This document shows positions 1-64,000 of a stretch of 64,000 nt of DNA, one piece after another. A program made the position numbers and the translations under genes. Below the pieces are notes generated by a model. It searched no databases. It was not told where the DNA came from and saw only the letters and a list, made by a program, of their open reading frames with translations. Each line of letters starts with the position of its first letter. Within the stretch, counting starts at the first letter, position 1. Source of the stretch: Thiobacillus sp. (GTDB lineage Bacteria; Pseudomonadota; Gammaproteobacteria; Burkholderiales; Thiobacillaceae); the NCBI RefSeq assembly GCF_030696885.1, contig NZ_JAUYRI010000017.1, positions 161,212 to 225,211 of the forward strand, given 5' to 3'.

Positions 1-1270
1 TGACGTTGAAGTAGCGACGGCATTCCGCGCTCGCGGCCGTGTAGGCCTCGGCATTGCCGTTGCGGTGCAGCAGGTCGAGCAGCAGCAGCCAGGGCACCGG
101 GGATTCGGTCGGCGCCTCGCGCAGGTGTTCCTGCAGCAGGTGGATGGCGAGGTCGCTGTGGCCGTGCGCCATGTACACCTCGGCCTGGTCGAGGATGTCT
201 TCCTTGACCTCGGTATCCTCGACCCGCGGCGGTGCCGCAATCTCCGCCATGCGCGCGGGCGCATGGGCGTCGTTTTCCGGCAGCGTGTTCATGTCCGACA
301 GGGTCGGCGGCGGCGTGTCATCAGGCTGCGTCCAGGGATTGAGGTCCAGCTGGGTGTCGCGGGCGGGCGTGCGGCTGCGACGACGCAACCAGGCGACCAG
401 GAAGAGGCTGCCGACGAGCAGGCCGACGAGCAGCAGCGCCAGCGGCCAGCGCGCGGGCCCGGTGGCGGGCGGCGGTGCGGCCACTGCTGCGGGGGTACTA
501 CGAGCCTCGAGCTCGGCATTGCGTCGCTGCAGGGCGAGCAACTGCGATTCCAGATGCGCGAGCCGGCGCGAAAGTGCGGTGGTTTCGTCGGAAAGCTCGG
601 TCTCGGTCAGCGGCCGCTCGGCAATCGGGCGCGCGGGATCTGGCAGGTTGCTGTCCAAACGCAGGGCAAAGGGCCGTTCGGCGGTGGACTGCGGGCTGCG
701 CCGGCCCGACAGCACCAGGCGCGGTGCGGGTTCGTCGCGTGGGGCCTGCTGCGCGCGCGGCGCGGGCGGCGGGCGCGGGGTGCTGGCGCGTGCAGGCGGA
801 GCCGGTCGCGCGGGTGCCTGCATGGCCGGGGCGGCGCGTGGGGCGGGCGGCGCGGTGGCTTGCACCGGCGCGGGGGCCGGCGCTGCCGCGCCGGTCTGCG
901 CGAGGCGGGCCGGGTCCGGCGGGTCGAGCAGGATCACGTATTCGCGTTGCAGGCGCGTTTCGCAGTCGGCCACCAGCACGAACTGCGCGATGGGGTCGTG
1001 GATGGACTGGCGGGTGCGGATATGCAGCACGGCCTGATCGCCGCTGCGCTGCAGGCTCAGTTCCGTGCGCGGCGGCGGCGCGATGGCGCCGGTGCCGGCC
1101 TCGAGCTTGAAGCAGTCTGCGGGGAGATCGGCGCCAGCATCGAGCACCACCACGGTGGCGTGCAGCGGCTGCCCGAGGAAGGAACGCACGTTCAGCTCGC
1201 CCAGCCCGAGGGCTGCGGCAGCACCGGCATGGCAAAGACCCAGCAGGAGGCAGACGGTTTTGACGTTCAC
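1..1270 (-). CDS. FimV/HubP-like polar landmark protein, 3' end truncated by the window edge (not in the ORF track)
   Basis: Hand translation from GTG at 1270: signal peptide, then ALGLGELNVRSFLGQPL (FimV N-terminal motif), a Pro/Ala-rich linker, a coiled coil, a TM helix (WPLALLLVGLLVGSLFLVAW) and DILDQAEVYMAHGHSDLAIHLL...PWLLLLDLL. The frame is continuous to position 1. Confidence 0.7.
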   Translation of the reverse strand, partial: MNVKTVCLLLGLCHAGAAAALGLGELNVRSFLGQPLHATVVVLDAGADLPADCFKLEAGTGAIAPPPRTELSLQRSGDQAVLHIRTRQSIHDPIAQFVLVADCETRLQREYVILLDPPDPARLAQTGAAAPAPAPVQATAPPAPRAAPAMQAPARPAPPARASTPRPPPAPRAQQAPRDEPAPRLVLSGRRSPQSTAERPFALRLDSNLPDPARPIAERPLTETELSDETTALSRRLAHLESQLLALQRRNAELEARSTPAAVAAPPPATGPARWPLALLLVGLLVGSLFLVAWLRRRSRTPARDTQLDLNPWTQPDDTPPPTLSDMNTLPENDAHAPARMAEIAAPPRVEDTEVKEDILDQAEVYMAHGHSDLAIHLLQEHLREAPTESPVPWLLLLDLLHRNGNAEAYTAASAECRRYFNV

Positions 1271-1375
1271 GCGATCATGAATCAGAGGAAATATCTTGTG
1301 TTCCGGCTATTTGCGCCGGAACTTTAATATCAGTGTTGAAGAATCGCACCATATTGGCACGGTTCCCGGGCTGTG

Positions 1376-1828
1376 TCAGCCCAGCACCACCAATCCCCAT
1401 ATCACCACGACGTTGACGAGCGCGATCATCACCGCTGCGCTGCCCATGTCCTTGGCGCGCTTAATGAGCAGATGGTGCTCAAGCGAAATGCGATCGACTG
1501 CCGCCTCGACCGCGGAATTCAGCAGTTCGACGATCAATACCCCCAGCACCGCACCGATCATCAGCGCCCGCTCGATACCGGTTTCGCCGAGAAACAGCGC
1601 GAGTGGAATCAGCAACAGCGCGAGGAAGACTTCCTGGCGGAAGGCATCCTCAAAACGGAACGCCGCGGTCAGCCCGGCCCATGAATAGCCGGCGGCATTC
1701 AGCACACGCTGCAGACCGGTTTTGCCCTTGTACGGGCTTTCAGTCGGGGTGGGCGCGGCGTTTGCCCCCTGCCCCGCTGGCGCATCAGGCGAATTGGGGA
1801 GAGGGAGCGCAGCCTTGGGATCAGTCAT
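1376..1828 (-). CDS. dgkA: diacylglycerol kinase
   Basis: [45 protein letters not shown]. The likely start MTDPK at 1828 overlaps the gcvPB stop. Confidence 0.92.
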
Positions 1829-3276
1829 GCGGCGGGCTTGTACGCGAGGTCGAGTTCGCGCGCGGCCTTGACGTCGTCGAGGCGCCGCACCGGCAGGCTG
1901 TAAGGTGCGCCCTTGACCAGCTCGGGATTGGTTTCGGCTTCGTGCTTGATTCTGATCATCGCGTCGATGAAGCCGTCGAGCGTCTCGCGGCTCTCGGTTT
2001 CGGTCGGCTCGATCAGCAGGCACTCCGGCACCAGCAACGGAAAATAGGTGGTCGGCGCGTGGTAGCCGTAGTCGAGGAGGCGCTTGGCGAAGTCCATCGC
2101 GGAGACGCCGGTGGCGTCCTTCAGCTTCTTCAGCGTGACGATGAATTCGTGGCTGGCGCGGCGCGTCGGGTAGGCGAGGTCGAAGCCGGCGTCGCGCAGT
2201 TTTGCCATCAGGTAGTTGGCGTTGAGCGTGGCGTATTCGGCGACGCGCAGCATGCCCTCGCCACCCAGCAGGCGGGCGTAGATGTAGGCGCGCATCAGCA
2301 CGCCGGCGTTGCCCATGTTGGCGCTCATGCGGCCGATCGACTGCGGCAGGTCGGTCTCGGTCGCCAGCCGGTAGGCGCCGTTTTCATTCAGCACCAGCGG
2401 AATTGGCATGAAAGGCAGCAGCCGCGTCGACACCCCCACCGGACCCGCGCCCGGTCCGCCGCCGCCGTGCGGGGTGGAAAAGGTCTTGTGCAGGTTCATG
2501 TGGATGACGTCGAACCCCATGTCGCCGGGGCGCACCTTGCCGAGAATGGCGTTGAGGTTGGCGCCGTCGTAATACGACAGGCCGCCGGCGTCGTGGACGA
2601 TCTTCTGGATTTCGGAAATCGTCTTCTCGAACACGCCGAGCGTCGACGGGTTGGTCAGCATCAACCCGGCAGTCTGCGGACCGACTGCGGCCTTCAGCGC
2701 GTCGAGGTTGACCGCGCCGGTGGCGTCGGTCGGGATTTCCTTGACCGTGTAGCCGCACATGGTCGCGGTCGCCGGGTTGGTGCCGTGCGCCGCGTCCGGC
2801 ACGATGATCTCGCGCCGCGCGGTGTCGCCGCGCGCGTCGTGATAGGCACGGATCATCGCCACCCCGGCAAACTCGCCGTGCGCGCCCGCCATCGGCGCCA
2901 TCGACACGCCGGCCATGCCGGTCACGTCCTTCAGCATTTCCTGCAGCTCGAACATGCTGGCGAGGAAACCCTGTCCGGTCTCGTCCGGGCTCGCCGGATG
3001 GCGCGCCAGAAACTGCGGCAACATCGCCAGCGAATTGCATGCGCGCGGGTTGTACTTCATCGTGCACGAACCGAGCGGGTAGAACTGCGTGTCGATCGAG
3101 AAGTTCTTTTGGCTCAATCGCGTGTAGTGGCGCACCACATCGAGCTCGGAAACTTCCGGCAAGCCTGGTGCGTCCTTGCGGCACAGCGCGGCAGGCAAGT
3201 CATCGAGGTTGCCGCCGGCAGCGGGCAACTGGGCGGCAGCGGTGCGGCCGGGACGGGAATGGTCGAATATCAGCAT
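1825..3276 (-). CDS. gcvPB: glycine dehydrogenase (decarboxylating) subunit 2
   Basis: [11 protein letters not shown]; PLP-lysine motif [17 protein letters not shown]; LIEPTETES. Confidence 0.97.
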
Positions 3277-3283
3277 GGTTCGT

Positions 3284-3392
3284 AGGGGCTAGGAGTTAGG
3301 ATCTAGGGACTAGGGTTGTGGGGGCGGAGGAGATCGGGGGGCGCGGCGTAGCCGCTCATCCCCTAGCTCCTAGCCCCTAATTCCTAGCTCCT
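3284..3392. repeat. heptamer-arm hairpin element 1 (TAG type)
   Basis: Left arm AGGGGCT AGGAGTT AGGATCT AGGGACT AGGG; core GCGGC-GTA-GCCGC at 3343-3355; right arm CCCT AGCTCCT AGCCCCT AATTCCT AGCTCCT. Confidence 0.9.
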
Positions 3393-3883
3393 CAAAGCGC
3401 TGCCAGCGCGGCGTCGTAATTCGGCTCCTGCTTGATCTCGGGAACGAGTTCCGCGTGCAGCACCTTGTTGTTCTCATCGAGCACGACCACGGCGCGCGCG
3501 GTGATGCCGGCGAGCGGGCCGCTGGTGATGGCGACGCCGTAGTTCTTCATGAACTCGGCGCCGCCGCGCATGGTCGACAGTGTCACCACGTTGTTGGTGC
3601 CTTCGGCGCCGCAGAAGCGGCTCATCGCGAACGGCAGGTCGGCGGCGATGATCAGCACCACCGTGTTGCCGACTGCGGCGTCGTTGAATTTCTTGGTCGA
3701 GGTCGCGCACACCGGGGTATCCAGGCTGGGCACGATGTTGAGGATTTTCTTCTTGCCGGCGAAATCGGCCAGCGAGACGTCGGCCAGGTCCTTGTTGACC
3801 AGCTTGAAGTCGGGGGCGGTGTCGCCGACCTTGGGGAAGGTGCCGGACACGTCGATCGGGTTGCCTGCCAGAGTCACTGCCAT
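3392..3883 (-). CDS. tpx: thiol peroxidase (atypical 2-Cys peroxiredoxin)
   Basis: PSLDTPVCA peroxidatic motif; [14 protein letters not shown]; EPNYDAAL C-terminus. Confidence 0.95.
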
Positions 3884-3953
3884 GTTTGCTCTCCTTGAAT
3901 GAATCGGTCAAATGCCGGACGCGAACGATCGCGCCCGCTGCATTGCATACCTG

Positions 3954-4238
3954 CTAACTGTCTTGCTGATCATAGCGAGTCAGGTGCTCGTCGATATTCT
4001 CGCGCAACATTTTTTCGTACTGGTCCATGAAATAGGTGATTGCGGCTTCCTTCTCCACAATCAGCTGCGCCTTGTTCTCAGCGGCCGCCGCGATCACGAA
4101 GGCGTTGAAACGCGCTGCCGCAAACAGCGCAGCTGCACTCACCCGACTGGGTTTCTCCGCGTTCAGCTGGGTGTTGGCCAGTGCGATATACGCATCGGCC
4201 ATGTCATAGAACGGTTTGTCGCGCTGTACGTCGCTCAT
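3954..4238 (-). CDS. DUF3144-like small helical protein
   Basis: FYDMADAYIALANTQ...SAAALFAAARFNAF pattern; co-oriented inside the gcv operon. Confidence 0.7.
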   Translation of the reverse strand: MSDVQRDKPFYDMADAYIALANTQLNAEKPSRVSAAALFAAARFNAFVIAAAAENKAQLIVEKEAAITYFMDQYEKMLRENIDEHLTRYDQQDS

Positions 4239-4247
4239 TTGGGTTCC

Positions 4248-5624
4248 TTAACTCTTGTACGCGCACGGCGGCGCTTCACGGCGTTTGGACAGGATACGTT
4301 CCAATTGTTGCGCGTAGAGGTCAAGGTCCGCCGCGGTTTTGGTTTCGGTGACGCAGACGAGGATGGCCTGGCCGAGCTCGGGATACCAGCCGGAAATGTC
4401 CAGCCCGCCGAGGATGCCTTGCGCACGCAGCGCGCGCAGCACGTCTTTCGCGTTGTCGTTGAGTTTCAGCACGACTTCGTGGAAGAAGGGGCTGGCAAAC
4501 GCGCGCGTCACGCCCGGAATCGCGGCCAGCTTGTCAGCCAGGGCCACGGTGCCGCCATGGCTGGCGGAGGCCACCTTCGCCAAACCCTGCGGACCCAGCA
4601 GCGCCATGTATTGCGTCGCCGCGGTGACGACCAGGCCCTGGTTGGTGCAGATGTTCGAGGTGGCCTTGGAGCGGCGGATGTGCTGCTCGCGCGCCTGCAG
4701 CGTCAACGCGAAGCCGGGCTTGCCATCCAGATCAACCGTCCGCCCGACGATGCGGCCCGGCATCTGCCGCACGAAGTCCTGGCGGCAGCACATGAAGCCG
4801 AAATAGGGACCACCGGAGGCCATCGGCGCACCGAGCGGCTGGCCTTCGCCCACCGCGATGTCGGCACCGGTCTGCCCCCACTTGCCGGGCGCTTCCAGCA
4901 CCGCGAGCGTGGTCGGGTTCACCAGTGCGATCGCCAGCGCGCCTTTGTCATGCGCCCAGTCGGTCATCCCATGCACGTCTTCCAGCACGCCGAAGAAGTT
5001 GGGCTGCGGAATCACCAGGCCGGCGAAGCTGCCGGGGTCGGCCGGCAGCACCGTTTGACCCGTCGCAGCGTCATAGTCGAGCTCGACCAGTTCGATGCCC
5101 TGGTTCTTCACGGTCGTGTTGACCACGCGGCGGTAGATCGGGTGCACGCTCTTCGGCACCAGCACGCGGCGCGAGGTCTTGTGCGAACGCACCGCCATCA
5201 GCACCGCCTCGGCCAGCGCGGAGGCGCCGTCGTAGAGCGACGCATTCGACACGTCGAGCCCGGTCAGCCGCGTCATCATGGTCTGGTATTCGTAGATCAG
5301 CTGCAGCGTGCCTTGCGAGGCCTCGGCCTGATACGGCGTGTAGGCGGAATAGAACTCGCCGCGCGTGGTGATCTGCCAGATCGCCGCCGGGATGTGGTGC
5401 TCGTAGACGCCGGCGCCGATGAAGTTGGACCAGAAGCCGTCGGCCGACGCGCGTTCCTGCATCAGCCGCGTGACCGCCATTTCCGGAAGCCCAGCGGGCA
5501 CGTCCTTGAGTTTGCCCGTCTTCAGCGCGGGCGGGATTTCGTCGAACAGCGTCTCGATGCTGGCGGCGCCGATGGCGCCGAGCATGGCGGAGACGTCTGC
5601 TTCAGTGTGGGGAATGAAAGGCAT
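4248..5624 (-). CDS. gcvPA: glycine dehydrogenase (decarboxylating) subunit 1
   Basis: [16 protein letters not shown]; [13 protein letters not shown]; [18 protein letters not shown]. Confidence 0.97.
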
Positions 5625-5630
5625 TTGGGC

Positions 5631-5743
5631 AGGGGTCAGGATTCAGGGATCAGGATTCAGGGGGAGGATTCAGTGCCCGGTTTCAGGTATGGCGCGGCGC
5701 AGCCGCACAGTCCCTGATCCCTGGCCCCTGAATCCTGGCCCCT
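5631..5743. repeat. heptamer-arm hairpin element 2 (CAG type)
   Basis: AGGGGTC AGGATTC AGGGATC AGGATTC AGGG ... GCGGC-GCA-GCCGC (5694-5706) ... CCCT GATCCCT GGCCCCT GAATCCT GGCCCCT. Confidence 0.9.
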
Positions 5744-6132
5744 TAATGTGCTTCCGACTCGACCAGCTTCTGGTACGCAGCCGCGTCCAGCAGACCGGCG
5801 ACGTCGCCGGGGTTGGCCGGCTTCAGCTTGAACATCCACGCGCTGTAGGCGTCCTTGTTCACCGATTCGGGGCTGGCTTCGACGTCGTTGTTGGCGGCGA
5901 CGACTTCACCGGCGACGGGGGCGTAGACGTCGGACGCGGCTTTCACCGACTCGACCACCGCGCATTCCTCGCCCTTGGCGAGCGCGCGACCGGCGGCGGG
6001 GTTCTCGATGAACACCATGTCGCCGAGCAGGTCCTGCGCGTGGTGGGTGATGCCGATGGTCAACGTGCCGTCTGCTTCGACGCGCACCCATTCGTGGCTG
6101 GGGGTGTATTTGAGGTCTGCGGGGATGTTCAT
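5743..6132 (-). CDS. gcvH: glycine cleavage system H protein
   Basis: SHEWV; lipoyl-lysine motif [13 protein letters not shown]. Confidence 0.97.
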
Positions 6133-6141
6133 GCTTTCTCC

Positions 6142-6244
6142 AGGATCTAGGAATTAGGATCTAGAGGCTAGGGAAGGGGTGCCGAATCAGGAGCGCGGCG
6201 AAGCCGCACGTTCCCTAGATCCTAGCCCCTAGATCCTAGCCCCC
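6142..6244. repeat. heptamer-arm hairpin element 3 (TAG type)
   Basis: AGGATCT AGGAATT AGGATCT AGAGGCT AGGG ... GCGGC-GAA-GCCGC (6195-6207) ... CCCT AGATCCT AGCCCCT AGATCCT AGCCCCC. Confidence 0.9.
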
Positions 6245-6249
6245 CAAAA

Positions 6250-7335
6250 TTAAATCAAAACTTTACCGTTACGCACAAACGGATACTTCACTACCTTCGC
6301 GCGCAGTTTCTTGTCGCGAATCTCGACCTCAACCTCCGCGCCCGGCGCGATGCCGAGCGGGATGCGGGCGAGCGCGATCGATTGCTGCATCGTAGGCGAA
6401 AACGTGCCGGAGGTGATTTCGCCGTCGCCGTTTTTGGTGTGGACCGTCTGGTGACTGCGCAGCACGCCCTTGTCCAGCAGGATCAGGCCGGCGAGCTGTT
6501 TCGTCACTTCACTTTTTTCCAGCGCGGCGCGGCCGACGAAGTCGCGTTCGGTCTTCATATCCACCGTCCAGGCGAGGCCGGATTCCAGCGGGCTGGTCGT
6601 TTCGTCCATGTCCTGGCCGTAGAGGTTCATACCGGCTTCAAGGCGCAGGGTGTCGCGCGCGCCGAGGCCGATCGGCTTGCCGCCGGCTTCCATCAGCGCT
6701 TTCCAGAAGAAGGGCGCGGACTTTGCCAGCACCATCACTTCGTAGCCGTCTTCGCCGGTGTAGCCGGTGCGGGCAATGAACATCTCGCCCATGGCCGCGG
6801 CGTTGAAAGGCTTGAGACTGACGGTGATGCTGTCGACGCCGGGTAGCGCCTCGTTCAGTGCCTGCGTGGCATTCGGGCCCTGGATCGCGATCATCGCGAG
6901 GTCGCGGCGCGGGGTGAGCGTCAGGCCCATGCCCCAGTCGGCGTTCATTTTTTCCATCCACGCCAGGTCCTTTTCCGCGGTGCCGGCGTTGACCACCAGG
7001 CGGAACCAGTTCTCGTCCATGAAATAGATGATGAGGTCGTCGATGACGCCGCCGCCTTCGTTCAGCATGCAGGAATACAGCGCCTTGCCGGACACCTGCA
7101 GCTTGTCGACGTTGTTGGCCACCAGGCGGCGCAAAAATGCCCGCACGTTGGCGCCCTTGATGTCCAGCGGCAGCATGTGGGAGACGTCGAACAGGCCGCA
7201 GCCCGAACGCACCGTGTGGTGCTCTTCGATCTGCGAGCCGTAGTTGACCGGCATGTCCCAGCCGCCGAAATCGACCATCTTGGCGCCGAGTTCGCGGTGG
7301 GTGGCATTGAGCGGAGTGTGCTTGAGGTCGGACAT
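6250..7335 (-). CDS. gcvT: glycine cleavage system aminomethyltransferase T
   Basis: [13 protein letters not shown]; FDVSHM; RTGYTGEDG; [12 protein letters not shown]. Confidence 0.97.
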
Positions 7336-7343
7336 GGGGCACC

Positions 7344-7381
7344 AAAAATAAAAAAGGGTGAAGCGCGGATTCGCTTCACCC
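7344..7381 (-). terminator. intrinsic terminator-like hairpin in the gcvT leader (probable riboswitch expression platform)
   Basis: Minus strand GGGTGAAGCG-aatccg-CGCTTCACCC followed by TTTTTTATTTTT, directly 3' of aptamer 2. Confidence 0.75.
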
Positions 7382-7575
7382 CTCTGTCCTTGGTACCTGA
7401 GAGATTACAGCCGGCTGTTTGACCAGCGGGCCGCTGCCCCTTCGGTGGCGATCGAGAAGACCGCGCTCTCCAGAGTTTTTTCCAGGGATTGCCTGGGGGT
7501 TGCGGTCCTTTTGCCTGAGCGATTCCGGGTGAATTGCGCCTTCGGCGGCGTGTCTGGCACGCGCTCTCCCGCAAC
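7380..7575 (-). promoter_or_regulatory. tandem glycine riboswitch
   Basis: Two aptamers on the minus strand, each GGAGAG...CCGAAG...CTCAGG...AAGGAC. P1 stems are GTTGCG/CGCAAC and CTCTG/CAGAG. Sits upstream of gcvT. Confidence 0.95.
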
Positions 7576-7639
7576 GGGAGCCGGAACTATACCGAAGAAG
7601 CGAGCGCCCAGCCAGCCCCGTTCATCCGGCCGCGGGGAC

Positions 7640-8689
7640 TCAATACACCAGCTGCAAATCGAAGCCCATCGGCGTCAGATCCTGCACGGTCAGCGGCAGG
7701 CTCAAGGGCTGCTCGCTGCGCGGAGGGATGCCGGCGGCGATGCGCGGCGTATCGCCCAGGTATTCGCTGGGGGCGAAGCTGCGGCGTGCCAGCGCGCGGC
7801 TGCGCTGGTCGGTAAGCGTGAGCACCAGCACCGGCCAGGCCTGGGCCTGGCCGGCGCGGTTGCCGAGGGTCAGCGAGAGCACCAGGTTGCCGTTCGGCTC
7901 GATTTGCAGGTCGGAACCGATGATCTGCAGCTGCGCCAGCTTTTTCGGCAGCGAGAGCGTGCAGCCCAGTGCGGCGCAGGCCTGCTCCAGCGCGGGCCGG
8001 GTCTGTGGCCACTGGCTGACCAGGGTGTCGCGCAGGAAATAGGTGGCCTGCGCGGCCAGCATCAGCAGGAGCACCAGACTGGCCGCGACCCACAGCCCGG
8101 TGCGGGCCCGCCGCGACGTAGTCGGAATGAACGCGCTGCCCGGCACGGCGGGGCGCATCTGCGGTTGCGCGTATTCGACCTGCGCCATCACCGGCCGGGC
8201 CGGCGGCGTGGTTTCGGCCAGCGGCCCCGACCACTGGTGCGGCGGGTACACCGGCGGCATCGTGGATTGGCCCGGGATCTGCGGCAGCGGACCGGGATCG
8301 TCGTCGGCCGGTGGCTGGTCGGGGTCGATCAGGATGATCGACGACAGGTCGGGCGCAGCCTCGCGCTGGGTGATGCCGACGGGCGTCGCCGCTTCGGTGT
8401 CTGTTTCCGGCACCGCGTCGGCGGGCAGGGCATCAGCTGTTTCCTCGGCAACGGGCGCGAGCGGGGTGTCGACGACCGGCTCGGGCAGGGCCGCTTCGGC
8501 CTCGACCGGTGCAGGCAGGCTGGGCTCGGGCGGCGGCAGCGGCGAGCCATCTGCATACAATAGGCTGGGGCGGGCGTCGAACGCCGCGCCGCACACGCTG
8601 CACTGCACCCAGCCCTGCGCGGCGTCGAGCTGGTCCGCGCCGAGGCGGAACACGCTGACGCAGTGTGGACAGGTGGTGCGGTAGTTCAT
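7640..8689 (-). CDS. MJ0042-type zinc-ribbon + DUF3426 membrane protein
   Basis: N-terminal CPHC...VFR...QGWVQCSVC, Pro-rich linker, single TM helix, C-terminal domain with QAWPVLVLTLTD; in its usual position after prmA. Confidence 0.85.
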   Translation of the reverse strand: MNYRTTCPHCVSVFRLGADQLDAAQGWVQCSVCGAAFDARPSLLYADGSPLPPPEPSLPAPVEAEAALPEPVVDTPLAPVAEETADALPADAVPETDTEAATPVGITQREAAPDLSSIILIDPDQPPADDDPGPLPQIPGQSTMPPVYPPHQWSGPLAETTPPARPVMAQVEYAQPQMRPAVPGSAFIPTTSRRARTGLWVAASLVLLLMLAAQATYFLRDTLVSQWPQTRPALEQACAALGCTLSLPKKLAQLQIIGSDLQIEPNGNLVLSLTLGNRAGQAQAWPVLVLTLTDQRSRALARRSFAPSEYLGDTPRIAAGIPPRSEQPLSLPLTVQDLTPMGFDLQLVY

Positions 8690-9576
8690 CGCTTGACGCC
8701 CGCCAGGCGCACCCAGCCCTCGTCGAGTTCGGGCGGGTCGAAGTCAATGCTGTCACGGTAGACCGCCATCACATCGTCGGCCTGCTCGGCCAGAATGCCG
8801 GACAGCACCAGCTGGCCGCCGCACCGTACCCGGCCGGTCAGCAACGGCGCCATGCCCTTGAGCGGATTGGTGAGGATGTTGGCGACGACCAGGTCGTACT
8901 GGCCGGGCGCCAGTTCGCCCGGCAGGCAGAAGTGCGCCGGCACTTCATTCAGCGTGGCGTTGTCGTGCGAGGCGGTCACGGCTTGGTTGTCGATGTCGAC
9001 GCCGTCGACCCGCGCTGCGCCGAGCTTGGCGGCGGCAATGGCGAGAATGCCGGAGCCGCAGCCGTAGTCGAGCAGGGTTTCGCCGCCCTGCAGATGGGCG
9101 TCGAGCCATCGCAGGCACAGCCGCGTGGTGGGATGGCTGCCGGTACCGAAGGCGAGGCCGGGGTCGAGCTTGAGGTTGATTGCGTGCGGGTCGGGCGCGT
9201 TGTGCCAGGTCGGCACGATCCACAACCGCGGCGAGATCGGAATGGGGTCGAACTGCGACTGGGTCAGGCGCACCCAGTCCTGCTCTTCGACGGTTTCGAC
9301 CGTGTAGTCGGTGGGCACGGGGATGCCGGCGAGGTTTGCCGCGGCAGCCAGCGTTGCTGCCACGTCGGCTTCTGCGCTGAGCAGCGCGATCGCGATGCTG
9401 TGCGGCCACAATTCGGCCGTCGGGTGGTCGGGCTCGCCGAACAACGGCGTTTCATCGGCCGTACCGGCGTCGGCATCTTCCAGCGACACCGACAGCGCAC
9501 CGGCTTCCACCAGCGCGTCGGACAGCGGCTCAGCCTGCTTGGAATCGACGAGGATGCGGACGGATTGCCAGGGCAT
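8686..9576 (-). CDS. prmA: ribosomal protein L11 methyltransferase
   Basis: LDPGLAFGTGSHPTT; LDYGCGSGILAI; VANIL. Confidence 0.96.
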   Translation of the reverse strand: MPWQSVRILVDSKQAEPLSDALVEAGALSVSLEDADAGTADETPLFGEPDHPTAELWPHSIAIALLSAEADVAATLAAAANLAGIPVPTDYTVETVEEQDWVRLTQSQFDPIPISPRLWIVPTWHNAPDPHAINLKLDPGLAFGTGSHPTTRLCLRWLDAHLQGGETLLDYGCGSGILAIAAAKLGAARVDGVDIDNQAVTASHDNATLNEVPAHFCLPGELAPGQYDLVVANILTNPLKGMAPLLTGRVRCGGQLVLSGILAEQADDVMAVYRDSIDFDPPELDEGWVRLAGVKR

Positions 9577-9579
9577 GTC

Positions 9580-9701
9580 AGGGGTCAGGATTCAGGGGCT
9601 AGGGGTCAGGGGGTTTTGTGCGGCTGCGCCGCGGCTTCTTTGAACAAGACAAGGTGTGTCATGGTTTTTCCCTGACTCCTGAATCCTGGCCCCTGAATCC
9701 T
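9580..9701. repeat. heptamer-arm hairpin element 4 (CAG type, inverted core)
   Basis: AGGGGTC AGGATTC AGGGGCT AGGGGTC AGGG ... GCGGC-TGC-GCCGC (9620-9632) ... CCCT GACTCCT GAATCCT GGCCCCT GAATCCT; overlaps the accC stop codon. Confidence 0.9.
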
Positions 9702-11052
9702 AGCCAACCTTCTCCCCCGCCAGCTTGTGTTCCAGATAGTGAATGCTGGTGCCGCCGGCGATGAAAGCGGCGTCGTGCATCAGGTCCTGGTGCAGCGGGA
9801 TGTTGCTGTGGATGCCTTCGACCACCATTTCCATCAGTGCACCGCGCATGCGGGCGATGGCCTGGTCGCGGGTGTCGCCGTAGGCGATCACCTTGCCGAT
9901 CATCGAATCGTAATGGGGTGGCACGTAATAGCCGTGGTAGACGTGCGAATCGACGCGGATGCCGGGGCCGCCCGCAGCGTGGTAGTTGGTGAGCTTGCCG
10001 GGGCTGGGCACGAAGGTGGACGGATGCTCTGCGTTGATGCGGCACTCGATGGCATGGCCGCGGAAGCGGATGTCCTTTTGCTTCCAGGGTAGTTTTTCGC
10101 CGGCAGCAACGCGGATTTGCGTCTGCACAATGTCGATGCCGGTGATGAGTTCGGTCACCGGGTGCTCGACCTGCACGCGGGTGTTCATCTCGATGAAATA
10201 GAACTCGCCGTTCTCATACAGGAACTCGAAGGTGCCGGCGCCGCGGTAGCCGATCTTGCGGCAGGCTTCGGCACAGCGTTCGCCGATCTTGTCGCGCAGC
10301 TTGGGGTCAAGTCCGGGTGCGGGCGCTTCTTCCAGCACTTTCTGGTGGCGGCGTTGCATCGAGCAGTCGCGCTCGCCCAGGTGCACCGCGTTGCCGTGCT
10401 CGTCGGCGAGGATCTGGATTTCGATGTGGCGGGGCGTCTGCAGGAATTTTTCCATGTAGACCATCGGGTTGCCGAAGGCTGCCCCGGCTTCGGTCTTGGT
10501 CATGGTCACCGCGTTCAGCAGTGCGGCCTCGGTGTGCACCACGCGCATGCCGCGTCCGCCGCCGCCGCCGGCGGCCTTGATGATGACCGGGTAGCCGACG
10601 TGGTTGGCGGTTTTGATGATTTCCGCGGGGTCGTCCGACAGTGCACCCTCGGAGCCGGGCACGCACGGCACGCGGGCTTCGAGCATCGCGTGCTTGGCGG
10701 CAACCTTGTCGCCCATCAGGCGGATGTTGTCGGGGCGCGGGCCGATGAAGGTGAAGCCGGACGACTCCACGCGCTCGGCAAAGTCGGCGTTTTCCGACAG
10801 GAAGCCGTAGCCGGGGTGGATGGCTTCGGCGTCGGTGACTTCGGCGGCGGCGATGATCGACGGCACATGCAGATAGCTTTGCGCCGACGGCGCCGGGCCG
10901 ATGCACACCGATTCGTCGGCCAGCTTGACGTACTTGGCGTCGCGGTCGGCCTCGGAATAGACGGCGACGGTCTTGATGCCCATTTCGCGGCAGGCGCGCT
11001 GGATCCTCAAGGCGATTTCGCCGCGGTTGGCGATCAGGATTTTTTCAAACAT
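9700..11052 (-). CDS. accC: acetyl-CoA carboxylase, biotin carboxylase subunit
   Basis: [13 protein letters not shown]; [11 protein letters not shown]; [12 protein letters not shown]; [10 protein letters not shown]. Confidence 0.98.
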
Positions 11053-11060
11053 GGTTTTTG

Positions 11061-11170
11061 AGGGGTCAGGGGTCAGGATTCAGGATTCAGGGGATGAGCG
11101 GCTTTGCCACGTCATTTGAATAAGGCGCAAAGCACCTCCCCTGATCCCTGGCCCCTGATCCCTGACTCCT
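11061..11170. repeat. heptamer-arm hairpin element 5 (CAG type, inverted core)
   Basis: AGGGGTC AGGGGTC AGGATTC AGGATTC AGGG ... GCGGC-TTT-GCCAC (11098-11110) ... CCCT GATCCCT GGCCCCT GATCCCT GACTCCT. Confidence 0.9.
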
Positions 11171-11173
11171 TCC

Positions 11174-11623
11174 TCAGGCAATCACAAACAAGGGCTCGCC
11201 GTACTCAACCGGCTGGCCGTTTTCAACCAGGATGGCCTTGATGACGCCGCCCTGATCCGATTCGATTTCGTTCAGCAGCTTCATCGCTTCGATGATGCAT
11301 ATCGTGTCGCCGGCATTCACGCTCTGGCCGACTTCGGCAAAGTTCTTCGAGCCTGGCGCCGGCGCGCGGTAGAAGGTGCCGACCATCGGCGAACGCACGA
11401 CGTGGCCTTCGGGCATGGCGTCTTCCGCCGGAAGGGCAGCCACCGGTGCTGCAGCTGCCGGGGCGGGCGCATGCATCATCTGCGGGGCGTGGTGCATCAT
11501 CATCTGCGCACCGGCAATGCTCTTGGCGATGCGGACCTTTTCTTCGCCTTCGGTGATTTCCAGCTCGGCGATGCCGGAGGCTTCGACCAGGTCAATGAGC
11601 TTTTTCAGTTTTCTGAGATCCAT
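11174..11623 (-). CDS. accB: acetyl-CoA carboxylase biotin carboxyl carrier protein
   Basis: [12 protein letters not shown]; SPMVGTFY; biotinylation motif EAMKL. Confidence 0.97.
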
Positions 11624-12122
11624 GGGGGGTCCTGTCGTGGAGATGTCGCAGCGCGTATTCCAGTGCCAGTTCGTAGCCCTGGGCGCCGAGCCCGGAGATC
11701 ACGCCGACCGCGAGATCTGAAAAATACGAATGATGGCGGAAGGTTTCGCGCGCGTGGATGTTGGAAAGATGCACTTCGATGAACGGGATGGCCACCGCGG
11801 CCAGCGCATCGCGCAGGGCGACGCTGGTGTGGGTGTAACCCGCCGGATTGACGAGGATGAAGTCGACGTGATCGTGTGCCGCCTGATGAATGCGGTCGAT
11901 CAGTGCGCCTTCGTGGTTGTTCTGGAAGACGTCGATCTGCACGCCGGCCGCGTCGCCGCGGGCACTCAGCGCCCGGTTGACGTCGTCGAGCGTGGCGAGT
12001 CCGTAGTGTTTGGGTTCGCGGCTGCCCAGCAGATTGAGGTTGGGGCCGTGCAGCACCAGCACGTGCGGGCGCAGACTGGATACCGATTTGGTCGCGGAGC
12101 GGCCGGTTCGCTTGGTCGTCAT
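11592..12122 (-). CDS. aroQ: type II 3-dehydroquinate dehydratase
   Basis: [18 protein letters not shown]; [15 protein letters not shown]; [13 protein letters not shown]-like motif. Start taken as MTTKR at 12122; the 3' end overlaps the accB start. Confidence 0.93.
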
Positions 12123-12180
12123 GGCGGCGAGTTTGCCGTAAATGGGGGTTAATTGTCTAGATATTGACGCTAAATCACAA

Positions 12181-12708
12181 CTATGCGCCGAATTTCCGCA
12201 AAGTGGCGTCGAGCGTGGCGCGCGGCAGCCGTCCAAGGTGGGCCAGAACGACCTGGCCGTCGCGATCGAGCACGATCGTGAAGGGCAGGGCCCCACTCGG
12301 GTTGCCCAGCGCGCGTGCGAGGCTGTGGGCGGCGCCCTCACCGATCAGGATCGGGTAACTGACCGGCATCTGCTGCAGAAACTGCGCGACGCTGGCCGCA
12401 TTGTCGATCGCGATGCCGACAAATTCGACGCCGTTGGCGCGATGTTCGGTGCGCAAGGCGTCAAAATCCGGCATTTCCTCCCGGCACGGCGCGCACCAGC
12501 TGGCCCAGAAATTCAGCACCAGCGGCTGGCCGCGCCATTGCGAGAGCGGCTGGGTGCGGCCCTGCAGATCCGGATACGCGAGTTGCCACATCCCGCTGAC
12601 CGCGCTGGCCTCGGCTGGCTGCGGGGCGTAGCGCGACTGTGCCAGCCAGGCACCGGCAGCGAGCGCAAGCAGCGCGAGGGGGAAGAGGTAAAACCATTTT
12701 TTCAGCAT
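12181..12708 (-). CDS. TlpA/ResA-like periplasmic thiol-disulfide reductase
   Basis: N-terminal anchor; [18 protein letters not shown]; adjacent to system II genes. Confidence 0.9.
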
Positions 12709-12789
12709 GCGCTCTCGCCGGGAAGCATTCGCCGCCCCTGCGGGCGGCGAATTCAGGCGTTTCTGGACACGAACGTGACGGGCTACGGC

Positions 12790-13929
12790 TTACAGTTCGC
12801 CGTAGGAATGCAGGCCCGACAGGAACATGTTGACGCCGATGAAGGCGAAGGTGGTGATGAACAGGCCGACCACCGCCCACCAGGCCAGCAGCGGGCCGCG
12901 CAGGCCCTTGACCAGACGGATGTGCAACCAGGCGGCGTAGTTCAGCCACACGATCAGCGCCCAGGTTTCCTTCGGGTCCCACGACCAGTAGCCACCCCAG
13001 GCTTCGGCCGCCCACATCGCGCCGAGGATGGTGGCGATGGTGAAGAAGGCGAAGCCGATCGCGATCGACTTGTACATCACGTCGTCGAGCACCTCGAGCT
13101 TGGGCAGGCGACTGGCGAGAATGCCGCGCGAGGCCAGCAGGTAGGCGCCGCCCAGCATGGCGGCGATCGAGAAGCCGCCGTAGCCAACAAAGTTGGCGGG
13201 CACGTGGATCTTCATCCACCACGACTGCAAGGCCGGCACCAGCGGCTGGATTTCATGCGCGCCGCGGTCGAAGGTGTACCAGAGAATGAAGGCAACTGCG
13301 GCCGAGATGACGAGCAGCACGAAGGCGCCCATCTGGCGTGCCTGCGAGCGCGCCTCGTAATAGAGGTACATCATCGCGGTGACAAGGCAGAACAGCACGA
13401 ACACCTCGTACAGGTTCGACACCGGGATGTGGCCGATGTCCGGGCCGATCTGGTGCGACTCGTACCAGCGCACCATCAGGCCGGTCCAGCCGAAGGTGAC
13501 GGCCGCCCAGGTCAGCGCGGTGCCGGTCTTCAGCATAAAGTCCGAGCGGGCCAGCAGCCCGGCCCAGTAGGCGACAGTGGCGAACGCGAACAGTGCACAC
13601 ATCCACATGATCGCGGCCTGGCTGGAGATCAGGTATTTGAGGAAGAAGGTTTCTTCCATCCGTGCGAGGTTGCCGTCGTAGAGGCTGAGCGCGAACAGGC
13701 TCAGCGCGCCGACGACCAGGAAGAGCGGCCGGAACGGTTTCCAGAACCAGCCGCCCATCACCAGCGACGGGATGGTGGCGAGCAGAATGCTCTTCTCGTA
13801 GCCATCCATGAAGTCGCCGTAGCGGGCGAAGGCTGCGATGCCGCCGGCCACGACGATGGCGGCGAACAGCCAGTCGAACCAGGACAGGCGTTTGAACAGC
13901 GGGGCGGGTTGATTGAGTGCAAGTTCCAT
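12790..13929 (-). CDS. ccsB: cytochrome c biogenesis system II heme synthetase CcsB/ResC
   Basis: WWD domain GAMWAAEAWGGYWSWDPKETW; SWWMKIHV; GLHSYG. Confidence 0.93.
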   Translation of the reverse strand: MELALNQPAPLFKRLSWFDWLFAAIVVAGGIAAFARYGDFMDGYEKSILLATIPSLVMGGWFWKPFRPLFLVVGALSLFALSLYDGNLARMEETFFLKYLISSQAAIMWMCALFAFATVAYWAGLLARSDFMLKTGTALTWAAVTFGWTGLMVRWYESHQIGPDIGHIPVSNLYEVFVLFCLVTAMMYLYYEARSQARQMGAFVLLVISAAVAFILWYTFDRGAHEIQPLVPALQSWWMKIHVPANFVGYGGFSIAAMLGGAYLLASRGILASRLPKLEVLDDVMYKSIAIGFAFFTIATILGAMWAAEAWGGYWSWDPKETWALIVWLNYAAWLHIRLVKGLRGPLLAWWAVVGLFITTFAFIGVNMFLSGLHSYGEL

Positions 13930-13947
13930 GTCTGTAGAGCCTCCGGA

Positions 13948-15960
13948 TTACTTGACAAGCGTGTCGAGCGCTTGCGAATGCTGGACGAATTCTTTTTCGA
14001 AATCGATGGTATGTTTGGCCGACGACATCGCCAGCAGCGCGTGGCCCGGCTTGATGCGCAGCCAGATCCGGCGTTCGCGCACATAAAGCATGAAGAATAC
14101 GCCGAGCGTCAGCAAAAGCGAACCCAGGTAGACGATGTTCTGACCGGGCGAGCGGGTCAGCTGCAGGCCGCTGGCCTTGACCTCGTCGAACTGCATTAGT
14201 TGCAGATAGATCGGTGCGCCATAGACGAACAGGTCGCTCACGCTGTTGAGCGTGTCGCGCACCAGCCAGCCGGTGGCGTCGTCGGGCGCACGCGGCGGCA
14301 ACCCGGCTTCGCGGTTGGCAATCTGCAGCGCTTCGAAGGCGGCCAGCTCGAGAATGCGCAGATAGGTGCCGGCAGCCCGTTCACCATCGGATTCGGGCAC
14401 CCGCTCCTCGATGAAGCGGCCCAGCGACTGGAAGCCGCCCTCGGCGAACATGGCCAGCACCTGCGCCGCGCTGAACTTCAGCTTGTCCTCGATTTCGGTG
14501 CCCCAGGCCTCCTGTGGCAGCGCCTGGCGCGCGAAGCGGGCGGCGATCTCGGGGTGCTGTTCCTTGTTCAGCAACACGCCGCGCAGGCGCATGTAGCTGT
14601 CGATGCTGCCGTCGGCATCGAGCGGCATGCGCAGGTAGCGGAAGTCGTCCGTGGGTGTTTCGCGCACGCCCGACATCAGGAACCAGCGGCCCTCCAGCTC
14701 GAGCGGCAGCATGTAGTTGGAAAACTCGCGTGCCTGTCCACGCGCATCGCGCAGCTTGTACTGAAAGCTCGGACCGACGTTGCGCAGGTGCCGGTTGTCG
14801 CTGACCGGGCTGCCGCCGAGCACGCTCATGCTGTCGCGAGGCGTCTCGATTTCGCCGCCCATGTTTTCGATGTTGAAAGGGCGGAAATCGTTGAACTCGA
14901 GCGTGTAATCGCCGGCCGTGCTGGTCAAGGTGCTGTTCTGGTGAACCGTGCCTTCGAGGGGGAATTCTGAGGCCGTCGGGGCGAACAGGTTCCAGCCGCG
15001 CAGCGTCAGGCGGGTACCGCCGTCGGCGAAGCTCGCCTGATAGATGGCGACGCCGTCGTGGATCAGCGGGTGATTGACCTCGATCGTCGCTTCGCGGATC
15101 TTGTTGCCGGCGTGGTCGAACAGTTCGACGTCGCTCTCGAAGCTTTTCGGTTGTCCGGTGCTGTAGTGCTCGATGCGGAATTCCTTCAGCGCCACCACGA
15201 ACGGCAGTTCCTGCACCAGATAGCCGTCGGCCACGTTGAGGAAAGCCACGTCGGCGCTGGAGCCTTCGGGAATCTGCACGCTGCCGCGGAACGACGGATT
15301 GGACGGGGTCAGGCGCGAAATCGCCGGCACCTGGCTTTGCGGAATGTCGCGCGTTTCGATCTTCTTGTAGCCCAGCACCTGCTGCGCCTTGAAAATTAGG
15401 TTGCCGTCCATCAGACCGCCGATGCAGATGATCACGATGGCCGCGTGCGCCAGGAAATAGCCGAGGCGGTTCCAGCTCCCGGCCTTGGCGGCGAGCAGCA
15501 CGCCGCCCTCGCGCGGCACGTTTTTCACCTTGTAGCCCTGGCCTTCCAGGTAGCGCTGCGCGCTGGCGGCAAGTGCTTCTGGGGTTTGTTCGGTGGGCGC
15601 TTCGTGCTTGTGCTTGAACGCATTCAGCGACTGGTCGCTGACGTGCTCGCGGAAGCTTTTCATTTCGCGCGCGAAGTTCGGCGCGTTGCGCCAGATGCAG
15701 ACGCTGACGGATGCGACGAGGAAGGTCAGGATGACCAGAAACCACAGCGCATGGTAGACGTCGTACAGCCCCAGTTTCTCGAATACCTGGAACCAGAACG
15801 GCCCGAGCTGGATGAGGTAGTTGGCGTAGGGCTCGGACTGCTTCAGCACGGTGCCGATGATGGACGCGATCGCAAGGATGGACAGCAGGCTGATCGCAAA
15901 GCGCATCGAGCTCAACAGCTCGAACAGGGACTTGCCAAAGGAGTGGGAAGCAGTGGTCAT
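13948..15960 (-). CDS. resB: cytochrome c biogenesis system II protein ResB/Ccs1
   Basis: LSSMRFAISLL; GYFLAHAAI; VNHPL; LQLTRSPG; paired with ccsB. Confidence 0.92.
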   Translation of the reverse strand: MTTASHSFGKSLFELLSSMRFAISLLSILAIASIIGTVLKQSEPYANYLIQLGPFWFQVFEKLGLYDVYHALWFLVILTFLVASVSVCIWRNAPNFAREMKSFREHVSDQSLNAFKHKHEAPTEQTPEALAASAQRYLEGQGYKVKNVPREGGVLLAAKAGSWNRLGYFLAHAAIVIICIGGLMDGNLIFKAQQVLGYKKIETRDIPQSQVPAISRLTPSNPSFRGSVQIPEGSSADVAFLNVADGYLVQELPFVVALKEFRIEHYSTGQPKSFESDVELFDHAGNKIREATIEVNHPLIHDGVAIYQASFADGGTRLTLRGWNLFAPTASEFPLEGTVHQNSTLTSTAGDYTLEFNDFRPFNIENMGGEIETPRDSMSVLGGSPVSDNRHLRNVGPSFQYKLRDARGQAREFSNYMLPLELEGRWFLMSGVRETPTDDFRYLRMPLDADGSIDSYMRLRGVLLNKEQHPEIAARFARQALPQEAWGTEIEDKLKFSAAQVLAMFAEGGFQSLGRFIEERVPESDGERAAGTYLRILELAAFEALQIANREAGLPPRAPDDATGWLVRDTLNSVSDLFVYGAPIYLQLMQFDEVKASGLQLTRSPGQNIVYLGSLLLTLGVFFMLYVRERRIWLRIKPGHALLAMSSAKHTIDFEKEFVQHSQALDTLVK

Positions 15961-15970
15961 GGAGGGCAAC

Positions 15971-15999
15971 AATAAAAAAGGGTGACACCTGTCACCCTT
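15971..15999 (-). terminator. intrinsic terminator after cytochrome c4
   Basis: AAGGGTGAC-N4-GTCACCCTT stem with a T-run on the minus strand. Confidence 0.7.
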
Positions 16000-16130
16000 C
16001 TATCGACTCAGGGATGGCCAACAAGTTTACCCGAAGGTGCCGATCGTGACTGCAAAGCCGGCTAGTCCGAATGAACCCTGCTTCCCCAACGGGCGCGCGC
16101 CCGGCTAGAAAGCGTGAGCGGTCACCCCGT

Positions 16131-16745
16131 TCAGCGCAGGCCCTGGATATAGGCGGCCACGGCCTTCATCTCAGCATCGGTCATCTTGGCGGCGATGCTG
16201 CGCATCATCCGGGCGCCGTCGTTGGCACGGGCCTCGACGCGGAAGGCGTTCAGCTGCGTGTAGGTGTATTCCGCATGCTGACCGGCCAGGCGCGGGAACT
16301 GGACGGGGATGCCCTTGCCCTGAGCGCCGTGGCACGAAGCGCAAGCCGGCACGCCGGTGCCTTGCACGCCGCCGCGGTAGATTTTCTGGCCGATCAGCGC
16401 CAGCTCCTGGTCCTTGGCGGTCGCCGGCTTGGGCTGCTGGGCGCTAAAGTAGGCGGCCAGATTCTGCATATCCTGTGGGCTGAGGGTGCTGACAATGCCG
16501 CTCATCACCGGGTTCTTGCGCGCGCCAGACTTGTAATCGGTGAGCTGCTTGTGAATGTATTCCGCATTGAGCCCGGCCAGCTTGGGATTGGCCGCCGCGG
16601 CGCTGTTGCCGTCTGCCGCGTGGCAGGCCGCACATACTTGAGTGACGATGCTTTCGGCCGCCTTGGGGTCGCCTTTGACCGCAGTGGGGTTGGCGTAGGC
16701 GGAGGTGGTTGCGAGGAGTGCAACCAGAGAGACGACGAGTTTCAT
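16131..16745 (-). CDS. diheme cytochrome c4
   Basis: Signal peptide; two CxxCH motifs (CAACH, CASCH); PKLAG and PRLAGQH; distal Met residues. Confidence 0.93.
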
Positions 16746-16802
16746 CAAAAGCTCCTGAAGCTTGCAAAACTTGGGAAAACGGGTAGTTTAGCGGTAACTA
16801 AT

Positions 16803-17429
16803 ATGACTGCCAAGCCCGTGCTTAATCGCGCCCAATTCCATACATCGGTCGCCCAGCTGCGCGATTTGCCCTACAGCCAGGCGGAAATCGCGTTCGCCGG
16901 CCGGTCCAATGCCGGAAAGTCGAGCGCAATCAATCTGTTGACGCGAATCAATCGCCTCGCCTACACGTCCAAAACGCCGGGACGCACGCAGCTTATCAAC
17001 TTTTTCGCGCTGGACCCCGATATTTATCTGGTTGATCTGCCGGGCTACGGTTATGCCAAAGTGCCGCCCGCAGTGAAAGCAAAGTGGGAAACCCTGCTGT
17101 CGCGCTATCTGCAGGAGCGTGACGCGTTGCGGGGTCTGGTGCTGATCATGGATGCGCGCCACCCGCTCACCCCGCTGGACCGGCAGATGCTGGACTGGTT
17201 TACCCCTACCGGCAAGCCGGTGCACATTTTGCTGTCGAAGGCCGACAAGCTTTCCAACAGCGAAAAAGCGTTGACCTTGCGCAAGGTCAAGCAGGAAATC
17301 GCCGCGCGCGACGGCGTCAGCGTGCAGCTGTTTTCCAGCCTGTCGCGCCAGGGTGCCGACGAGGCGGCTGCACTGATCGAGGGCTGGTTTGCGCAGTCGC
17401 GGCAGCCCGATACCCAGAGCGCCGGATGA
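16803..17429 (+). CDS. yihA: ribosome biogenesis GTPase YihA/YsxC (EngB)
   Basis: G1 [10 protein letters not shown]; SKTPGRTQ; DLPGYG; SKADK; start MTAKP at 16803. Confidence 0.96.
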
Positions 17430-17445
17430 ACAATCCGGCCGCCAG

Positions 17446-17551
17446 AATAAAAAAGCCCCGACCAAGGGAGGGATCGGGGCTAAAAATGCCTTAAGGGGAT
17501 TAAGGCATCCCGCTCAGGGAGGAGAAGCGGGAGACGATGCAAAGATCGTCT
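17446..17551 (-). ncRNA. putative small RNA, anti-hemB-motif-like (four abutting hairpins, last one a terminator)
   Basis: Four stems: AGACGAT/ATCGTCT, CCCGCT/AGCGGG, ATGCCTTA/TAAGGCAT, AGCCCCGA/TCGGGGCT followed by TTTTTATT on the minus strand. Lies antisense to, and upstream of, hemB. Confidence 0.7.
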
Positions 17552-17579
17552 GCTTAGTAGAGTAGACCCCCTTGGGTAA

Positions 17580-18611
<1,032 letters not shown>

Positions 18612-18743
18612 AAATGTAAAAGAAGTAAATTGCATCATGCGTCAAGTTTTGCACGGTGGCTGCCGAAATATTGATTGTTAGCAGCCAATCTCCAGCAGGT
18701 AAACGGACCCCGCGCGATCAGACCGTGCTCACCCCGCAGGACT

Positions 18744-19532
18744 ATGCCCACCATTCCAAAACTTCCATTCGGCATCAAAAACCGTCGCCAGGACCCAGAC
18801 GAATGGGACAAGACGATTGTTGCCTTTCAGTCGCCCTACCGGCTGAAGGACCTGTGCCTCGACCAGAGCAAGGCGCAGGACGAGGAGATGACCCGCGTCA
18901 GCCGTCAGGAATTCAAGGTGCGTCTGGCGACGACGGACGACCGGCGCAAGTCCGCCAGCCTGCTGATTGAAAAGATGTACAGCTGGCGCGGGTATGAAAG
19001 CGATAGCCTGAATCACGACCCCAACCGGATCACCCTGGTGGCTTACCAGGAGAACATCGTGGCCGGGACGGTGACACTGGGACTGGACAGCCATAAAGGG
19101 CTGGTGGTGGACGAGTTGTACAAGGAGGAGGTCGACACGCTTCGGGCTCAAGGCCGAAGAATTGCCGAGTTGACCAAGCTGGCCGTGGATGAAAGTGCAG
19201 CCTCCAAATCGGTCCTGGCTGCGCTGTTTCATATTGCCTTCATCTATGCTTTCCACATCCACAAGTACACAGACTTTGTGATCGAGGTGAACCCGCGCCA
19301 TGTGTTCTTCTACAAGCGGATGCTGGGATTCGAACTGCTCGGGCATGAGCGGATGTGCCCCCGGGTCAACGCACCGGCCGTCCTGCTGCATCTGGACCTG
19401 AGTTATATCGAGCAGAAAATCGCCACGCTGGGGGGCGCGTTGCCGCCGCCACCCGGAGAAAAGTCGCTCTATCCCTACGGATTTTCAAAAGAGGATGAAC
19501 TGGGTATCGCGCAACGCCTTCAAGGCGGCTAG
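18744..19532 (+). CDS. FeeM-like long-chain N-acyl amino acid synthase (GNAT fold; PEP-CTERM/exosortase-associated acyltransferase type)
   Basis: RKSASLLIEKMYSWRGY; GTVTLGLDS...LVVDELY; AELTKLAVD; DFVIEVNPRHVFFYKRMLGFE; CPRVNAPAVLLHLDL. These motifs are typical of FeeM-domain NAS proteins. Confidence 0.8.
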   Translation: MPTIPKLPFGIKNRRQDPDEWDKTIVAFQSPYRLKDLCLDQSKAQDEEMTRVSRQEFKVRLATTDDRRKSASLLIEKMYSWRGYESDSLNHDPNRITLVAYQENIVAGTVTLGLDSHKGLVVDELYKEEVDTLRAQGRRIAELTKLAVDESAASKSVLAALFHIAFIYAFHIHKYTDFVIEVNPRHVFFYKRMLGFELLGHERMCPRVNAPAVLLHLDLSYIEQKIATLGGALPPPPGEKSLYPYGFSKEDELGIAQRLQGG

Positions 19533-19649
19533 GAATTGGCTTCACCGAGGCTTGGTGCAACGCGCGGCCAGTTTGACTGCAAACAATGCAAGCCCTTGTC
19601 CGCATGCGCCGATCCATACGTTGGCGCAGCCCCCTGAGAGCAGGATGCA

Positions 19650-20753
19650 ATGAAAAAATGTAAGCAATGCCTGTTGCCGGCGGCCGTGCCCGGCTCGCAG
19701 ATCGGTCCCGATGGCGTGTGCGGTTTTTGTCGCGCGCCCGCTGCCGAACGGGCATCGGTCCAGCCCAACCCGGCCCATCGTGACGATCTGGAGCAGACCC
19801 TGCGCGCCGCCCACGGGGGGACGGGTCGTGGCCAGTATGATTGCCTGGTTCCGCTCAGCGGTGGCAAGGACAGCATCTATCTGCTGCACAAGCTGAAGGT
19901 CGAGTATGGCCTGCGCGTGCTGGCGTACACCACCAACATCGATCTGCCGGAGGTGGCCTGGAGCAATATCCGCACCGCGCTGGCCCGCCTCGACATCGAC
20001 CACGAAGTCTTCAACCCGGCGCCTGCGTTCATCAGAAAACTGTTCCGCTACCTGCTGCAAAACCAGGAAGCGCGCGGTGCCGTCTACACGGTGTCCTATG
20101 TCTATGCGCCGCTGTTCGAGGGCGATGCCATTCGCCTGGCGATCGAGAAAGACATTCCGCTGATTCTTGCCGGCTATTCGCCCGGTCAGCCCGAACCAGA
20201 GCGCATGCTGTACGAGTTTTCTCCCGAGCTCATCCGCGCGGAAGACTGGACGCCACCCCAACTCAAGACCTGCGGCGCGTTCACCGACGATGAGTTGAGG
20301 CGCTTCTACAATCCGCTTGAAATGCCCGCAGATACGCGCTTTCCACGCTATCTTGCGCCATTCCACGCGTGGGATTACGACCAGGACGAGGTCATGCGCA
20401 AGGTCGCCGAACTCGGCCTCGTCAAGCGCGGCCGCCATGCCAGCCCGATCGTCAGCAACTATCCGATCAACTGGCTGATGATGTATTCCGACCTCAAGCA
20501 TTTCGGCTACAACCCGTATGCCCCGGAGTTTGCCGCGCTGATACGCGAAGGCAAGGCCAGCCTGAACCACTGGCGGATCATGGCGCCATTGGTCGACTTC
20601 ATGATCCGGCGCAAGGTCCTGCTTGGCCGCGACGTCAGCCGCAGCCAGCAATGGCTCGACCTGACCGACGACGACCTGCGCATCAACCTGCCCGAAGGGG
20701 CGTATGACCCGCCCCTCCTGCGCCGGCAGGCACGCGATGCCGGCCGGGCCTGA
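19650..20753 (+). CDS. PP-loop (AANH) N-acetyl-sugar amidotransferase-like protein (WbuX/WbpG/PseA-like)
   Basis: N-terminal CKQC...GVCGFC; YDCLVPLSGGKDS PP-loop; LRVLAYT. Substrate unknown. Confidence 0.7.
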   Translation: MKKCKQCLLPAAVPGSQIGPDGVCGFCRAPAAERASVQPNPAHRDDLEQTLRAAHGGTGRGQYDCLVPLSGGKDSIYLLHKLKVEYGLRVLAYTTNIDLPEVAWSNIRTALARLDIDHEVFNPAPAFIRKLFRYLLQNQEARGAVYTVSYVYAPLFEGDAIRLAIEKDIPLILAGYSPGQPEPERMLYEFSPELIRAEDWTPPQLKTCGAFTDDELRRFYNPLEMPADTRFPRYLAPFHAWDYDQDEVMRKVAELGLVKRGRHASPIVSNYPINWLMMYSDLKHFGYNPYAPEFAALIREGKASLNHWRIMAPLVDFMIRRKVLLGRDVSRSQQWLDLTDDDLRINLPEGAYDPPLLRRQARDAGRA

Positions 20754-22509
20754 CAGCGTCCCCAACTGGCTTGCGGCACGCGCCGCACAGTCGCCGCAGC
20801 AACCGGCCTACTGGCAGCGCACGTCCGCAGGCGACTGGACAAGCGTCAACTGGGGCGAGGTGCAGGACCGCGTCCAGACGCTGGCCGCGCACCTGCTGCG
20901 CTTGGGCCTGCGTGCCGGCGACCGCGTCGCCATCATGATGCCGACGGTGCCCGAGTGGGAATACTGCCACTTGGCCGTGCTGGCTGCAGGCGGCGTGGTG
21001 GTCGGCATCGACGCCCACGATGCGCCCGAAAATACCCGCCACATCCTGCACACCGTTCGGCCGCGCGCGCTCTGCCTGGCAGCAGGCGAACAGCTCGAAT
21101 CGCTGAAAGCGCTGATGCCCGAGCCGCCGGACATCGTGGTGACGCTGGATGCGGACAACGCGCCCGGCATCACATCGCTCCCCTGCCTGCTCACGGCCGC
21201 CTGCGATCCGGTGCAGCCTCTGCCGGAGGTGAGTCCAGACCAGACGGCGACCCTCGTTTTCACTTCGGGCAGCACCGGCCAGCCCAAAGGCATCGCCTAT
21301 ACTCATGGACAGCTCTGCCTGGCGGCTGAGGCCATCCTCAGCCGTTTCCCGTCCATTCAGGCCGACGCCCGGCTGGCGTGCTGGCTGCCGCTGTCCAACC
21401 TGTTCCAGCGCATCATCAACCTGTGTGCACTCAAACGCGGCACCCAGTGCTACTTCGTCGATTCGCCGGCCGACATCGTCAAGCGGCTGCCGGAAATCCG
21501 TCCTGCACTGTTCATCGGCGTGCCGCGTTTTTACGAAAAGCTGCATGCGGGCATCGAGGCCGAAATCGCGCGCCAATCCTGGCTGGCCAGGCAGGCAGTT
21601 CGCGTAGCCTGGCGCATCGGCGAGCGTTTTCAGCGGACGCGGCGAGCGGGCGGGTCGCCCGTCTGGTGGAGCGTTGCGGCGCATGCGCTCGCCGACCGGC
21701 TTGTCTTGCAGAAGCTGCGCCACCTGATGGGACCGGACCTGAAGTTCATGGTCAGCGGCTCGGCGCCGATGCCGCCCTGGCTGCTGGACAAATTGCATGG
21801 TTTGGGCTGGCTGGTGCTGGAAGCCTATGGCATCAGCGAGTGCGTCGTGCCGATCGCCAACAACACGCTCGAAGCCTACCGTTTCGGCAGCGTCGGCCGG
21901 CCGCTGCCGGACAACGTACTCAAGCTGGCCGATGACGGAGAAGTGCTGGTGCGCGGGCCGGGCGTTTTCACGGGCTACTACGGCCAGGCGGACGCCGACA
22001 CCCCGCTCGACGCCGATGGTTACCTGCATACCGGGGATCTTGCGCGCCTCGATGCAGACGGGTTTTTGTGGCTCACCGGGCGCAAGTCCGAAGTATTTAA
22101 GACCTCGACCGGGCGGCGCATCGCGCCGGTGCCGATCGAGTCGGCGCTGAGGCAATTGCCCTATGTGGAACATGCCGTGGTGTTCGGGCGCAACCGGCCG
22201 GTTGCGGTCGTCCTGCTCAGCGTGACCCCGCAACCGGTCGGCTTCACCGCACCCTTGTCCAGCGAGACACTGCGCCGCATCGGTGATGACATCGCCGCTG
22301 CCTGCGCCCCGTTCCCTGCTTATCAAAGGCCTGCGGGCGCGCTGGTGAGCCCGCGCGGTTTCAGCATCGCCGCCGGCGAACTGACCAGCAATCTGAAGCT
22401 CAGGCGCAATGCCATCGAGACCCTCAACGAGCGCGAAATCGACGCGCTGTATGCACAGCTCGCCGATTCAACCGATCATTCCCGCTGCCTGATCCAGGAG
22501 ATTGCATGA
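20737..22509 (+). CDS. AMP-dependent synthetase/ligase (long-chain acyl-CoA ligase-like)
   Basis: FTSGSTGQPKG; FIGVPRFYEK; EAYGISEC; LHTGDLA; GRKSE. The start overlaps the upstream gene. Confidence 0.88.
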   Translation: MPAGPDSVPNWLAARAAQSPQQPAYWQRTSAGDWTSVNWGEVQDRVQTLAAHLLRLGLRAGDRVAIMMPTVPEWEYCHLAVLAAGGVVVGIDAHDAPENTRHILHTVRPRALCLAAGEQLESLKALMPEPPDIVVTLDADNAPGITSLPCLLTAACDPVQPLPEVSPDQTATLVFTSGSTGQPKGIAYTHGQLCLAAEAILSRFPSIQADARLACWLPLSNLFQRIINLCALKRGTQCYFVDSPADIVKRLPEIRPALFIGVPRFYEKLHAGIEAEIARQSWLARQAVRVAWRIGERFQRTRRAGGSPVWWSVAAHALADRLVLQKLRHLMGPDLKFMVSGSAPMPPWLLDKLHGLGWLVLEAYGISECVVPIANNTLEAYRFGSVGRPLPDNVLKLADDGEVLVRGPGVFTGYYGQADADTPLDADGYLHTGDLARLDADGFLWLTGRKSEVFKTSTGRRIAPVPIESALRQLPYVEHAVVFGRNRPVAVVLLSVTPQPVGFTAPLSSETLRRIGDDIAAACAPFPAYQRPAGALVSPRGFSIAAGELTSNLKLRRNAIETLNEREIDALYAQLADSTDHSRCLIQEIA

Positions 22510-23645
22510 GCGTTTATTTTCTAACCGGCGGCACCGGTGCGGTGGGCAGCTCGATCGTGCCGCTGCTGCTGGCCGATCCCGACACCGAAGTCAGGTTGTT
22601 ATTGCGCGCCGAGTCGGATGCTGCCCTGGCGGAGCGCATGCAATCTCTGGCCGGCTATTGGGGCTGGGCCGAATCGTCTGAGCAGCGCGCACGGGTCAAG
22701 GCCTACCGGGGCGATGCTGCCGTAGCGAATTTCAATTTGCCGGATGACCAGTACGCGGAGCTGGTCGGGGCGTGCACGCATCTCATCCACAGCGCCGGGA
22801 CGGTCCGCATGAATTTGTCGATCGAGGATGCGCGTCGCTCCGCGGTCGGGTCCGCCCAGGCAACCGTTGATTTCGCCCGCCGGCTGGCTGCCGCAGGGCG
22901 ACTGCGCAAGTTCGACTATGTCAGCACTGTCGGCGTCGCCGGCAAACGCCCCGGCGCCCTGCCCGAGATCTGGATGGACGAGCCGCGCGCGTTTCACAAC
23001 ACCTATGAGCAGGCCAAGGCCGAAGCCGAGGAAATTATCCGCCGCGCCATCGTCGACGAAGGGCTGCCGGTCACCGTGCACCGCCCGAGCATGGTGATCG
23101 GTGATGCGCGCGACGGTCGCATCATCCATTTCCAGATTTTCTATTTCATCTGCGAATTCCTGTCCGGCTGCAAGACGCGGGGCCTGTATCCGGATTTCGG
23201 CGAGGTCAGGCTCGACGTCATTCCCGCCAACTGGGTGGCCGAAGCCATCGTCGCCGCCAGCCGCGATCCGCAGACAGCGGGGCGCATCTTTCATTTGTGC
23301 AGCGGCCCGGAGCAGGCGCCGCGGCTGGAAGAACTCAAGGCGTTGGTGCGCACCGCCTTCACCACCCACGGCATGCGCGTACCCCTCGGCATTCGCATGC
23401 CGCGCGGCGTATTTGCCGCGCTTGCCCGGGTGGCCGCCCGTCTGGCGCCGCCTTCCCAGCGCAAGGCTTTGTCCACCCTGCCCATCTATCTCGATTACCT
23501 GGCCGACCGGCAGGGCTTCGACAACGCGGCGTATACCGGCTGGCTGGCCAGCCGCGGCCTGCGTCTTCCGCTGGCCGCAGACTACTTGCCGCGGGTGCTG
23601 GGTTATTACCTGGACAAGCGCTACCCGCCCGACACCGAGGCGTAA
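22506..23645 (+). CDS. extended SDR, thioester-reductase / fatty acyl-CoA reductase-like (NAD_binding_4)
   Basis: LTGGTGAVGS; IHSAGTV; YVSTVGVAG; catalytic YEQAK; HRPSMVIGD; ATGA overlap with the ligase. Confidence 0.82.
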   Translation: MSVYFLTGGTGAVGSSIVPLLLADPDTEVRLLLRAESDAALAERMQSLAGYWGWAESSEQRARVKAYRGDAAVANFNLPDDQYAELVGACTHLIHSAGTVRMNLSIEDARRSAVGSAQATVDFARRLAAAGRLRKFDYVSTVGVAGKRPGALPEIWMDEPRAFHNTYEQAKAEAEEIIRRAIVDEGLPVTVHRPSMVIGDARDGRIIHFQIFYFICEFLSGCKTRGLYPDFGEVRLDVIPANWVAEAIVAASRDPQTAGRIFHLCSGPEQAPRLEELKALVRTAFTTHGMRVPLGIRMPRGVFAALARVAARLAPPSQRKALSTLPIYLDYLADRQGFDNAAYTGWLASRGLRLPLAADYLPRVLGYYLDKRYPPDTEA

Positions 23646-23685
23646 AGCGTTCCGCGCCAGGGCGGGAGGGGGTGTGTCGGCACGC

Positions 23686-25317
23686 TCAGTCGCGCGGCGG
23701 CGTGCCGTAGCGTCCGGGGGCGATCAGGTTCTGCGGGTCGAGCGCCTGCTTCAGTGTCGCCAGCATGTCCTTTGCGACTGGATTTGAGTCCAGCGCCCCG
23801 GTCATGCTCATGGTCGTCGTGCGGTAGGTCGGATAGCCCTGCGCGAGGAAGGCATCGTGCATTTCCTGGTACCAGGCCCGCGCGCGTTCGGCTTCGGCTT
23901 CGTCCTTGCGCTCGTAGAACACCCCCGCCAGCACGATCACCGAGCGGGCGCTTTCGACGATCACCTCGACGAAGAAATCGAACTCGTGGCGGGCGAAGAT
24001 GGGCTTGGCCAGCTCAAGCGCTTGCGTCACGTGGGTGGAGGTGAACGGCACCACCGGGCCGATCCAGACAAACCCGCACTGGTCGCGCGCCGGGTCGATA
24101 TCGGTGGACGGCTTCTCCTGGTGCGACTTGAAATACGCCTGGCGGACGAAGTGGTCGGTGGGGATGCCGCGAAACAGATTGATCGCCGGAACCATCGCCT
24201 CGTAGAACGAATCGGCCTTGCCCAGCAGCCGGTTGCCCCAGCGTGCTGCCAGACGAAAAACCCGGCCCTTCCACTTGTCCTGGACCGAGGCGCCGACGAA
24301 GCGTATCAAGCCGTAGCGTCCCAGCGTCTGCTTGATGGCGCGCTTCTGGAAGCGGATTTCCTCCGGACTGCCGTACAGGCCGCAGCCGAAGGTCCAGCGC
24401 GCCACCCCATATTTTTTTCGCCAAGCGGCGGCAGCGTCCTCGCTTAAATTGCGCGCGCCTTCCAGCAGGTCATGCGGGTACTGGGAAAAAATGCACATCA
24501 TGGCAAAGTCGTTGGCCAAGTGCGGCCGCGCACGTAGCGCGCCCTGGAATACCAGCTTGCGCAGGTCGTCGATGAACGGTCCGAACTGCGCTTCCGTGGC
24601 GGTGTATTCGAAGGCGGCGAAGTCGAAGCGCTCGGGCGCCGGCATCAGCCAGATGCCCGACTGCACCACGATGCCGAGGTTGGATTGGGCGAACAGCCCA
24701 TCCAGATAAGGTCCCACCCCCCATTTATAAGTATGGCGGATCTGGTTGTTGCCGGCGGGGCCGCCGCCGGTTTCCAGAAGTTGTCCGTCCGGCAGCACCA
24801 CGTCCATGCCGCACAGGCAGCCAAAGTGGTCGGCATAGGGCGTGAGCCCCCGGCCCTTGTCGAGTGCATTGCCCAGCACGCTGGCATATTGCGTGGTGCC
24901 CGCCGTGTCGGCCCAGAAGCCCGATCCGTGTTCTTTCAGGTAATCGTTCAACTGCTTGTAGGTGACCCCCGGCTCGATCACCGCATAGCCCAGTTCTTCA
25001 TCCACCTGCAGGATGCGGTTCATGCGTGAAAGGATCAGGGTGATTCCACCCGGGTAGCAGGCCGTTCTTTCTCCATACCCCCAGTTCTTGCCGGTGCTCA
25101 CCGGCCAGACAGGCACGTCGAATTCGCGGGCAAGCTGCATCACCGCCTGCACCTGCCCGGCATTGGCCGGATACACCACGACGGCGGGCAACTCGCGGTA
25201 GGGGATGCAGGTGCGCGAGGCCACCTCCAGCTGGCCGGGCTCGCTCAGCACATTGTCAGGCCCCAGGTGCGCCTGGAGCTTTTCGAGCAGGCCTGCAGGG
25301 AGCGGTGTGGCGGTCAT
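23686..25317 (-). CDS. VAO/p-cresol methylhydroxylase-family FAD-dependent oxidoreductase
   Basis: PVWPVSTGKNWGYG; VIEPGVTY; LCGMDVVLPDG; LFAQSNLGIV; LKQALDPQNLIAPG; start MTATP at 25317. Confidence 0.85.
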   Translation of the reverse strand: MTATPLPAGLLEKLQAHLGPDNVLSEPGQLEVASRTCIPYRELPAVVVYPANAGQVQAVMQLAREFDVPVWPVSTGKNWGYGERTACYPGGITLILSRMNRILQVDEELGYAVIEPGVTYKQLNDYLKEHGSGFWADTAGTTQYASVLGNALDKGRGLTPYADHFGCLCGMDVVLPDGQLLETGGGPAGNNQIRHTYKWGVGPYLDGLFAQSNLGIVVQSGIWLMPAPERFDFAAFEYTATEAQFGPFIDDLRKLVFQGALRARPHLANDFAMMCIFSQYPHDLLEGARNLSEDAAAAWRKKYGVARWTFGCGLYGSPEEIRFQKRAIKQTLGRYGLIRFVGASVQDKWKGRVFRLAARWGNRLLGKADSFYEAMVPAINLFRGIPTDHFVRQAYFKSHQEKPSTDIDPARDQCGFVWIGPVVPFTSTHVTQALELAKPIFARHEFDFFVEVIVESARSVIVLAGVFYERKDEAEAERARAWYQEMHDAFLAQGYPTYRTTTMSMTGALDSNPVAKDMLATLKQALDPQNLIAPGRYGTPPRD

Positions 25318-25346
25318 GTATGGGTCCGGGTCAGGCGAGTTGGCCC

Positions 25347-25376
25347 ATTCTAGCCCGTGGGCCACGGCGGTGTAAG
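25347..25376 (-). promoter_or_regulatory. possible sigma70 promoter for the flavoprotein gene
   Basis: Minus strand TTACAC-17 nt-TAGAAT, just downstream of the PEP-CTERM terminator. Confidence 0.35.
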
Positions 25377-25404
25377 GGCTTGCGCAGGGTGCCCTGTTGC
25401 GCCC

Positions 25405-25434
25405 ATAAAAAAGCCCCTCCAACTGGAGGGGCTT
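25405..25434 (-). terminator. intrinsic terminator after PEP-CTERM gene 1
   Basis: AAGCCCCTCC-N4-GGAGGGGCTT followed by a T-run on the minus strand. Confidence 0.85.
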
Positions 25435-25473
25435 GGCGTGCGATCAGCCCGGGGGCTGTCGGGTAGCCGAGTC

Positions 25474-26331
25474 TTAAGCGCGCTTCTTGTTGCGGCGAGC
25501 GATGCCCAGACCGAGCAGGCCGATACCCAGAAGGGCGAGGGCTGCGGGTTCCGGGACGACCGTCGCGCCGCGGGTGTTCAGCGTGCCCTGCAGACACCAT
25601 GCGCCGGGAGCAGCCTGACCCGTTGCGCAACCTGCGGCGAAGCCGTCGGCGACGTCTTCGGGGTTCAGGACGAAGTTGTTGCTCGACGAGGTCAGCACGA
25701 TGTCGGCGAAACCGCCGAGGTTGTCAGCGATGGAGTTGCCATCCAGGTAGGCTGCGACCGAAGCCAGACCGAACACAGCGCTAATGTCGACATCAACCAT
25801 GCCCTGGCCGTTCTGGGTCAGCGTGGCGCCCGTCAGGGTGCCGTTGCCGTTCAGCGTCTGGGTGGCATTGAAGCCCACCGGGTTCACCACGTTGAAGATC
25901 GGATCGGCAAAGGTATGGCCGAGCAGGCGAACCCAAGGCGTCATGCCCTGGATGGTCGCAACGTTGGTCGGCGAGTTCTGGTCGAACATGTTCAACTGGG
26001 GGCCCGCGTTGTAATAGATGTCAATTACGCCGCCGGTGAACTGAACCCCTGCGCCGTTGAAGGCGGAGACGGTGTAATTGGAAAAGTGGTAATACAGCGA
26101 GCAGCTGCCGACTGCGCAGTAATTGTTCGAGCCGTTGATGGTGGAGATGACGCCGTAACCCTGCAGCGACTGGCCGACACCGTTGACGAAGGTTTCGGCG
26201 AGCGTTGCCGTTTCAATGTGGACGGTACTGCCCAGTGCGCCGAAGTTGATGCCGCCAACGACGACGGCGGCGGCGGGTGCGGAAGCTGCGATTCCAAGTG
26301 CGGCAACTGCAGCGGTGATGATTTTGTTCAT
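25474..26331 (-). CDS. PEP-CTERM sorting-domain protein 1 (resembles flocculation-associated PepA type)
   Basis: Signal peptide; Gly/Asn/Thr-rich body with LQGYGVISTING; C-terminal VPEPAALALLGIGLLGLGIARRNKKRA. The PepA resemblance is from memory only. Confidence 0.92.
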   Translation of the reverse strand: MNKIITAAVAALGIAASAPAAAVVVGGINFGALGSTVHIETATLAETFVNGVGQSLQGYGVISTINGSNNYCAVGSCSLYYHFSNYTVSAFNGAGVQFTGGVIDIYYNAGPQLNMFDQNSPTNVATIQGMTPWVRLLGHTFADPIFNVVNPVGFNATQTLNGNGTLTGATLTQNGQGMVDVDISAVFGLASVAAYLDGNSIADNLGGFADIVLTSSSNNFVLNPEDVADGFAAGCATGQAAPGAWCLQGTLNTRGATVVPEPAALALLGIGLLGLGIARRNKKRA

Positions 26332-26392
26332 GGTATGAGCCCTCGTTAGTAAATTTCCAAAAGCCTTGGCTTTCCGGCTTGCCTAACACTAA

Positions 26393-26522
26393 GCAACAGC
26401 TGTGCCAGACCGAGGGTGTGTCTATAAAAAAACCATTAATTCAATGACTTGTTTCGTTGTTTTGCCGTCCGGGCATGCGCTATGCAGGCCCTTCAATCCA
26501 TCATGTGTAAAGTTTTTCGACA
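26393..26522 (-). promoter_or_regulatory. sigma54 promoter + IHF site + enhancer (UAS) cassette for PEP-CTERM gene 1
   Basis: -24/-12 TGGCACAGCTGTTGC (26407-26393); IHF-like ATTCAATGACTTG (26439-26451); TGT-N11-ACA site TGTAAAGTTTTTCGACA (26506-26522). Confidence 0.85.
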
Positions 26523-26656
26523 CGAATCAAACTCTGCATTGCGATGCACGGGTCGAGCTCCCTGCGTGCCCGTTCTGGCAAGGGGCGTGGGCGCTGCAAT
26601 TACCGATGGGGGCTTGCCGACACGGGCGGGCGGATTCTGACAGGCCCGCCAGAAGG

Positions 26657-26673
26657 GGTCGGATTTCTTTACA
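26657..26673. promoter_or_regulatory. second, inverted UAS copy upstream of PEP-CTERM gene 1
   Basis: Reverse complement TGTAAAGAAATCCGACC matches the TGTAAA-N-CGACA motif. Confidence 0.55.
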
Positions 26674-26716
26674 CATGCTTCATCCAGCCGGGCTTTAGCG
26701 AGCGGGCGCGACCGGG

Positions 26717-29500
26717 TCAAAGCCGCTTGAGCAGTTGCCTGGCGGCGTCGGCCTCGGCTGCAGGGAGTTGGGGGAATTCCCTGAGCACGAATTCGAGCTC
26801 CTGGCGTGCCTGGGCCCGATTGCCGCTGCGGGCCAGGGCGACGGCATGGTGGTAGCGAATCATGCCCGCCTTGGGCGCGGCGGCGGCGGCCTTGCCCAGG
26901 AGCTCGAGGCCACGCGCTGATTTCCCCTGTTCAACCAGCAGCCAGCCCACGGTGTCCTGGATCGCCGGATTGTCCGGCGCGAGTTTCAGGGCCTGTTCGG
27001 CGGTGCCCAGGGCGCGGGGGTCTTTCTGCCGTTGATAGAGGCTGGCCAAGTTGTTGAGGACCAGAGCGTTGTCAGGATGTTGCCGCTGGATGGCCTCATA
27101 TTGGGCAATGGCGTCCTGGATCCGGCCCGCAAACATGTAGTACTCGGCGGCGTGGTTGCGCACGGCCATGTCGTCGGGATGCTGTTTGAGCCAGTCGTTC
27201 AGGCGTTGCCCGGCGGCCTGGGTGTTGCCGGCCAGAATATGGGCGCGGTGCAGTTTGGTCAGGCCCGCCGATCCGGCGCCTTTATCCAGCGAGGTCTCAT
27301 AGGACTGAATGGCCTGCGGCAGGCGCTTCTGGTCAAGATGAACGTCGCCTTCGCGATCGTAGCCCAGCGGCAAGGCGGGGAATTGTGTCTGGATCTGGCG
27401 GGCGATTCTCAGGGCGACTTCAGGGTTTTTGTCGGACAGCTCAAGACTCAGCAGGGCATCTTGGCTTTGCAGATGGTCGGGTTTGAGTTGCAGGGCTTTC
27501 TGCAGCGAGACGCGGGCGGCGGCCAGATCTCTGTTTGCGACCTGCGCCATGGCAAGACGCATGAACGCATCGGGGGACCGGCTGGCCTTTTTGGTTGACA
27601 GGGTGTATGTGGTGATCGCGTTGGCGATGTCGCCGGTCGTCAGTTGGGTGCTTGCCAGCAGGTTGAGCGCTTCGGGGTTGTCCGGATTGGCGTTGACGGC
27701 CTCGCGCGCCGTGGCGAGCGCGCCGTTGACGTCCCCCTTGGCGAGCCGATGGCGGGCCAGGCCGGCGTACGGCTGCAGGGCTTGCGGATGGGCTTTCGCG
27801 GCTTTTTCAAGCCAGCTCACATGCGCTGTTTCATCCTTTTCCCCCAGGCTGATGTCCGCTAGGGAGAGCATGGCCTGCATGTGATTGGGCTCGGCTTTGA
27901 GGATGCCTTCGTAGCGTTTGCGCGCGCTGGCCGTCCGTCCCGCCGCCAGGTCCAGCCGGGCGAGACTGTCCGCGGCGGGGAAGAATTTCGGGTCGATTTT
28001 CAGGGCCTGTTCAAAGCTGTCGCGTGCCTTGGCATGGTCGTTCTTGCCGAGATAGGCGGTGCCACGATAACTCCACACCAGCGGGTTTTTCGGCTGTTTC
28101 TTCTCCAGGGCGGCGATGCTGGACAGCGCGGCGTCAAATTGTCGCTTGCTGAGCTGGTTGAGGATGATCAGGGTGTCTGCCCGGCTGCCCGCGTCTTCCA
28201 TGTCGGCGGCTGACTGCAAGTCGGCCATGGCGCGCTGGTCGCCCTGGGCCAGTCGGGCCAGGCCCAGTTCCGTGCGTATCGCTGCACTGTCGGGGTTGAG
28301 GTTGACGGCGGTTTCAAAAAGACGGGCGGCCCCGGCATAGTCCTGTCTCGCCAGGGCGATTTCTCCGGCGATAGTGTAGAAGCCGGCATCCGCGGTCTTC
28401 GCGAAATCGATCGGTGCCAGGGTTTTCTCGGCATCCTCCGGCCGCCCCAGGCGCAATTGGGTGGCCGCCAGCATTTTGAGCGCGGCGCTGTTTTCCGGCG
28501 CTGCACGGGCCACCTTGTTGAGGTGCAGCTCGGCGGTCTGCAAGTTGCCCAGGGCAAATTCGATATGCCCGCCCAGCAACAGGGCGGGCAGGGCGTTGGG
28601 GGCGATTTTCAGGGCTTCCTGGAGGGCATTGCGGGCCTCGGGATATTTTTTCTCCTTGTAGTGGTACATGGCCTGCAGGTAGTGGACGGCAAGCGATTGG
28701 GGGAAATGCTTGCGGAGGGTCTGGATGTCGGCCTCGGCGAGTTCCATTCGGTCCATTTTGATGTGGGTGGTCGCCCGGTTTTGCAGAGCTTCCAGATTCT
28801 GGGGTTCGAGCTTCAGTGCGCTGGAATAGGCGGCCACGGCACCTGCGTCGTCCTGCCTGATCTGTGCGAGATCGCCCACATAAACCCAGGTCCTGGCTTG
28901 CCTGTCCTGGATCTTGAGCGCGGCATCGAGCCATTCCTGGGCTTTGGCCGTATCGCGCTCGGCCAGTGCGCATTGCGCCAGCCCCCAGTAGGTCGCCGGG
29001 TTGTCGGCGCTGATGCCGAGCGATTGCTGGTAGAGGTTGCAGGCATCTTTCAGGCTGCCCTGCCTGCGCATGGCATCGGCCCGAATCTGCAGAATGCGTG
29101 CGAGATTGAGCTGGGACGTCTGGTCTCCGGCCTGGATTTCATCCAGCACGCGTGCGTACTCGCCCATCAACAGCAAGGCTTCGCCGAGATGGGGCTTGAT
29201 GGATTCGCGGTTGACCCCGAGCTTGACGGCCTGGGTGAGCTCCTTTTCGGCTTCGGCGCCCATGTCCAGCTTCAGATAAATCTGCCCCAGCAACAGTCTG
29301 GCCTGCGCGCTGTCGGGGTTTTTCTGGATGGCGTTTTTCAGCTCGAGAACGCTGCCCCGGGGATTGCCCTTGTCCTCGAAGTCCTTGGCCCGCTCGATGT
29401 GCTCCTGTTCGGTGAGGCTGGCGGTGCGGTCGCATCCGGAAAGCGTCACGGATGCGGCGAAGGCCAGGGCGATGGCCAGGGCGACGGGGTGTTGGGTCAT
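26717..29500 (-). CDS. prsT: XrtA/PEP-CTERM system TPR lipoprotein PrsT, copy 1
   Basis: Lipobox LSGC; ELKNAIQKNPDSAQARLLLG; about 927 aa of TPRs; C-terminal DTVGWLL...YHHAVAL. Confidence 0.9.
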   Translation of the reverse strand: MTQHPVALAIALAFAASVTLSGCDRTASLTEQEHIERAKDFEDKGNPRGSVLELKNAIQKNPDSAQARLLLGQIYLKLDMGAEAEKELTQAVKLGVNRESIKPHLGEALLLMGEYARVLDEIQAGDQTSQLNLARILQIRADAMRRQGSLKDACNLYQQSLGISADNPATYWGLAQCALAERDTAKAQEWLDAALKIQDRQARTWVYVGDLAQIRQDDAGAVAAYSSALKLEPQNLEALQNRATTHIKMDRMELAEADIQTLRKHFPQSLAVHYLQAMYHYKEKKYPEARNALQEALKIAPNALPALLLGGHIEFALGNLQTAELHLNKVARAAPENSAALKMLAATQLRLGRPEDAEKTLAPIDFAKTADAGFYTIAGEIALARQDYAGAARLFETAVNLNPDSAAIRTELGLARLAQGDQRAMADLQSAADMEDAGSRADTLIILNQLSKRQFDAALSSIAALEKKQPKNPLVWSYRGTAYLGKNDHAKARDSFEQALKIDPKFFPAADSLARLDLAAGRTASARKRYEGILKAEPNHMQAMLSLADISLGEKDETAHVSWLEKAAKAHPQALQPYAGLARHRLAKGDVNGALATAREAVNANPDNPEALNLLASTQLTTGDIANAITTYTLSTKKASRSPDAFMRLAMAQVANRDLAAARVSLQKALQLKPDHLQSQDALLSLELSDKNPEVALRIARQIQTQFPALPLGYDREGDVHLDQKRLPQAIQSYETSLDKGAGSAGLTKLHRAHILAGNTQAAGQRLNDWLKQHPDDMAVRNHAAEYYMFAGRIQDAIAQYEAIQRQHPDNALVLNNLASLYQRQKDPRALGTAEQALKLAPDNPAIQDTVGWLLVEQGKSARGLELLGKAAAAAPKAGMIRYHHAVALARSGNRAQARQELEFVLREFPQLPAAEADAARQLLKRL

Positions 29501-29658
29501 CTATACATACTCCACTCATTGAGGCGGTTTTCAGCCGGCCTTCGACGTTGAACAGGGCGACTCAAGCGGCCTGGCGGCGATCAGGGCGTCCGGATTGCCG
29601 TGCGGTGCCCGCAATACGCGCGCGTATTTACCATTTTGCCCTGTGCGATTTTTCAAGC

Positions 29659-32448
29659 TTACCGCGCTTTGCTCTGCAGCTGCTTGAGCAGGGCGCGCGC
29701 TTCTGGCTCCTGGGGGAATGCTACGCCACTCGCCAGCAAACGTTCGAGCTCGCGTTGTGCGCGGGCGCGGTCGCCGCTCTGCGCGTAGGCCGAGGCGAGA
29801 TGCCACTGGATATCGGCCGCATCGGGCGTCTTGCTCAGGGCTTGCTGCAGCAACTTGATGCCGCGTTCGTGCTGGCCCTGTCGCACCAGAATCCAGCCGA
29901 GGGTGTCGAGCACGGCAGCGCTGTCGGGCTGGAGCTTGAGTGCCTTCTCGGCGTAGCCCAGCGCGCGCTTGTCGCCGGACTCGGCGAGCGCCCAGGCCAG
30001 GTTGTTGAGCACCAGCAGGTTGCCCGGGTTGCTCTGGTCGAGAATGAGGTAATGCGCGGCAGCGGCCGGATACTGCTTGCGCAGGATCAATTGTTCGGCC
30101 AGCGCGATGCGGGTGCCGGCATCCTGCGGGTTGCGCTGCAGCCAGTCGGCGAGACGCTTTTCGCCTTCTTCGGCGCGCTGAAGCGCGTTCAGGGGCTGCA
30201 TCTGGCGCAGCAACAGCGCGCCGGAGGGTGCTAGTTTGTGGGCGCGCTCGAAGGCGGCGAGCGCGGCGGGATGATCCTTGCGGGCCAGCGCTGCATCGCC
30301 CTCAAGTATGTAGCCGGCTGCGCCGTCGGGCTGCTGTTTCTGCACCTGGCGCGCGATCCGTTGGGCCTCGTCGTGACGGCCGGACTGGATTTCGACATGG
30401 CCGAGCATCATCTGCGCGTCGAGTGAGTCGGGCTGGACGCGCAAGGCGTCCAGCAGCGATTTGCGCGCGCCGGGCAGGTCCTTGGCGGCGACCTGCACGG
30501 CGGCGAGCTTGATCAGCGGCATGGCCTGGCCGGGCAGACGCTCGACCAGGGAGCGATAGCTGCCCTGCGCATTGGCCGTATCGCCCAGCGCCAGCTGGAC
30601 GCTGCCGAGCAGATCGAGTGCAGCCGGATGATCGGGATTGGCGTTGAGCGCTTCGCGCGCCAGCGCGAGAGCCTTGTTGCGCTCGCCCTGGCCGAGCAAA
30701 TGGCGCGCCAGCGCCAGCCGGGGCGGCAGCGCCTGCGGATGGGCGGCGGCGGCTTTTTCGAGCCAGCCGACATAGGCTTTTTCGTCCCGCTCGCGCATCG
30801 CGGAATCGGCCATCGCGAGCATGGCGTTCAGATGCTTGGGATCGGCCTTGAGTATGCCCTCGAAGCGCTGGCGGGCCGCATCCGGGCGATTGTCCTTGAG
30901 ATCAAGCTGGGCCAGATTGGCAGCGGCCGGGTAAAACGCCGGGTCGAGCTTGAGCGCCTGACCGAAGCTGTCGCGGGCGCGGGCGGGATCCTGCTTGCCG
31001 ATATAGGCGCCGCCGCGATAGTTCCAGGTGAGCGGGTTGGCGCCCTGCTTTTTTTCCAGTGCGGCGATGCTGGTCAGCGCGGCGTCAAACTGCTTCTGCT
31101 TCAGCTGGTTCAGAATGAGCAGCGTCTCGGCGCGGTTGCCAGTGCCCTCGTTTTCCATCGCGGCGGCCGCCTGGAGGTCGTCCATGGCGCGGCTGTCGCC
31201 CTGTGCGAGCCGGGAAATGGCAAGTTCGGTGCGCAGCGCGGCGCTGTCCGGATTGCGCTGGGCGGCATCCTCGAAGTAGGCCGCGGCCTGCGCATAGTCC
31301 TTGCGCGCGAGTGCGATTTCGCCGGCCACGGTGAGCACGCCGACGTCTTCGCCGGCCCCCTTGAGTGCGGGCGCCAGCGTGCGTGCCGCATCGTCGGTGC
31401 GGCCGAGGCGCAATTGCGTGGCCGCCAGCAGGCGCACGGCATAGAGGTTGTTCGGCGCGGCTTTCAACACCTTGTTGAGGTGGGTTTCGGCGGTTTGCAG
31501 GTTGCCGAGCGCGTACTCGACTGCGCCCGCCAGCAGCAGCGCGGGGCCGTAGTCAGGTGCGGCCTTGAGCACGGCCGCGAGGTGGTCGCGCGCGCGCGGA
31601 ATTTTCTTTTCCTGAAAGTCGATCACGGCCTCGGTATAGCGCGCCTGCAGGTTGCCGGGCCGCGTCTTGAGTGCGGCGTCGACTTCCTTGCGGGCGTCTT
31701 CGAGCCGGCCGTCTGCGATGGCAAGGTCTGCCAGCGCGAGGCGGGCGGCAACATTGCGCGGATCGATGCGAAGGATTTCCTGATAGACCGCAGCGGCCTC
31801 GTTGGGCTGCTGGGTGGCGCGCAGCAGCGAGCCTTTCAGATGCAGGCTGTCGCGGTGGCCGGCGTCGATGCGCAAGGCCTCGTCGAGGGCCTGCTGTGCC
31901 TTGGCGACGTCATTGTCGGCCAGCGCCAGGTGCGCCAGTGCCAGATGGACATCGGCGTTGCCGGGCGCGGTGTCGAGCGCGTGCTGCAGGGTCTTGCGTG
32001 CGTCGTCCTTGCGGTTCAGACCGAGCTCGGCGGTGGCGCGCAGCGCGTTCAGGGTGGCGGCATCGGCATCGCTGCCGGCGGATGCGGGCACTTCGTCGAG
32101 CACGCGCTGGAAGTCGCGTTGCCCCAGCAGGGTGCGGGCGATCATCGCGTTGGCGGCATTTTCCGCGTAGCCGGCCTGGCGGGCACGGCGGAATTCCTTT
32201 TCGGCGCTGGCGAGCTCAAGCTGCTCGAAATACAGCGTGCCCAGCTCGAAACGCGCCTCGGCATTGTTTTCATCCTGCGCGAGGGCATTCTTGAGCTGGA
32301 TGATCGCCGCCTTGTGGTCGCCCGACGCCACCAGCGTCCGGGCTTCGTTCACCAGGGCGGTACTGTCCTGGCGGTCGCAGGCGCTCAGCAGCCCGGCGCC
32401 GAGGAACAGAAACACCAGCAGTCGTGACGTGGAAACGGGGTGGATCAT
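29659..32448 (-). CDS. prsT: XrtA/PEP-CTERM system TPR lipoprotein PrsT, copy 2
   Basis: Lipobox LSAC; IQLKNAL...EARFELG; DTLGWIL...WHLASAY; directly follows prsR. Confidence 0.92.
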   Translation of the reverse strand: MIHPVSTSRLLVFLFLGAGLLSACDRQDSTALVNEARTLVASGDHKAAIIQLKNALAQDENNAEARFELGTLYFEQLELASAEKEFRRARQAGYAENAANAMIARTLLGQRDFQRVLDEVPASAGSDADAATLNALRATAELGLNRKDDARKTLQHALDTAPGNADVHLALAHLALADNDVAKAQQALDEALRIDAGHRDSLHLKGSLLRATQQPNEAAAVYQEILRIDPRNVAARLALADLAIADGRLEDARKEVDAALKTRPGNLQARYTEAVIDFQEKKIPRARDHLAAVLKAAPDYGPALLLAGAVEYALGNLQTAETHLNKVLKAAPNNLYAVRLLAATQLRLGRTDDAARTLAPALKGAGEDVGVLTVAGEIALARKDYAQAAAYFEDAAQRNPDSAALRTELAISRLAQGDSRAMDDLQAAAAMENEGTGNRAETLLILNQLKQKQFDAALTSIAALEKKQGANPLTWNYRGGAYIGKQDPARARDSFGQALKLDPAFYPAAANLAQLDLKDNRPDAARQRFEGILKADPKHLNAMLAMADSAMRERDEKAYVGWLEKAAAAHPQALPPRLALARHLLGQGERNKALALAREALNANPDHPAALDLLGSVQLALGDTANAQGSYRSLVERLPGQAMPLIKLAAVQVAAKDLPGARKSLLDALRVQPDSLDAQMMLGHVEIQSGRHDEAQRIARQVQKQQPDGAAGYILEGDAALARKDHPAALAAFERAHKLAPSGALLLRQMQPLNALQRAEEGEKRLADWLQRNPQDAGTRIALAEQLILRKQYPAAAAHYLILDQSNPGNLLVLNNLAWALAESGDKRALGYAEKALKLQPDSAAVLDTLGWILVRQGQHERGIKLLQQALSKTPDAADIQWHLASAYAQSGDRARAQRELERLLASGVAFPQEPEARALLKQLQSKAR

Positions 32449-32495
32449 GAAGCCTCCGAAAGATGATCTGAGTGTAGAACGCAGGGCGCCCTGAA

Positions 32496-33848
32496 TTATT
32501 TCATTCCGATTTTTGCCATCAGGTCGTACAGGGTGGGCCGGGTGACCCCGAGCAATTCGGCGGCCTGGGCGATGTTGCCCTCGCTGTGGGCGAGCGCCCG
32601 GCTCACGGCCAGACGTTCGGCGTGTTCGCGTGCCTGGCGCAGGTTGAACGGCTGCAGTTCGGTCGGGCCGTCATCGAGTCCGAGGTCGGCGGCGGTGATC
32701 TGGGTACCGTCCGCCATGATGGTGGCGCGCTTGATCATGTTTTCCATTTCGCGCACGTTGCCGGGCCAGCCATGGCCTTCGAGCGCTGCCAATGCGTCGG
32801 CGGTGAAACCCTTGATTCCACGCCCCATCTCGCGCGCGTTGCGTTCCAGAAAGGCCTGCGCCAGCAGCACGGCGTCGCCGGCACGCTCGCGCAGCGGCGG
32901 AATCTGAATGGCGATTTCGGACAGCCGGTAGTACAGGTCTTCGCGGAATCCGCCTTCGCGGATCATGCCGGCAAGGTCGCGGTGGGTGGCGCAGACTACG
33001 CGCACGTCGACCGGGATTTCGCCGCGGCCGCCGAGGCGCTCGATCACGCGCTCCTGCAAAAAGCGCAGCAGCTTGGCCTGCAACGGCATCGGCAGGTCGC
33101 CGATTTCATCGAGGAAGAGCGTGCCTTCGTTGGCATACTCGATCTTGCCGATGGTTTGCTTGGCCGCGCCGGTGAAGGCGCCCTTTTCGTAACCGAACAG
33201 TTCGGATTCCAGCAGGGTGTCGGGAATCGCCGCGCAGTTGATGGCGACAAATCGCTTGCCGACGCGCGGCGACAGTTCGTGCACGCCGCGCGCCAGTACT
33301 TCCTTGCCGGTGCCGGACTCGCCGAGCAGCAGCACGGTGGCGTTGGCGGGCGCGACTTTTTCAACGGTGCGGCAGACTTTCAGCATCGATTCGCTGCTGG
33401 TGATCAGACCGGACAGGGCGGAACCGCCCTTCTGGTTGAGCAGTAGGCGGTTCTCAACTTCGAGCGTGTGCACGTGCAGCGCGCGGGCGATCATCAGCGC
33501 GAGCACATCGGGGTCGAAGGGTTTCTGGAAAAAATCGTAGGCGCCGAGCTGAATGGCCTTGACCGCATTGCTGCGATCGAGGTTGCCGGTGACGACGATG
33601 ACCTTGGTGACGGGCGCCAGCGACAGGATCTGCTGCAGTGCGGCCAGCCCTTCGCTGGCGCCGTCGGCGTCGGGCGGCAGGCCGAGGTCGAGCAATACCA
33701 CCGCGGGTTCGTGGCGGCGCAGCTGGGCGATCGCGCTGTCGCGGTCGGCGGCCAGCACCAGCTCGTAGTCGCCGAGGCTCCATTTCAGTTGCTTTTGCAG
33801 GCCGGGATCGTCTTCCACCAGCAGGATTTTTTGTTTGGCGTCGCTCAT
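32496..33848 (-). CDS. prsR: PEP-CTERM-box sigma54-dependent response regulator PrsR
   Basis: REC domain LLDLGLPPD; AAA+ GESGTGKE and GAFTGA; C-terminal HTH; follows prsK. Confidence 0.95.
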
Positions 33849-35929
33849 GCGGCGTCTCCTCCAACGTCTAAATTATTTTCCAGCGGCAGGCTGATACGGA
33901 AGCGGGTGCCACGCCCCGGCGCGCTGTCGACGTCGAGCTGCCCGCCTAGCGCGCGGACGGTTTCGCGGCATTCATAGGCACCGATGCCCATGCCGGCACC
34001 CTTGGTCGAATCGAAGGGCTGAAACAGGCGGGTGCGGATGAATTCATCCTCCATGCCGCTGCCGGTGTCAGTGATTTCAATGATTGCCTGCGCGCTATCC
34101 TCGAAGCCGCGCAGTGTGACCTGACCGCTCGGCGGCGTGGCCTCCAGCGCATTTTGCAGCAAATGACCGATGGCGCGGGTGAGCCGTTCACGTTCGGCGC
34201 GCACGCGCAGGCTGGCGGGCGGCAGTTCCACGATCGGGCGCAGCTTGAATGCCTGCTTGCTGGCGACGGCGTCGGCCAGGATGTCCGCCAGCGCCACCGA
34301 TTGTGCCTGCGCTTCACCACTGCCGCGCCGCAGCTGGGCGAGCACCTTGTTCATTCGGGCCACGGCGTTTTCCACCGTGCCCAGCATATCGGCCTGGAAC
34401 TCGGGGTTGTCCTTGTGCTTTTCGGCGTTGGCCAGCAGCAGGGACAGCTGGGCGACCAGGTTTTTTAGGTCGTGGATGATGAAGGTGGTGGTGCGGTTGA
34501 ACGACTCGAACTGGCGCGCCACGATGAGCTGGTTGGCGGCGCGCATCTGCGCCAGGTTGGCGGCGGCCTGACGCGATGCGACCTTGAGCAGGTCGCTGAC
34601 TTCCCAGTTGAAGCTGACCTTGCCGAGTGAATGCTTGAGCACCACGAAGCCGAGCAGTTCGTCGTGCAGCATCAGCGGCACCACCAGCCAGGCGTCGCCG
34701 GCCTGCTGGATCCACGCCGGGGTATCGAGGTCACCATAGAGGTCGCGGCGGGTCTTCATTTCGTCGAGGTCGACCACCCACTGCTTGTCCGCCAGCCAGC
34801 GGGCGAAAGGCGAATCGGCCGGCTCGGCGCCGTTGAGGTCGGCCCAGTTCCAGTGGCTGGCGCGCAGGAAGCCGGCGTTGCCTTCGCGCATCCACAGCGC
34901 GCCGCCGGGGCTTTCCACCAGTCGGGCGAGCGCCTCGACCGTGCGTTCGCACAGTTGCTCGCCGGGCTGGCCTTCAGTGAGGGTGCGGGTGAACTTGAGC
35001 CACTCTTCGCGGTAGTCGTAGCGGTAGCTGAAAAAATGCTTCGATAAAAACACCCGCAACCGTGCACGCAGGGTGCCGGAGAACATCAGCAGCACCAGCA
35101 GCATGGCTGCAGCAAAGATGAACACGGTCTGCACCACGTCGCCCCACTCGCCGCCGAACAGGCGCAGGTAGTAGCCGGCGCCCGCCATCAGCAGCAGGTA
35201 GATGCCCGCGCCCAGCAGGCTGGCGGTGTGGAAGACCATGCTGCGCGACAGCCCGACCGGCGCCGACCACTCCGGATTGCGCGCGGCGGACACCGCAATC
35301 AGCGGTGTCACCAGCGCCGCGACATAGCCACGCGCCGCCCATACCTGGGCGTCGAGCGCATTGAACAGCGCGGCGTTGGCATAAAGATAAAAGTCGTAAA
35401 CGAACAGTCCCCCCAGCCCGAGGCATAGGAACTTGATCGCCCAGCGGTCTTCCAGGCGGGTGCTGCGGTACACCTGTTCAATCAGCACCAGCCCCAGCAC
35501 GGTAAGCAGGACCCGCCCCAAGTGGTTTGCCCACTGCGCGAGCACCGGCAGGTCGGGTGCGATGAGCGGCGCCACGCCGGCGAGCAGCAGGCCGCCGACG
35601 AGCACGATGGCGAGCGCACGGATCAGGCGCAACGGCGCCGGCAGAGCGCTGCCGGGCGGCAGCCGCAGCCGCAGGATGTACAGCAGCAGCGCGAGCCAGG
35701 CGCCGTTGCGCGCCACTTCGGCAGCGAGTTCCAGGCGAACGGGCAAGATGCCCCAAGTGGCTGCGGCCGCCAACGCGCCCCAGAGGGCGCTCAGTCCGGC
35801 GGCGAGCACCAGCAGCCGGCCCTGCGGACGCTGCTGCCAACTGGCGACGATGAGTCCGGACAAGCCGAGGTAAGCCAGCATGGCCAGGCCATAACCGATC
35901 GCAGCGAGGAGAAGCAGGGTGTCGGTCAT
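33845..35929 (-). CDS. prsK: XrtA/PEP-CTERM system histidine kinase PrsK
   Basis: Multi-TM N-terminus; HFFSYRYDYREEW; GAF region; FIIHDLKN; G-boxes DTGSGM and GMGIG. Confidence 0.95.
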   Translation of the reverse strand: MTDTLLLLAAIGYGLAMLAYLGLSGLIVASWQQRPQGRLLVLAAGLSALWGALAAAATWGILPVRLELAAEVARNGAWLALLLYILRLRLPPGSALPAPLRLIRALAIVLVGGLLLAGVAPLIAPDLPVLAQWANHLGRVLLTVLGLVLIEQVYRSTRLEDRWAIKFLCLGLGGLFVYDFYLYANAALFNALDAQVWAARGYVAALVTPLIAVSAARNPEWSAPVGLSRSMVFHTASLLGAGIYLLLMAGAGYYLRLFGGEWGDVVQTVFIFAAAMLLVLLMFSGTLRARLRVFLSKHFFSYRYDYREEWLKFTRTLTEGQPGEQLCERTVEALARLVESPGGALWMREGNAGFLRASHWNWADLNGAEPADSPFARWLADKQWVVDLDEMKTRRDLYGDLDTPAWIQQAGDAWLVVPLMLHDELLGFVVLKHSLGKVSFNWEVSDLLKVASRQAAANLAQMRAANQLIVARQFESFNRTTTFIIHDLKNLVAQLSLLLANAEKHKDNPEFQADMLGTVENAVARMNKVLAQLRRGSGEAQAQSVALADILADAVASKQAFKLRPIVELPPASLRVRAERERLTRAIGHLLQNALEATPPSGQVTLRGFEDSAQAIIEITDTGSGMEDEFIRTRLFQPFDSTKGAGMGIGAYECRETVRALGGQLDVDSAPGRGTRFRISLPLENNLDVGGDAA

Positions 35930-35951
35930 GGTCGGTTGCGAACAGGCGCGC

Positions 35952-37346
35952 TCAGCGCACGCCTTTCCCCCACAACACGACTTGCGCGGTTTGGAACAGG
36001 ATCATCAGGTCGAGGAACAGGCTGTGATTCTTGACGTAATAGAGGTCGTACTGCAGCTTGTGCATGGCGTCCTCGTCGGTAGCGCCGTAGGCATAGCGCA
36101 CCTGTGCCCAGCCGGTGATGCCGGGTTTGACGGTGTGGCGCACGCCGTAATAGGGGATTTTCTGGGTCAGGTCCTGCACGAAATAGGGGCGTTCGGGGCG
36201 CGGGCCGACGAAGCTCATGTCGCCGAAAAACACGTTGAAAATCTGCGGCAGTTCGTCGATGCGGGTGCGCCGGATGAAGCGTCCGGTGAGCGTGACCCGG
36301 CTGTCGTTCTGCCCGGCCCAGCGCGGCTTGCCGTCTTTTTCGGCGTCGACGCCCATGCTGCGGAACTTGAGAATGGTGAAGTTGTTGCCGCCCTGCCCCA
36401 CGCGCTCCTGACGGTAGAGCACGGGACCAGGGCTTTCCAGCTTGATCAGCAGCGCGGCGAGCGCCATGATCGGCAGGGTGACGAGCAGCATGGCCGCACT
36501 GACCAGCAGGTCGAACAGGCGCTTGATGGTGTCGCGCACGATGCCCTGATGGAAGCCCTCGGCCAGGATCATCCAGCTGGCGTTCATCGAGTCGATCTGA
36601 AGATGGCCGTTTTCGCGCTCGAAAAAGTTGGACAGTTCGAGCACGCGGATGCCGCGCAGCTTGCAGCGGAGCAGGTCCTGCACCGGCAGGCCGCCGCTGC
36701 GGCGGTCGCGTACGGCCAGCACGATTTCGCTGATTTGCAGGCGTGCCGCCAGCTCGGGCAGGGCCTCGTCGCTGTCGAGAATCCGGGCATGATCGACGAA
36801 ATGATGACTGCCGCCCATCGGCAGGTAGCCGACGACCTGGACGTTGGTGGCGTTGCCGCGCTTGGCCAGCAGCGCCTCGATGTGGGCGGCGCGGCTGCCG
36901 GTGCCGACGACCAGGGCGCGTGTTTTCAGTGCGCCCGCCCGCACCCAGCGGATGAACAGGGCGCGGCTCAGCAGGATGCCGAGCAGGGCCAGGCCGAATG
37001 ACAGCAGGAAGGCGCCGCGACCGACCAGCAGATCGGGAAAGAAATAGAACAGCAGGCTCATGGATACCAGGCCGAGGCCGAAGCTCAGGCCGAGCCGCTG
37101 CAGCAGGGCGCGCACGCCGCCCTGCCATTCGAGGTCGTAGAGGCCGCTCGCGGTCATCAGGCTCAGCATGACGACGGTGAAGGTCAGCGCCTTGGGGAAC
37201 AGTGGCGAGAGGAGTTCCGGCACCACGCCGCTTTCGAGAAAGCGCGCGCTGACGCCTGCGTAGATGGCGCCACCGAGGATCAGCGCCTCGATCAGCACCA
37301 GCAGCAGCAGATTCAGGGGCACGTAGTGCCGGAAAAAACGGATCAT
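35952..37346 (-). CDS. TIGR03013-type PEP-CTERM/XrtA system sugar transferase (priming glycosyltransferase)
   Basis: MIRFFRHY; KRLFDLLVS; YRQERVG; KFRSM; RIDELPQ; GPRPERP; KPGITGWAQV. Confidence 0.93.
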   Translation of the reverse strand: MIRFFRHYVPLNLLLLVLIEALILGGAIYAGVSARFLESGVVPELLSPLFPKALTFTVVMLSLMTASGLYDLEWQGGVRALLQRLGLSFGLGLVSMSLLFYFFPDLLVGRGAFLLSFGLALLGILLSRALFIRWVRAGALKTRALVVGTGSRAAHIEALLAKRGNATNVQVVGYLPMGGSHHFVDHARILDSDEALPELAARLQISEIVLAVRDRRSGGLPVQDLLRCKLRGIRVLELSNFFERENGHLQIDSMNASWMILAEGFHQGIVRDTIKRLFDLLVSAAMLLVTLPIMALAALLIKLESPGPVLYRQERVGQGGNNFTILKFRSMGVDAEKDGKPRWAGQNDSRVTLTGRFIRRTRIDELPQIFNVFFGDMSFVGPRPERPYFVQDLTQKIPYYGVRHTVKPGITGWAQVRYAYGATDEDAMHKLQYDLYYVKNHSLFLDLMILFQTAQVVLWGKGVR

Positions 37347-37407
37347 GGTCGTCTACCGTTATGAACCACAGTCAGTCCGACCTGCATCTTCCATGCCAGG
37401 GATGCGG

Positions 37408-37983
37408 TCAAACCAGCGTCCTCACCTGCGCCAGCCGCGCACGCCGCGGCAGGCCGTCGGGCTGCTGGCGTTTCATGCTGCGCAGTTCGGCGGCGGGGTA
37501 AACGATGATTTCGACTGCCGCGCGCGGATCGTCGAGGAGAAAACGGGGATAGACGCGGCCCGGCGCGTCAGCGGCGCGGTATTCGGCAGCCTGATAGGGG
37601 GTGCCAAGCCGCATCAGCAGAAAATCGACCTCTTTTTGCTGGTCGGTGAAAAGCTGCAGGCTGATGCCGGTGTGGCGTCCGGCGGTGCCGTTGAGCACCG
37701 AGCCGGTCAGGTGCGGGTCGAAGTCGGCCAGCCGTTCCATGTATTCGATCGCGACCTGTCGCAACAGCGCCAGCTGCGTGCGGGTCTCGTCGGCCTGGTA
37801 AAGCGCCTGGTAGCTGCGCAGCGCCTCTTCGATCTGCTGGTTGTCGGGCAGGTTGCCGCTGTCGGGTGCGCCGAGTTGGCGCGCCGCCTTGCGCTTGGCG
37901 CTGCCATAGTCGAGGCTGCCGTCCTCGGCCAGGATGCGCGCCGCCGCATGCGCAATGCGGCGGCGCATGTCCTGGTGCTTCAT
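37408..37983 (-). CDS. conserved hypothetical protein (possible nucleotidyltransferase-like fold)
   Basis: RRRIAHAAARILAEDG..DYGSAKRKAARQLG; PHLTGSVLNGTAG. ATG overlaps the mrcA stop. Function unknown. Confidence 0.7.
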   Translation of the reverse strand: MKHQDMRRRIAHAAARILAEDGSLDYGSAKRKAARQLGAPDSGNLPDNQQIEEALRSYQALYQADETRTQLALLRQVAIEYMERLADFDPHLTGSVLNGTAGRHTGISLQLFTDQQKEVDFLLMRLGTPYQAAEYRAADAPGRVYPRFLLDDPRAAVEIIVYPAAELRSMKRQQPDGLPRRARLAQVRTLV

Positions 37984-40352
37984 GGCTGGGTGTCCCATGC
38001 GGAGGCGGCGGGCTCGACCGGTGCGGCGGGTGCGTCCGGCTCTCCCCAGTCGTTGACAGGGGCGTCGGGTGGCGGAAATTCCTGATAGAAGTATTCCGTC
38101 ATGGCGGGCGCGCCTTCGCCCAGCACGCTGTTCAGGAAGGTGTCCAACACCCCCTCGGGCTTGCGGGTGCCGGTGGCCGGGTCGATCTTGACCGAAATAA
38201 TGCCGGCCGGCATGTCCCAACCGCGTTGCGGCGCGCCCTTGAGGGCGGTGCCCATGAAATTCATCCAGATCGGCAGGGCCGACTGCGATCCGGTCTCGCG
38301 ACGTCCCATCGAGCGCGGCTGGTCGAAGCCCATCCAGGCGATCGCCACCAGATCGGGGTTGTAGCCGGCAAACCAGGTGTCGCGCGCGTCGTTGGTGGTG
38401 CCGGTCTTGCCGGCGATGTCCTTGCGGCCGAGCTGGCCAGCCTGGGCAGCGGTACCGCTGCGCGTCACGTCCTGCATCATGTTGGTCATCAACCAGGCGT
38501 TGCGCGGGTCGATCACGCGCGGCGCGTTGCTGCCCACCTGCTGCGGGCTGGCCTGCATCAGCAGACGGCCATCCTTGTCGTAGACCTTGTCGATCAGATA
38601 GGGGTTGACGCTGTAGCCGCCATTGGAAAACACGCCGTAGGCTGCAGCCATCTGGAGCGGGGTGACGCTGCCGGCGCCCAGCGCCATCGTGAGGTAGGGC
38701 GGATGGCGCGCCGGGTCGAAGCCGAAGCGGCGGATATAGTCGCGTGCGTAGTACGGGCCGATACCCTGCAGGATGCGCACCGACACCAGGTTGAGCGATT
38801 TGGTCAGCGCACTGCGCAGGCGCACCGGGCCGCTGGTGCTGCCGTCGTAGTTCTTGGGCTCCCAGAGGGTGCCGCCGGTTTCCTCCGCACTGATCGACAG
38901 CGGCGCGTCGTTGATCAATGTGGCCGGGGTATAGCCTTTTTCCAGCGCGGCGGAATAGATGAAGGGCTTGAAACTCGATCCCGGCTGCCGCCAGGCCTGC
39001 GTCACCCGATTGAATTTGTTGCGATTGAAGTCAAATCCGCCGACCAGCGCGGTAATGGCGCCGTCTTTTGAATTCAGCGCGACCAGCGCGGCCTCCACCT
39101 CGGGCAGCTGCGTCAAGCGCCATGCGGCCCCCACCGCCTGCACGCGCACCACGGCGCCGGGCCCGAGTTGTCGCCCCTTCTTGCCGGTGGTCCAGCCCGC
39201 CACCCAGCGCAGCGAGGCGTCGGCAATGTCCACGGTTTTGCCGTCCTGCAGCCGGGCCTGGATCAGCTTGGGTGACACGCTGGTCACGACGGCTGGCTCC
39301 ATGCCGCTGACCGGGCGCAGGTCTTCCAGCGCGCTGGCGATCGCCGTCTCGCGCTGGGTCTTGTCCGCGGGCAGGGTGATCTGTGCTTCCGGTCCGCGGT
39401 AGCCATAGCGCCGGTCGTAGTCGGCGATACCCTGCCAGACCGCGCGGTTGGCGGCGAGCTGCGCGCTGCGCTGCAGCGTGGTGACGGCCTTGAAGCCGGA
39501 GCTGTAGATGGCTTCGCCATATTTCTCGAACAGCGTCTGGCGCACCATTTCGGCGGCATGGTCGGCTGCGACCTCGGCTTGCGGGCGCGTCTGGCGGATC
39601 ACGAGCTTCTGTTTGACCGCTGCGGACCAGGTCGGCTGGTCGATGAATCTGAGCGTGCGCATGCGGCCCAGCACATATTCCTGCCGCGCCTTGGCGCGCG
39701 GGAAGTTGACCACCGGGTTGTAGCGCGAGGGCGCCTTGGGCAGCCCCGCCAGCATGGCGAACTCGGCCAGCGACAAGGCTTTCATCGGCTTGCCGAAGTA
39801 AGTGCGCGCTGCCGCCTCGAAGCCGTAGGCACGCTGGCCGAGATAAATCTGGTTGATATAGAGTTCGAGGATTTTGTCCTTCGACAGGTTGTGTTCGATT
39901 TTCATCGCCAGCATGGCTTCGGACAGCTTGCGGGTGAAGGTCTTTTCGTTCGACAGGAAGAAATTGCGCGCCACCTGCATGGTGATGGTGGAGGCGCCTT
40001 CCTTGGCGCCGCCGGACAGCAGGTTGGAGCCTGCCGCGCGCAGCACGCCGAGGGTATCGACGCCGCCGTGGGTGTAGAAGCGCTCGTCCTCGGCGGCGAT
40101 GATGGCCTGTTTCATGTAGTCCGGCACCTGCTCGATGGCGATGAAGGCGCGGCGCTCCTCGCCGAACTCGCCAATCAGCGCCCCATCGGCGGTGTAAACA
40201 CGCAACGGCAGCTTGGGCTTGTAATCGGTGAGTGACTCAAGCGGCGGCAGGTTGGGGTAAATCAGTGCGGCTGCCAGCCCGGCCAGCGCCGTGCTGACCA
40301 CGCCGAGGCTGACGATCAGCGCCAGCGCGTAGTGCCACCATTTTGAAAACAT
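37980..40352 (-). CDS. mrcA: penicillin-binding protein 1A
   Basis: AEDERF; GASTITMQVARN; transpeptidase motifs SSFK, SLN and KTGT; divergent from pilM. Confidence 0.96.
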   Translation of the reverse strand: MFSKWWHYALALIVSLGVVSTALAGLAAALIYPNLPPLESLTDYKPKLPLRVYTADGALIGEFGEERRAFIAIEQVPDYMKQAIIAAEDERFYTHGGVDTLGVLRAAGSNLLSGGAKEGASTITMQVARNFFLSNEKTFTRKLSEAMLAMKIEHNLSKDKILELYINQIYLGQRAYGFEAAARTYFGKPMKALSLAEFAMLAGLPKAPSRYNPVVNFPRAKARQEYVLGRMRTLRFIDQPTWSAAVKQKLVIRQTRPQAEVAADHAAEMVRQTLFEKYGEAIYSSGFKAVTTLQRSAQLAANRAVWQGIADYDRRYGYRGPEAQITLPADKTQRETAIASALEDLRPVSGMEPAVVTSVSPKLIQARLQDGKTVDIADASLRWVAGWTTGKKGRQLGPGAVVRVQAVGAAWRLTQLPEVEAALVALNSKDGAITALVGGFDFNRNKFNRVTQAWRQPGSSFKPFIYSAALEKGYTPATLINDAPLSISAEETGGTLWEPKNYDGSTSGPVRLRSALTKSLNLVSVRILQGIGPYYARDYIRRFGFDPARHPPYLTMALGAGSVTPLQMAAAYGVFSNGGYSVNPYLIDKVYDKDGRLLMQASPQQVGSNAPRVIDPRNAWLMTNMMQDVTRSGTAAQAGQLGRKDIAGKTGTTNDARDTWFAGYNPDLVAIAWMGFDQPRSMGRRETGSQSALPIWMNFMGTALKGAPQRGWDMPAGIISVKIDPATGTRKPEGVLDTFLNSVLGEGAPAMTEYFYQEFPPPDAPVNDWGEPDAPAAPVEPAASAWDTQP

Positions 40353-40545
40353 CCCGTTCCTTAATTCAAAAGTGTGCCTAAAGTTTCCGACGATTATAGG
40401 CGTTAGTGGTGTTGGAAATTGGACACATGTGTTCAACTCTTGCGGTGTGGTGAGAAAAAAACTGTTAAAAACCGTGTGTTGTTGCTAGCATCTAAAAAAG
40501 ATAACAACAAAAAGCGCCAACTCACAGAAGCGTAAAGGAAAACTC

Positions 40546-41634
40546 TTGCACCTGAATATTAATCTGGACTGGCTCTCTGCCAAAGGCCTGCCCATCCTGG
40601 GGCTCGATATCAGCACGACCGCGGTCAAGTTGGTGGAGCTGTCCGATGCCGGCAAGGGCATGCTGAGGGTGGAGCGCTATGTGATTGAGCCCTTGCCCAA
40701 GGATGCGGTGACGGACGGCAACATCGCCAATCTCGATCAGGTCGCCGACACCTTGCGCACCGCATGGAAGAACATGAACACGCGGACCCGGAACGTGGCG
40801 CTGGCGCTGCCGTCCTCCGCGGTCATCACCAAAAAGATTCTGGCGCCGGCCAGCCTCAGCGGTCTCGACCTGGAAAACCAGGTGGAGGCCGAGGCCAATC
40901 AGGTTATTCCCTTCTCGCTCGACGAGGTGAATCTGGATTTTCAGGTGCTCGGCGAATCGCCTGCCAGCCCGGACGATGTGCAGATCCTGCTCGCCGCCGC
41001 ACGCAAGGAAAAGGTCGAGGACCGCGTCGCCGCCGTGGAGGCTGCCGGTCTCAAGGCGCTGGTGATGGATGTCGAATCCTTTGCGACCCAGACCGCCTAC
41101 GAGCAGATCGCGCATCAATTGCCCAACAGCGGCGACGGCCAGACCGTGGCGATCATCGATGTGGGCGCGCAAAACATGCACATCAACATCCTCAACAACA
41201 ACGAGTCGGTGTATCTGCGCGAACACGGCTTCGGCGGCAACCAGCTCAACAATGAAATTTCGCGCCGCTACGGCATGACCAGCGAAGAAGCCGAAAATGC
41301 CAAGCGCCGCGGCACGCTGCCGGAAAGCTATGACGTCGAGGTGCTGCAGCCCTACAGCGAGACGCTGGCGATGGAAATCGGCCGCGCCCTGCAACTGTTC
41401 ACCACATCCACCCAGTACCGCAAGGTCGATCAGATCCTGCTGGCCGGTGGGGGCGCCATGATTCCGGGTATCGATGAGGTCGTCGCCCAGCGCACCGGCA
41501 CGCCGGCCATGGTCGTCAACCCGTTTGCCAGCATGGCAGTCGGTTCCAAGATCCGGCCGCAGGCGTTGACCGCCGACGCGCCTTCCCTGTTTGTCGCCTG
41601 CGGCCTTGCCATGCGGAGGTTTGACCCCCAATGA
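40546..41634 (+). CDS. pilM: type IV pilus assembly protein PilM
   Basis: LGLDISTTAVKLVEL; EANQVIPF; IIDVG; LLAGGGA; ACGLAMR. Confidence 0.95.
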   Translation: MHLNINLDWLSAKGLPILGLDISTTAVKLVELSDAGKGMLRVERYVIEPLPKDAVTDGNIANLDQVADTLRTAWKNMNTRTRNVALALPSSAVITKKILAPASLSGLDLENQVEAEANQVIPFSLDEVNLDFQVLGESPASPDDVQILLAAARKEKVEDRVAAVEAAGLKALVMDVESFATQTAYEQIAHQLPNSGDGQTVAIIDVGAQNMHINILNNNESVYLREHGFGGNQLNNEISRRYGMTSEEAENAKRRGTLPESYDVEVLQPYSETLAMEIGRALQLFTTSTQYRKVDQILLAGGGAMIPGIDEVVAQRTGTPAMVVNPFASMAVGSKIRPQALTADAPSLFVACGLAMRRFDPQ

Positions 41635-42209
41635 TCCGCATTAACCTGCTCCCCCACCGTGAACTGGCACGCGCCGCGCGCCGGCGTCAGTTCAATATTC
41701 TGCTCGGCATTGCTGTCGTCGCCGGCGTGGTTGCTGTCGTGATCGGGCACAGCCTGATCGCGGCGCGTCAGTCCACGCAGGAGGCACGCAATGCCTTCCT
41801 CGAACAGGAAATTGCCCGCCTCGACAGCCAGATCGGCGAAATCAAGAAAATACGCGAGCAGACCCAGGCGCTGCTGGAACGCAAGCAGGTCGTCGAGACG
41901 CTGCAATCCAACCGGACCGAAGTCGTTCATCTGTTCGACCAGATGATCCGCCTGCTGCCCGAGGGTCTGTATCTCAAATCGTTCAAGCAGGACGGCCGGG
42001 TGATCACCCTCACTGGCTACACCCAGTCAAGCGCGCGCGTCTCCACACTGATGCGCAATCTGGAGAGTTCGCCCTGGTTTGAATCGGCCGGATTGGTCGA
42101 AATCAAGGCGGTCACGGTGAACAATCTGCGTGCCAACGAATTCGTGCTGACGGTCAGGCAGATCCAGCAGCAAACCGATGACGCGAACAAGGAAGGGGGC
42201 AAGGCATGA
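41631..42209 (+). CDS. pilN: type IV pilus assembly protein PilN
   Basis: MIRINLLPHRE; RVSTLMRNL. Confidence 0.95.
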   Translation: MIRINLLPHRELARAARRRQFNILLGIAVVAGVVAVVIGHSLIAARQSTQEARNAFLEQEIARLDSQIGEIKKIREQTQALLERKQVVETLQSNRTEVVHLFDQMIRLLPEGLYLKSFKQDGRVITLTGYTQSSARVSTLMRNLESSPWFESAGLVEIKAVTVNNLRANEFVLTVRQIQQQTDDANKEGGKA

Positions 42210-42826
42210 CCCTTGACGAACTCAACAAGCTGGATCTGAAAACGCTGGCCGACTGGCCGTTGCCGACCAAGCTGGTGGCGCTGGTGGTGCTTTTCGTGGC
42301 GATCGTGGCGGCAGGCTGGTGGTTTGACTGGCGCGGCGGCATGGAGACCCTGGACGCATCCAAGCAGAAGGAAACCGAGTTGCGCAGCGTATTTGCGACC
42401 AAGAAGAATCAGGCCGTCAATCTGGAAGCGTATACCAAGCAGCTGGCCGACATCGAGCAGGCCTTCGGCGCGCTGTTGAAGCAACTGCCCAACAAGCAGG
42501 AAATGGATGCGCTGATCACCGATGTCAACCAGGCCGGTCTGGGACGCGGCCTGCAGTTTGACCTGTTCAGGCCGGATGCCGAAGCCGTGACCGAGTTCTA
42601 TGCCGAGACGCCCATCACCGTTAAGGTTACCGGCGGTTATCACGACATCGCCGCCTTCGTCAGCGACGTCTCCAAGCTGTCGCGTATCGTGACTTTGCAG
42701 AATATCTCCCTGGCACCGGCCAAGGAGGGTGTGCTCAATATGGATGCGGTCGTCAAAACCTACCGTTACCTGGACGACGAAGAAGTCATCGCCCGCAAGC
42801 AGCAAACCAAGGAGCAGCCAAAATGA
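42206..42826 (+). CDS. pilO: type IV pilus assembly protein PilO
   Basis: LLKQLPNKQEMDALITDV; FYAETPI; GGYHDIAAF. Confidence 0.95.
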   Translation: MTLDELNKLDLKTLADWPLPTKLVALVVLFVAIVAAGWWFDWRGGMETLDASKQKETELRSVFATKKNQAVNLEAYTKQLADIEQAFGALLKQLPNKQEMDALITDVNQAGLGRGLQFDLFRPDAEAVTEFYAETPITVKVTGGYHDIAAFVSDVSKLSRIVTLQNISLAPAKEGVLNMDAVVKTYRYLDDEEVIARKQQTKEQPK

Positions 42827-43320
42827 AGCGACTGCCCACTTTAGTTCTCGTGCTGGGGCTGGCAGGTTGCGGCGGCGGCAACATGCAGGACCTGCAAACC
42901 TTCGTCGCCGAAACCGGCAAGGACATGCAAGGCAAGATCGAGCCGCTGCCGGAAGTCAAGGTGTACGAACCATTCAGCTATAACGCCTTTGACCTGCCCG
43001 ACCCGTTCAAGCCGAGAAAACTCTCGACCGGAGGCGGCGGCGGTATGCAGCCCGACTTCAATCGTCCGAAGGAGCCGCTGGAGTCTTTCTCCCTTGAGAC
43101 CTTGAAAATGGTCGGCATGCTGTCCAAACAAGGCGTGATTCATGCCGTGATCAAAACGCCGGACAACGCGATCTACCACGTTAAAAAGGGCAACTATGCA
43201 GGCCAGAACTTTGGCCTCATCACACAGATCACCGACAGCGAGGTGAGTCTGCGTGAGATTGTCCAGGATAGCGCCGGGGACTGGTCCGAGCGCACCAGCG
43301 CCCTGATTCTGCAGGAATGA
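42823..43320 (+). CDS. pilP: type IV pilus lipoprotein PilP
   Basis: Lipobox LAGC; DPF; KEPLESFSL; NYAGQNFG. Confidence 0.95.
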   Translation: MKRLPTLVLVLGLAGCGGGNMQDLQTFVAETGKDMQGKIEPLPEVKVYEPFSYNAFDLPDPFKPRKLSTGGGGGMQPDFNRPKEPLESFSLETLKMVGMLSKQGVIHAVIKTPDNAIYHVKKGNYAGQNFGLITQITDSEVSLREIVQDSAGDWSERTSALILQE

Positions 43321-43350
43321 TTCGTAGCACTGAATTTTAAAGAGGCTGAC

Positions 43351-45591
43351 ATGAACGCATTGCCCAAAATCACAGTTCGTAGCATTGCCCGGGACATGAC
43401 CCGTTACCTGTTTGGAGCCACGCTCCTGACCGGGCTGATGCTGTCTTATTCAGTGCGCGCCGCCGACCTGCCGCCGACCGCAAACACGGTGCAGCAGGTC
43501 GAGACCACGACGTTACCGGGCGGCAAGGTGGTCGTCCGCGTCACGCTCAAGAATGCGCTGACCGCCACCCCTGCCGGCTTCAGCGTCGGCAACCCGCCGC
43601 GCATCGCGCTGGACCTGCCGAACACCGGCAATGCACTGGGGCGCAATACGGTCGAATCCAACCTGGGCCCGCTGTCGAGCGTCAACGTGGTGCAGGCGGG
43701 CACACGCACGCGTCTGGTGCTGAACCTGAACAAGTCGGTCGAGTACGACACCACCCTTGACGGCAAACAATTGCTGATCGCACTGGGCGATGTCGGCGCA
43801 GGCACCGCGCCAGTCAATGCCAGCCCGCGCTTTGCCGAGGCAACGCCCGGCGCCGCACGCCACAGCATTCGCGATGTCGACTTCCGGCGCGGCGCGACCG
43901 GCGAGGGTCGCATCGTGACGACGCTTTCCGACGCGCAGGCGGGCATCAATATTCGCCAGCAGGCCAATGGCGTGGTCGTCGATTTCATCGGCACCGAGTT
44001 GCCCAGAGCCTTGCAGCGTCGCCTCGACGTGGCTGACTTCGGTACGCCGGTGCAGTTTATCGAGACCTACACGCTCGGCAACAACACCCGGATGGTGATC
44101 CAGCCCAAGGGCGGCTGGGAATACGCGGCCTATCAGGCGGACAACAGCTTTATTGTCGAAGTGAAGCAGAGCGATGACGCGCAGAAGAAAACCGCAGACG
44201 GCCGGGTGAAATATGTGGGCGAGAAACTCTCGCTCAATTTCCAGAACGTCGAGGTGCGCTCGGTGCTTCAGGTCATCGCCGATTTCACCGGCCTCAATAT
44301 TGTTGCAAGCGACACGGTGACCGGCAATCTGACTCTGCGCCTGAAAGACGTGCCATGGGATCAGGCACTCGATCTCATCATGCAAACCCGTGGGCTCGAC
44401 AAGCGCCAGAACGGCAATGTGGTCTGGATTGCGCCCAAGGACGAATTGCTGACTAAAGAGAAACTCGAGTTCGAGGCCAGGTCGGCCGTGGCGGATCTGG
44501 AGCCTTTGACGACGGACTATATTCAGCTCAATTACATGCGGGCGGATGAAGCAAAATCCATGTTGTATGGCGCCGCCGGGACGGCCCAGAACGCTGCGGG
44601 TGATGCAGTGAACTGTTCGGCTCAGGCGCAGGGTTTAAGTGGGACGGCAGCCCAGGCCTCGCAGCAGACGGGAGGGGATGCAGACCAGAAAGTCCTGACC
44701 AAACGGGGGCGGGCGACGTTTGAACTCAAAACGAATACGCTGATCGTTACCGATACCGCACGCAAGATTCAGGACGTTCGTGAACTCCTCGCGCGTCTCG
44801 ATGTGCCTGCACGTCAAGTCATGATCGAGGCACGGGTTGTGATTGCAGACAGCAACTGGAGTCGGGATCTGGGCGTTCGTCTTGGCACCCGACTGTTCAA
44901 GGATATAGGTCGGGAAAGAGTTGGGGTTGGCGGCACACTGAACGAATCCGCCAGTATTGCTGCGGGAGGGTCACCGACGGTCACGCCTCAAGTCAATCTG
45001 GGCGTTGCAAATGCGGTGGGACAGATTGCCTTGTCATTGCTGAACCCCAATAACGGCAACTTGCTAAGCCTGGAACTGACTGCGATGGAGGCTGATAACC
45101 GCGGCAAGATTTTGTCGAACCCGCGTGTGATGACGACGAATCAGAAGCCGGCAGTGATACTGAACGGTACGCAGATCCCCTTTGTGACGCCCGGATCTGC
45201 CAACGCACCTGCTACCGTGTCTTTCAAGGATGTGTTCCTTTGCCTGCTGGTTGATCCGCAAATCCTGAATAACGATTCGCTGATCATGACTGTGGAAGTG
45301 CAGAAGGACGCACAGGATGCAGGCGGGAGTGTGACGACAGGCGGCTTCACGGTTCCCGCAATTGCGACCCGCCGCATCAAAACCCAGGTTCGGGTGAACA
45401 ACGGTGAAACCCTGGTGTTGGGCGGCATCTTCGACCAGACCGAATTGAATAACGTCAATAAGGTGCCATTCCTCGGCGATGTGCCATTCCTCGGCAACCT
45501 GTTCAAGCAAACATCGAAGCAGGACCAGAAGACTGAACTGATCGTGTTCATTACGCCGCGCATCCTCGACGAGCGCCTGACGCTGCGCTGA
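43351..45591 (+). CDS. pilQ: type IV pilus secretin PilQ
   Basis: AMIN domains; SLNFQNVEVR; QVMIEARVV; VPFLGDVPFLGNLFK; ELIVFITPRI. Confidence 0.96.
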   Translation: MNALPKITVRSIARDMTRYLFGATLLTGLMLSYSVRAADLPPTANTVQQVETTTLPGGKVVVRVTLKNALTATPAGFSVGNPPRIALDLPNTGNALGRNTVESNLGPLSSVNVVQAGTRTRLVLNLNKSVEYDTTLDGKQLLIALGDVGAGTAPVNASPRFAEATPGAARHSIRDVDFRRGATGEGRIVTTLSDAQAGINIRQQANGVVVDFIGTELPRALQRRLDVADFGTPVQFIETYTLGNNTRMVIQPKGGWEYAAYQADNSFIVEVKQSDDAQKKTADGRVKYVGEKLSLNFQNVEVRSVLQVIADFTGLNIVASDTVTGNLTLRLKDVPWDQALDLIMQTRGLDKRQNGNVVWIAPKDELLTKEKLEFEARSAVADLEPLTTDYIQLNYMRADEAKSMLYGAAGTAQNAAGDAVNCSAQAQGLSGTAAQASQQTGGDADQKVLTKRGRATFELKTNTLIVTDTARKIQDVRELLARLDVPARQVMIEARVVIADSNWSRDLGVRLGTRLFKDIGRERVGVGGTLNESASIAAGGSPTVTPQVNLGVANAVGQIALSLLNPNNGNLLSLELTAMEADNRGKILSNPRVMTTNQKPAVILNGTQIPFVTPGSANAPATVSFKDVFLCLLVDPQILNNDSLIMTVEVQKDAQDAGGSVTTGGFTVPAIATRRIKTQVRVNNGETLVLGGIFDQTELNNVNKVPFLGDVPFLGNLFKQTSKQDQKTELIVFITPRILDERLTLR

Positions 45592-45605
45592 TCGCGGCAG
45601 ATCGT

Positions 45606-45636
45606 AAAAAGCGCGGGCGTGTCCCGCGCTTTTTTT
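45606..45636. terminator. intrinsic terminator after pilQ
   Basis: AAAAAGCGCGGG-N5-CCCGCGCTTTTTT. Confidence 0.85.
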
Positions 45637-45686
45637 CGTCTGCCGCTTGCCGCGCCCAGCCGGCTTCCCTCCATTAGAATGGCGCC

Positions 45687-46235
45687 ATGAGCAAGCGCGA
45701 CAATCTTTACCTCGTCGGCCTGATGGGAGCCGGCAAGACCACGGTGGGCCGGCTTCTGGCCCGGCACTATGGGTGCACGTTCCATGATTCGGACCATGAG
45801 ATCGAGGCACGCACCGGGGTCAAGATTCCGGTCATCTTCGAAATCGAGGGTGAAGCGGGATTCCGCCGCCGCGAGGAGACGGCGATTGCCGAGTTGACGG
45901 CGTTGTCCGGAATCGTGCTGGCCACCGGCGGGGGCGTGGTGTTGTCGGCGGCCAACCGCGAACGCCTGAAGCAAAGCGGCGTGGTCATTTATTTGCGCGG
46001 TACGCCCGAACACCTGTACGAGCGCACGCGGCATGACCGCAACCGTCCCTTGCTGCAAACGGACAACCCGCTCGACACCTTGCGCGAGCTGTATCGCCAG
46101 CGCGATCCGCTGTATCGCGAGATTGCCGACATTGTGGTCGACACCGGGCGGCAGAGCGTGTCCGGCATGACGCGCGTGCTGTGCGGCAAGCTGGATCTGT
46201 TGCGCAGCGGGCTGCCCGTGACTGGCACGGAGTGA
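45687..46235 (+). CDS. aroK: shikimate kinase
   Basis: GLMGAGKTTVGR; EGEAGFR; ATGGG; RPLL. Confidence 0.96.
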   Translation: MSKRDNLYLVGLMGAGKTTVGRLLARHYGCTFHDSDHEIEARTGVKIPVIFEIEGEAGFRRREETAIAELTALSGIVLATGGGVVLSAANRERLKQSGVVIYLRGTPEHLYERTRHDRNRPLLQTDNPLDTLRELYRQRDPLYREIADIVVDTGRQSVSGMTRVLCGKLDLLRSGLPVTGTE

Positions 46236-46237
46236 GC

Positions 46238-47488
46238 ATGCTGCGTCTGGCCTGCGCAGGGATGCTGTGCATGCTGGCCGACGGCGTCGCGGCGGCGGAA
46301 TATCGGGCGGGGGCGGACGATTATCGTGAGCACCTGCGTCGCCTGCAGCCGGGAGATCGGTTGCTGCTGGCGCCGGGCGATTATCTGCAGGGCTTGCCGC
46401 TGCACCATCTTTCCGGGCAGGCCGGCGAGCCGATCGTCATCGAAGCGGCTGACCCTGCCGCGCCGCCCCGCTTCATCGCGCGGCCGCGCGCCAATACCGT
46501 CAGCCTGATCAATGTGCGTCATCTGGTGGTGCGTCATCTGGTGCTCGATGGCCGCAACCTGCCGGTCGATGCGGTCAAGGCCGAAGGCCACAGCCGCTAT
46601 GCCGACTTCATCACGCTGGAACATCTGCATATCCATGACCATGCCGCGTCGCAGCAGAATGTGGGCATTTCCACCAAATGCCCGGCGTACGGCTGGGTGG
46701 TCCGCAACAACCGCATCGAGCGTGTCGGCACTGGCATGTATTTCGGCGATTCGGACGGCAGCGATCCCTTCGTCGGCGGCCTCATCGAGGGCAATCACGT
46801 CAGCGCGACGCTGGGCTACAACCTGCAGATCAAGCACCAGACCGGACGTACACCGGAATACGCGGGCCGCCACGACACGCTGATTCGCCACAACGTATTT
46901 TCCAAGCAGGACACCACGCCCGGCCCGCTCGCGCGTCCCAACGTCCTGCTCGGCCATGTCCCAGTTTCGGGCCCGGGCAGCGAGGATCGCTATCTGGTCT
47001 ACGGCAACCTGTTTCTGCACAATCCGAGCGAAGCGCTGCTGCAGGCAGAGGGGCGAGTGGCGGTGTACGACAATGTGTTCATCAACGGCGGCGGCGATGC
47101 GATTCGCATCCAGCCGCACAACGACGTGCCGCGCGAGATGATGATTTTCTCCAATACGGTGCTGGCATCGGGCACCGGCATCCAGGTGCGGCAGCGCGAG
47201 GGCACGGCGTATCGACAGCGTGTGGTCATGAATCTGATTGCCGCGGCCACGCCTATCCTGGGCGGTGAGGCGGCCCACAACCTTTCCCTGGCTTATCAGC
47301 ACGATCTGTTGCCTGTCGCCCCGGCCAGGCTGACGCAGCGCCTGTTGGCGCGCGGCCAGGCAGGGCCGCACGCCCCGGCGCCGCTGATGCACGAACTGGC
47401 AGCCTATCCCGATTGGCAACGCAGCTCGCGTCCCGGCGCACACATGACTTCCGCCTTGCTGCCCGCGCCTAACGCGGCAACGCCCTGA
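46238..47488 (+). CDS. secreted right-handed beta-helix (pectin lyase-like) protein
   Basis: Signal peptide; LQPGDRLLLAPGDY; repeated strands VRNNRI / IEGNHV / IRHNVF / VYGNLF / VYDNVF / IFSNTV. Confidence 0.75.
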   Translation: MLRLACAGMLCMLADGVAAAEYRAGADDYREHLRRLQPGDRLLLAPGDYLQGLPLHHLSGQAGEPIVIEAADPAAPPRFIARPRANTVSLINVRHLVVRHLVLDGRNLPVDAVKAEGHSRYADFITLEHLHIHDHAASQQNVGISTKCPAYGWVVRNNRIERVGTGMYFGDSDGSDPFVGGLIEGNHVSATLGYNLQIKHQTGRTPEYAGRHDTLIRHNVFSKQDTTPGPLARPNVLLGHVPVSGPGSEDRYLVYGNLFLHNPSEALLQAEGRVAVYDNVFINGGGDAIRIQPHNDVPREMMIFSNTVLASGTGIQVRQREGTAYRQRVVMNLIAAATPILGGEAAHNLSLAYQHDLLPVAPARLTQRLLARGQAGPHAPAPLMHELAAYPDWQRSSRPGAHMTSALLPAPNAATP

Positions 47489-49791
47489 TGAGTGCCAGCG
47501 ATACCGCCTCCCGCCGGCTGCTATGGTCGGCTGCGCTGGTTTATACCGCGTTCGTCGTGTACGGCAGCCTGGTGCCGCTGGAATACCGCTTCATCCCCTG
47601 GGATGAAGCGGTGGCGCGTTTCAGTGCGATTCCCTTTCTGCGACTGGGCATCGGTTCGCGCGCCGACTGGGTGGCCAACCTGCTGCTGTTCATCCCGCTG
47701 ACCTTCCTGTGGATGGGCGTCCTGAGCGCCGGTGCCGGCCGTGTGGGCACCGTGCTGATCACCCTGCTGCTGATTCCCGCGGCCGCTGCACTGAGTGTCG
47801 GCATCGAGTTCACCCAGCTGTTCTTTCCGCAGCGCACGGTGTCGCAAAACGACATCTTTGCCGAAACCCTGGGCGGCATCCTCGGGGTGCTGGTCTGGTG
47901 GGGGGCCGGCAGACGGTTTCTCGAATGGCTGCATTCCTGGCAGCAGTCACATGCCCGCGCCGCCCTTGCCGAGCGGCTGGCCTGGGTATATCTCGCCGGC
48001 GTGCTGGTCTACAACGTGCTACCGCTCGACCTCACCATCAGCCTGGTCGAGATTTTTCATCAGTGGCGCGACGGCAAGGTCAATTTGATTCCTTTCGGCA
48101 GCCTGCCGGACGATGCCGCCGAGGCGCTGTACGAAATCGCCACCGACGCGCTGATCTGGGTGCCGCTGGCCTTGATGTGGCGACTCGACGGAACGCACAG
48201 CGCCTGGCGCGTGTGGGGCATGACATTCGCTGCGGCCGCCTTGCTGGAGTTCCTGCAGTTGTTCGTCTATTCGCGGGTCAGCGACGTCACCGACCTGATC
48301 ACCGCCGCCGCCGGCGCAGCGCTGGGCACGTGGGTGGGGGGCCGCCTGGCCGCGCGCGTGGCCCCGACCAGCACGATGCCGGCGTGGTCGGCCTGGCTGC
48401 CGTTTGCGCTGGCAGCAGCCTGGGTGCTGCTGCTGGGCGTGGTGTTCTGGTTCCCTTTTGATTTTCAGACGGACGGTGCCTTCATCAAAAGCCGGCTCGA
48501 CTTCGTGCAGCGTGTGCCGTTCGAGGTGTATTACTTCGGCACGGAATTTCGTGCCATCACCGAAGTACTTCGCAAAACCCTCTTCTTCGCGCCACTGGGC
48601 GGGTTGCTGGCGTGGGGCGTGGCGCGCCAGCCGTGGCGCTGGCGCGGCCCGTTGTTCGCGCTGGCGATGCTGGTGCTGGCGGGACTGCCCGCCGTGATCG
48701 AAGGCGGGCAGTTGATGCTGCCGCACAAGATCGTCGACCTCACCGACTGGCTGCTGGCCTGGCTGGGTGGCCTGGCGGGCTATGCGGTGGCGCGGCATCT
48801 GCTGCGCGCACCGCGCCATGCACCGGTACGCTCCGTGGCCAAAGTGGAGAAGCATGAGAATCCGGTAGCCGACGTTGTATCCGCCGCACCCCTTTCACGC
48901 TGGCACCTGCCGCTGATGCTGGGCGGCCTGAGTCTGCTGTTCTGGATGGCGTCGCAGGCTGCGTTCGTGCCGTACAACGTGCGTGAACTGTTCCGGCCGG
49001 AGGCGGCCTGGCTGTCGGCGCTGCTGCTTGCGCTGGCGTGCATCTGGCTGGCCGTGTGGCCAGTGTGGCTGGCGCGCCGCCGGGTCTCCGGCCGTATCCG
49101 GCTGCTTCAGTTGCCGGTGGGGTTGTTGGCCTACGGTGCGCTGGCTTTTCTGCTGCTGCGCGCCGCCGTGCCGGAGGAAAGCCTGTTCGATCTGGTGGGC
49201 AGCCCGGTCCTCGACTGGCCGCGCTGGCTGGAACTCGGGCTGCGCTGGATCGCGCTGGCTGCCATCCCCGGCACGCTGCTGTACCTCGCCACGCAAACCG
49301 TCCGTCGCTGGCGCGGGCGGCGACTCGGTGCCTTGCATTTCTGGGCTGTGCTGCCGCCGCTGGCGCTGGCGTATTGGGGGGTGGTGGCGCAGGCTGCAAC
49401 CGACAACCTGACCGAGCTCATCGCCACGCCGCAACCACTGGCGTTTGCGCTGCTGTGTGCCGGCTTGTATGCGGTATTCGTTGCGGCCGCATTGCTGGCT
49501 TCGCCTGCCGGCACGGCGCAGCGCCTTGCACGATGGGCCGGCGTGGCGCTGTCGCTGCCGCTCACGGCCGTGTGTTTCCACTTCGGTCTGGCCGGCGAAA
49601 TCGACAAGTACGGCCAGCAGTTTTCGGCCCTGCAGTTCCTGCTGAGCAGCGATCGCCAGCATTACGCATCGCTGCCCGCCATCTGGCTGCGTTACGCCGT
49701 GCTGCATGGGCTTGTCATTGCAGCACTTGCCTCCCTACAATGGCCGCACTTCCGCGCCGCTCAACGACATTCTGCCCATGCCTCTCATTGA
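47488..49791 (+). CDS. large multi-pass membrane protein with two VanZ-like domains
   Basis: Two VanZ-like repeats (DWVANLLLFIP...IEFTQLFFPQR..SQND; DALIWVP...LEFLQLFVYSR.SDVTD), plus a third degenerate copy and a multi-TM C-terminus. Confidence 0.7.
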   Translation: MSASDTASRRLLWSAALVYTAFVVYGSLVPLEYRFIPWDEAVARFSAIPFLRLGIGSRADWVANLLLFIPLTFLWMGVLSAGAGRVGTVLITLLLIPAAAALSVGIEFTQLFFPQRTVSQNDIFAETLGGILGVLVWWGAGRRFLEWLHSWQQSHARAALAERLAWVYLAGVLVYNVLPLDLTISLVEIFHQWRDGKVNLIPFGSLPDDAAEALYEIATDALIWVPLALMWRLDGTHSAWRVWGMTFAAAALLEFLQLFVYSRVSDVTDLITAAAGAALGTWVGGRLAARVAPTSTMPAWSAWLPFALAAAWVLLLGVVFWFPFDFQTDGAFIKSRLDFVQRVPFEVYYFGTEFRAITEVLRKTLFFAPLGGLLAWGVARQPWRWRGPLFALAMLVLAGLPAVIEGGQLMLPHKIVDLTDWLLAWLGGLAGYAVARHLLRAPRHAPVRSVAKVEKHENPVADVVSAAPLSRWHLPLMLGGLSLLFWMASQAAFVPYNVRELFRPEAAWLSALLLALACIWLAVWPVWLARRRVSGRIRLLQLPVGLLAYGALAFLLLRAAVPEESLFDLVGSPVLDWPRWLELGLRWIALAAIPGTLLYLATQTVRRWRGRRLGALHFWAVLPPLALAYWGVVAQAATDNLTELIATPQPLAFALLCAGLYAVFVAAALLASPAGTAQRLARWAGVALSLPLTAVCFHFGLAGEIDKYGQQFSALQFLLSSDRQHYASLPAIWLRYAVLHGLVIAALASLQWPHFRAAQRHSAHASH

Positions 49792-50734
49792 TGTTTTCAA
49801 CGGCGACGCCGACGGTCTCTGCGCGCTGCACCAGCTGCGTCTGGCCGACCCCGCCGAGTCCGAACTGGTCACCGGACCCAAGCGCGACATTAGCCTGCTG
49901 AAACGGGTCAAAGCCCAGCCGGGCGACCGTGTCACCGTGCTGGATATCGCGCTGTCAAAGAATCGCGACGCGCTCGACCGGCTGCTCGCTGCCGGCGTGA
50001 AGGTGCGTTACTTCGACCATCACCAGCCGGGCGACATTCCGGCGCATCCGAATTTCGAAGCGCATATCGATACCGATGCCAACGTCTGCACCAGCCTGCT
50101 GGTGAACCGGCATCTACAGGACCGGCATCTGGCGTGGGCGGTCACTGCCGCGTTCGGCGACAACCTGGCCAATGCTGCGCGCGCCGCAGCGGTGCCTCTT
50201 GATTTGTCCGCTGACCAGCTGGCGCAATTGCAATCGCTCGGCGAATGCCTCAACTACAATGGCTATGGTGACACGCTCGATGATCTGTTTTTCGATCCGG
50301 CCGAGCTCTATCGCCTGATGCGCCCATTTGCCGATCCCTTCGCCTTCATCGCCGAGTCGCCGGCCTATCAAACGCTGAATGCCGGCTACCAGGCGGACAT
50401 GGCGCGTGCGGAGGCCGTCAGCGCGATGGACGCGCGTGCTTCCGGGCGCGTCTTCATGCTCCCGGCCGAGAAGTGGGCGCGGCGGATTTCCGGCGTGTTC
50501 GGCAATCAGCTGGCTGTCGAATCGCCCGCACAGGCCCATGCGGTGCTCACCGCAAAGCCGGAGGGCGGCTATGTTGTCAGCGTGCGTGCGCCGCTGAATG
50601 CCAAGTCCGGCGCCGATGAGCTGTGCAGCCAGTTCGACACCGGCGGCGGGCGCAAGGCCGCCGCCGGCATCAATCACCTGCCCGAATCCGGGCTTGGCCG
50701 ATTTATTGCTAGTTTCTACGACATTTATAAATAG
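49778..50734 (+). CDS. DHH/DHHA1-family phosphoesterase
   Basis: NGDADG; VLDI; YFDHH; C-terminal SVRAP...GGGRKAAAG. Confidence 0.82.
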   Translation: MPLIDVFNGDADGLCALHQLRLADPAESELVTGPKRDISLLKRVKAQPGDRVTVLDIALSKNRDALDRLLAAGVKVRYFDHHQPGDIPAHPNFEAHIDTDANVCTSLLVNRHLQDRHLAWAVTAAFGDNLANAARAAAVPLDLSADQLAQLQSLGECLNYNGYGDTLDDLFFDPAELYRLMRPFADPFAFIAESPAYQTLNAGYQADMARAEAVSAMDARASGRVFMLPAEKWARRISGVFGNQLAVESPAQAHAVLTAKPEGGYVVSVRAPLNAKSGADELCSQFDTGGGRKAAAGINHLPESGLGRFIASFYDIYK

Positions 50735-50760
50735 TCTTGCGGTCTTTCCCGGAGCTGAAT

Positions 50761-52389
50761 GTGAATCAACCCATCGCGCCCTACGGCGGCACCCTGGTCA
50801 GCCTGATCGATCCCGCGCGCGGTGATGCGCTCAGACAGGAAGCCCTGAGTTTGCCCTCGCTCGACCTCGACTGGCAGCAGCAGTGCGAACTCGAGATGCT
50901 GATGTCCGGCGCCTATTCGCCGCTGACCGGCTTCATGACACAAGCCCAGTGCGCGCGCGTTGACGCCGAGCGGCAACTCGACGACGGCACGTTCTGGCCC
51001 CTGCCGATTACGCTTTCCAGCCCGCAAAAAAACGCTGCCGAACTGAAGCCCGGTGACCGCGTTGCATTGCGTGACGGCGAGGGCTTCATGCTGGCCGTGC
51101 TCAGCGTCAGCGATGTCTGGCAGGACGGCGCGCGCTGGCACCTCGGCGGCGCGATCGAAGGCGCCGCGCTGCCGCCCCATCCCGATTTCGCCAGCCTGCG
51201 CGCCACGCCGGCCGAGTTGCGCGCGCTGTTCGCCCGCCGTGGCTGGGGCCGCGTGGTGGCCTGGCAGGCCCGCCAGCCAATGCATCGCGCGCAGTTCGAG
51301 TTTTGCCTGAAAAGCGCGATCGAAAATGAGGCCAACCTGCTGCTGCATCCGCAGGTGGGCGGGGATATCACCGATGCGCCTGCGTATTTCGGGCTGGTGC
51401 GCAGCTTCCTCGCAGTCCGCGACCGCTTTCCGTCTGCCAGCACCCAGTTGTCGCTGCTGCCGTCGCCGCCGCGCGAAGCCAGCGCACTTGCCCTGCTGCT
51501 GCGCGCCATCGTCGCGCGCAATTATGGCTGCAGCCTGCTGATTGCGGGCGGTGAACATCTGTCGGACGGCACCTGCCGCCGCGGTGAAGATCTCACCCAG
51601 ACCCATGCCGAGCTGCCCATTGCCGAGTGGGCCGACAGGATTGGCGTGCAGCTGATTGCCTACCCGCGCATGGTGTATGTGGAGGATCGCGCCGAACATC
51701 TGCCTGAATTCGATGCGCCTGCCGGCGCGCGTCTGCTGACACTCAGCGGCGAGGAATTCCATCGCCGCATGCGTGCCGGCCTGAAAATCCCCGACTGGTA
51801 CAGTTTCCCCGAAGTGCTCGCCGAGCTGCATCGGCAGAGTCCGCCGCGCGAACGCCAGGGCTTCACCGTGTTTTTTACCGGCCTGTCGGGCTCGGGCAAG
51901 TCGACGCTGGCGCGCGCGCTGACTGCGCGCTTGATGGAAATGGGCGGTCGCTCCGTCACCCTGCTCGACGGTGACATCGTGCGCCGCCACCTGTCATCCG
52001 AGCTCGGCTTCTCCAAGGCGCATCGCGACATCAACGTGCGGCGCATCGGTTTTGTCGCGTCCGAAATCACCAAGAATCGCGGCATTGCCATCTGCGCGCC
52101 GATCGCGCCGTATCGGCAGACGCGTCGTGACGTACGCGCGATGATCGAAGCCGTGGGCGGCTTTGTCGAAATTCATGTCGCCACGCCGATCGAAACCTGT
52201 GAGTCGCGCGATCGCAAGGGACTCTACGCCAAGGCGCGCGCCGGCCTGATCCCGGAATTCACCGGCGTATCCGATCCTTATGAAATACCCGAAAAGCCGG
52301 AGCTTGCGATTGACACCACCGACCTGGGCATCGACGAGGCCGTGCAGCAACTTCTGCTCAAACTCGAGCACGAGGGTTACCTGCGCTGA
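50761..52389 (+). CDS. cysC: two-domain adenylylsulfate kinase with degenerate ATP-sulfurylase domain
   Basis: The APSK domain is intact (FTGLSGSGKST, LLDGD, RDRKGLY, FTGVSDPYE). In the sulfurylase domain QTRN-x2-H-x2-H has become QARQPMHRAQ and GRDHAG has become GGEH. Confidence 0.92.
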   Translation: MNQPIAPYGGTLVSLIDPARGDALRQEALSLPSLDLDWQQQCELEMLMSGAYSPLTGFMTQAQCARVDAERQLDDGTFWPLPITLSSPQKNAAELKPGDRVALRDGEGFMLAVLSVSDVWQDGARWHLGGAIEGAALPPHPDFASLRATPAELRALFARRGWGRVVAWQARQPMHRAQFEFCLKSAIENEANLLLHPQVGGDITDAPAYFGLVRSFLAVRDRFPSASTQLSLLPSPPREASALALLLRAIVARNYGCSLLIAGGEHLSDGTCRRGEDLTQTHAELPIAEWADRIGVQLIAYPRMVYVEDRAEHLPEFDAPAGARLLTLSGEEFHRRMRAGLKIPDWYSFPEVLAELHRQSPPRERQGFTVFFTGLSGSGKSTLARALTARLMEMGGRSVTLLDGDIVRRHLSSELGFSKAHRDINVRRIGFVASEITKNRGIAICAPIAPYRQTRRDVRAMIEAVGGFVEIHVATPIETCESRDRKGLYAKARAGLIPEFTGVSDPYEIPEKPELAIDTTDLGIDEAVQQLLLKLEHEGYLR

Positions 52390-52406
52390 TTGCGTTTGGT
52401 GAACGT

Positions 52407-52435
52407 AAAAAAGCCGGCGTGAAGCCGGCTTTTTT
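52407..52435. terminator. bidirectional terminator between cysC and PEP-CTERM gene 2
   Basis: AAAAAAGCCGGC-N4-GCCGGCTTTTTT. Confidence 0.88.
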
Positions 52436-52455
52436 ACGGGGTCGTTGCCTTGCTA

Positions 52456-53271
52456 TCAGGCAGCCTTGCGGCGACGCGCGGCCGCCAAGCCGAGCAGACC
52501 CAGACCCATCAGCGCCAGCGAGGCCGGTTCGGGCACGCCGCCCACGGACCCCTGCGGCACGGAGGCAAAGCGCAGGGTGCCGCCAGCAACCAGGAACTCG
52601 CCGAAGCCGTCACCGAAGAAGGTCACGCTGCTGAAAAAGCCCGACGAGTCGATCGCGCCGATGAAGTTGGTGTAGCTGTTTGCCGCAGCGTAGCCAGGGT
52701 TGTCGTTGGCACTCAAGGCATTGGCCGGCAGGGTCGCTGCGCCGCCGTCGAAGGCGATCCACAGGCCGGAACCGGTGGCCGGGACGCCATAGGTGGACTG
52801 AATCGCCGCAGGACGCGTGCCGGTCATACAGCAGGTCGCCCAATCGCCAATTTCGAAGCCGAAAGCGTTCACAGGGTTGGAGAAGGTGAATGTCAGGCCG
52901 GAGTTGAAGCCGGGAATAATTTCTCCGCTAGACGTGCTCGGGCTGATGCCCCAGACCGAACCCGAAAGCGATTGGCCGCCCGAACTGTAGCCGCCGCTGG
53001 GGGTGGCGGTCGAGCCGTTGGGACGGGTGACCGTCACGGTGCCGTTAGCGGGGTCGCCGTTGCTGTCTAGGTACGAGTAGTTGTAAGCGTTTACGCCATT
53101 CACGACTTGTGCCGTGCCCACGGTGGATCCGGTGCCGGTGATGACGGCATCGAACGTGGAAATGTTGCCGAGGGCAAGGTTGTAAACGACCGGTGCGGCC
53201 GATGCGGACGCCAGCATGCCGAGGCTCAGCGCAGTACCCGCGACGGTGGCGAGAACATGTTTGTTGAACAT
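52456..53271 (-). CDS. PEP-CTERM sorting-domain protein 2
   Basis: Signal peptide; GFEIGDWATCC; C-terminal VPEPASLALMGLGLLGLAAARRRKAA. Confidence 0.93.
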   Translation of the reverse strand: MFNKHVLATVAGTALSLGMLASASAAPVVYNLALGNISTFDAVITGTGSTVGTAQVVNGVNAYNYSYLDSNGDPANGTVTVTRPNGSTATPSGGYSSGGQSLSGSVWGISPSTSSGEIIPGFNSGLTFTFSNPVNAFGFEIGDWATCCMTGTRPAAIQSTYGVPATGSGLWIAFDGGAATLPANALSANDNPGYAAANSYTNFIGAIDSSGFFSSVTFFGDGFGEFLVAGGTLRFASVPQGSVGGVPEPASLALMGLGLLGLAAARRRKAA

Positions 53272-53330
53272 TGCTATCTCCTTAAGAAGTCTTGACCACG
53301 GCTGGATGCCAGATCGCGTAAGTTAAGTGA

Positions 53331-53425
53331 GCAACACATGTGCCAGTTATTAAAAAACCATTAAAAACAATAAGTTGATTTTTTATGGTCGGCGGGCTTG
53401 AGGCTTGCTGTAAAATTTTCCGACA
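53331..53425 (-). promoter_or_regulatory. sigma54 promoter + IHF site + UAS cassette for PEP-CTERM gene 2
   Basis: TGGCACATGTGTTGC (53345-53331); IHF-like AAACAATAAGTTG (53365-53377); TGTAAAATTTTCCGACA (53409-53425). Confidence 0.85.
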
Positions 53426-53521
53426 CTTATCCTGCCGAGCGCGCTATGGCTGCCTCCTGGCCGTGCGCTTTCAGGGCCGGGCACGGAGCATGCTTCAGCG
53501 CTGATTCCCGGAGGGGTGGCC

Positions 53522-53560
53522 AAAACAAAACGGCGACCAACAGGTCGCCGTTTTGTTTGT
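53522..53560. terminator. terminator after PEP-CTERM gene 3
   Basis: AAAACAAAACGGCGACC-N4-GGTCGCCGTTTTGTTT. Confidence 0.8.
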
Positions 53561-53576
53561 TTCAGGCTAAGCCGAA

Positions 53577-54410
53577 TCAGGCCGACTTACGACGGCGCAT
53601 CGCGCCCAGGCCCATCAGGCCGATACCGAGCAGCGCCAGCGAGGCAGGCTCGGGAACACCGGCGACGCCGCCATCATCAATCGAACCTTGCGGAACCGAG
53701 GCGAAGCGCAGGGTGCCGCCGGCATAAAGCACTTCACCAAAACCGTCGCCAAAGAAGGTCACGCTGGAGAAGAAGCTTGACGAATCGATCGCACCGATAA
53801 AGTTGGTGAACTGACCATAGGCAGCAACCCCTGGGTTGTCATTTTGGTTCAGCGCATTGGCGGGCAAGGTGGCGGCGCCGCCGTCGAATGCGATCCACAG
53901 GCCAGAGCCAGTTGCGGGCACGCTGTAGGCGGACTGAACGGCAGCAGGCCGGGTGCCGCTGTAGCAGCAGGTCGCCCAGTCGCCGACTTCGAAGCCGAAC
54001 GCGTTGACCGGCGAGGAAAATGTGAACGTCAGGCCGGAGTTGTTGAAACCCGGGATGGCCGGGGTTCCGCCCAGCGCGGCAGACGACGGTCCGATGTCCC
54101 AGAGCGCGCCCGACACGGCACCGATACCCGAACCGTAACCCGAAACGGTCGGGTTGGCGGCGGCGCCGCTGATGGGACGGGTCACAGAAACCGTGGCCGG
54201 GTTGCCATCCTTGTCGATATAGTTGTAAACGCTTTGATTGCGAACGACCTGAGCGGTGACGACGGTGGACCCCGCAGCGGTGATCAGGTTGTCAAAGCCG
54301 GTGGTAATGCCGTTGAGTGCCGTGTTGATGATGAAGGGTGCGGCGACCGCGCTTCCCGCTGTAAACAGGGCCGAGGCGGCAAGCGCGCTGGCCAGTATGG
54401 TTTTATTCAT
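53577..54410 (-). CDS. PEP-CTERM sorting-domain protein 3 (paralog of protein 2)
   Basis: Signal peptide; GFEVGDWATCC; VPEPASLALLGIGLMGLGAMRRRKSA. Confidence 0.93.
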   Translation of the reverse strand: MNKTILASALAASALFTAGSAVAAPFIINTALNGITTGFDNLITAAGSTVVTAQVVRNQSVYNYIDKDGNPATVSVTRPISGAAANPTVSGYGSGIGAVSGALWDIGPSSAALGGTPAIPGFNNSGLTFTFSSPVNAFGFEVGDWATCCYSGTRPAAVQSAYSVPATGSGLWIAFDGGAATLPANALNQNDNPGVAAYGQFTNFIGAIDSSSFFSSVTFFGDGFGEVLYAGGTLRFASVPQGSIDDGGVAGVPEPASLALLGIGLMGLGAMRRRKSA

Positions 54411-54525
54411 GATGGTTGATTCCTTATGAAGTTATCGAATCCGCAAAGGGATAAACGCAATAAGGGGTTAGCCGTGACTTCAAACTTCCCCGAAGACAAA
54501 CCCACATGTGCTGATAGACCCTAAA

Positions 54526-54640
54526 GCATGATCTGTACCAGCATGCGGCCGATGTAAAATCCTATTTATTATCAATAAGCTATATTCTGCTCTTGGATGC
54601 CTGGCTTTAATTTTCAGGCAGGTCGTAAAATTTTCCGACG
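54526..54640 (-). promoter_or_regulatory. sigma54 promoter + IHF site + UAS cassette for PEP-CTERM gene 3
   Basis: TGGTACAGATCATGC (54540-54526); IHF-like TATCAATAAGCTA (54570-54582); CGTAAAATTTTCCGACG (54624-54640). Confidence 0.78.
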
Positions 54641-54731
54641 CTGATCTGCGTCATGCGGGGTGAAGCCATAGGAAGCCATAGAATAGGGCGCCTTGTTAGG
54701 CAAGGGTCATCAAAAGCAACCCGGGGCGGCT

Positions 54732-56165
54732 TCAGGCGTGCGCAGGCCTGGGAGGCGAGTACAGCGAGCCCGCCAGCATGCCGGTCAGGCTGGCGATGAG
54801 CCCGACAAATTGTGGCGGCAGCGCGGCATCGGGCGCGATGAATTCCATCGCAACCCAGCAGACGAAGCCGAGCCCGATCGACAACCCGGCCCCCAGATTG
54901 CTGGCGCGTTTCCAGTAGATGCCGGCGACCAGCGGGACGAAGGCGGTGGCGAGCGTGACCTTGTAGGCGTTCTCGACCATCGAATGGATGCTGGTTGCGG
55001 ATTCCAGCGACCACAGCGAATACGCCACCACCAGCAGCGCAAACACGACGACCACGGCGCGGGTGACCCGCAGCAGCGTCTGCTGGCTCATGCGGTGATG
55101 CGGCAAAAATTCCTTGATGACGTTTTCGGACAGCGTGACCGACGGCGCCAGCAGGGTGCCCGACGCGGTCGACATGATGACCGACAGCAGCGCGCCGTAG
55201 AAGATGATCTGCGCCGCCAGCGGCAGATGCGTCTTGACGAAGGTGGGCAGCACCAGCTGGGCGTCTTCGGCGAGCAGCGCGGTGGTCATGACGGGGTCGA
55301 CCAGCGTCGCCGAATAGGTGAGGTAGATCGGCACCGCGGCAAACAGCAGATAGAGCGTGCCGCCGATGACGGTGCCCCACACGGCGATGCGCTCGGTTTT
55401 CGATGCGTTGGCGCGTTGGAACACGTCCTGCTGCGGGATCGATCCGAAGCCCATGGTAAGGAGGCCCGCGACGAAGGTGATGATCGCCGCCCATTCCATC
55501 GCCGGCCAGAATTCGAACTTGCCGGCGGCCGCGGCGTGCTCGACCACCGGTGCCACGCCGCCCACTTCGGCCATGCCGCCCACCAGCCAGGAAATCCACA
55601 GCAGGCCGGCAACGATCACGGTCATTTGCACCAGCGTGGTCAACGCCACCGACCACATGCCGCCGAACAGGGTGTATAGCGTGACCACGGCGGCGCCGAT
55701 CATGACGCCCTGCGAGGTCGTGATCGTGCCGTCCGACAGCACGTTGAACACCAGCCCCAGCGCCACCACCTGCGCCGATACCCAGCCCAGGTAGGACGCG
55801 GCGATCGCCAGCGACATGACGATTTCCACCGGACGGTTGTAGCGCTTGCGGAAGAAGTCGCCCAGCGTCAGAAGCTTCATGCGGTACAGCGGGCGCGCGA
55901 ACAAGAGGCCGAACAGGATCAGCGCGAGCGCCGCGCCAAAGGGGTCGGAAATCGTGCCGCCGAGGTTTTCGTCGAGGAAGGTGGCGGGGATGCCGAGCAC
56001 GGTCTCCGCCCCGAACCAGGTGGCGAACACCATCGCGACGACGACGATCATCGGCAGCGAACGGCCGGCGGTGATGTAGTCGCTGGCGTTGTGGACCTTG
56101 GTGGCGGCGTAGAGGCCGATGCCGATGGAGAGGACGAGGTAGAGCACGACGAAACCGATCAGCAT
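54732..56165 (-). CDS. sodium:solute symporter family protein
   Basis: DYITAGRSLP; ATWFGAETVLG; YTLFGGMWSV; LSVIMST; about 13 TM helices; substrate unknown. Confidence 0.88.
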   Translation of the reverse strand: MLIGFVVLYLVLSIGIGLYAATKVHNASDYITAGRSLPMIVVVAMVFATWFGAETVLGIPATFLDENLGGTISDPFGAALALILFGLLFARPLYRMKLLTLGDFFRKRYNRPVEIVMSLAIAASYLGWVSAQVVALGLVFNVLSDGTITTSQGVMIGAAVVTLYTLFGGMWSVALTTLVQMTVIVAGLLWISWLVGGMAEVGGVAPVVEHAAAAGKFEFWPAMEWAAIITFVAGLLTMGFGSIPQQDVFQRANASKTERIAVWGTVIGGTLYLLFAAVPIYLTYSATLVDPVMTTALLAEDAQLVLPTFVKTHLPLAAQIIFYGALLSVIMSTASGTLLAPSVTLSENVIKEFLPHHRMSQQTLLRVTRAVVVVFALLVVAYSLWSLESATSIHSMVENAYKVTLATAFVPLVAGIYWKRASNLGAGLSIGLGFVCWVAMEFIAPDAALPPQFVGLIASLTGMLAGSLYSPPRPAHA

Positions 56166-56174
56166 GGCGAGTCC

Positions 56175-57701
56175 TTATCGCAGGTTGAAGTAGAGAGTCA
56201 TGATCACCAGCACGGCGAGCAGGCCGGCGATCGCGCCGAGCCATTTGTTGCGCGCGTGCTGTTGTTGCAGCATCAGGGTGAGGCCGGCTTCCAGCTGGCC
56301 CAGGCGGTTTTCGTTCAGCGCCTGGTGTGCCAGCCGCGGCAGTTGCGGCAGCAGCGCCGCCCACTTGGGCGCTTCGTTCTGGATGTTCTTAACCAGTGCG
56401 CGCCAGCCCATCTGCTCGTTCATCCAGCGCTCGAGGAAGGGCTTGGCGGTCTTCCACAGGTCGAGCTCCGGGTCAAGCTGGCGACCGAGGCCTTCGATGT
56501 TGAGCAGGGTTTTTTGCAACAACACCAGTTGCGGCTGGATTTCCACGTTGAAGCGGCGCGAGGCCTGGAACAGCTGCAGCAGCACGCGGCCGAAGGATAT
56601 CTCCTTCAGCGGGCGGTCGAACACCGGCTCGCACACCGCGCGCACCGCCGCCTCGAGTTCGTCGATGCGGGTGTCCGCCGGCACCCAGCCGGACTCCAGG
56701 TGCGCCAGCGCCACCGCCTTGTAGTCGCGGCGGAAGAAGGCAAGGAAGTTGCGCGCGAGGTACTGCTTGTCGACCTCGGTGAGCGTGCCCATGATGCCGA
56801 AGTCCAGGGCAATGTATTGCTCGGAACCGGGGCGAACCAGAATGTTGCCGGGGTGCATGTCGGCGTGGAAAAAGCCGTCGCGGAACACCTGGGTGAAGAA
56901 GATTTCCACCCCGGTGGCGGCCAGTTTCGGAATGTCGACGCCGGATCCACGCAGCCGCTCGATCTGGCTGACCGGGATACCGTCCATGCGGTCCATCACC
57001 ATGACGTCGTGATCGCAGTAGTCCCAGTACACCTCGGGCACCAGCAGCAGTGGCGAATCCTTGAAGTTGCGCCGCAACTGCGAGCAATTGGCAGCCTCGC
57101 GAATCAGGTCGAGCTCGTCTTCCAGATGCTTTTCGAATTCCGCCACCACTTCACGCGGGCGCAGCCGTTTGCCGTCGGCGAAGAGCTTCTCAAGCAGCCC
57201 GGCGGCGGCATACAGCAGCGACACGTCGTGCGCGATCACCGGCGCGATGCCGGGGCGCAGCACTTTCACCGCGGCGGCGGTGCCGTCATGAAGGCGCGCG
57301 AAGTGCACCTGCGCCACCGAGGCGGAGGCGACCGGGGTGGCGTCGAATTCGGCGAAAACCTCGGCGAGCGGCCTTTTGTAGGCGGTTTCCAGCGTGGCGA
57401 TGGCCTGGATCGAGGGGAAGGGCGGCACCCGGTCCTGTAGCTGGGCGAGTTCGTCGGCGATGTCGAGCGGCACCAGGTCGCGCCGGGTCGAGAGCATCTG
57501 GCCGAACTTGACGAAGATCGGTCCCAGCGCCTCCAGCGCGCGGCGCAGCCGCACCCCGCGTGGTTCGGTCAGCGGCCGCCAGAAGAGCGTCGCGCGCACC
57601 AGCCAACGCAGTGGACGTACCCGCTCGTGGCCGAGGAAGAATTCCTCCAGCCCGAAGCGCAGGCCGACCGTGAGGATACGGGCGAGGCGCAGCAGTTTCA
57701 T
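56175..57701 (-). CDS. ubiB: ubiquinone biosynthesis kinase-like protein UbiB
   Basis: [15 protein letters not shown]; ASASVAQVH; [10 protein letters not shown]; ALDFGIM. Confidence 0.96.
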
Positions 57702-58303
57702 GCGGGCCGCGGTTGCGCGTCCTGTTCGGGGGGGCGGGCTTCCAGCACACGCAGCCGCGCGTCGAGTCGTGCAGCATCGTCGGCCAGCGTATCGACCTCG
57801 CGGTTGAAGCGCGCCACGTCGACACCACGCGCCATCATTTCGGCTTCCTCGACCACATATTCGCTGGCGTTGTGCCCGAGCGCGGCGGCGGCGTGGGCGA
57901 GCCCCGCCAGGACATCGCGGCCGAACGCATGCAGACGATGCGCAGCGACATCGCCCACGACGGGCGCGAGGTCGGCCTCGACACCCCAGTCGAGCTGTTT
58001 GAATACGCGATCGAGCGTGGCGAGCAGTGCCGGGTCGCCGCTGTAGTCGGCGTGGCGCAATGCTTCGCGGCCGAAAAACGGCAGTCGGGCGACGAGCGCC
58101 GGGGTGGGACGGATGATGGCGTCAGGCACATCGACCACCGCCTCGGAAAAGCAGCCGTCGTCGGCGATGCAGAAATCGAACTGTGCGAGCGTGAGATCAA
58201 AGCGCACGCTCGCGCCGGCATGGCGGACGAGCATCTCGGCCGCACCGGGCGTTTGCTGCAGCAGATGATTCAGGCTGCGCTCGATGAGGGCTTCAGGAAT
58301 CAA
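57698..58303 (-). CDS. ubiJ: ubiquinone biosynthesis accessory factor UbiJ (SCP2 domain)
   Basis: Lies between ubiE and ubiB; [27 protein letters not shown]-terminal coiled coil. Confidence 0.82.
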
Positions 58304-59034
58304 ACCTTGAAGCCCTTATGCAGGGCCACCACGCCGGCCGTCAGGTTGTGGTAGCTGACCTTGGCGAAGCCGGCGGCTTCCATCAGGGTTTTCAGTTCCT
58401 CTTGGCCGGGGTGCATGCGGATCGACTCGGCCAGGTACTGGTAACTGTCGGCGTCCTGGGCGACCAGCTTGCCCATCAGCGGCAATAATTTGAAGGAATA
58501 CAGGTCGTAGGCGGGTTCCAGCGGCTTCCAGACCTTGGAGAACTCCAGCACCAGCAAGCGGCCACCGGGCTTCAGGACGCGATTCATCTCGGCGAGCGCC
58601 TGATCCTTGTGGGTCATGTTCCTGAGGCCGAAGGCGACCGACACGCAGTCGAAATAATTGTCGGGGAAGGGCAGCCGTTCGCCGTCGCACTGCACCGTGG
58701 GGGGCATTTTTCCCTCGTTCAGCATGCGGTCGCGGCCTTCGCGCAGCATGGAAAAGTTGATGTCGGTGAGCAGCACGGTGCCGGTTTCGCCGACTTCTTT
58801 CAAAAACAGACGGGTCAGGTCGGCGGTGCCGCCGGCGACGTCGAGCACGCGCATCCCAGGCCGCAGCCCCGCCTGCGCCACCGCAAAACGCTTCCACAGC
58901 CGGTGCAGGCCGGCCGACATGAGGTCGTTCATGAGGTCGTACTGGGCCGCGACCGAATGGAAGACCTCGGCCACCTTGGCGGCTTTTTCGGACTCGGCGA
59001 CCTGCTTGTAGCCGAAATGGGTGGTTTTATCCAT
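58300..59034 (-). CDS. ubiE: ubiquinone/menaquinone C-methyltransferase
   Basis: TTHFGY; [17 protein letters not shown]; LDVAGGTAD; AFGLRN; [10 protein letters not shown]. Confidence 0.97.
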
Positions 59035-59172
59035 GGCAGTGGGGATGAGCGGATCAGCCGGGAATTCTATCAGCGCACAGGCTGGCGGGGGCGCGCGCGG
59101 ACAAGCAGTCTGCTGAAACACTTTCCGGATAGCCGCGTCGCGACCCCGGAGCGCGCTTCAGCAGCCAACTCG

Positions 59173-59201
59173 GTGTCATAAATCAGTCATACTGCTGTCA
59201 T
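59173..59201 (+). promoter_or_regulatory. Pho box (three 7-bp units at 11-bp period)
   Basis: GTGTCAT-aaat-CAGTCAT-actg-CTGTCAT, 35 nt upstream of phoB. Confidence 0.88.
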
Positions 59202-59236
59202 AGGATGGCCTCCCACCCAATACGCGCGGAACCCCC

Positions 59237-59929
59237 ATGGCTGCCAATATTCTGCTGGTCGAAGACGAACCCGGGATCCAGGAACTGCTGAAATTCAATC
59301 TGGCGCAGGCCGGCCATCAGGTCACCACCGCCGGCGACGCCGAGCATGCGCTGAAATTCCTCAAGAACACCCTGCCCGACGTCATCCTGCTCGACTGGAT
59401 GCTGCCCGGCATGTCCGGCATCGATTTGTGCAAGCGCCTGCGCAGCGACGAGCGCTACCAGCCGATCCCGATCATCATGCTGACCGCGCGTGGCGAGGAA
59501 CGCGACAAGGTGCTTGGGCTGGACACCGGCGCCGACGACTACATCACCAAGCCGTTTTCCCCGCGCGAGCTGGTGTCGCGCATCAAGGCTGTATTGCGCC
59601 GCCGTGCGCCGCAGATGACCGACGAGCCGGTGGAAATCAATGGCCTGAGGCTCGACCCCAGCAGTCACCGGGTGCAGGGCAAAGGCCAGGCGCTGGAACT
59701 GGGGCCGACCGAATTCCGCCTGCTGCACTTCTTCATGACCCACCCCGAACGCGTGTATTCGCGCACCCAACTGCTCGACCAGGTGTGGGGCGACGACGTG
59801 TTCGTCGAGGAGCGCACCGTGGATGTCCACATCCGCCGTCTGCGGCTGGCGCTCGAGCCGTCCGCCCACGCCGGGCTGATCCAGACGGTGCGCGGGTCGG
59901 GCTATCGCTTTTCGGCCGAAGTGGGATAA
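59237..59929 (+). CDS. phoB: phosphate regulon response regulator PhoB
   Basis: LLDWMLPG; [12 protein letters not shown]; [12 protein letters not shown]; [10 protein letters not shown]. Confidence 0.97.
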
Positions 59930-59963
59930 TCAGGGCACCTCAGGTTTCATCGGACAGGTCAAT

Positions 59964-61307
59964 ATGGGTTTCTGGTGGCGTCCGCTCGGTGTGCTGGCCA
60001 GCGTCATGCTGGTGGCGCTGTTCTTGTGGGCAGGCTGGGGCTGGGTCGCCGCTCTCGGCTTTCTGGCGGGCATCCAGGCCTTCGTGATGGTGCGCCGCCT
60101 GTGGCAGGAATTCCGCCTCGCGCGCTGGCTGGAAAACCCCGACGAAGTGGAACCGCCCGACGCCAATGGCACCTGGGGCGACATCTTCTACCGGCTGCAA
60201 AAACTGCAGCGCCGCCAGAAAGCCAGCCGCAGCGAACTCACCAATGCGCTCGAACAGTTCGAGCACGCCGCGATGGCGGTGCCCGACGGCATGATCATCC
60301 TCAACAGCAACGATCAGATCGAGTGGTGCAATCCGGCCTCGCGCATATACATGGGGATGGACTGCGACCGCGACCGCGGCCAGTTCGTCCGCTATTTGCT
60401 GCGACAGGCGCATTTCCTGGAGTTTCTCGATGCCGCCGATTATTCGCGCCGGCTGGTCTGCAAGTCTCCGGTCAACCGCGAAATCACGCTGTCGATGCAG
60501 CTGGTGCCGTTTGGCGAAAGCAAGAAACTGCTGGTCGCGCGCGACATCACCGACCTCGAGCGGGTCGATGCGATGCGGCGCGACTTCATTGCCAACGTCT
60601 CGCACGAACTGCGCACGCCGCTGACCGTGGTCGGCGGTTTCGTCGAAACCCTGGCGGATGCGCCCGAGCTGCCGGCTGCCGAAAGCCGCCGGTATTTCGA
60701 CCTGATGCTCGACCATACCCGGCGCATGCAGCGCCTGCTCGACGATCTGCTGACCCTGTCACGCCTGGAAAGCGCCGAGCACGCGCTGAAGGACGAAACC
60801 ATCAATGTGCCCGAACTGGCCCTGGCGCTGAAAGCCGAAGCCGAATCGCTGAGCCGCGGACGTCACCGGATCCGTCTGGACATCGACAGCGACGCCTGGC
60901 TGAAGGGCAACCTGCAGGAAATCCGTAGTGCGCTCGGCAACCTGGTATCGAACGCGGTGCGCTACACGCCAGAAGGCGGCGAAATCACGCTGGCCTGGCG
61001 CGCGCGCAACGGGGAGGGTGTCTTTTCCGTGACCGATACCGGCGAAGGCATCGCCGCCGAACACATCCCGCGCCTGACCGAGCGCTTCTACCGCGTCGAT
61101 CGCAGCCGCTCGCGCGAAACCGGCGGCACCGGGCTGGGGCTCGCCATCGTCAAGCATGTGCTGACGCGCCACGATGCGCGGCTGGACATCCAGTCCATCC
61201 CCGGCAAGGGCAGCACGTTCTCCGCCTGCTTTCCCACCACCCGGCTGCAGTCCGCGCCGGAAGGCGCGACCGTCATTCCGTTTCCGGAACGCCAAGCCGC
61301 AGGGTAA
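59964..61307 (+). CDS. phoR: phosphate regulon sensor kinase PhoR
   Basis: PAS domain; DFIANVSHELRTPLTV; NLVSNAVRYT; GGTGLGLAIVKH. Confidence 0.96.
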   Translation: MGFWWRPLGVLASVMLVALFLWAGWGWVAALGFLAGIQAFVMVRRLWQEFRLARWLENPDEVEPPDANGTWGDIFYRLQKLQRRQKASRSELTNALEQFEHAAMAVPDGMIILNSNDQIEWCNPASRIYMGMDCDRDRGQFVRYLLRQAHFLEFLDAADYSRRLVCKSPVNREITLSMQLVPFGESKKLLVARDITDLERVDAMRRDFIANVSHELRTPLTVVGGFVETLADAPELPAAESRRYFDLMLDHTRRMQRLLDDLLTLSRLESAEHALKDETINVPELALALKAEAESLSRGRHRIRLDIDSDAWLKGNLQEIRSALGNLVSNAVRYTPEGGEITLAWRARNGEGVFSVTDTGEGIAAEHIPRLTERFYRVDRSRSRETGGTGLGLAIVKHVLTRHDARLDIQSIPGKGSTFSACFPTTRLQSAPEGATVIPFPERQAAG

Positions 61308-61695
61308 GCGCCGCTGCAAGCTGCGATTCCAGCGCGGCAGGTGCGCCGTGCGGCGTATCCCGTAGCCGATCGCCCCACACCGGATTGGGAAAATGCGGAT
61401 CGTCCGCAAAGCGCGGGATCACATGCCAGTGCAGATGCGGCACCAGATTGCCGAGCGAGGCGAGGTTGACCTTGTCCGGCGCCAGCACCTCGCGCAGCGC
61501 CGCTTCGGCGGCGAACACCGCCCGCATCAACGCCGCCTGGTCGGCCGCCGACAAATCCGTCATTTCCTTCACATGGGCGTTCAGAATCACCCGCAGAAAG
61601 CCGGGGTAATCCGGCTCGTCAGCGAGCACCACGCGGCATAAATCGTCCTGCCACAACACGGCGCCGCTCGGCGAATCGCACAACGGACATGACAT
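61273..61695 (-). CDS. HIT family hydrolase
   Basis: CPLC; KVNLASLGNLVPHLHWHVIPRF; convergent 35-nt overlap with phoR. Confidence 0.88.
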   Translation of the reverse strand: MSCPLCDSPSGAVLWQDDLCRVVLADEPDYPGFLRVILNAHVKEMTDLSAADQAALMRAVFAAEAALREVLAPDKVNLASLGNLVPHLHWHVIPRFADDPHFPNPVWGDRLRDTPHGAPAALESQLAAALTLRLGVPETE

Positions 61696-61910
61696 CTTCG
61701 GCCCCAAATAAACGAAAGCCCAGCATCTTGCGGGGCGTGAGCATGTCTGACAAGCAACAAAACCGTAAATAAAAAATGAAGATGAAGATATTGACAAACC
61801 AAAAATAGTTCCCGTAGAGTTCGGCCCACATATGGTCCGCGCAAAGTACGCAGGCCGACGTTGCGGAAAAATAAAGTAGTCACACACAAATGCACTCTGG
61901 GAGGAGAAGC

Positions 61911-64000
61911 ATGAGCTACCATTTTTCCGTCGGCCGTCGGCCGGTATTGAAATCGCGCCTACAGCATGCATGGGAGCACACCATGCATAAACTAGCCCCG
62001 CTCCTTGTCCTGCCGCTGGCCTTCGCTGCGGCGCTCCCAGCCCATTCCGCCACAGTCCCTGGTGCCACCCCCGGCAACTTCGGCGTCAGCGAATCCGGCG
62101 CCGCCACTTACAGCGTTCTCGTCGTCGTGCCGCCGGGCACCGCCGGATTGGAACCCAAGCTTTCGCTAAACTATTCAAGCCAGAGCGGAAACGGCATCGC
62201 AGGTGTTGGCTGGTCGGTTGGCGGGCAGTCCGCTATCACCCGCTGCCCCCAAACTATCATCCATGATGGCGCAACGCGCGGCGTTCAGCTTGATGCCGGA
62301 GATCGTTTCTGCCTCGATGGCCAGCGTTTGATACTGACTGCGGGCGCAAGTTATGGCGCAGTTGGCGCTGAATATCGCACCGAAATCGAATCCTTCTCGA
62401 AAGTCGTTTCAATCGGCGGCGGGGCGGGCGACCCGCAATCTTTTCTTGTCAAAACCAAGGCCGGTCAAGTCATCGAGTTTGGCAACACAGCTGATTCTCG
62501 CGCCGAGGCGCAGGGGAAGAGCCTCGCCGCCGCCTGGGCTATTAACAAAATCAGCGACACCGTCGGCAACTACATGGCGTTTTCTTATACTGAAGACAAT
62601 GTCAACGGTGAACACCGTATCGCTCGTATTGACTACACCGGGAATTCGGCAGGCAGTCTTGCCCCCTACAACGCAGTGACGTTTCAGTATGAGACGCGGC
62701 CAGACGTCGAGGTTGGATATGTGAGGGGCTCGAAGTCTCAGACAGGGCAGCGACTGGCAAAAATTTTGACCTATGAGGCCGAAAATCTAGTCAAGGATTA
62801 CAGCTTGAACTATGAAACCGGAGTCACTACTGGCAGATCACGCTTGGTCAGCGTGACAGAATGCGCGGGGAATGGCGATTGCCTGAATCCTACGACCTTT
62901 GCCTGGCAAGAGGGTGAAGCGGGGTTGAGTGCAACGGCGGAGAACACGGGGATCCCTGATGCCAATGCATTGTATACACGTGCGATTGACGTTAATGGTG
63001 ATGGCATGACAGATCTCGTGTATCCCGCGGGGGCTACATGGAAGGTGCGCTTGAGCGAGGGGGTCGCCTTCTCATCGGAAATCGATACCGGAATCGCTAG
63101 CACGGGTTATCAATACGCGCGCCCCGTCGACTTTAATGCCGATGGCCGCATCGATATGCTGGTTCCCTACGCTAATGGGCGCTGGTACCTCATGCGCGCA
63201 ACGGACAATCCTGCGGCACCATTTGACGTTCCTGTCGATACCGGGATCGTGGATGGCGGTAAGGCGGCGAATCCTCAGTTACTGGATATCAATGGAGACG
63301 GCTACCCGGACATCGTTCATGCCCATGATTCTTACTGGTACTCCGCGTTGGGCAATGGCGTAGGTTTTGGTGCCGACACGAAAAGCAATATGCCTTACGT
63401 GCAGAATGGCTACGGTTTTTACGCCTTTGATTGGGGGAGACCCGTTGACTTTCAGGGGGATGGGTTGGCTGATGTGCTGATCCCGCGCCTTTATCAGCGT
63501 TATCTCTGTGGGGGGTTTGCTATTTGCGAAGATATCCGCTGGGATGTACTTTCGCGTCCGGGCACCGGGCCGCTTACCAGCCTACCCACTAACATCACTG
63601 CCAATTTGTATTCCGGAATCGCGGGTACAGGCGTGATTTACGTCCAAAAAAGTCAGCAAGCCATTGACATCAACAGAGATGGCAATACCGACTTGCTGAG
63701 TATGGGCCCTAATGGAGCGGGTGGCGCTTCGTGGTGGTTATGCCAAAACTGGGGCGGCGATCTTGCGCATTGCTCGAACACCACATTTGGTGCGCCGTCT
63801 GTTGGGCAGGTCATGATCCAGACAGACTGGAACAGCGACGGCAAGCCTGACATGCTGGTTGCGACCAATGGTGGTGCAGGCAACTGGTCTGTTTATCAAA
63901 CCAATAGCAATGGCATGGGCATGACCCAGCTAGCCAGTGGAATATCCCAACAAGGTTATAACGCCAACCCTCTCGTCGGCGACTTCAACGGCGATGGATT
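61911..64000 (+). CDS. SpvB/TcB-like N-terminal domain + FG-GAP/VCBS repeats; 5' part of a probable Rhs/YD-repeat toxin-like protein (runs off the window, not in the ORF track)
   Basis: Hand translation is consistent with one frame where checked. Start is ATG 61911 (after a GGAGGAG RBS) or in-frame ATG 61983. Motifs: signal-like LAPLLVLPLAFAAALPAHSA; VSESGAATYS...PPGTAGLEPKLSLNYSSQSGNGIAGVGW; RFCLDGQRL; DVNGDGMTDLV; GDFNGDG. Confidence 0.85.
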   Translation, partial: MSYHFSVGRRPVLKSRLQHAWEHTMHKLAPLLVLPLAFAAALPAHSATVPGATPGNFGVSESGAATYSVLVVVPPGTAGLEPKLSLNYSSQSGNGIAGVGWSVGGQSAITRCPQTIIHDGATRGVQLDAGDRFCLDGQRLILTAGASYGAVGAEYRTEIESFSKVVSIGGGAGDPQSFLVKTKAGQVIEFGNTADSRAEAQGKSLAAAWAINKISDTVGNYMAFSYTEDNVNGEHRIARIDYTGNSAGSLAPYNAVTFQYETRPDVEVGYVRGSKSQTGQRLAKILTYEAENLVKDYSLNYETGVTTGRSRLVSVTECAGNGDCLNPTTFAWQEGEAGLSATAENTGIPDANALYTRAIDVNGDGMTDLVYPAGATWKVRLSEGVAFSSEIDTGIASTGYQYARPVDFNADGRIDMLVPYANGRWYLMRATDNPAAPFDVPVDTGIVDGGKAANPQLLDINGDGYPDIVHAHDSYWYSALGNGVGFGADTKSNMPYVQNGYGFYAFDWGRPVDFQGDGLADVLIPRLYQRYLCGGFAICEDIRWDVLSRPGTGPLTSLPTNITANLYSGIAGTGVIYVQKSQQAIDINRDGNTDLLSMGPNGAGGASWWLCQNWGGDLAHCSNTTFGAPSVGQVMIQTDWNSDGKPDMLVATNGGAGNWSVYQTNSNGMGMTQLASGISQQGYNANPLVGDFNGDG

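Follow-up and report, generated by a model that had tools for sequence, protein, structure and literature searches.

Five hairpins with arms of tandem 7-nt units lie between protein-coding genes in two operons, gcv and accBC-prmA, of a Thiobacillus genome (3.0 Mb), and the question they raise is what kind of DNA this is. The stretch analysed (the window) is 64,000 nt in length. A sequence-only reading of it had left two explanations open, a non-autonomous mobile, REP-like family or a selected mRNA structure, and the comparisons described below give support to the first and none to the second.

Anatomy and folding of the five elements

When the window sequence was re-read, all five elements were found where they had been placed earlier (Table 1). 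In each, a GC mini-hairpin core lies between two arms, the 5′ one made of 4–5 YAGGRNN units and the 3′ one of NNYCCTR units. The architecture originally proposed, i.e. four AGG heptamers plus AGGG, a spacer of 39–58 nt, then CCCT plus complementary heptamers, holds apart from element 3, in which the fourth unit is AGAGGCT, and the GCGGC-N3-GCCGC mini-hairpin is general apart from element 5, where it is imperfect (GCGGC-TTT-GCCAC). The reported flip in core orientation was confirmed, with plus-strand cores in elements 4 and 5 and minus-strand cores in the other three. Element 3 is alone among the five in having a Shine-Dalgarno sequence (GGAG) between arm and start codon.

Table 1. Positions and composition of the five hairpin elements of the window (window coordinates).
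Element	Position	Strand	Type	Located between	Arms	Spacer (nt)	Core position	Core strand	Core sequence and remarks
1	3283..3392	.	TAGG	tpx (3392-3883, -) and gcvPB (1825-3276, -)	AGG 3283-3315; CCT 3361-3386, degenerate unit to 3392	45	3341..3360	-	GATGAGCGGC-TAC-GCCGCGC; 2 nt inside minus-strand AGG arm
2	5630..5743	.	CAGG	gcvH (5743-6132, -) and gcvPA (4248-5624, -)	AGG 5630-5662; CCT 5712-5737 (to 5743)	49	5692..5711	-	ACTGTGCGGC-TGC-GCCGCGC
3	6141..6244	.	TAGG	gcvT (6250-7335, -) and gcvH	from 6141 to 6238 (6244)	39	6193..6212	-	AACGTGCGGC-TTC-GCCGCGC; homologous to element 2 core
4	9579..9702	.	mainly CAGG	accC (9700-11052, -) and prmA (8686-9576, -)		58	9617..9634	+	TGTGCGGC-TGC-GCCGCGG; inverted relative to elements 1-3
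5	11061..11170	.	CAGG	accB (11174-11623, -) and accC	from 11067 (11061) to 11164 (11170)	46	11095..11112	+	TGAGCGGC-TTT-GCCACGT; imperfect stem

The arms fold far beyond shuffled controls: RNA folds of the five elements reach −52 to −68 kcal/mol (z = −3.8 to −7.5) with stems of 26–33 positions, and none of 200 shuffled sequences folded equally well. Covariation of the arms, which had also been claimed, stands for arm type (TAG with CTA, CAG with CTG), pairing at the Y:R position being 0.85 within an element vs 0.57 between elements, but not unit by unit. The variable positions pair at 0.54 with the element's own partner arm and at 0.56 with arms of other elements, so that element-specific complementarity is absent; own arms paired no better than foreign arms whether or not register shifts of 7 were allowed. 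Seven apparently compensatory pairs, seen in an alignment of 14 elements at orthologous sites, were all due to the same four TAGG-type sequences.

A genome-wide family at operon junctions

The other 53 kb of the window are indeed free of copies, but the family is not restricted to 8 kb and extends throughout the genome. Three further copies lie directly upstream of the window (C17:145302-147879), and the genome as a whole has 33 paired copies, to which some 20 solo arms or long arrays are added. The pattern of three YAGGRNN units followed by YAGGG has 99 matches in the genome and the reversed pattern none, so the heptamer pattern goes beyond chance. Arms have 3–5 units genome-wide, arrays of 9–18 units also occurring, and their polarity is constant (AGG arm 5′, CCT arm 3′), all paired copies being convergent pairs. 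The mini-hairpin cores are present singly or in inverted pairs, and the exact core is nearly restricted to the flanks of YAGG arms (10 of 15 unique hits). The same arms together with a similar core are found also in Planctomycetota and Gammaproteobacteria. A generic period-7 autocorrelation scan, which was too strict, added only a few hairpins, of the CAAG and GAAGGG types. At the curated gathering score, Rfam returned a glycine riboswitch and anti-hemB only and no family for the hairpins, which produced nothing beyond sub-threshold miRNA-precursor look-alikes. The basic unit is a half-element: a 5′ array of 3–5 YAGGRNN units closes with YAGGG and is followed, after 2 nt, by a mini-hairpin TG[A/T]GCGGC-N3-5-GCCGCGC. 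A hairpin is two half-elements in inverted order, with one core often lost.

All paired elements are intergenic, and 31 of the 33 lie between co-directional genes, where they fill the stop-to-start gap. The stop codon is 0–12 nt from the 5′ arm, the start codon mostly 2–30 nt past the 3′ arm, and a Shine-Dalgarno-like motif is left ahead of the start codon in only 8 of 31 elements. For annotation this has consequences, as the arms add stop codons, delete Shine-Dalgarno sequences, break assemblies, and may extend or truncate adjacent ORFs.

A sister genome, G072, was compared with that of the window (G000) at 31 shared sites, the flanks of which are about 95% identical. About 9 sites have the same element and about 21 a different one, and at about 10 of the latter the replacement is a GAAGGGG-type hairpin. 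Where the arm type has switched, the core is usually closest to a copy at another site, and the element at site 8 of G072 is that of site 32 in G000. Rewriting of the arms in situ with retention of the core was considered and rejected: at switched sites the same-site core was mostly not the best match, which indicates replacement of the whole element. YAGG-by-YAGG replacement continued after the split of G000 and G072. The family occupies fixed stop-to-start junctions of operons, at which copies are replaced by copies of other elements.

Occupancy differs between junctions. Both gcv junctions and E1beta|E2 carry some hairpin in every species examined, the gap never being empty; the neighbouring E1alpha|E1beta junction has a plain 25-nt spacer in most species, and about 35 of 57 genomes have an empty murC junction with an ATGA overlap. 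Other arm flavours, CAAG and CGCGAAG, are found at the same sites. Empty junctions in sister genomes, for which the sequence-only reading had suggested a test, are represented by one filled/empty pair (C17:94373-94512), in which the empty form reads CTGGCGAAATGAAGC and the filled form CTGGC[TGAGGGG...GCGAACC]ATGAAGC, and this single site shows no target-site duplication. The G072 flank is here only 82% identical, so that part of the pattern is due to homologous recombination with exchange of alleles. A recent insertion unique to the window's genome was rejected for this site, as the element is common to G070 and G019.

Association with PF05635 four-helix-bundle genes

That heptamer stems flank four-helix-bundle (4HB) genes had been mentioned in the earlier reading, and this was verified in the same genome and in sister species. 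The sole PF05635 gene of the window's genome (C19:62184-62489) is flanked by heptamer arms of the CAAG type, and no YAGG-armed 4HB gene is present. In 15 of 29 sister species an intact 4HB ORF occupies the E1beta|E2 junction, and the CAGG or TAGG arms around it are identical to the window's; gene-bearing copies of this kind were what the sequence-only reading had suggested looking for. The gene product is a PF05635 protein of about 123 aa, no transposase is found between the same ends, and the 4HB ORFs are intact in 57 of 57 copies. Protein subfamilies each have their own arm heptamer (8 or more types), and relatives at ≥85% identity all have CAGG arms; one of these is from a gammaproteobacterial MAG, which also has several gene-less CAGG hairpins. 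PF05635 is the four-helix-bundle family of 23S rRNA intervening sequences ('IVS proteins'), related to the DGR protein Avd. The PDB relatives 2GSC and 2RLD are both uncharacterised, and we know of no nuclease or recombinase activity in the family. The possibility that the gene-less elements are internal-deletion remnants of 4HB cassettes was also considered and found no support, as the cassette ORF spans from arm to arm and the cores have, by eye, no recognisable remnant of it.

In a census of 61 genomes (draft assemblies), the median number of YAGG array windows was 94 where a YAGG-armed 4HB gene is present (n = 19) and 6.5 where it is absent (n = 42; p = 2e-8). The 12 CAGG-4HB genomes have a pure-CAGG fraction of 0.38–0.93 and the 7 TAGG-4HB genomes one of 0.04–0.19 (p = 4e-5); the dominant hairpin type is predicted by the arm type of the 4HB gene itself, and the groups do not overlap. 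The only genome of the 61 with a GAAGGGG-armed 4HB gene, G072, also has the highest GAAGGGG array count. Independent sister pairs were compared on two trees built from unlinked loci; the member with the gene had more hairpins in 6–7 of 7 pairs on the first and in 5–6 of 6 on the second, no pair going the other way, and loss of the 4HB gene accompanies a 10- to 50-fold lower count. Three genomes have YAGG windows without any YAGG-armed 4HB gene (G000, 99; G072, 53; G019, 59). Because such orphan populations exist and replacement has continued, a resident cognate gene is not needed for persistence, nor perhaps for turnover. The hairpins of the window are read as an orphan non-autonomous population since their genome is without a YAGG-armed 4HB gene, and this genome has probably lost the gene while retaining the hairpins.

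The association could stem from co-expansion without causation, and this enters into the alternative that survives best, unlikely as it is: a selfish or neutral repeat family that is spread and swapped by host processes alone (e.g. template switching from hairpin to hairpin at stalled forks, or inter-strain homologous recombination), with the 4HB gene as cargo in one copy. It is consistent with the three orphan populations, with replacements that are ongoing without a resident YAGG-armed 4HB gene, with the recombination evident at site 13 (flank 82% identical), with a protein that has no known enzymatic domain, and with arms no more complementary within than between elements. Against it stands the finding that the type of the single 4HB cassette predicts that of dozens of unlinked hairpins, in groups without overlap and with the third type, GAAGGGG in G072, in agreement. 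Nor does it account well for the fall in hairpin number that accompanies gene loss in sister pairs, or for 4HB ORFs that are all intact.

The favoured explanation, which we hold to be slightly more likely than not, is that all five belong, without a gene of their own, to a heptamer-armed family, as non-autonomous copies that depend for spread or upkeep on an arm-matched 4HB protein. This agrees with the mobile, REP-like option of the sequence-only reading, and is supported by a conserved core that is nearly confined to the neighbourhood of the arms, by elements shared between non-orthologous sites of sister genomes, and by numbers and types that track the 4HB cassette.

Other readings and the place of the family

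Selection by the host for stem-loops in intercistronic mRNA (RNase III or stabilising signals, or translational coupling), the sequence drifting while the hairpin stays, is a poorer prospect than exchange by host processes. It would fit the gcv and E1beta|E2 junctions, which are never empty, the filled stop-to-start gaps with so few Shine-Dalgarno-like motifs kept, and one element that links two genes via a mini-ORF with ATGA overlaps; the stems of analogous rRNA intervening sequences are cut by RNase III (PMC4990558), and there is precedent for stem-loops that fix the stoichiometry of an operon (PMC4423207). However, sense and antisense folds of 31 elements gave no evidence of RNA-level selection, as the transcribed strand shows no G:U excess (84 sense vs 140 antisense) and antisense folds are equal or better. 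The core is found in both orientations with respect to the flanking genes (16 to 9). The E1alpha|E1beta junction functions with its plain spacer in most species, the murC junction is commonly empty, and the same arms and core recur in unrelated phyla.

Heptamers that form G-quadruplexes and act via G4 or i-motif, as in Xanthomonas and Nostoc, are a highly improbable explanation. The GGGNATC repeats of those genera (70–75 convergent pairs per genome, stem-loop capable, without known transposon link) have been interpreted as G-quadruplex formers, with no conserved core or 4HB gene reported (Rehm et al. 2015, PMC4692102). They share with the present elements G-rich 7-nt units, a four-unit preference, convergent pairs, and a location between aligned ORFs near stop and start codons, and (CAGGGGT)n arrays such as C23:5-128 would form G4. 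Most Thiobacillus arms, however, have no canonical G4 motif: only 4 of 31 5′ arms match G3+N1-7 x4, a run of four G3+ tracts in which no loop exceeds 7 nt, typical arms alternate GGGG and GGA units, and the CAAG and CGCGAAG flavours at the same sites are not G4 formers. The mini-hairpin core and numbers that track a PF05635 gene are further differences. Slippage giving rise to simple-sequence repeats separately at each site, without common descent, could account for unit numbers that differ between orthologous copies and for the 9–18 unit arrays, but is scarcely credible given a specific 18–20 nt core that travels with the arms and by itself contradicts it, identical composite elements at different sites, the constant polarity, and the lack of matches to the reversed control.

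A close likeness is to those 23S rRNA intervening sequences that carry an ORF (in Leptospira and Coxiella burnetii), which also have a long inverted-repeat stem with tandem heptamers in transcribed DNA, e.g. GACAGAT heptamers in the 28-bp stem of the Coxiella burnetii S23p IVS (PMC4990558). In the gene-bearing relatives, a PF05635/S23p four-helix-bundle ORF likewise lies between the arms, which is the same design. IVSs differ in that they lie in rRNA helices and that their excision by RNase III has been demonstrated (PMC4990558), while the Thiobacillus elements lie between protein genes and the window copies are ORF-less. By analogy, the stem in operon transcripts may be cut by RNase III too.

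With REP/REPIN-RAYT systems the family shares short hairpin modules in inverted pairs, intergenic location, many copies per genome, a population tied to a single-copy repeat-flanked gene, and orphan populations after gene loss; the gene-less hairpins would, on this analogy, be non-autonomous copies corresponding to REPINs with RAYT. A RAYT itself (Y1 HUH transposase, PF01797) had no match in the window's genome at E ≤ 0.01, with control matches in 6 of 14 reference genomes. GTAG-type REPs are absent, tandem heptamers make up the arms, and no catalytic fold is known for the partner protein. Unlike MITEs, the elements show no target-site duplication at the one filled/empty pair and no transposase-encoding relative with the same ends.

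With cyanobacterial STRR repeats, which are tandem heptamers too, the resemblance is one of period. The TAACTGA repeats of Beggiatoaceae, cyanobacteria and Bacteroidetes are intergenic direct repeats with one inverted case only (MacGregor 2015, PMC4679880); like the Thiobacillus elements they form arrays (of 2–6 units) that stop just a few nt short of a start codon, in most cases with no RBS, have stops in all three frames and a patchy cross-phylum distribution, but they lack a hairpin partner arm or core (PMC4679880). The heptanucleotide elements of Geobacter metallireducens (GGACCGG; MTYCTGA, drawn as hairpins) also have 4–5 tandem units and dozens of copies, both intergenic and intragenic, but their description goes no further than putative regulatory sites and includes neither a comparative analysis nor one of gene association (Aklujkar et al. 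2009, PMC2700814).

A more specific proposal is offered tentatively, as one that has less than an even chance of being right: PF05635 proteins may be sequence-specific partners of heptamer hairpins, one 7-nt unit per subfamily, that promote overwriting at hairpin-bearing junctions. The 4HB protein would read the heptamers and drive copying, placing matching hairpins into occupied junctions and overwriting the resident. From subfamily-specific overwriting it follows that gene-less populations should match the resident 4HB type and decay after gene loss.

An excess of 7-nt tandem repeats in bacterial genomes was noted long ago and is still unexplained, and PF05635 'intervening-sequence' proteins have, to our knowledge, been without a function for about 30 years. 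In Thiobacillus the two are linked quantitatively, the resident 4HB gene predicting both hairpin number and repeat type. What was a vague resemblance thereby yields testable claims on how specifically the proteins bind heptamers, whether copying depends on the gene, and whether RNase III processes the operon transcripts. If the partnership is real, it would pair a gene with a repeat population much as REPIN-RAYT systems do, but with no known nuclease, and would join rRNA intervening sequences, the heptamer-repeat excess of bacteria, and the PF05635 family.

Anatomy and setting of the five elements

The five heptamer-arm hairpin elements (E1–E5) described in the sequence-only reading are real and were found at the positions it gave. 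Each element has the same layout on both strands: a 5' arm of four to five YAGGRNN units, the last one YAGGG, then a spacer of 39–58 nt with a GC mini-hairpin inside, then a 3' arm of CCCTR and NNYCCTR units. The unit architecture proposed earlier holds in general, except that one E3 unit is AGAGGCT and the E5 mini-hairpin is imperfect. As RNA, the elements fold at -52 to -68 kcal/mol (z-scores -3.8 to -7.5); out of 200 shuffled sequences, not one folded as well. All flanking genes lie on the minus strand, and each element entirely fills the stop-to-start gap between its neighbours.

Features of the window (C17:161212-225211 of the 3.0-Mb draft genome, 64% G+C), the two operon stretches in order of transcription
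Feature	Window position	Strand	Remark
accB		-	
E5	11061-11170	.	
accC		-	
E4	9579-9702	.	
prmA		-	
zinc-finger protein gene		-	
two glycine riboswitch aptamers	7374-7581	-	tandem, upstream of gcvT
gcvT		-	
E3	6141-6244	.	
gcvH		-	
E2	5630-5743	.	
gcvPA		-	
tpx	3392-3883	-	thiol peroxidase gene inside the glycine-cleavage operon
E1	3283-3392	.	
gcvPB		-	
sRNA match	17447-17534	-	Rfam anti-hemB (Burkholderia RNA 7), 74 bits vs gathering score 49.5

The earlier claim of covarying arms survives in part. Heptamer pairs between left and right arms are T:A 68, C:G 34, C:A 13 and T:G 12, and the Y:R position pairs at 0.85 within elements vs 0.57 between elements, i.e. arm type agrees within an element. 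The variable positions are paired no better within elements (0.54) than between them (0.56), and register shifts of 7 do not help. It follows that each arm is drawn independently from one type's self-complementary heptamer vocabulary and is not a mirror copy of its partner. On the host-gene sense strand, G:U pairs are not in excess (84 sense vs 140 antisense) and folding is not better (13 sense vs 18 antisense).

A genome-wide family and its sites

The pattern YAGGRNN x3 + YAGGG has 99 matches in the genome (YAGG windows, covering CAGG and TAGG arm types) and none when read backwards, and a period-7 chain scan recovered 33 elements with paired arms, besides 20 solo arms or long arrays. Such hairpins had been seen only within 8 kb; the family is in fact genome-wide, and the local cluster is marked (five copies in 8 kb and three more 16 kb upstream, against a genome average of about one copy in 90 kb). 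Long pure arrays (C23:5-128, with 18 x CAGGGGT; C31:2094-2154; C31:275567-275620; C18:8-40), several of them at contig ends, appear to break the assembly.

Paired copies are flanked by co-directional genes in 31 of 33 cases, with an invariant polarity (AGG arm 5', CCT arm 3'), 0–12 nt from the stop codon to the 5' arm and mostly 2–30 nt from the 3' arm to the downstream start codon. Among 31 copies, 21 have a 3' arm with a stop codon in each of the three frames, only 8 retain a Shine-Dalgarno-like motif ahead of the start codon, and only 4 of the 5' arms carry a canonical G-quadruplex motif.

The core motif, TG[A/T]GCGGC-N3-5-GCCGCGC, is set 2 nt inside the AGG arm of whichever strand gives its forward reading (16 sense and 9 antisense to the host genes), and some elements have two cores, one per end, in inverted order. 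The exact core is nearly confined to the neighbourhood of YAGG arms (10 of 15 unique matches). Several other phyla have arms with an identical 19-mer, and a similar core, GGAGCGGCTTCGCCGC, is found again at Planctomycetota and Gammaproteobacteria loci. Since copies share internal sequence, which independent slippage would not give, the comparison speaks for their common descent.

Both gcv junctions carry a hairpin in 30 of 30 species, the flavour varying by species. The 33 element sites were compared with the sister genome G072 (flanks about 95% identical), in which 31 counterparts were located; one site is empty there. The same element is kept at about 9 sites, about 12 have a YAGG element that belongs to the other type and about 10 have GAAGGGG-type hairpins; one site is occupied by a GAAGGGG-armed cassette with a PF05635 four-helix-bundle (4HB) gene. 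Sites with an unchanged arm type have their best core match at the same site; at sites with a changed type, the core is usually closer to a copy at another site. The G072 site-8 element, for instance, equals the site-32 element of the present genome, and its gcvH|gcvPA element resembles E3. It follows that whole elements are overwritten by copies of others, and the sites themselves stay.

At the sole filled/empty site, C17:94373-94512, about 35 of 57 genomes have just an ATGA overlap of stop and start codon, and its element is shared with G070 (L275) and G019 (L280); no target duplication is visible at this single site. The G072 flank is only 82% identical here, so part of the pattern is due to allele exchange by recombination. 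At these three loci the CAGG element holds a conserved mini-ORF of ~45 codons that reads through the CCT arm, beginning at an ATGA overlap with an extended upstream ORF and ending at one with the downstream start codon. A separate duplication, not a heptamer element, was seen at the start of the murC-like gene in six genomes (L274, G012; L279, G065; L280, G019; L281, G047; L277, G068; L278, G054): the first ~40 nt of the gene (ATGAAGCACGCCGTCAA...) are repeated around a conserved ~100-nt insert (GGTCGATCCGAGCAGGGAGCAGGG...), which creates a short ORF upstream that shares the gene's N-terminus.

Four-helix-bundle cassettes and hairpin number

The earlier statement that similar stems flank 4HB genes is supported: in other Thiobacillus genomes, window-type CAGG arms surround a 4HB ORF of ~123 aa whose start lies at the AGG arm's inner edge and whose stop is a TGA within the CCT arm. 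The single PF05635 gene of the present genome (C19:62184-62489; product related to PDB 2GSC and 2RLD) lies between CAAG-type arms. At the E1beta|E2 gene junction of the pyruvate dehydrogenase operon, read in 29 species, 10 have a CAGG-armed cassette, 5 a TAGG-armed one, and 14 gene-less hairpins of other flavours (GAAGGGG, as in the present genome and G072; GTAAGGC; CGCGAAG with period 9-10). The CGCGAAG-unit hairpins form a second family, seen here (L160, L163, L168, L173, L175, L178, L181) and at gcv junctions of other Thiobacillus species (L132, L143-L145, L150). In most species the E1alpha|E1beta gap next to it is a plain spacer of 25 nt; three (L180, L181, L185) have a different insert of 105–156 nt with CCCTCTCCC/GGGAGAGGG-type arms.

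PF05635 genes number 57, in 40 of 61 genomes, and every protein subfamily comes with an arm heptamer of its own. CAGG arms are found in all relatives of the CAGG-type protein with at least 85% identity (one sits in a gammaproteobacterial MAG that also gave five gene-less CAGG loci), those at 64–66% are TAGG-armed, and more distant ones have many other heptamers. CTAACGA/CTAATGA-type arms are common to the 4HB genes of five hosts (L302, L315, L317, L339, L362; Nitrosomonadales, Gallionella, Burkholderiales and Gammaproteobacteria MAGs), another case of arm type travelling with protein subfamily.

Among the 61 genomes of the genus, the median number of YAGG windows is 94 with a YAGG-armed 4HB gene (n=19) vs 6.5 without (n=42; Mann-Whitney p = 2e-8). 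The pure-CAGG fraction of windows is 0.38–0.93 in the 12 genomes with a CAGG-armed cassette vs 0.04–0.19 in the 7 with a TAGG-armed one, without overlap (p = 4e-5). On an E1alpha-E1beta DNA tree, count follows gene presence in 6–7 of 7 independent pairs and runs opposite in none (p about 0.016–0.03); on the unlinked gcvT-H-PA tree, with a partly different genome set, it does so in 5–6 of 6, again with none opposite. As a third type, the GAAGGGG-armed 4HB gene occurs only in G072, which has the most GAAGGGG arrays (38; 47 genomes have none). Exceptions lacking a YAGG-armed gene are the present genome (99 YAGG windows), G072 (53) and G019 (59); in G058 and G065 a contig ends at the junction in question.

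Interpretation

The best-supported reading makes E1–E5 gene-less, non-autonomous representatives of a family of heptamer-armed elements, in keeping with the earlier suggestion of a non-autonomous element. The gene-bearing form would be the PF05635 cassette, which has the same build as ORF-bearing 23S rRNA intervening sequences. The 4HB protein would be a partner on which spread or upkeep of the gene-less hairpins depends; it has no known catalytic fold. The present genome may have lost its YAGG-armed gene, leaving an orphan hairpin population; populations without this gene survive and keep turning over. RNase III is predicted to act on the 26–33-position stem of the transcript, as it does in rRNA intervening sequences (PMC4990558). 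The stem would also draw the upstream stop and downstream start codons close to each other, a possible reason why loss of Shine-Dalgarno motifs is tolerated.

Heptamer arrays of similar habits are described from Xanthomonas and Nostoc, where they were taken to form quadruplexes (PMC4692102), from Geobacter metallireducens (PMC2700814) and from Beggiatoaceae (PMC4679880), and heptamers occur in the stem of the S23p-bearing intervening sequence of Coxiella (PMC4990558). Repeats of this kind are already known, and E1–E5 are a variant of them. In the literature searched, no paper was found that ties heptamer hairpins lacking a gene to PF05635 genes. The most important of these results, should it hold, would be the association with the 4HB gene at genus level and by arm type.

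Follow-up and report, generated by a model that had tools for sequence, protein, structure and literature searches.

A putative pathway for lipo-amino-acid tailoring beside the regulatory genes of a Thiobacillus XrtA/PEP-CTERM exopolysaccharide locus

The window analysed here, a stretch of 64,000 nucleotides of Thiobacillus DNA, carries five genes between hemB and a block consisting of a PEP-CTERM gene, two PrsT genes, PrsR, PrsK and EpsB. The left flank, hemB (porphobilinogen synthase; 17,598–18,611, plus strand), is identified by model NF006762 (1.9e-151) and by synteny in sibling genomes. The five open reading frames show coding-type codon bias (GC3 0.73–0.81) at the positions and on the strands given in a preliminary description of this DNA, whose family assignments are all upheld (PF21926, PP-loop, AMP-binding, NAD_binding_4 and FAD_binding_4), as is the setting between hemB and the PEP-CTERM gene. 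A FeeM-type synthase of N-acyl amino acids (NAS; 18,744–19,532, plus; PF21926, 3e-55) is followed on the same strand by three genes, hereafter the trio, encoding a zinc-ribbon PP-loop ATP pyrophosphatase (19,650–20,753), an AMP-forming, FadD11/ACSL-like long-chain acyl-CoA ligase (20,704–22,509) and a stand-alone SDR of the thioester-reductase type (22,506–23,645). Convergent on the trio lies the gene of a flavoprotein from the 4-phenol-oxidising PCMH/VAO/eugenol-oxidase group (23,686–25,317, minus), with a sigma-70-like promoter match just upstream of its start (25,347–25,376, minus; 9/12 of the consensus, a consensus match only).

To the right, the PEP-CTERM gene (25,474–26,331, minus) encodes a protein of the PepA-like flocculation type, with a TIGR02595 domain at residues 259–283 and the C-terminus VPEPAALALLGIGLLGLGIARRNKKRA; its match to NF033554 (9e-12) falls under the cut-off. 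An intrinsic terminator 3' of this gene (25,411–25,434, minus; a 10-bp stem with 7 GC pairs, then a T-run) separates it from the flavoprotein gene, and the sigma-54 promoter consensus TGGCAC-N5-TTGC stands 62 nt upstream of it with zero mismatches (26,393–26,407, minus). The only other perfect sigma-54 match in the window, at 53,331–53,345, likewise precedes a PEP-CTERM gene. Beyond lie, all on the minus strand, two tandem XrtA/PEP-CTERM TPR lipoproteins PrsT (26,717–29,500 and 29,659–32,448; TIGR02917, 865 and 940 bits, cut-off 312), the sigma-54-dependent response regulator PrsR (32,496–33,848; TIGR02915, 770 bits), the histidine kinase PrsK (33,845–35,929; TIGR02916, 928 bits) and an EpsB-type XrtA/PEP-CTERM priming glycosyltransferase (35,952–37,346; TIGR03013, 550 bits, cut-off 393). 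XrtA itself is encoded in the same genome, about 126 kb beyond the window (G000:C17:351160-351936, 368 bits), so that PrsK, PrsR, PrsT, the EpsB-type transferase, PEP-CTERM substrates and XrtA, which together mark an XrtA/PEP-CTERM locus, are all present.

The NAS scores 186.7 bits to the FeeM model PF21926 (cut-off 27), over 157 of the model's 158 positions, and aligns to the NAS segment of NF011425, the model of the NAS–ThiF–nitroreductase fusion. Against TIGR03694, the PEP-CTERM/exosortase system-associated acyltransferase (cut-off 112 bits), the window's NAS gave no match at E <= 0.1; a second acyltransferase type, present in other trio loci, scores 221 bits to that model. From its family, the NAS is predicted to make long-chain N-acyl amino acids from acyl-ACP or acyl-CoA, and the connection of such synthases with PEP-CTERM/exosortase systems, already pointed out in the preliminary description, is borne out by published work (PMC7293339, PMC11072679). 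The NAS is a fixed resident of this locus in the genus, trio or no trio: it occurs in 24 of 25 Thiobacillus genomes, versus 2 of 25 for the trio, on a scaffold that runs from engB through hemB (the left flank) and NAS to a variable slot and then PrsT. In sibling Thiobacillus, this slot holds ThiF with or without a nitroreductase, a methyltransferase or a glycosyltransferase; in the window, it holds the trio and the PCMH/VAO-type flavoprotein. ThiF and nitroreductase match the acyl-oxazolone synthesis of OxzAB/TyzABC (PMC10404671; bioRxiv 10.1101/2020.06.11.147165), and both are absent from the whole genome to which the window belongs. Because the sibling slot would thus serve a route from the same kind of precursor, the trio is most readily understood as an alternative module, so far uncharacterised, for tailoring the N-acyl amino acids associated with exosortases. 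The two routes do not strictly exclude each other, since trio and ThiF occur together in four loci (L015, L035, L046 and L059).

Judged by sequence, the first trio protein is a distant relative of the N-acetyl sugar amidotransferases (NASAT; WbuX/WbpG). It carries both motifs by which NASAT enzymes are defined, the tetracysteine CxxC...[GN]xCxxC (here CxxC...GxCxxC) and the PP-loop SGGxDS (here SGGKDS) (PMC10607449). C4, C7, G22, C24, C27 and the SGGKDS at 70–75 are invariant or nearly so in 11 diverse homologues, and identity across phyla is 60–98%. A Pfam search matched no family; the score to TIGR03573 (WbuX) is 95.3 bits, under the cut-off of 203.2, and LpNASAT (PDB 8wex) is matched at 1.6e-11 by sequence, with 19% identity and a fold TM of 0.61. 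A TtuA/NcsA/LarE-type sulfur transferase was considered and rejected, as only the four zinc-ribbon cysteines are invariant, with no extra conserved cysteine for a [4Fe-4S] cluster or for catalysis, and the fold similarity to such enzymes is weak (TM about 0.3).

The ligase combines AMP-binding (6e-65) with AMP-binding_C_3 and matches NF038343 (FadD11) at 3e-75, under the cut-off of that model. Comparison of its N-terminus with those of homologues makes the ATG at 20,737 a likelier start than that at 20,704; the overlap with the PP-loop gene is 50 nt, or 17 nt from the likelier second ATG. It may be that the ligase just activates ordinary fatty acids, a point that counts against the pathway proposed below. 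In the SDR, the features of thioester reductase SDRs are all found, namely NAD_binding_4 (PF07993, 1.7e-43), TGxxGxxG (TGGTGAVG, residues 7–14) and YxxxK (YEQAK, about residues 167–171); it matches the thioester-reductase domain model TIGR01746 at 2.5e-36 (125.7 bits, under the domain cut-off of 213) and the MxaA reductase domain 4u7w at 1.6e-22. Its gene overlaps that of the ligase by a 4-nt ATGA, retained in 26 of 46 loci, and both overlaps within the trio are as previously described. Neither a carrier protein nor a HisH/HisF-type glutaminase is present in the locus, which also counts against the proposed pathway.

Elsewhere, the order PP-loop, ligase, SDR is collinear in essentially all of about 80 loci, distributed over Beta-, Gamma- and Alphaproteobacteria, Desulfobacterota, Kiritimatiellae and Omnitrophota. 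The five genes together do not form a conserved unit; what is invariant, and mobile, is the trio. The preliminary description had treated them as a single cluster and had named beforehand, as a test of that proposal, whether they co-occur elsewhere. The set does recur (for example in loci L014–L016, L018, L020, L041, L051, L092 and L094), and this part of the proposal stands; its unity gives way to a conserved trio, a genus-fixed NAS and an optional flavoprotein. In Thauera and Aromatoleum, the trio adjoins rplU–rpmA–obg–proB, far from the EPS locus, a placement that likewise counts against the proposed pathway. Recurrent neighbours include an MGT-type glycosyltransferase and a hexapeptide acyltransferase, together with LolCDE-like, LolA-like and MMPL exporters that are consistent with an exported lipid. 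We found no published description of the trio or of the five-gene set in the literature searched, in agreement with the preliminary description, which did not recognise the enzyme combination as a known pathway.

The trio is linked both to NAS and to the XrtA system. In at least 12 loci, NAS lies directly upstream of the trio on the same strand, and of the 42 fully flanked trio loci, 17 (about 40%) have one at a distance of up to 10 kb; the remaining 60% or so, with no NAS within 10 kb, count against a joint pathway. At the genome level, a strong FeeM match (E <= 1e-15) is found in 44 of 60 trio genomes, versus 12 of 250 class genomes and 6 of 41 XrtA-positive genomes (Fisher p = 5e-9, a statistic that ignores shared ancestry among trio genomes), an enrichment that is still 5-fold against the XrtA-positive set. 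XrtA scores above its cut-off in 11 of 12 trio genomes, and PEP-CTERM, Prs or EPS markers flank the trio in 35 of the 42 loci.

The flavoprotein (PF01565, 4e-29) matches PDB entries 9fge (1.8e-77) and the p-cresol methylhydroxylase (PCMH) flavoprotein 1dii/1wve (6.8e-72), with the eugenol and vanillyl-alcohol oxidases next in strength (about 1e-57 to 1e-51; 5fxd, 4e-56; 1vao group, about 1e-51). Its WGYG aligns to FGYG of PCMH and its YR to the YR of PCMH; the GYG tyrosine and the Tyr-Arg pair are the phenolate-binding residues of PCMH. Residues of about 342–413, the segment for the covalent FAD residue (PCMH Tyr384, VAO His422), are left unaligned by HMMER. The flavoprotein is optional: about a third of trio loci have it, and in the window it has a promoter-like site of its own, as judged by the consensus match.

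We interpret the locus, with a probability of roughly one half, as a lipo-amino-acid tailoring pathway attached, at its regulatory end, to an XrtA/PEP-CTERM exopolysaccharide system. At similarly even odds, the substrate of the trio would be an N-acyl lipid, probably of tyrosine, whose carboxyl it would reduce and whose amide it would activate with ATP; trio and flavoprotein together probably turn the NAS lipid into a product not yet described. An N-acyl aromatic amino acid that undergoes carboxyl reduction, amide activation and benzylic oxidation, as first proposed, stays the best reading, with the chemistry deduced from enzyme families. The NAS would link a fatty acid and an amino acid; tyrosine is the probable amino acid, given that the partner flavoprotein falls in the 4-phenol oxidase group. 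The translationally coupled ligase and SDR would then convert the free carboxyl of the lipid to a thioester and further to an aldehyde or alcohol, and the NASAT-like PP-loop enzyme would adenylate the acyl-amide carbonyl, whose oxygen could then give way either to ammonia, yielding an amidine, or to the oxygen of the neighbouring carbonyl, in a cyclodehydration. NASAT enzymes swap an amide oxygen for NH (PMC10607449), and the PP-loop proteins CongE and OzmP are proposed amide-activating oxazole cyclodehydratases (PMC4504003). More speculatively, ring closure of the activated N-acyl amino aldehyde could yield a head group of the imidazole or oxazole type with 2-alkyl and 4-(4-hydroxybenzyl) substituents. 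We envision that the p-hydroxybenzyl position would be oxidised by the flavoprotein via a quinone methide. An N-acyl amino acid has exactly the two groups that these enzyme classes use, the acyl-amide and the free carboxyl.

The trio could also act independently of the NAS, its ligase and reductase making a fatty aldehyde or alcohol from an ordinary long-chain fatty acid and its PP-loop enzyme adding nitrogen, and the XrtA system would use the resulting lipid, for instance to anchor or accept sorted PEP-CTERM proteins or the polysaccharide. The frequency of XrtA in trio genomes and of PEP-CTERM, Prs or EPS markers around the trio, the many loci with no NAS within 10 kb, the recurrent exporters and the fatty-acid CoA ligases that are the nearest relatives of the ligase would all fit. 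However, NASAT-type PP-loop enzymes need an existing amide, which a plain fatty acid or aldehyde does not have; FeeM-type synthases are enriched in trio genomes even over XrtA-positive ones; and a nearby NAS, where present, sits directly upstream on the same strand. We therefore consider such independence unlikely. The flavoprotein, for its part, could be an oxidative decarboxylase of FeeG/CndG type, so that NAS and flavoprotein yield N-acyl-4-hydroxystyrylamine eneamides and the trio acts on another substrate or only on the amide of the eneamide. The preliminary description had presented FeeG as a PCMH-like flavoprotein that makes N-acyl enamides; the flavin oxidase and its eneamides hold, with the qualification that FeeG, like CndG and HyeB, acts by decarboxylating N-acyl-Tyr (PMC11959600, PMC8762209). 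The optional occurrence and promoter-like site of the flavoprotein agree with such a role, as do the glycosyltransferase and hexapeptide transferase that co-occur as in the hye cluster. An enzyme of this kind would remove the carboxyl that ligase and reductase need, and would compete with carboxyl reduction instead of following it. Since the nearest solved relatives, PCMH and eugenol oxidases, hydroxylate or dehydrogenate and do not decarboxylate, and since the constant coupling of ligase and reductase to the PP-loop gene would be left unexplained, this role is distinctly improbable.

Finally, the PP-loop protein might be an ordinary NASAT that makes acetamidino sugars for the exopolysaccharide, next to an unrelated ligase and reductase. 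LpNASAT is its best match by both sequence and fold, the NASAT motifs are present (PMC10607449) and EPS clusters often host trio loci. Against this stand a TIGR03573 score far under the cut-off (95 vs 203 bits), the low identity to 8wex, the order with ligase and SDR, fixed and often overlapping over about 80 loci of different phyla, the lack of HisH/HisF-like partners or nucleotide-sugar genes adjoining the PP-loop gene in the window, and the genuine NASAT paralogues, at 28–34% identity, that are encoded separately in some of the same genomes. Taken together, these observations make an ordinary NASAT very improbable.

Tailoring of the NAS lipid by the trio finds partial parallels in several known systems. 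OxzAB (Pseudoalteromonas rubra and other Proteobacteria) and TyzABC/TrzAS (mycobacteria) share its logic of an ATP-using activation followed by a flavoenzyme that oxidises the tyrosyl side chain, and their ThiF, with or without the nitroreductase, occupies the same slot beside the same NAS in sibling Thiobacillus. The window instead has a PP-loop enzyme, an acyl-CoA ligase, a thioester reductase and a VAO/PCMH-type flavoprotein; its ATP-using enzyme belongs to another superfamily, and a reductive step is added. The fee (eDNA) and hye (hyellamide) clusters likewise pair a NAS with a flavin oxidase whose target is the 4-hydroxyphenyl amino acid moiety, and hye resembles related trio loci also in its glycosyltransferase and hexapeptide acyltransferase (PMC11959600). 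Both clusters, however, lack the PP-loop enzyme and the ligase/reductase pair, and decarboxylation by FeeG is incompatible with carboxyl reduction of the same molecule.

For the PP-loop protein, the NASAT enzymes (WbuX, WbpG and LpNASAT) offer the tetracysteine zinc motif, SGGKDS, a similar fold and an expected chemistry of ATP-dependent acyl-amide activation, whereas the trio protein diverges in sequence, reaches half the family cut-off score and has no HisH/HisF partner. Because its gene is always in an operon with a lipid-type ligase and reductase, the substrate is probably a lipid amide, not a nucleotide sugar. CongE and OzmP, of the conglobatin and oxazolomycin pathways, also carry an SGGKDS PP-loop and are proposed to activate an amide oxygen in forming an oxazole from an acylamino-carbonyl (PMC4504003), a logic that would suit an N-acyl amino aldehyde, their own mechanism being itself only proposed; unlike the window's protein, both work in Streptomyces on polyketide/NRPS intermediates bound to a carrier. 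The ligase and SDR recall carboxylic acid reductases and fatty acyl-CoA reductase systems, in which an adenylating enzyme is followed by an NAD_binding_4 thioester reductase; in the window, these are two split proteins with an ACSL/FadD11-like ligase and no carrier domain, and their substrate is probably an N-acyl amino acid, not a plain acid.

We derived the gene order of the window, which comes from a Thiobacillus genome, from a GC3-weighted ORF call combined with profile searches. On the forward strand, engB (16071–17429, a YihA/EngB GTPase) and hemB (17598–18611) are followed by the FeeM-type (PF21926) N-acyl amino acid synthase gene (NAS, 18744–19532) and then by three genes, hereafter the trio, encoding a PP-loop protein (19650–20753), an AMP-forming ligase (20704 or 20737–22509) and a thioester-reductase SDR (22506–23645). 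The reverse strand carries a VAO/PCMH-type flavoprotein gene (23686–25317), a PEP-CTERM gene (25474–26331), two PrsT genes (26717–32448), PrsR (32496–33848), PrsK (33845–35929) and an EpsB-type glycosyltransferase gene (35952–37346). The ligase and SDR genes overlap by ATGA, and the PP-loop and ligase genes by 17–50 nt, depending on the start codon. The preliminary description had read the NAS, the trio and the flavoprotein as one lipo-amino-acid cluster in a PEP-CTERM locus; its family assignments for all five genes and the gene overlaps are borne out. GC content is 0.60–0.65 over the region, with no clear compositional signal of horizontal transfer. The EngB ORF is 452 aa long, its GTPase domain being confined to residues 254–436; the N-terminal extension of ~250 aa aligns at ~65–71% identity in sibling Thiobacillus genomes and hence seems genuine and conserved.

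Transcription signals set the flavoprotein gene apart. A strong terminator 3′ of the PEP-CTERM gene (25411–25434) and a sigma-70-like site 5′ of the flavoprotein gene (25347–25376) suggest that the latter is transcribed as a separate unit that converges on the NAS–trio genes. Perfect sigma-54 consensus sites (TGGCAC-N5-TTGC) occur just twice in the window, both times ahead of PEP-CTERM genes: one at 26393–26407 (−), 62 nt 5′ of the gene at 25474–26331, and one at 53331–53345 (−), ~60 nt 5′ of that at 52456–53271. This arrangement fits PrsR as a sigma-54 activator and PrsR/RpoN control of PEP-CTERM genes. The window has a third PEP-CTERM gene at 53577–54410. The NAS and the trio were also considered as targets of sigma-54/PrsR control, and this was rejected, as the window scan found no sigma-54 consensus 5′ of either.

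Neither the PP-loop protein, the key member of the trio, nor any of its best 120 homologues has a Pfam match. Where these homologues bear a name, it is mostly ‘hypothetical protein’, and in a few UniRef entries N-acetyl sugar amidotransferase, assigned by similarity. When 11 homologues from Beta- and Gammaproteobacteria, Caulobacterales, Verrucomicrobia and Bacteroidetes were aligned (71% mean column identity), the only invariant cysteines were C4, C7, C24 and C27, and SGGKDS was invariant too. Tetracysteine and SGGKDS-type motifs define N-acetyl sugar amidotransferases (NASATs; PMC10607449). The nearest NCBIfam model, TIGR03573, scores 95 bits against a cut-off of 203, and the AlphaFold model of the protein (pLDDT 82.5) aligns with LpNASAT (8wex) along its whole length with a TM of 0.61 at 19% identity, other PP-loop enzymes matching far more weakly. 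Motifs, sub-cut-off score and predicted fold together point to a distant, distinct relative of NASAT. A sulfur-transferase role (thioamide or thioacid) was rejected, the conserved cysteines being those of a zinc ribbon only; the lack of further cysteines speaks against sulfur chemistry of the TtuA or LarE kind.

By profile searches the ligase is FadD11/ACSL-like with an AMP-binding_C_3 C-terminal domain, and the SDR is of the stand-alone thioester-reductase type, with the motifs TGGTGAVG and YEQAK. The flavoprotein matches the p-cresol methylhydroxylase (PCMH) flavoprotein at 7e-72, with eugenol and vanillyl-alcohol oxidases slightly weaker, and retains the Tyr and Tyr-Arg aligned with the PCMH GYG and YR. 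Its reading as an alkyl-DHAP synthase of ether lipid formation was rejected (AGPS 1e-7 versus PCMH 1e-72).

The trio itself is conserved well beyond Thiobacillus. A pattern scan with one genome per species identified 207 species with a PP-loop relative, from which 80 loci were fetched; in essentially every sufficiently long one, the order PP-loop, ligase, SDR is kept on one strand, and the 4-nt ligase/SDR overlap is retained in 26 of the 46 loci with calls for both genes. Carriers include Thiobacillus, Hydrogenophilales, Methylomonas, Thiothrix, Desulfobacterales, Desulfuromonadaceae, Rhodospirillales, Kiritimatiellae, Omnitrophota and Rhodocyclaceae (Thauera, Aromatoleum, Azoarcus, Accumulibacter, Propionivibrio). 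Of the 42 loci flanked by 8 kb or more to either side, 35 have one or more PEP-CTERM, Prs or EPS markers, 24 have LolCDE-like ABC or LolA-like genes, 17 a NAS-type acyltransferase (FeeM or TIGR03694 type) and 15 the flavoprotein; an MGT-type glycosyltransferase, a hexapeptide acyltransferase, a GMC oxidoreductase, a methyltransferase and an MMPL exporter also recur. Co-occurrence elsewhere, which the preliminary description had put forward as a check on the five-gene set, was indeed found: the complete set stands together in at least nine other loci, spanning several families. It had also not recognised the enzyme combination as a described pathway, and our literature searches returned nothing describing it. 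In Thauera and Aromatoleum (loci L028–L036), the trio lies directly 3′ of rplU-rpmA-obg-proB, far from the XrtA locus, and the FeeM-type synthase sits ~10 kb from XrtA on a different contig. One Kiritimatiellae MAG (G095, the genome of locus L085) has 16 FeeM-family matches, an unusual NAS expansion.

Adjacency is ambiguous evidence for a functional link, because both the NAS and the trio favour exosortase loci; we therefore compared whole genomes. Of 12 trio genomes searched for XrtA, 11 have it above cut-off, as do 41 of 250 drawn evenly across the class. Strong FeeM matches (E ≤ 1e-15) occur in 44 of 60 trio genomes; at the same threshold the background is 12/250 for the class and 6/41 for its XrtA-positive members. 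Relative to the latter, the odds ratio is 16 (Fisher p = 5e-9), a value that ignores shared ancestry and includes many incomplete MAGs. The association between trio and FeeM is clearly greater than the exosortase link alone would yield.

An N-acyl amino acid offers an acyl-amide and a free carboxyl, exactly the groups on which the enzyme classes of the trio act, and from this we infer, as the likeliest mechanism, a tailoring sequence with its substrates, order of steps and products; what the analysis itself shows are the family assignments, the gene linkage and the phyletic association. The NAS would make N-acyl-Tyr or another aromatic N-acyl amino acid, the carboxyl of which would be adenylated by the ligase and reduced as a thioester by the SDR, yielding an aldehyde or alcohol. 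The NASAT-like PP-loop enzyme would use ATP to activate the amide carbonyl, so that the amide oxygen is replaced or used: with ammonia, an amidine would form, which beside an aldehyde would close spontaneously to an imidazole; with attack by the neighbouring carbonyl oxygen, the product would be an oxazole. Oxazole closure by carbonyl-oxygen attack has been proposed for the PP-loop proteins CongE and OzmP (PMC4504003). Finally, the 4-phenol oxidase would oxidise the p-hydroxybenzyl carbon. An azole as product is speculative. A bolder and rather unlikely reading, at a probability of 0.2, is that the trio is an undescribed azole-forming cassette, converting exosortase-associated N-acyl amino acids into exported 2-alkyl imidazole- or oxazole-type (or amidine-aldehyde) lipids that partner XrtA, as a PrsK/PrsR-sensed signal or as a PEP-CTERM acceptor or anchor.

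Several observations weigh against this sequence. The NAS is not nearby at most trio loci, and our searches yielded neither a glutaminase partner nor a carrier protein. It is possible, if doubtful, that the trio instead makes a nitrogen-bearing lipid for the exosortase system from plain fatty acids; the distance from the NAS at most loci is consistent with this, and the genome-wide excess of FeeM matches points the other way. FeeG-like flavin oxidases decarboxylate (PMC11959600, PMC8762209), and such a step by the flavoprotein would remove the very carboxyl that the ligase needs, a difficulty for the proposed sequence. A role for the flavoprotein as a FeeG-type decarboxylase, with the trio acting elsewhere, is in our estimation rather improbable. 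An ordinary sugar amidotransferase role for the PP-loop protein seems very unlikely: the shared motifs stand beside a score far under the family cut-off.

The link between NAS and exosortase is already published, as are clusters of a NAS plus a flavin oxidase. The PP-loop/ligase/reductase trio had no description in the literature searched, and neither Pfam nor NCBIfam has a model dedicated to it; the locus is best regarded as a cluster for tailoring N-acyl amino acids, in which the tailoring cassette is uncharacterised and very widely conserved. Exosortase and NAS systems matter in floc and biofilm formation by wastewater and environmental bacteria. Also at issue are the acceptor to which exosortase A attaches PEP-CTERM proteins and the reason why N-acyl amino acid synthases accompany exosortase systems. 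With three or four genes that can be expressed in E. coli, the locus gives direct access to what is likely a new chemistry of lipid head groups, and to the small molecules of exosortase biology.

Comparison within Thiobacillus places the trio in a variable slot. Of 25 genomes searched, 24 contain the NAS and only 2 the PP-loop gene, and sibling genomes maintain the scaffold engB-hemB-NAS-[2–7 kb]-PrsT-PrsT-PrsR. Their variable stretch encodes a ThiF-family protein (PRK08223, 461 bits) and, depending on species, nitroreductase-superfamily, methyltransferase, GT4 glycosyltransferase, PIG-L deacetylase, alpha/beta hydrolase and PEP-CTERM genes. On the 989-residue NCBIfam model NF011425, the window NAS matches positions 90–200, the sibling ThiF 312–581 and the nitroreductase from 616, so this model appears to represent a natural NAS–ThiF–nitroreductase fusion. 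NF011425, NF011424 and NF005901 are named ‘hypothetical protein’ or ‘Rv1355c family’; their matches suggest NAS–ThiF–nitroreductase and ThiF–nitroreductase fusions, which would be oxazolone-synthetase-type enzymes.

In locus L014 (G024:C7), from a sibling genome, the PP-loop and ligase genes are frameshifted. Pseudogenisation was rejected; these are probably errors of a long-read assembly, as XrtA in the same 7-contig assembly also has an internal stop. Beside its full flavoprotein gene lies a partial second copy (15170–15700; residues 4–181, 84% identity).

NAS, ThiF and nitroreductase together constitute the acyl-oxazolone route characterised for OxzAB and TyzABC (bioRxiv 10.1101/2020.06.11.147165; PMC10404671), and this ThiF-like partner has also been reported for the stieleriacine cluster (PMC7293339). 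A search of the window's genome found neither such a ThiF nor such a nitroreductase. The nearest public locus, L015 from an uncultured Thiobacillus (98% identity), carries both trio and ThiF: a second FeeM-type NAS and a ThiF-family gene (~14000–15740) lie between SDR and flavoprotein, where the window has only a 40-bp gap; an oxazolone-type module has recently been gained or lost within this one slot. Whereas the OxzAB/TyzABC-type slot of sibling Thiobacillus holds ThiF with or without a nitroreductase, the window's NAS is followed by the trio and flavoprotein; the NAS product would thus be tailored in a variable slot, by the known oxazolone route in some species and by the trio here.

Follow-up and report, generated by a model that had tools for sequence, protein, structure and literature searches.

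A composite locus downstream of aroK in Thiobacillus sp. with a predicted PAPS/PAP gene pair for envelope-glycan sulfation

In many Proteobacteria, the shikimate kinase gene is part of a pilMNOPQ-aroK-aroB arrangement. In E. coli, the hydrolysis of 3'-phosphoadenosine-5'-phosphate (PAP) is carried out by CysQ. The two-domain APS kinase of T. denitrificans (Tbd_0210) is hexameric and has been crystallized (PDB 3CR8; Gay, Segel and Fisher 2009, cited in PMC3734648 and bioRxiv 10.64898/2026.04.02.716029); inactivity of the sulfurylase-like domain has been demonstrated for the T. denitrificans protein only. A PAP phosphatase of the DHH family, MtPAPP, has been characterized from Methanothermococcus thermolithotrophicus (PDB 8A8K; Jespersen et al. 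2023, PMC10322725). Its metal ligands are D8, D10, D57, H76, H77, and D127, its gene adjoins the ATPS and APSK genes, and it was described as an archaeal solution present in 168 archaea (PMC10322725). The activity that characterizes this type of enzyme is a specific, Mn-dependent hydrolysis of PAP to AMP and phosphate. Clusters for PAPS-dependent sulfation are exemplified by the synechan xss genes of Synechocystis (PMC8205485) and by those for a sulfated capsule in Vibrio sp. KMM 8419 (PMC11641403).

The window analyzed here is a stretch of 64,000 nucleotides from Thiobacillus sp. Its region 45687-52389 contains five co-directional genes with a spacing of +2, -1, -14, and +26 nt, bounded by two hairpin terminators (Table 1); the ORFs, their spacing, and the operon end at a terminator beside two PEP-CTERM genes are as described in the initial annotation. 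The Pfam matches across the operon were SKI, Beta_helix, VanZ (three), DHH (weak), and APS_kinase. The order aroK-beta-helix-VanZ3-DHH-APSK, preceded by pilQ, was found again in 11 other Thiobacillus-clade loci and is not due to chance. The first terminator sets aroK apart from the pilMNOPQ operon. The second one, consisting of a GC-rich hairpin and a trailing T-run, immediately precedes the PEP-CTERM genes, which are convergent neighbors outside the operon; the equivalent position is occupied by a PEP-CTERM gene in T. denitrificans and two further loci (L060 and L073). The locus is composite and comprises three units differing in age, namely aroK, a PAPS/PAP pair (DHH-APSK), and a variable slot between them, so the initial reading of one sulfation module was right only in part.

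Table 1. Features of the aroK-APSK locus and its borders (positions in the window).
Feature	Position	Strand	Characteristics
Hairpin terminator 3' of pilQ	45608..45636	+	aaaaagcgcgggcgtgtcccgcgcttttttt; also in terminator scan
aroK, shikimate kinase	45687..46235	+	Pfam SKI 3e-52; NCBIfam AroK 2e-55
Secreted right-handed beta-helix protein	46238..47488	+	gap 2 nt; Pfam Beta_helix; N-terminal signal-like MLRLACAGMLCMLADGVAAA
VanZ3 membrane protein, 767 aa	47488..49791	+	1-nt overlap; Pfam VanZ 2.5e-40, 3 stretches
Promoter-like TTGTCA-N18-TACAAT	49712..49741	+	within VanZ3 3' end, 37 nt 5' of DHH start
DHH/DHHA1 phosphoesterase, 318 aa, cytoplasmic	49778..50734	+	14-nt overlap with VanZ3; Pfam DHH weak
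Two-domain APS kinase	50761..52389	+	GTG start; gap 26 nt; Pfam PUA_2, ATP-sulfurylase, APS_kinase
Bidirectional hairpin terminator, common to operon and convergent PEP-CTERM gene	52406..52435	.	aaaaaagccggcgtgaagccggctttttt
Two paralogous PEP-CTERM surface-protein genes	52456-53271, 53577-54410	-	Pfam PEP-CTERM 8e-8, 8e-7

Across the Thiobacillus clade, aroK stays upstream of the DHH gene whatever the intervening genes, and it is read here as a housekeeping gene and a syntenic passenger. The initial annotation had noted the absence of aroB from the window and raised the question of its location. The single aroB match (PF01761, DHQ_synthase) in the 99.8%-complete genome was found at C17:391348, outside the window, and no match was obtained in the 80 related loci searched. 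As in the pilMNOPQ-aroK-aroB arrangement, aroK follows pilMNOPQ; unlike in it, a terminator separates pilQ from aroK, aroB is located 184 kb from aroK, and VanZ-type and DHH-APSK genes take its place 3' of aroK in the Thiobacillus clade. The gene most likely retained its position 3' of pilQ when aroB relocated.

The last gene had been called an APS kinase gene; its product does carry an APS_kinase domain but is not a plain CysC, since it also contains PUA_2 and ATP-sulfurylase-like domains over a length of 542-550 aa. It shows ~88% identity to PDB 3CR8 over the full length (phmmer 1057 bits, residues 9-550 to 2-544), and the GTG start at 50761 is consistent with residue 2 of that structure. 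The canonical ATP sulfurylase motif is QxRNPxHxxH. In the APS kinase, this motif is degenerate and reads QARQPMHRAQFEF, and these positions are identical in 3CR8 (QARQPMHRAQ). The N-terminal half is thus predicted to comprise a PUA-like and an inactive ATP-sulfurylase-like domain, and the C-terminal half, an active APS kinase. Tbd_0210 has the identical domain order and is likewise situated 3' of the Tbd_0208/0209 orthologues; the T. denitrificans type strain, a different species, differs in that the beta-helix gene is missing between aroK and VanZ3. The enzyme is the sole APS kinase of the genome, and its orthology to a biochemically characterized protein bears out the proposed PAPS supply.

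The neighboring DHH gene encodes a protein in which D10, D12, D56, D80-H81-H82, D128, and G289-G291/R292 are invariant (16 homologues aligned). Relatives of this protein are labelled 'acetyltransferase' by NCBI. The AF2 model (pLDDT 94.8) had 8A8K as its top PDB match (Foldseek E 9e-14, TM 0.75/0.76; VIA Z 26.4, rmsd 3.2 over 296/317 residues). Archaeal RecJ-type nucleases were almost level with Z of 24-25, so the substrate is not readable from the fold alone; NrnA-type enzymes scored far lower (Z about 16). Neither phmmer nor a 16-sequence profile recovered MtPAPP among PDB sequences at E <=10. As the relation is structural and contextual, the protein is said to work like MtPAPP, and family membership is not claimed. 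On the basis of the model and gene context, it is most likely an MtPAPP-like PAP phosphatase. The PAP removal step proposed earlier is thereby upheld, since the nearest solved structure is that of a PAP phosphatase of proven activity and APS kinase genes repeatedly accompany the DHH gene.

This linkage extends beyond the genus. The APS kinase gene directly adjoins the DHH gene in 19/19 Thiobacillus-clade loci and in 20/63 non-Thiobacillus loci, many of the linked loci coming from related Betaproteobacteria and hence not being independent counts. Outside Thiobacillus, the adjacency takes five arrangements (downstream, upstream, or divergent) and involves both one- and two-domain kinases. In a 300-genome class sample, APSK was located <=3 kb from the DHH gene in 11 of the 50 DHH-positive genomes, and it was present in 41/50 DHH-positive vs. 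143/251 DHH-negative genomes. DHH-APSK is the constant core of the locus. The promoter-like site within VanZ3 matches 10/12 consensus positions and is kept in 9/9 Thiobacillus loci holding the stretch, including three VanZ3-deletion variants that retain just the last 70-90 VanZ3 codons. It is made of A/T-ending codons in a genome with a GC3 of 0.73-0.87, and it probably serves as a dedicated promoter for DHH-APSK.

The genome content was analyzed for sources and users of PAPS. The PAPS_reduct family (CysH/CysD) has no member in the genome, leaving no PAPS or APS reductase as a competing consumer of PAPS, and the best genome match to CysQ (TIGR01331; E 6.3e-30) was far under the 228.8-bit cut-off and typical of SuhB-like paralogues. 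A true Sat is encoded beside AprA on contig C20, and a second AprA is also present. Genes for XrtA and a second exosortase were found at C17:351160 and C19:64441, respectively. Every predicted sulfotransferase of the genome (at least four genes) falls in these two exosortase/PEP-CTERM EPS loci, at C17:367k and 379k amid Wzy_C, MBOAT, Asn synthase, and GT2/GT4 genes, and at C19:74-80k, where TPR-sulfotransferases adjoin a PEP-CTERM gene, Bac_transf, Poly_export, and Wzz. Sulfotransfer_1 and Sulfotransfer_3 gave no match within the window, so none is encoded in or beside the operon. The suggested link to the PEP-CTERM/EPS system therefore stands at the level of the genome but not at the locus, where the PEP-CTERM genes are convergent behind a terminator and the operon lacks a sulfotransferase gene.

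From these data, a route can be proposed in which the two-domain kinase would convert APS to PAPS. This sulfur oxidizer would have APS at hand as an intermediate when sulfite is oxidized by its dissimilatory pathway (AprBA/Sat), so a dead sulfurylase-like domain would be no handicap. The DHH/DHHA1 enzyme most likely cleaves PAP, which every sulfotransferase reaction releases as a toxic by-product, yielding AMP and phosphate. With neither a CysH/CysD-family gene nor CysQ, PAPS would be usable only as a sulfuryl donor, and since its sole recognizable users lie in the two exosortase/PEP-CTERM loci, the pair most likely feeds the sulfation of EPS or PEP-CTERM-linked glycans. Given this gene content together with the dissimilatory Sat/AprA, PAPS supply for EPS/glycan sulfation is the best reading. 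The secreted beta-helix protein and the 3xVanZ protein encoded between aroK and the pair would probably act on the same polymer in the periplasm. We regard with moderate confidence the whole locus as an aroK passenger, a PAPS/PAP pair for EPS/PEP-CTERM-glycan sulfation with a putative sulfated product, and an accessory envelope slot.

In this slot, the beta-helix protein scored 26.8 bits with Beta_helix (cut-off 25.9) and fell below the cut-offs of NosD and Pect-lyase_RHGA_epim, all of these matches being weak; it had no PDB sequence match. Its atlas neighbors include pectate-lyase and chondroitinase-B-type clusters, and it is a candidate pectate-lyase/chondroitinase B/epimerase-like protein, of the kind of the polysaccharide lyase/C5-epimerase beta-helix enzymes (PL1/PL6/AlgG-like). 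VanZ3 reached 138.4 bits with PF04892 (gathering cut-off 30.1) and has 19 hydrophobic peaks in all. Its first 445 or so residues form three VanZ repeats (BLASTP 27% identity between repeats, E 4e-4 to 6e-3), which are followed by a conserved C-terminal domain with 8-9 transmembrane helices; its orthologue in T. denitrificans is Tbd_0208 (67% identical). Other Thiobacillus loci have the slot intact, deleted to a remnant, or holding a VanZ-heparinase II/III fusion instead. The beta-helix gene is missing from T. denitrificans ATCC 25259 and frameshifted in L090, and of VanZ3, L066, L072, and L090 retain just a 3' remnant and L074 nothing. The VanZ-heparinase II/III (HepB-like) fusion adjoins DHH-APSK in Thiobacillus L117 and in genome G068. 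In G129, a beta-helix homologue (51% identical) lies directly 5' of a VanZ-long gene, adjoined by Asn synthase and epimerase genes, and in G011, G271, and G149, the neighbors of VanZ3-like genes encode an AT3 acyltransferase, Asn synthase, or FemAB-like protein. These relatives agree with the initial view of both genes as belonging to the envelope-polysaccharide type. They are probably accessory genes for periplasmic processing of the polymer served by the PAPS/PAP pair, and their putative link to sulfation is no more than suggestive.

The idea of a single co-distributed module, however, did not hold: besides the passenger aroK, 7/19 Thiobacillus-clade loci have lost the beta-helix/VanZ3 pair or have it broken or replaced, and DHH-APSK remains constant, seemingly with its own promoter. 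The variable slot beside a constant pair favors a possible, though rather unlikely, alternative in which beta-helix/VanZ3 is unrelated to sulfation and fills a permissive, recombination-prone slot beside a housekeeping PAPS/PAP pair, its target being an unsulfated envelope polymer, or its role being in cell-wall/antibiotic tolerance as for Gram-positive VanZ. Sulfotransferases are still present in the relatives without the VanZ cassette (G302 and G303), so the cassette is dispensable for sulfation capacity; the VanZ3-like genes of G011, G271, and G129 are not beside DHH or APSK, and in G149, which carries VanZ-long and two copies of the DHH gene, neither an APS kinase nor a Sulfotransfer_3 match was found. 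Against an unrelated cassette, some VanZ-family gene recurs beside DHH in three orientations/architectures, in 12/63 outside loci and G068. These forms are the co-directional VanZ3 with its 14-nt overlap, a divergent gene of 370 aa (350-380 aa among the 12 loci, 10 of which have it divergent and immediately 5' of DHH), and the heparinase fusion, downstream or divergent. Moreover, the domain joined to VanZ in the fusion has its relatives among lyases that act on sulfated glycosaminoglycans (HepB model 5e-51), and an APS kinase is encoded in 14/17 VanZ-hit genomes of the class sample vs. 61% overall.

It is improbable that DHH-APSK does not serve sulfation at all, with the kinase buffering or regulating the APS pool of dissimilatory sulfur oxidation, the DHH protein acting as a general pAp/nanoRNA hydrolase, and no sulfated surface polymer being formed. 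CoA-dependent phosphopantetheinylation is another source of pAp, and the DHH fold is common to RecJ and NrnA nucleases. The DHH gene occurs without an APS kinase in six good-quality genomes and together with CysQ in 29/49 DHH-positive genomes, the two genes not being complementary; its context is otherwise highly variable (pyrD, ccm genes, and transporters), and G301, a MAG of unstated completeness, has DHH-APSK and no Sulfotransfer_3 match. However, the genome studied has its sulfotransferase genes needing PAPS and one APS kinase only, the structural match to NrnA-type enzymes is much poorer (Z about 16 vs. 26), and the adjacency to APS kinase outside Thiobacillus far exceeds chance.

A further proposal, quite unlikely at present, is that the multi-pass VanZ-family proteins serve specifically as the membrane partners in the PAPS-dependent modification of envelope glycans, coupling the cytoplasmic PAPS/PAP pair to a lyase/epimerase-like domain (beta-helix or heparinase II/III-like) in the periplasm; VanZ would either use PAPS itself or move PAPS or a sulfated intermediate across the membrane. 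If true, the function of the VanZ family would become approachable for the first time, and the exosortase/PEP-CTERM systems of sulfur-oxidizing Betaproteobacteria would be expected to include sulfated EPS. A related proposal, a VanZ-family protein as the missing membrane PAPS-dependent sulfotransferase or as a PAPS/PAP exchanger feeding periplasmic beta-helix/heparinase-like domains, draws on the recurrent VanZ-DHH(-APSK) linkage in operons that all lack a sulfotransferase, on the overlap of the DHH start with the VanZ3 stop, and on invariant polar motifs in the VanZ repeats and C-terminal domain, but is very improbable given that VanZ3 resembles neither sulfotransferases nor nucleotide-sugar/PAPS transporters and has no fold match (the predicted model being poor), that VanZ-less relatives keep sulfotransferases, that G149 combines VanZ-long with no APS kinase, and that the classical cytoplasmic sulfotransferases present are sufficient.

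The DHH protein resembles MtPAPP in length (318 vs. 317 aa), in its two-domain DHH/DHHA1 composition without extra or nuclease accessory domains, in the metal-ligand pattern (DxD, D, DHH, D), and in being encoded beside an APS kinase gene. It differs in that the identity is only 12%, the DHHA1 motif is GGGR instead of the usual GGGH, and the family is bacterial (Beta/Gammaproteobacteria and Zetaproteobacteria); in the methanogen, PAPS enters assimilatory reduction, whereas the present genome has no PAPS reductase. With the CysQ or NrnA proteins paired with cysC in bacteria, it would share the conversion of PAP into AMP and phosphate, and it shares the placement beside an APS kinase gene, but CysQ has an inositol-monophosphatase fold and the NrnA-type DHH enzymes are poorer structural matches. 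Like the synechan xss and Vibrio capsule clusters, the Thiobacillus genome is predicted to combine PAPS-forming enzymes with sulfotransferases for an exported polysaccharide. In contrast to these clusters, its PAPS genes and sulfotransferases are 140-170 kb apart or on different contigs, APS would come from dissimilatory sulfur oxidation, and the sulfated polymer is a predicted one.

The locus running from aroK to the gene for a two-domain APS kinase (APSK) in this Thiobacillus sp. genome is composite. The genes for AroK, a beta-helix protein, VanZ3 (a protein with three VanZ repeats), a DHH/DHHA1 protein, and APSK follow one another at spacings of +2, -1, -14, and +26 nt (Table). The five-gene arrangement, its gaps, and the terminator beside two PEP-CTERM genes were borne out by ORF calls and a hairpin scan, as the initial annotation had described them. 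The aroB gene, noted there as absent from the window, was located by a single match, 184 kb away from aroK, in a genome that is 99.8% complete. The -10-like hexamer TAGAAT has its end 6 nt 5' of the aroK start codon (ATG), and the stretch from the pilQ terminator to aroK shows no Shine-Dalgarno sequence; the aroK mRNA may be leaderless or very short-leadered. The aroK-DHH gap of loci L091-L093 and L138 was considered for aroB and rejected, since it gave no aroB match and holds a divergent 350-aa VanZ gene.

Table. Coordinates of the aroK-APSK locus and of related features (C, contigs of the same genome; L, fetched loci)
Feature	Sequence	Position	Strand	Remarks
pilMNOPQ	window	40546-45591	+	ORF and domain calls
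Hairpin terminator	window	45608-45636		separates pilQ and aroK
Stretch with TAGAAT hexamer	window	45670-45689		
aroK	window	45687-46235	+	ORF and domain calls
Beta-helix protein gene	window	46238-47488	+	signal peptide; ORF and domain calls
VanZ3 gene	window	47488-49791	+	767 aa; ORF and domain calls
TTGTCA-N18-TACAAT	window	49712-49741		promoter-like
DHH gene	window	49778-50734	+	318 aa; ORF and domain calls
APSK gene	window	50761-52389	+	542 aa; ORF and domain calls
Hairpin terminator	window	52406-52435		common to APSK and PEP-CTERM genes
PEP-CTERM gene	window	52456-53271		convergent to APSK
PEP-CTERM gene	window	53577-54410		convergent to APSK
XrtA	C17	351160		
Sulfotransferase locus	C17	360-380 kb		
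GT2-sulfatase fusion gene	C17 (L147)	372567-375686 (12567-15686)	-	1039 aa
Sulfotransferase locus	C19	64-84 kb		
Three TPR protein genes	C19 (L146)	74386-80673 (10386-16673)	-	685-700 aa; directly beside PEP-CTERM gene
SLC13/CitMHS transporter gene	L054	12325-14127		
SLC13/CitMHS transporter gene	L108	7129-8883		
SLC13/CitMHS transporter gene	L022	2388-3941		
SLC13/CitMHS transporter gene	L039	2433-3935		
ACP-like gene	L054	8945-9214	+	89 aa
Disrupted beta-helix gene and replaced VanZ3 body	L090	4727-5438 and 5674-7601		

The slot between aroK and the DHH gene was compared in 19 Thiobacillus-clade loci (the present genome, the T. denitrificans type strain, L060-L074, L090, and L117). It held a beta-helix gene and a VanZ3-type gene in 12 loci, one with a 1289-aa VanZ variant (L067), and single loci showed VanZ3 alone (the type strain), a beta-helix gene with a VanZ3 remnant (L066), a frameshifted beta-helix gene with VanZ3 absent (L090), a remnant only (L072), an empty slot (L074), a divergent 370-aa VanZ gene (L071), or a divergent VanZ-heparinase II/III fusion (L117). 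The DHH-APSK pair was constant whatever the slot content, and aroK is a passenger, preceding DHH regardless of the intervening genes. The promoter-like TTGTCA-N18-TACAAT lies within the last VanZ3 codons and was kept in 9/9 loci holding this stretch, including three deletion variants with the last 70-90 codons only; it consists of A/T-ending codons in a genome of high GC3 and is a putative dedicated promoter of DHH-APSK. In L090 (Thiobacillus sp. SMAG_U14110), the beta-helix gene was also truncated, and an ORF of 439 aa on the minus strand, matching Big_2 and pilus-N weakly, replaces the VanZ3 body, of which the 3' end only remains.

The DHH protein gave a weak DHH match only against Pfam, and the family (homologues P0001-P0120) is named 'acetyltransferase' by NCBI and 'hypothetical' by JGI. 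The DxD, D56, DHH, D128, and GGGR motifs were invariant in an alignment of 16 homologues (47-77% identity); the protein is therefore an intact DHH/DHHA1 phosphoesterase, and the name 'acetyltransferase' is wrong, given these motifs and the fold. Its AlphaFold model was confident (pLDDT 94.8), and the best solved match was 8A8K, the PAP phosphatase of Methanothermococcus thermolithotrophicus (MtPAPP), in both Foldseek (E 9e-14, TM 0.75/0.76) and VIA-align (Z 26.4, rmsd 3.2, 296/317 residues). Archaeal RecJ-type nucleases with extra domains came next (Z 24-25), and NrnA-type enzymes reached a Z of about 16 only. MtPAPP has 315-317 aa, uses D8/D10/D57/H76/H77/D127, has ATPS and APSK genes as neighbours, and has been described as an invention of the archaea (PMC10322725). 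A sequence bridge to MtPAPP did not emerge: 8A8K was found neither by phmmer nor by a profile search against the PDB, and the representative search was read over its best 150 matches. What is claimed is therefore a shared fold and an analogous predicted function, not family membership. The DHH family is the likely bacterial counterpart of MtPAPP. The family is compact and widespread, with 1295 clusters at 50% identity. Among the representative matches listed, P0407 (862 aa) carries APH-like phosphotransferase and AAA_33 P-loop kinase domains fused N-terminally to a DHH-like enzyme; it was not counted as a Rosetta-stone APSK-DHH fusion, these domains not being PF01583.

Of 300 genomes drawn from across the GTDB class, 50 (about 17% of this Gammaproteobacteria-class sample) carried the DHH gene, at 44-63% identity; the tallies take in three genomes flagged unpublished (G039, G141, and G296), on none of which specific locus claims rest. 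The DHH-family profile fetched 80 named loci. Neighbours were clustered on crude stop-to-stop ORFs, with one large antisense-artefact cluster left out. DHH was followed by the two-domain kinase in all Thiobacillus-clade loci. Outside the clade, APSK was immediately beside DHH in 20/63 loci, as a downstream two-domain (nine) or one-domain (four) kinase, upstream on the same strand (five), or divergent (two); genome G068 has an additional arrangement, the two-domain kinase and then DHH. APSK was present in 41/50 DHH-positive versus 143/251 DHH-negative genomes; the link has exceptions, with APSK missing from six good genomes that have DHH. Phyletic complementarity of CysQ and DHH was rejected (CysQ missing in 21/50 DHH-positive versus 79/250 DHH-negative genomes), and the two occurred together in 29/49 genomes; DHH is therefore not simply a CysQ replacement. 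Because PAP also comes from CoA-dependent reactions, the imperfect APSK/CysQ pattern fits a PAP phosphatase. Holo-ACP formation is PAP-releasing too; in G068, DHH and a VanZ-heparinase fusion flank an ACP-like gene on the opposite strand. In four unrelated loci, DHH or DHH-APSK directly adjoins the gene for an SLC13/CitMHS transporter with TrkA_C, a candidate sulfate importer tied to the PAPS pair; that of G068 (L054) is divergent from the kinase and also has a weak Na_sulph_symp match.

The initial annotation had named an APS kinase; its kinase domain was found, together with PUA-like and ATP-sulfurylase-like domains that had been missed. The degenerate QARQPMHRAQ of the sulfurylase-like domain is common to this APSK and the T. 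denitrificans enzyme, which PMC3734648 and bioRxiv 10.64898/2026.04.02.716029 cite as carrying an inactive sulfurylase-like domain. A genuine Sat adjoins AprA in the genome and a second AprA is present as well, so APS is an intermediate of dissimilatory sulfite oxidation, on which a sulfurylase-inactive kinase could draw. The genome has one APSK gene and no PAPS_reduct-family gene, therefore neither CysH nor CysD, and gave no CysQ match over the model cut-off.

In a domain search of the genome, sulfotransferases occurred in only two places. On C17, two Sulfotransfer_3 genes lie amid genes for Wzy_C/DUF5935, MBOAT, Asn synthase, GT2, GT4, and a GT2-sulfatase fusion, 16 kb downstream of XrtA. 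The fusion (GT2 N-terminal, sulfatase/SGSH-like C-terminal) lies inside the XrtA EPS locus, flanked by the two sulfotransferase genes, an unusual pairing of sulfate-adding with sulfate-removing (or phosphoethanolamine-transferase-like) chemistry. On C19, three tandem TPR proteins (one with Sulfotransfer_3 and Sulfotransfer_1, one with TPR only, and one with Sulfotransfer_3) neighbour genes for a PEP-CTERM protein, Bac_transf, FadL-like, PPIase, Poly_export, Wzz, and a second exosortase; they may serve the PEP-CTERM system as sulfotransferases acting on proteins or glycans. Since the genome has only this one APSK, CysH and CysD are absent, and sulfotransferases are confined to these two loci, APSK most plausibly feeds sulfation in exosortase/EPS systems. 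The proposal of PAPS supply for EPS/PEP-CTERM sulfation is thus supported at genome level, through sulfotransferases in exosortase/EPS loci, and not as an operon-level module. Dissimilatory sulfur oxidation would yield APS, APSK would convert it to PAPS, and sulfotransferases of the exosortase EPS loci would use the PAPS, in an organism without PAPS or APS reductase. Sulfated EPS or PEP-CTERM glycans are predicted in environmentally important sulfur oxidisers.

Besides its three VanZ repeats, VanZ3 has a conserved C-terminal domain of 8-9 helices. Its AF2 model was poor (pLDDT 66, pTM 0.41), Foldseek against the PDB gave nothing below E 0.16, and an atlas search with the C-terminal domain returned its own kind only (scores 0.76 or below). 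A 1152-aa VanZ protein of G068 carries a DUF4962/Hepar_II_III_C domain as a fusion (HepB model, 5e-51); its gene lies just 3' of APSK-DHH, with GT2 and GT4 genes following. In G129, a beta-helix homologue (51% identity) lies directly 5' of a 1112-aa VanZ gene, amid epimerase, protease, and Asn-synthase genes, and VanZ neighbours in G011, G271, and G149 encode AT3(-SGNH) acyltransferases, Asn synthase, and FemAB-like GNAT. These relatives suggest a connection with envelope polysaccharides. In 12/63 outside loci, DHH adjoins a VanZ gene of 350-380 aa, which in 10 of them is divergent and lies directly 5'; with G068, this makes the VanZ-DHH(-APSK) association wider than Thiobacillus. Dependence on sulfation is countered by the many VanZ-DHH loci from related Betaproteobacteria, by G149, with a long VanZ and DHH and without APSK or Sulfotransfer_3, and by the sulfotransferases kept in VanZ-less relatives. 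A role of the beta-helix/VanZ3 cassette in sulfation is conceivable but somewhat doubtful. Sulfotransferases beside the long VanZ genes of G068, G129, G011, and G271 were rejected (nearest 25-70 kb off), which also speaks against such a role; rejected too was a hidden one in the G068 locus, where a 329-aa ORF has no Pfam match and no similarity to the Thiobacillus sp. sulfotransferases. Literature searches on VanZ with sulfotransferase or heparinase found nothing relevant in the papers searched. Together with the VanZ-heparinase fusions, the recurrent linkage of VanZ to DHH(-APSK) provides a testable clue to VanZ function.

The same locus in the T. denitrificans type strain comprises aroK, Tbd_0208 (VanZ), a 319-aa gene, APS kinase, and a convergent PEP-CTERM gene, whereas the beta-helix gene of the present genome is absent; a literature search for Tbd_0207-0210 found nothing relevant in the papers searched. 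APSK is an already known enzyme, and for the Thiobacillus protein, crystallised and of puzzling function, tapping dissimilatory APS for PAPS offers a concrete physiological role. The DHH enzyme represents an uncharacterised, mis-annotated bacterial family that, judged by analogy, would work most like MtPAPP. New here are the combination of a VanZ/lyase-like cassette with a known kind of PAPS/PAP gene pair and the genome logic that would lead from dissimilatory APS through PAPS to exosortase-locus sulfotransferases.
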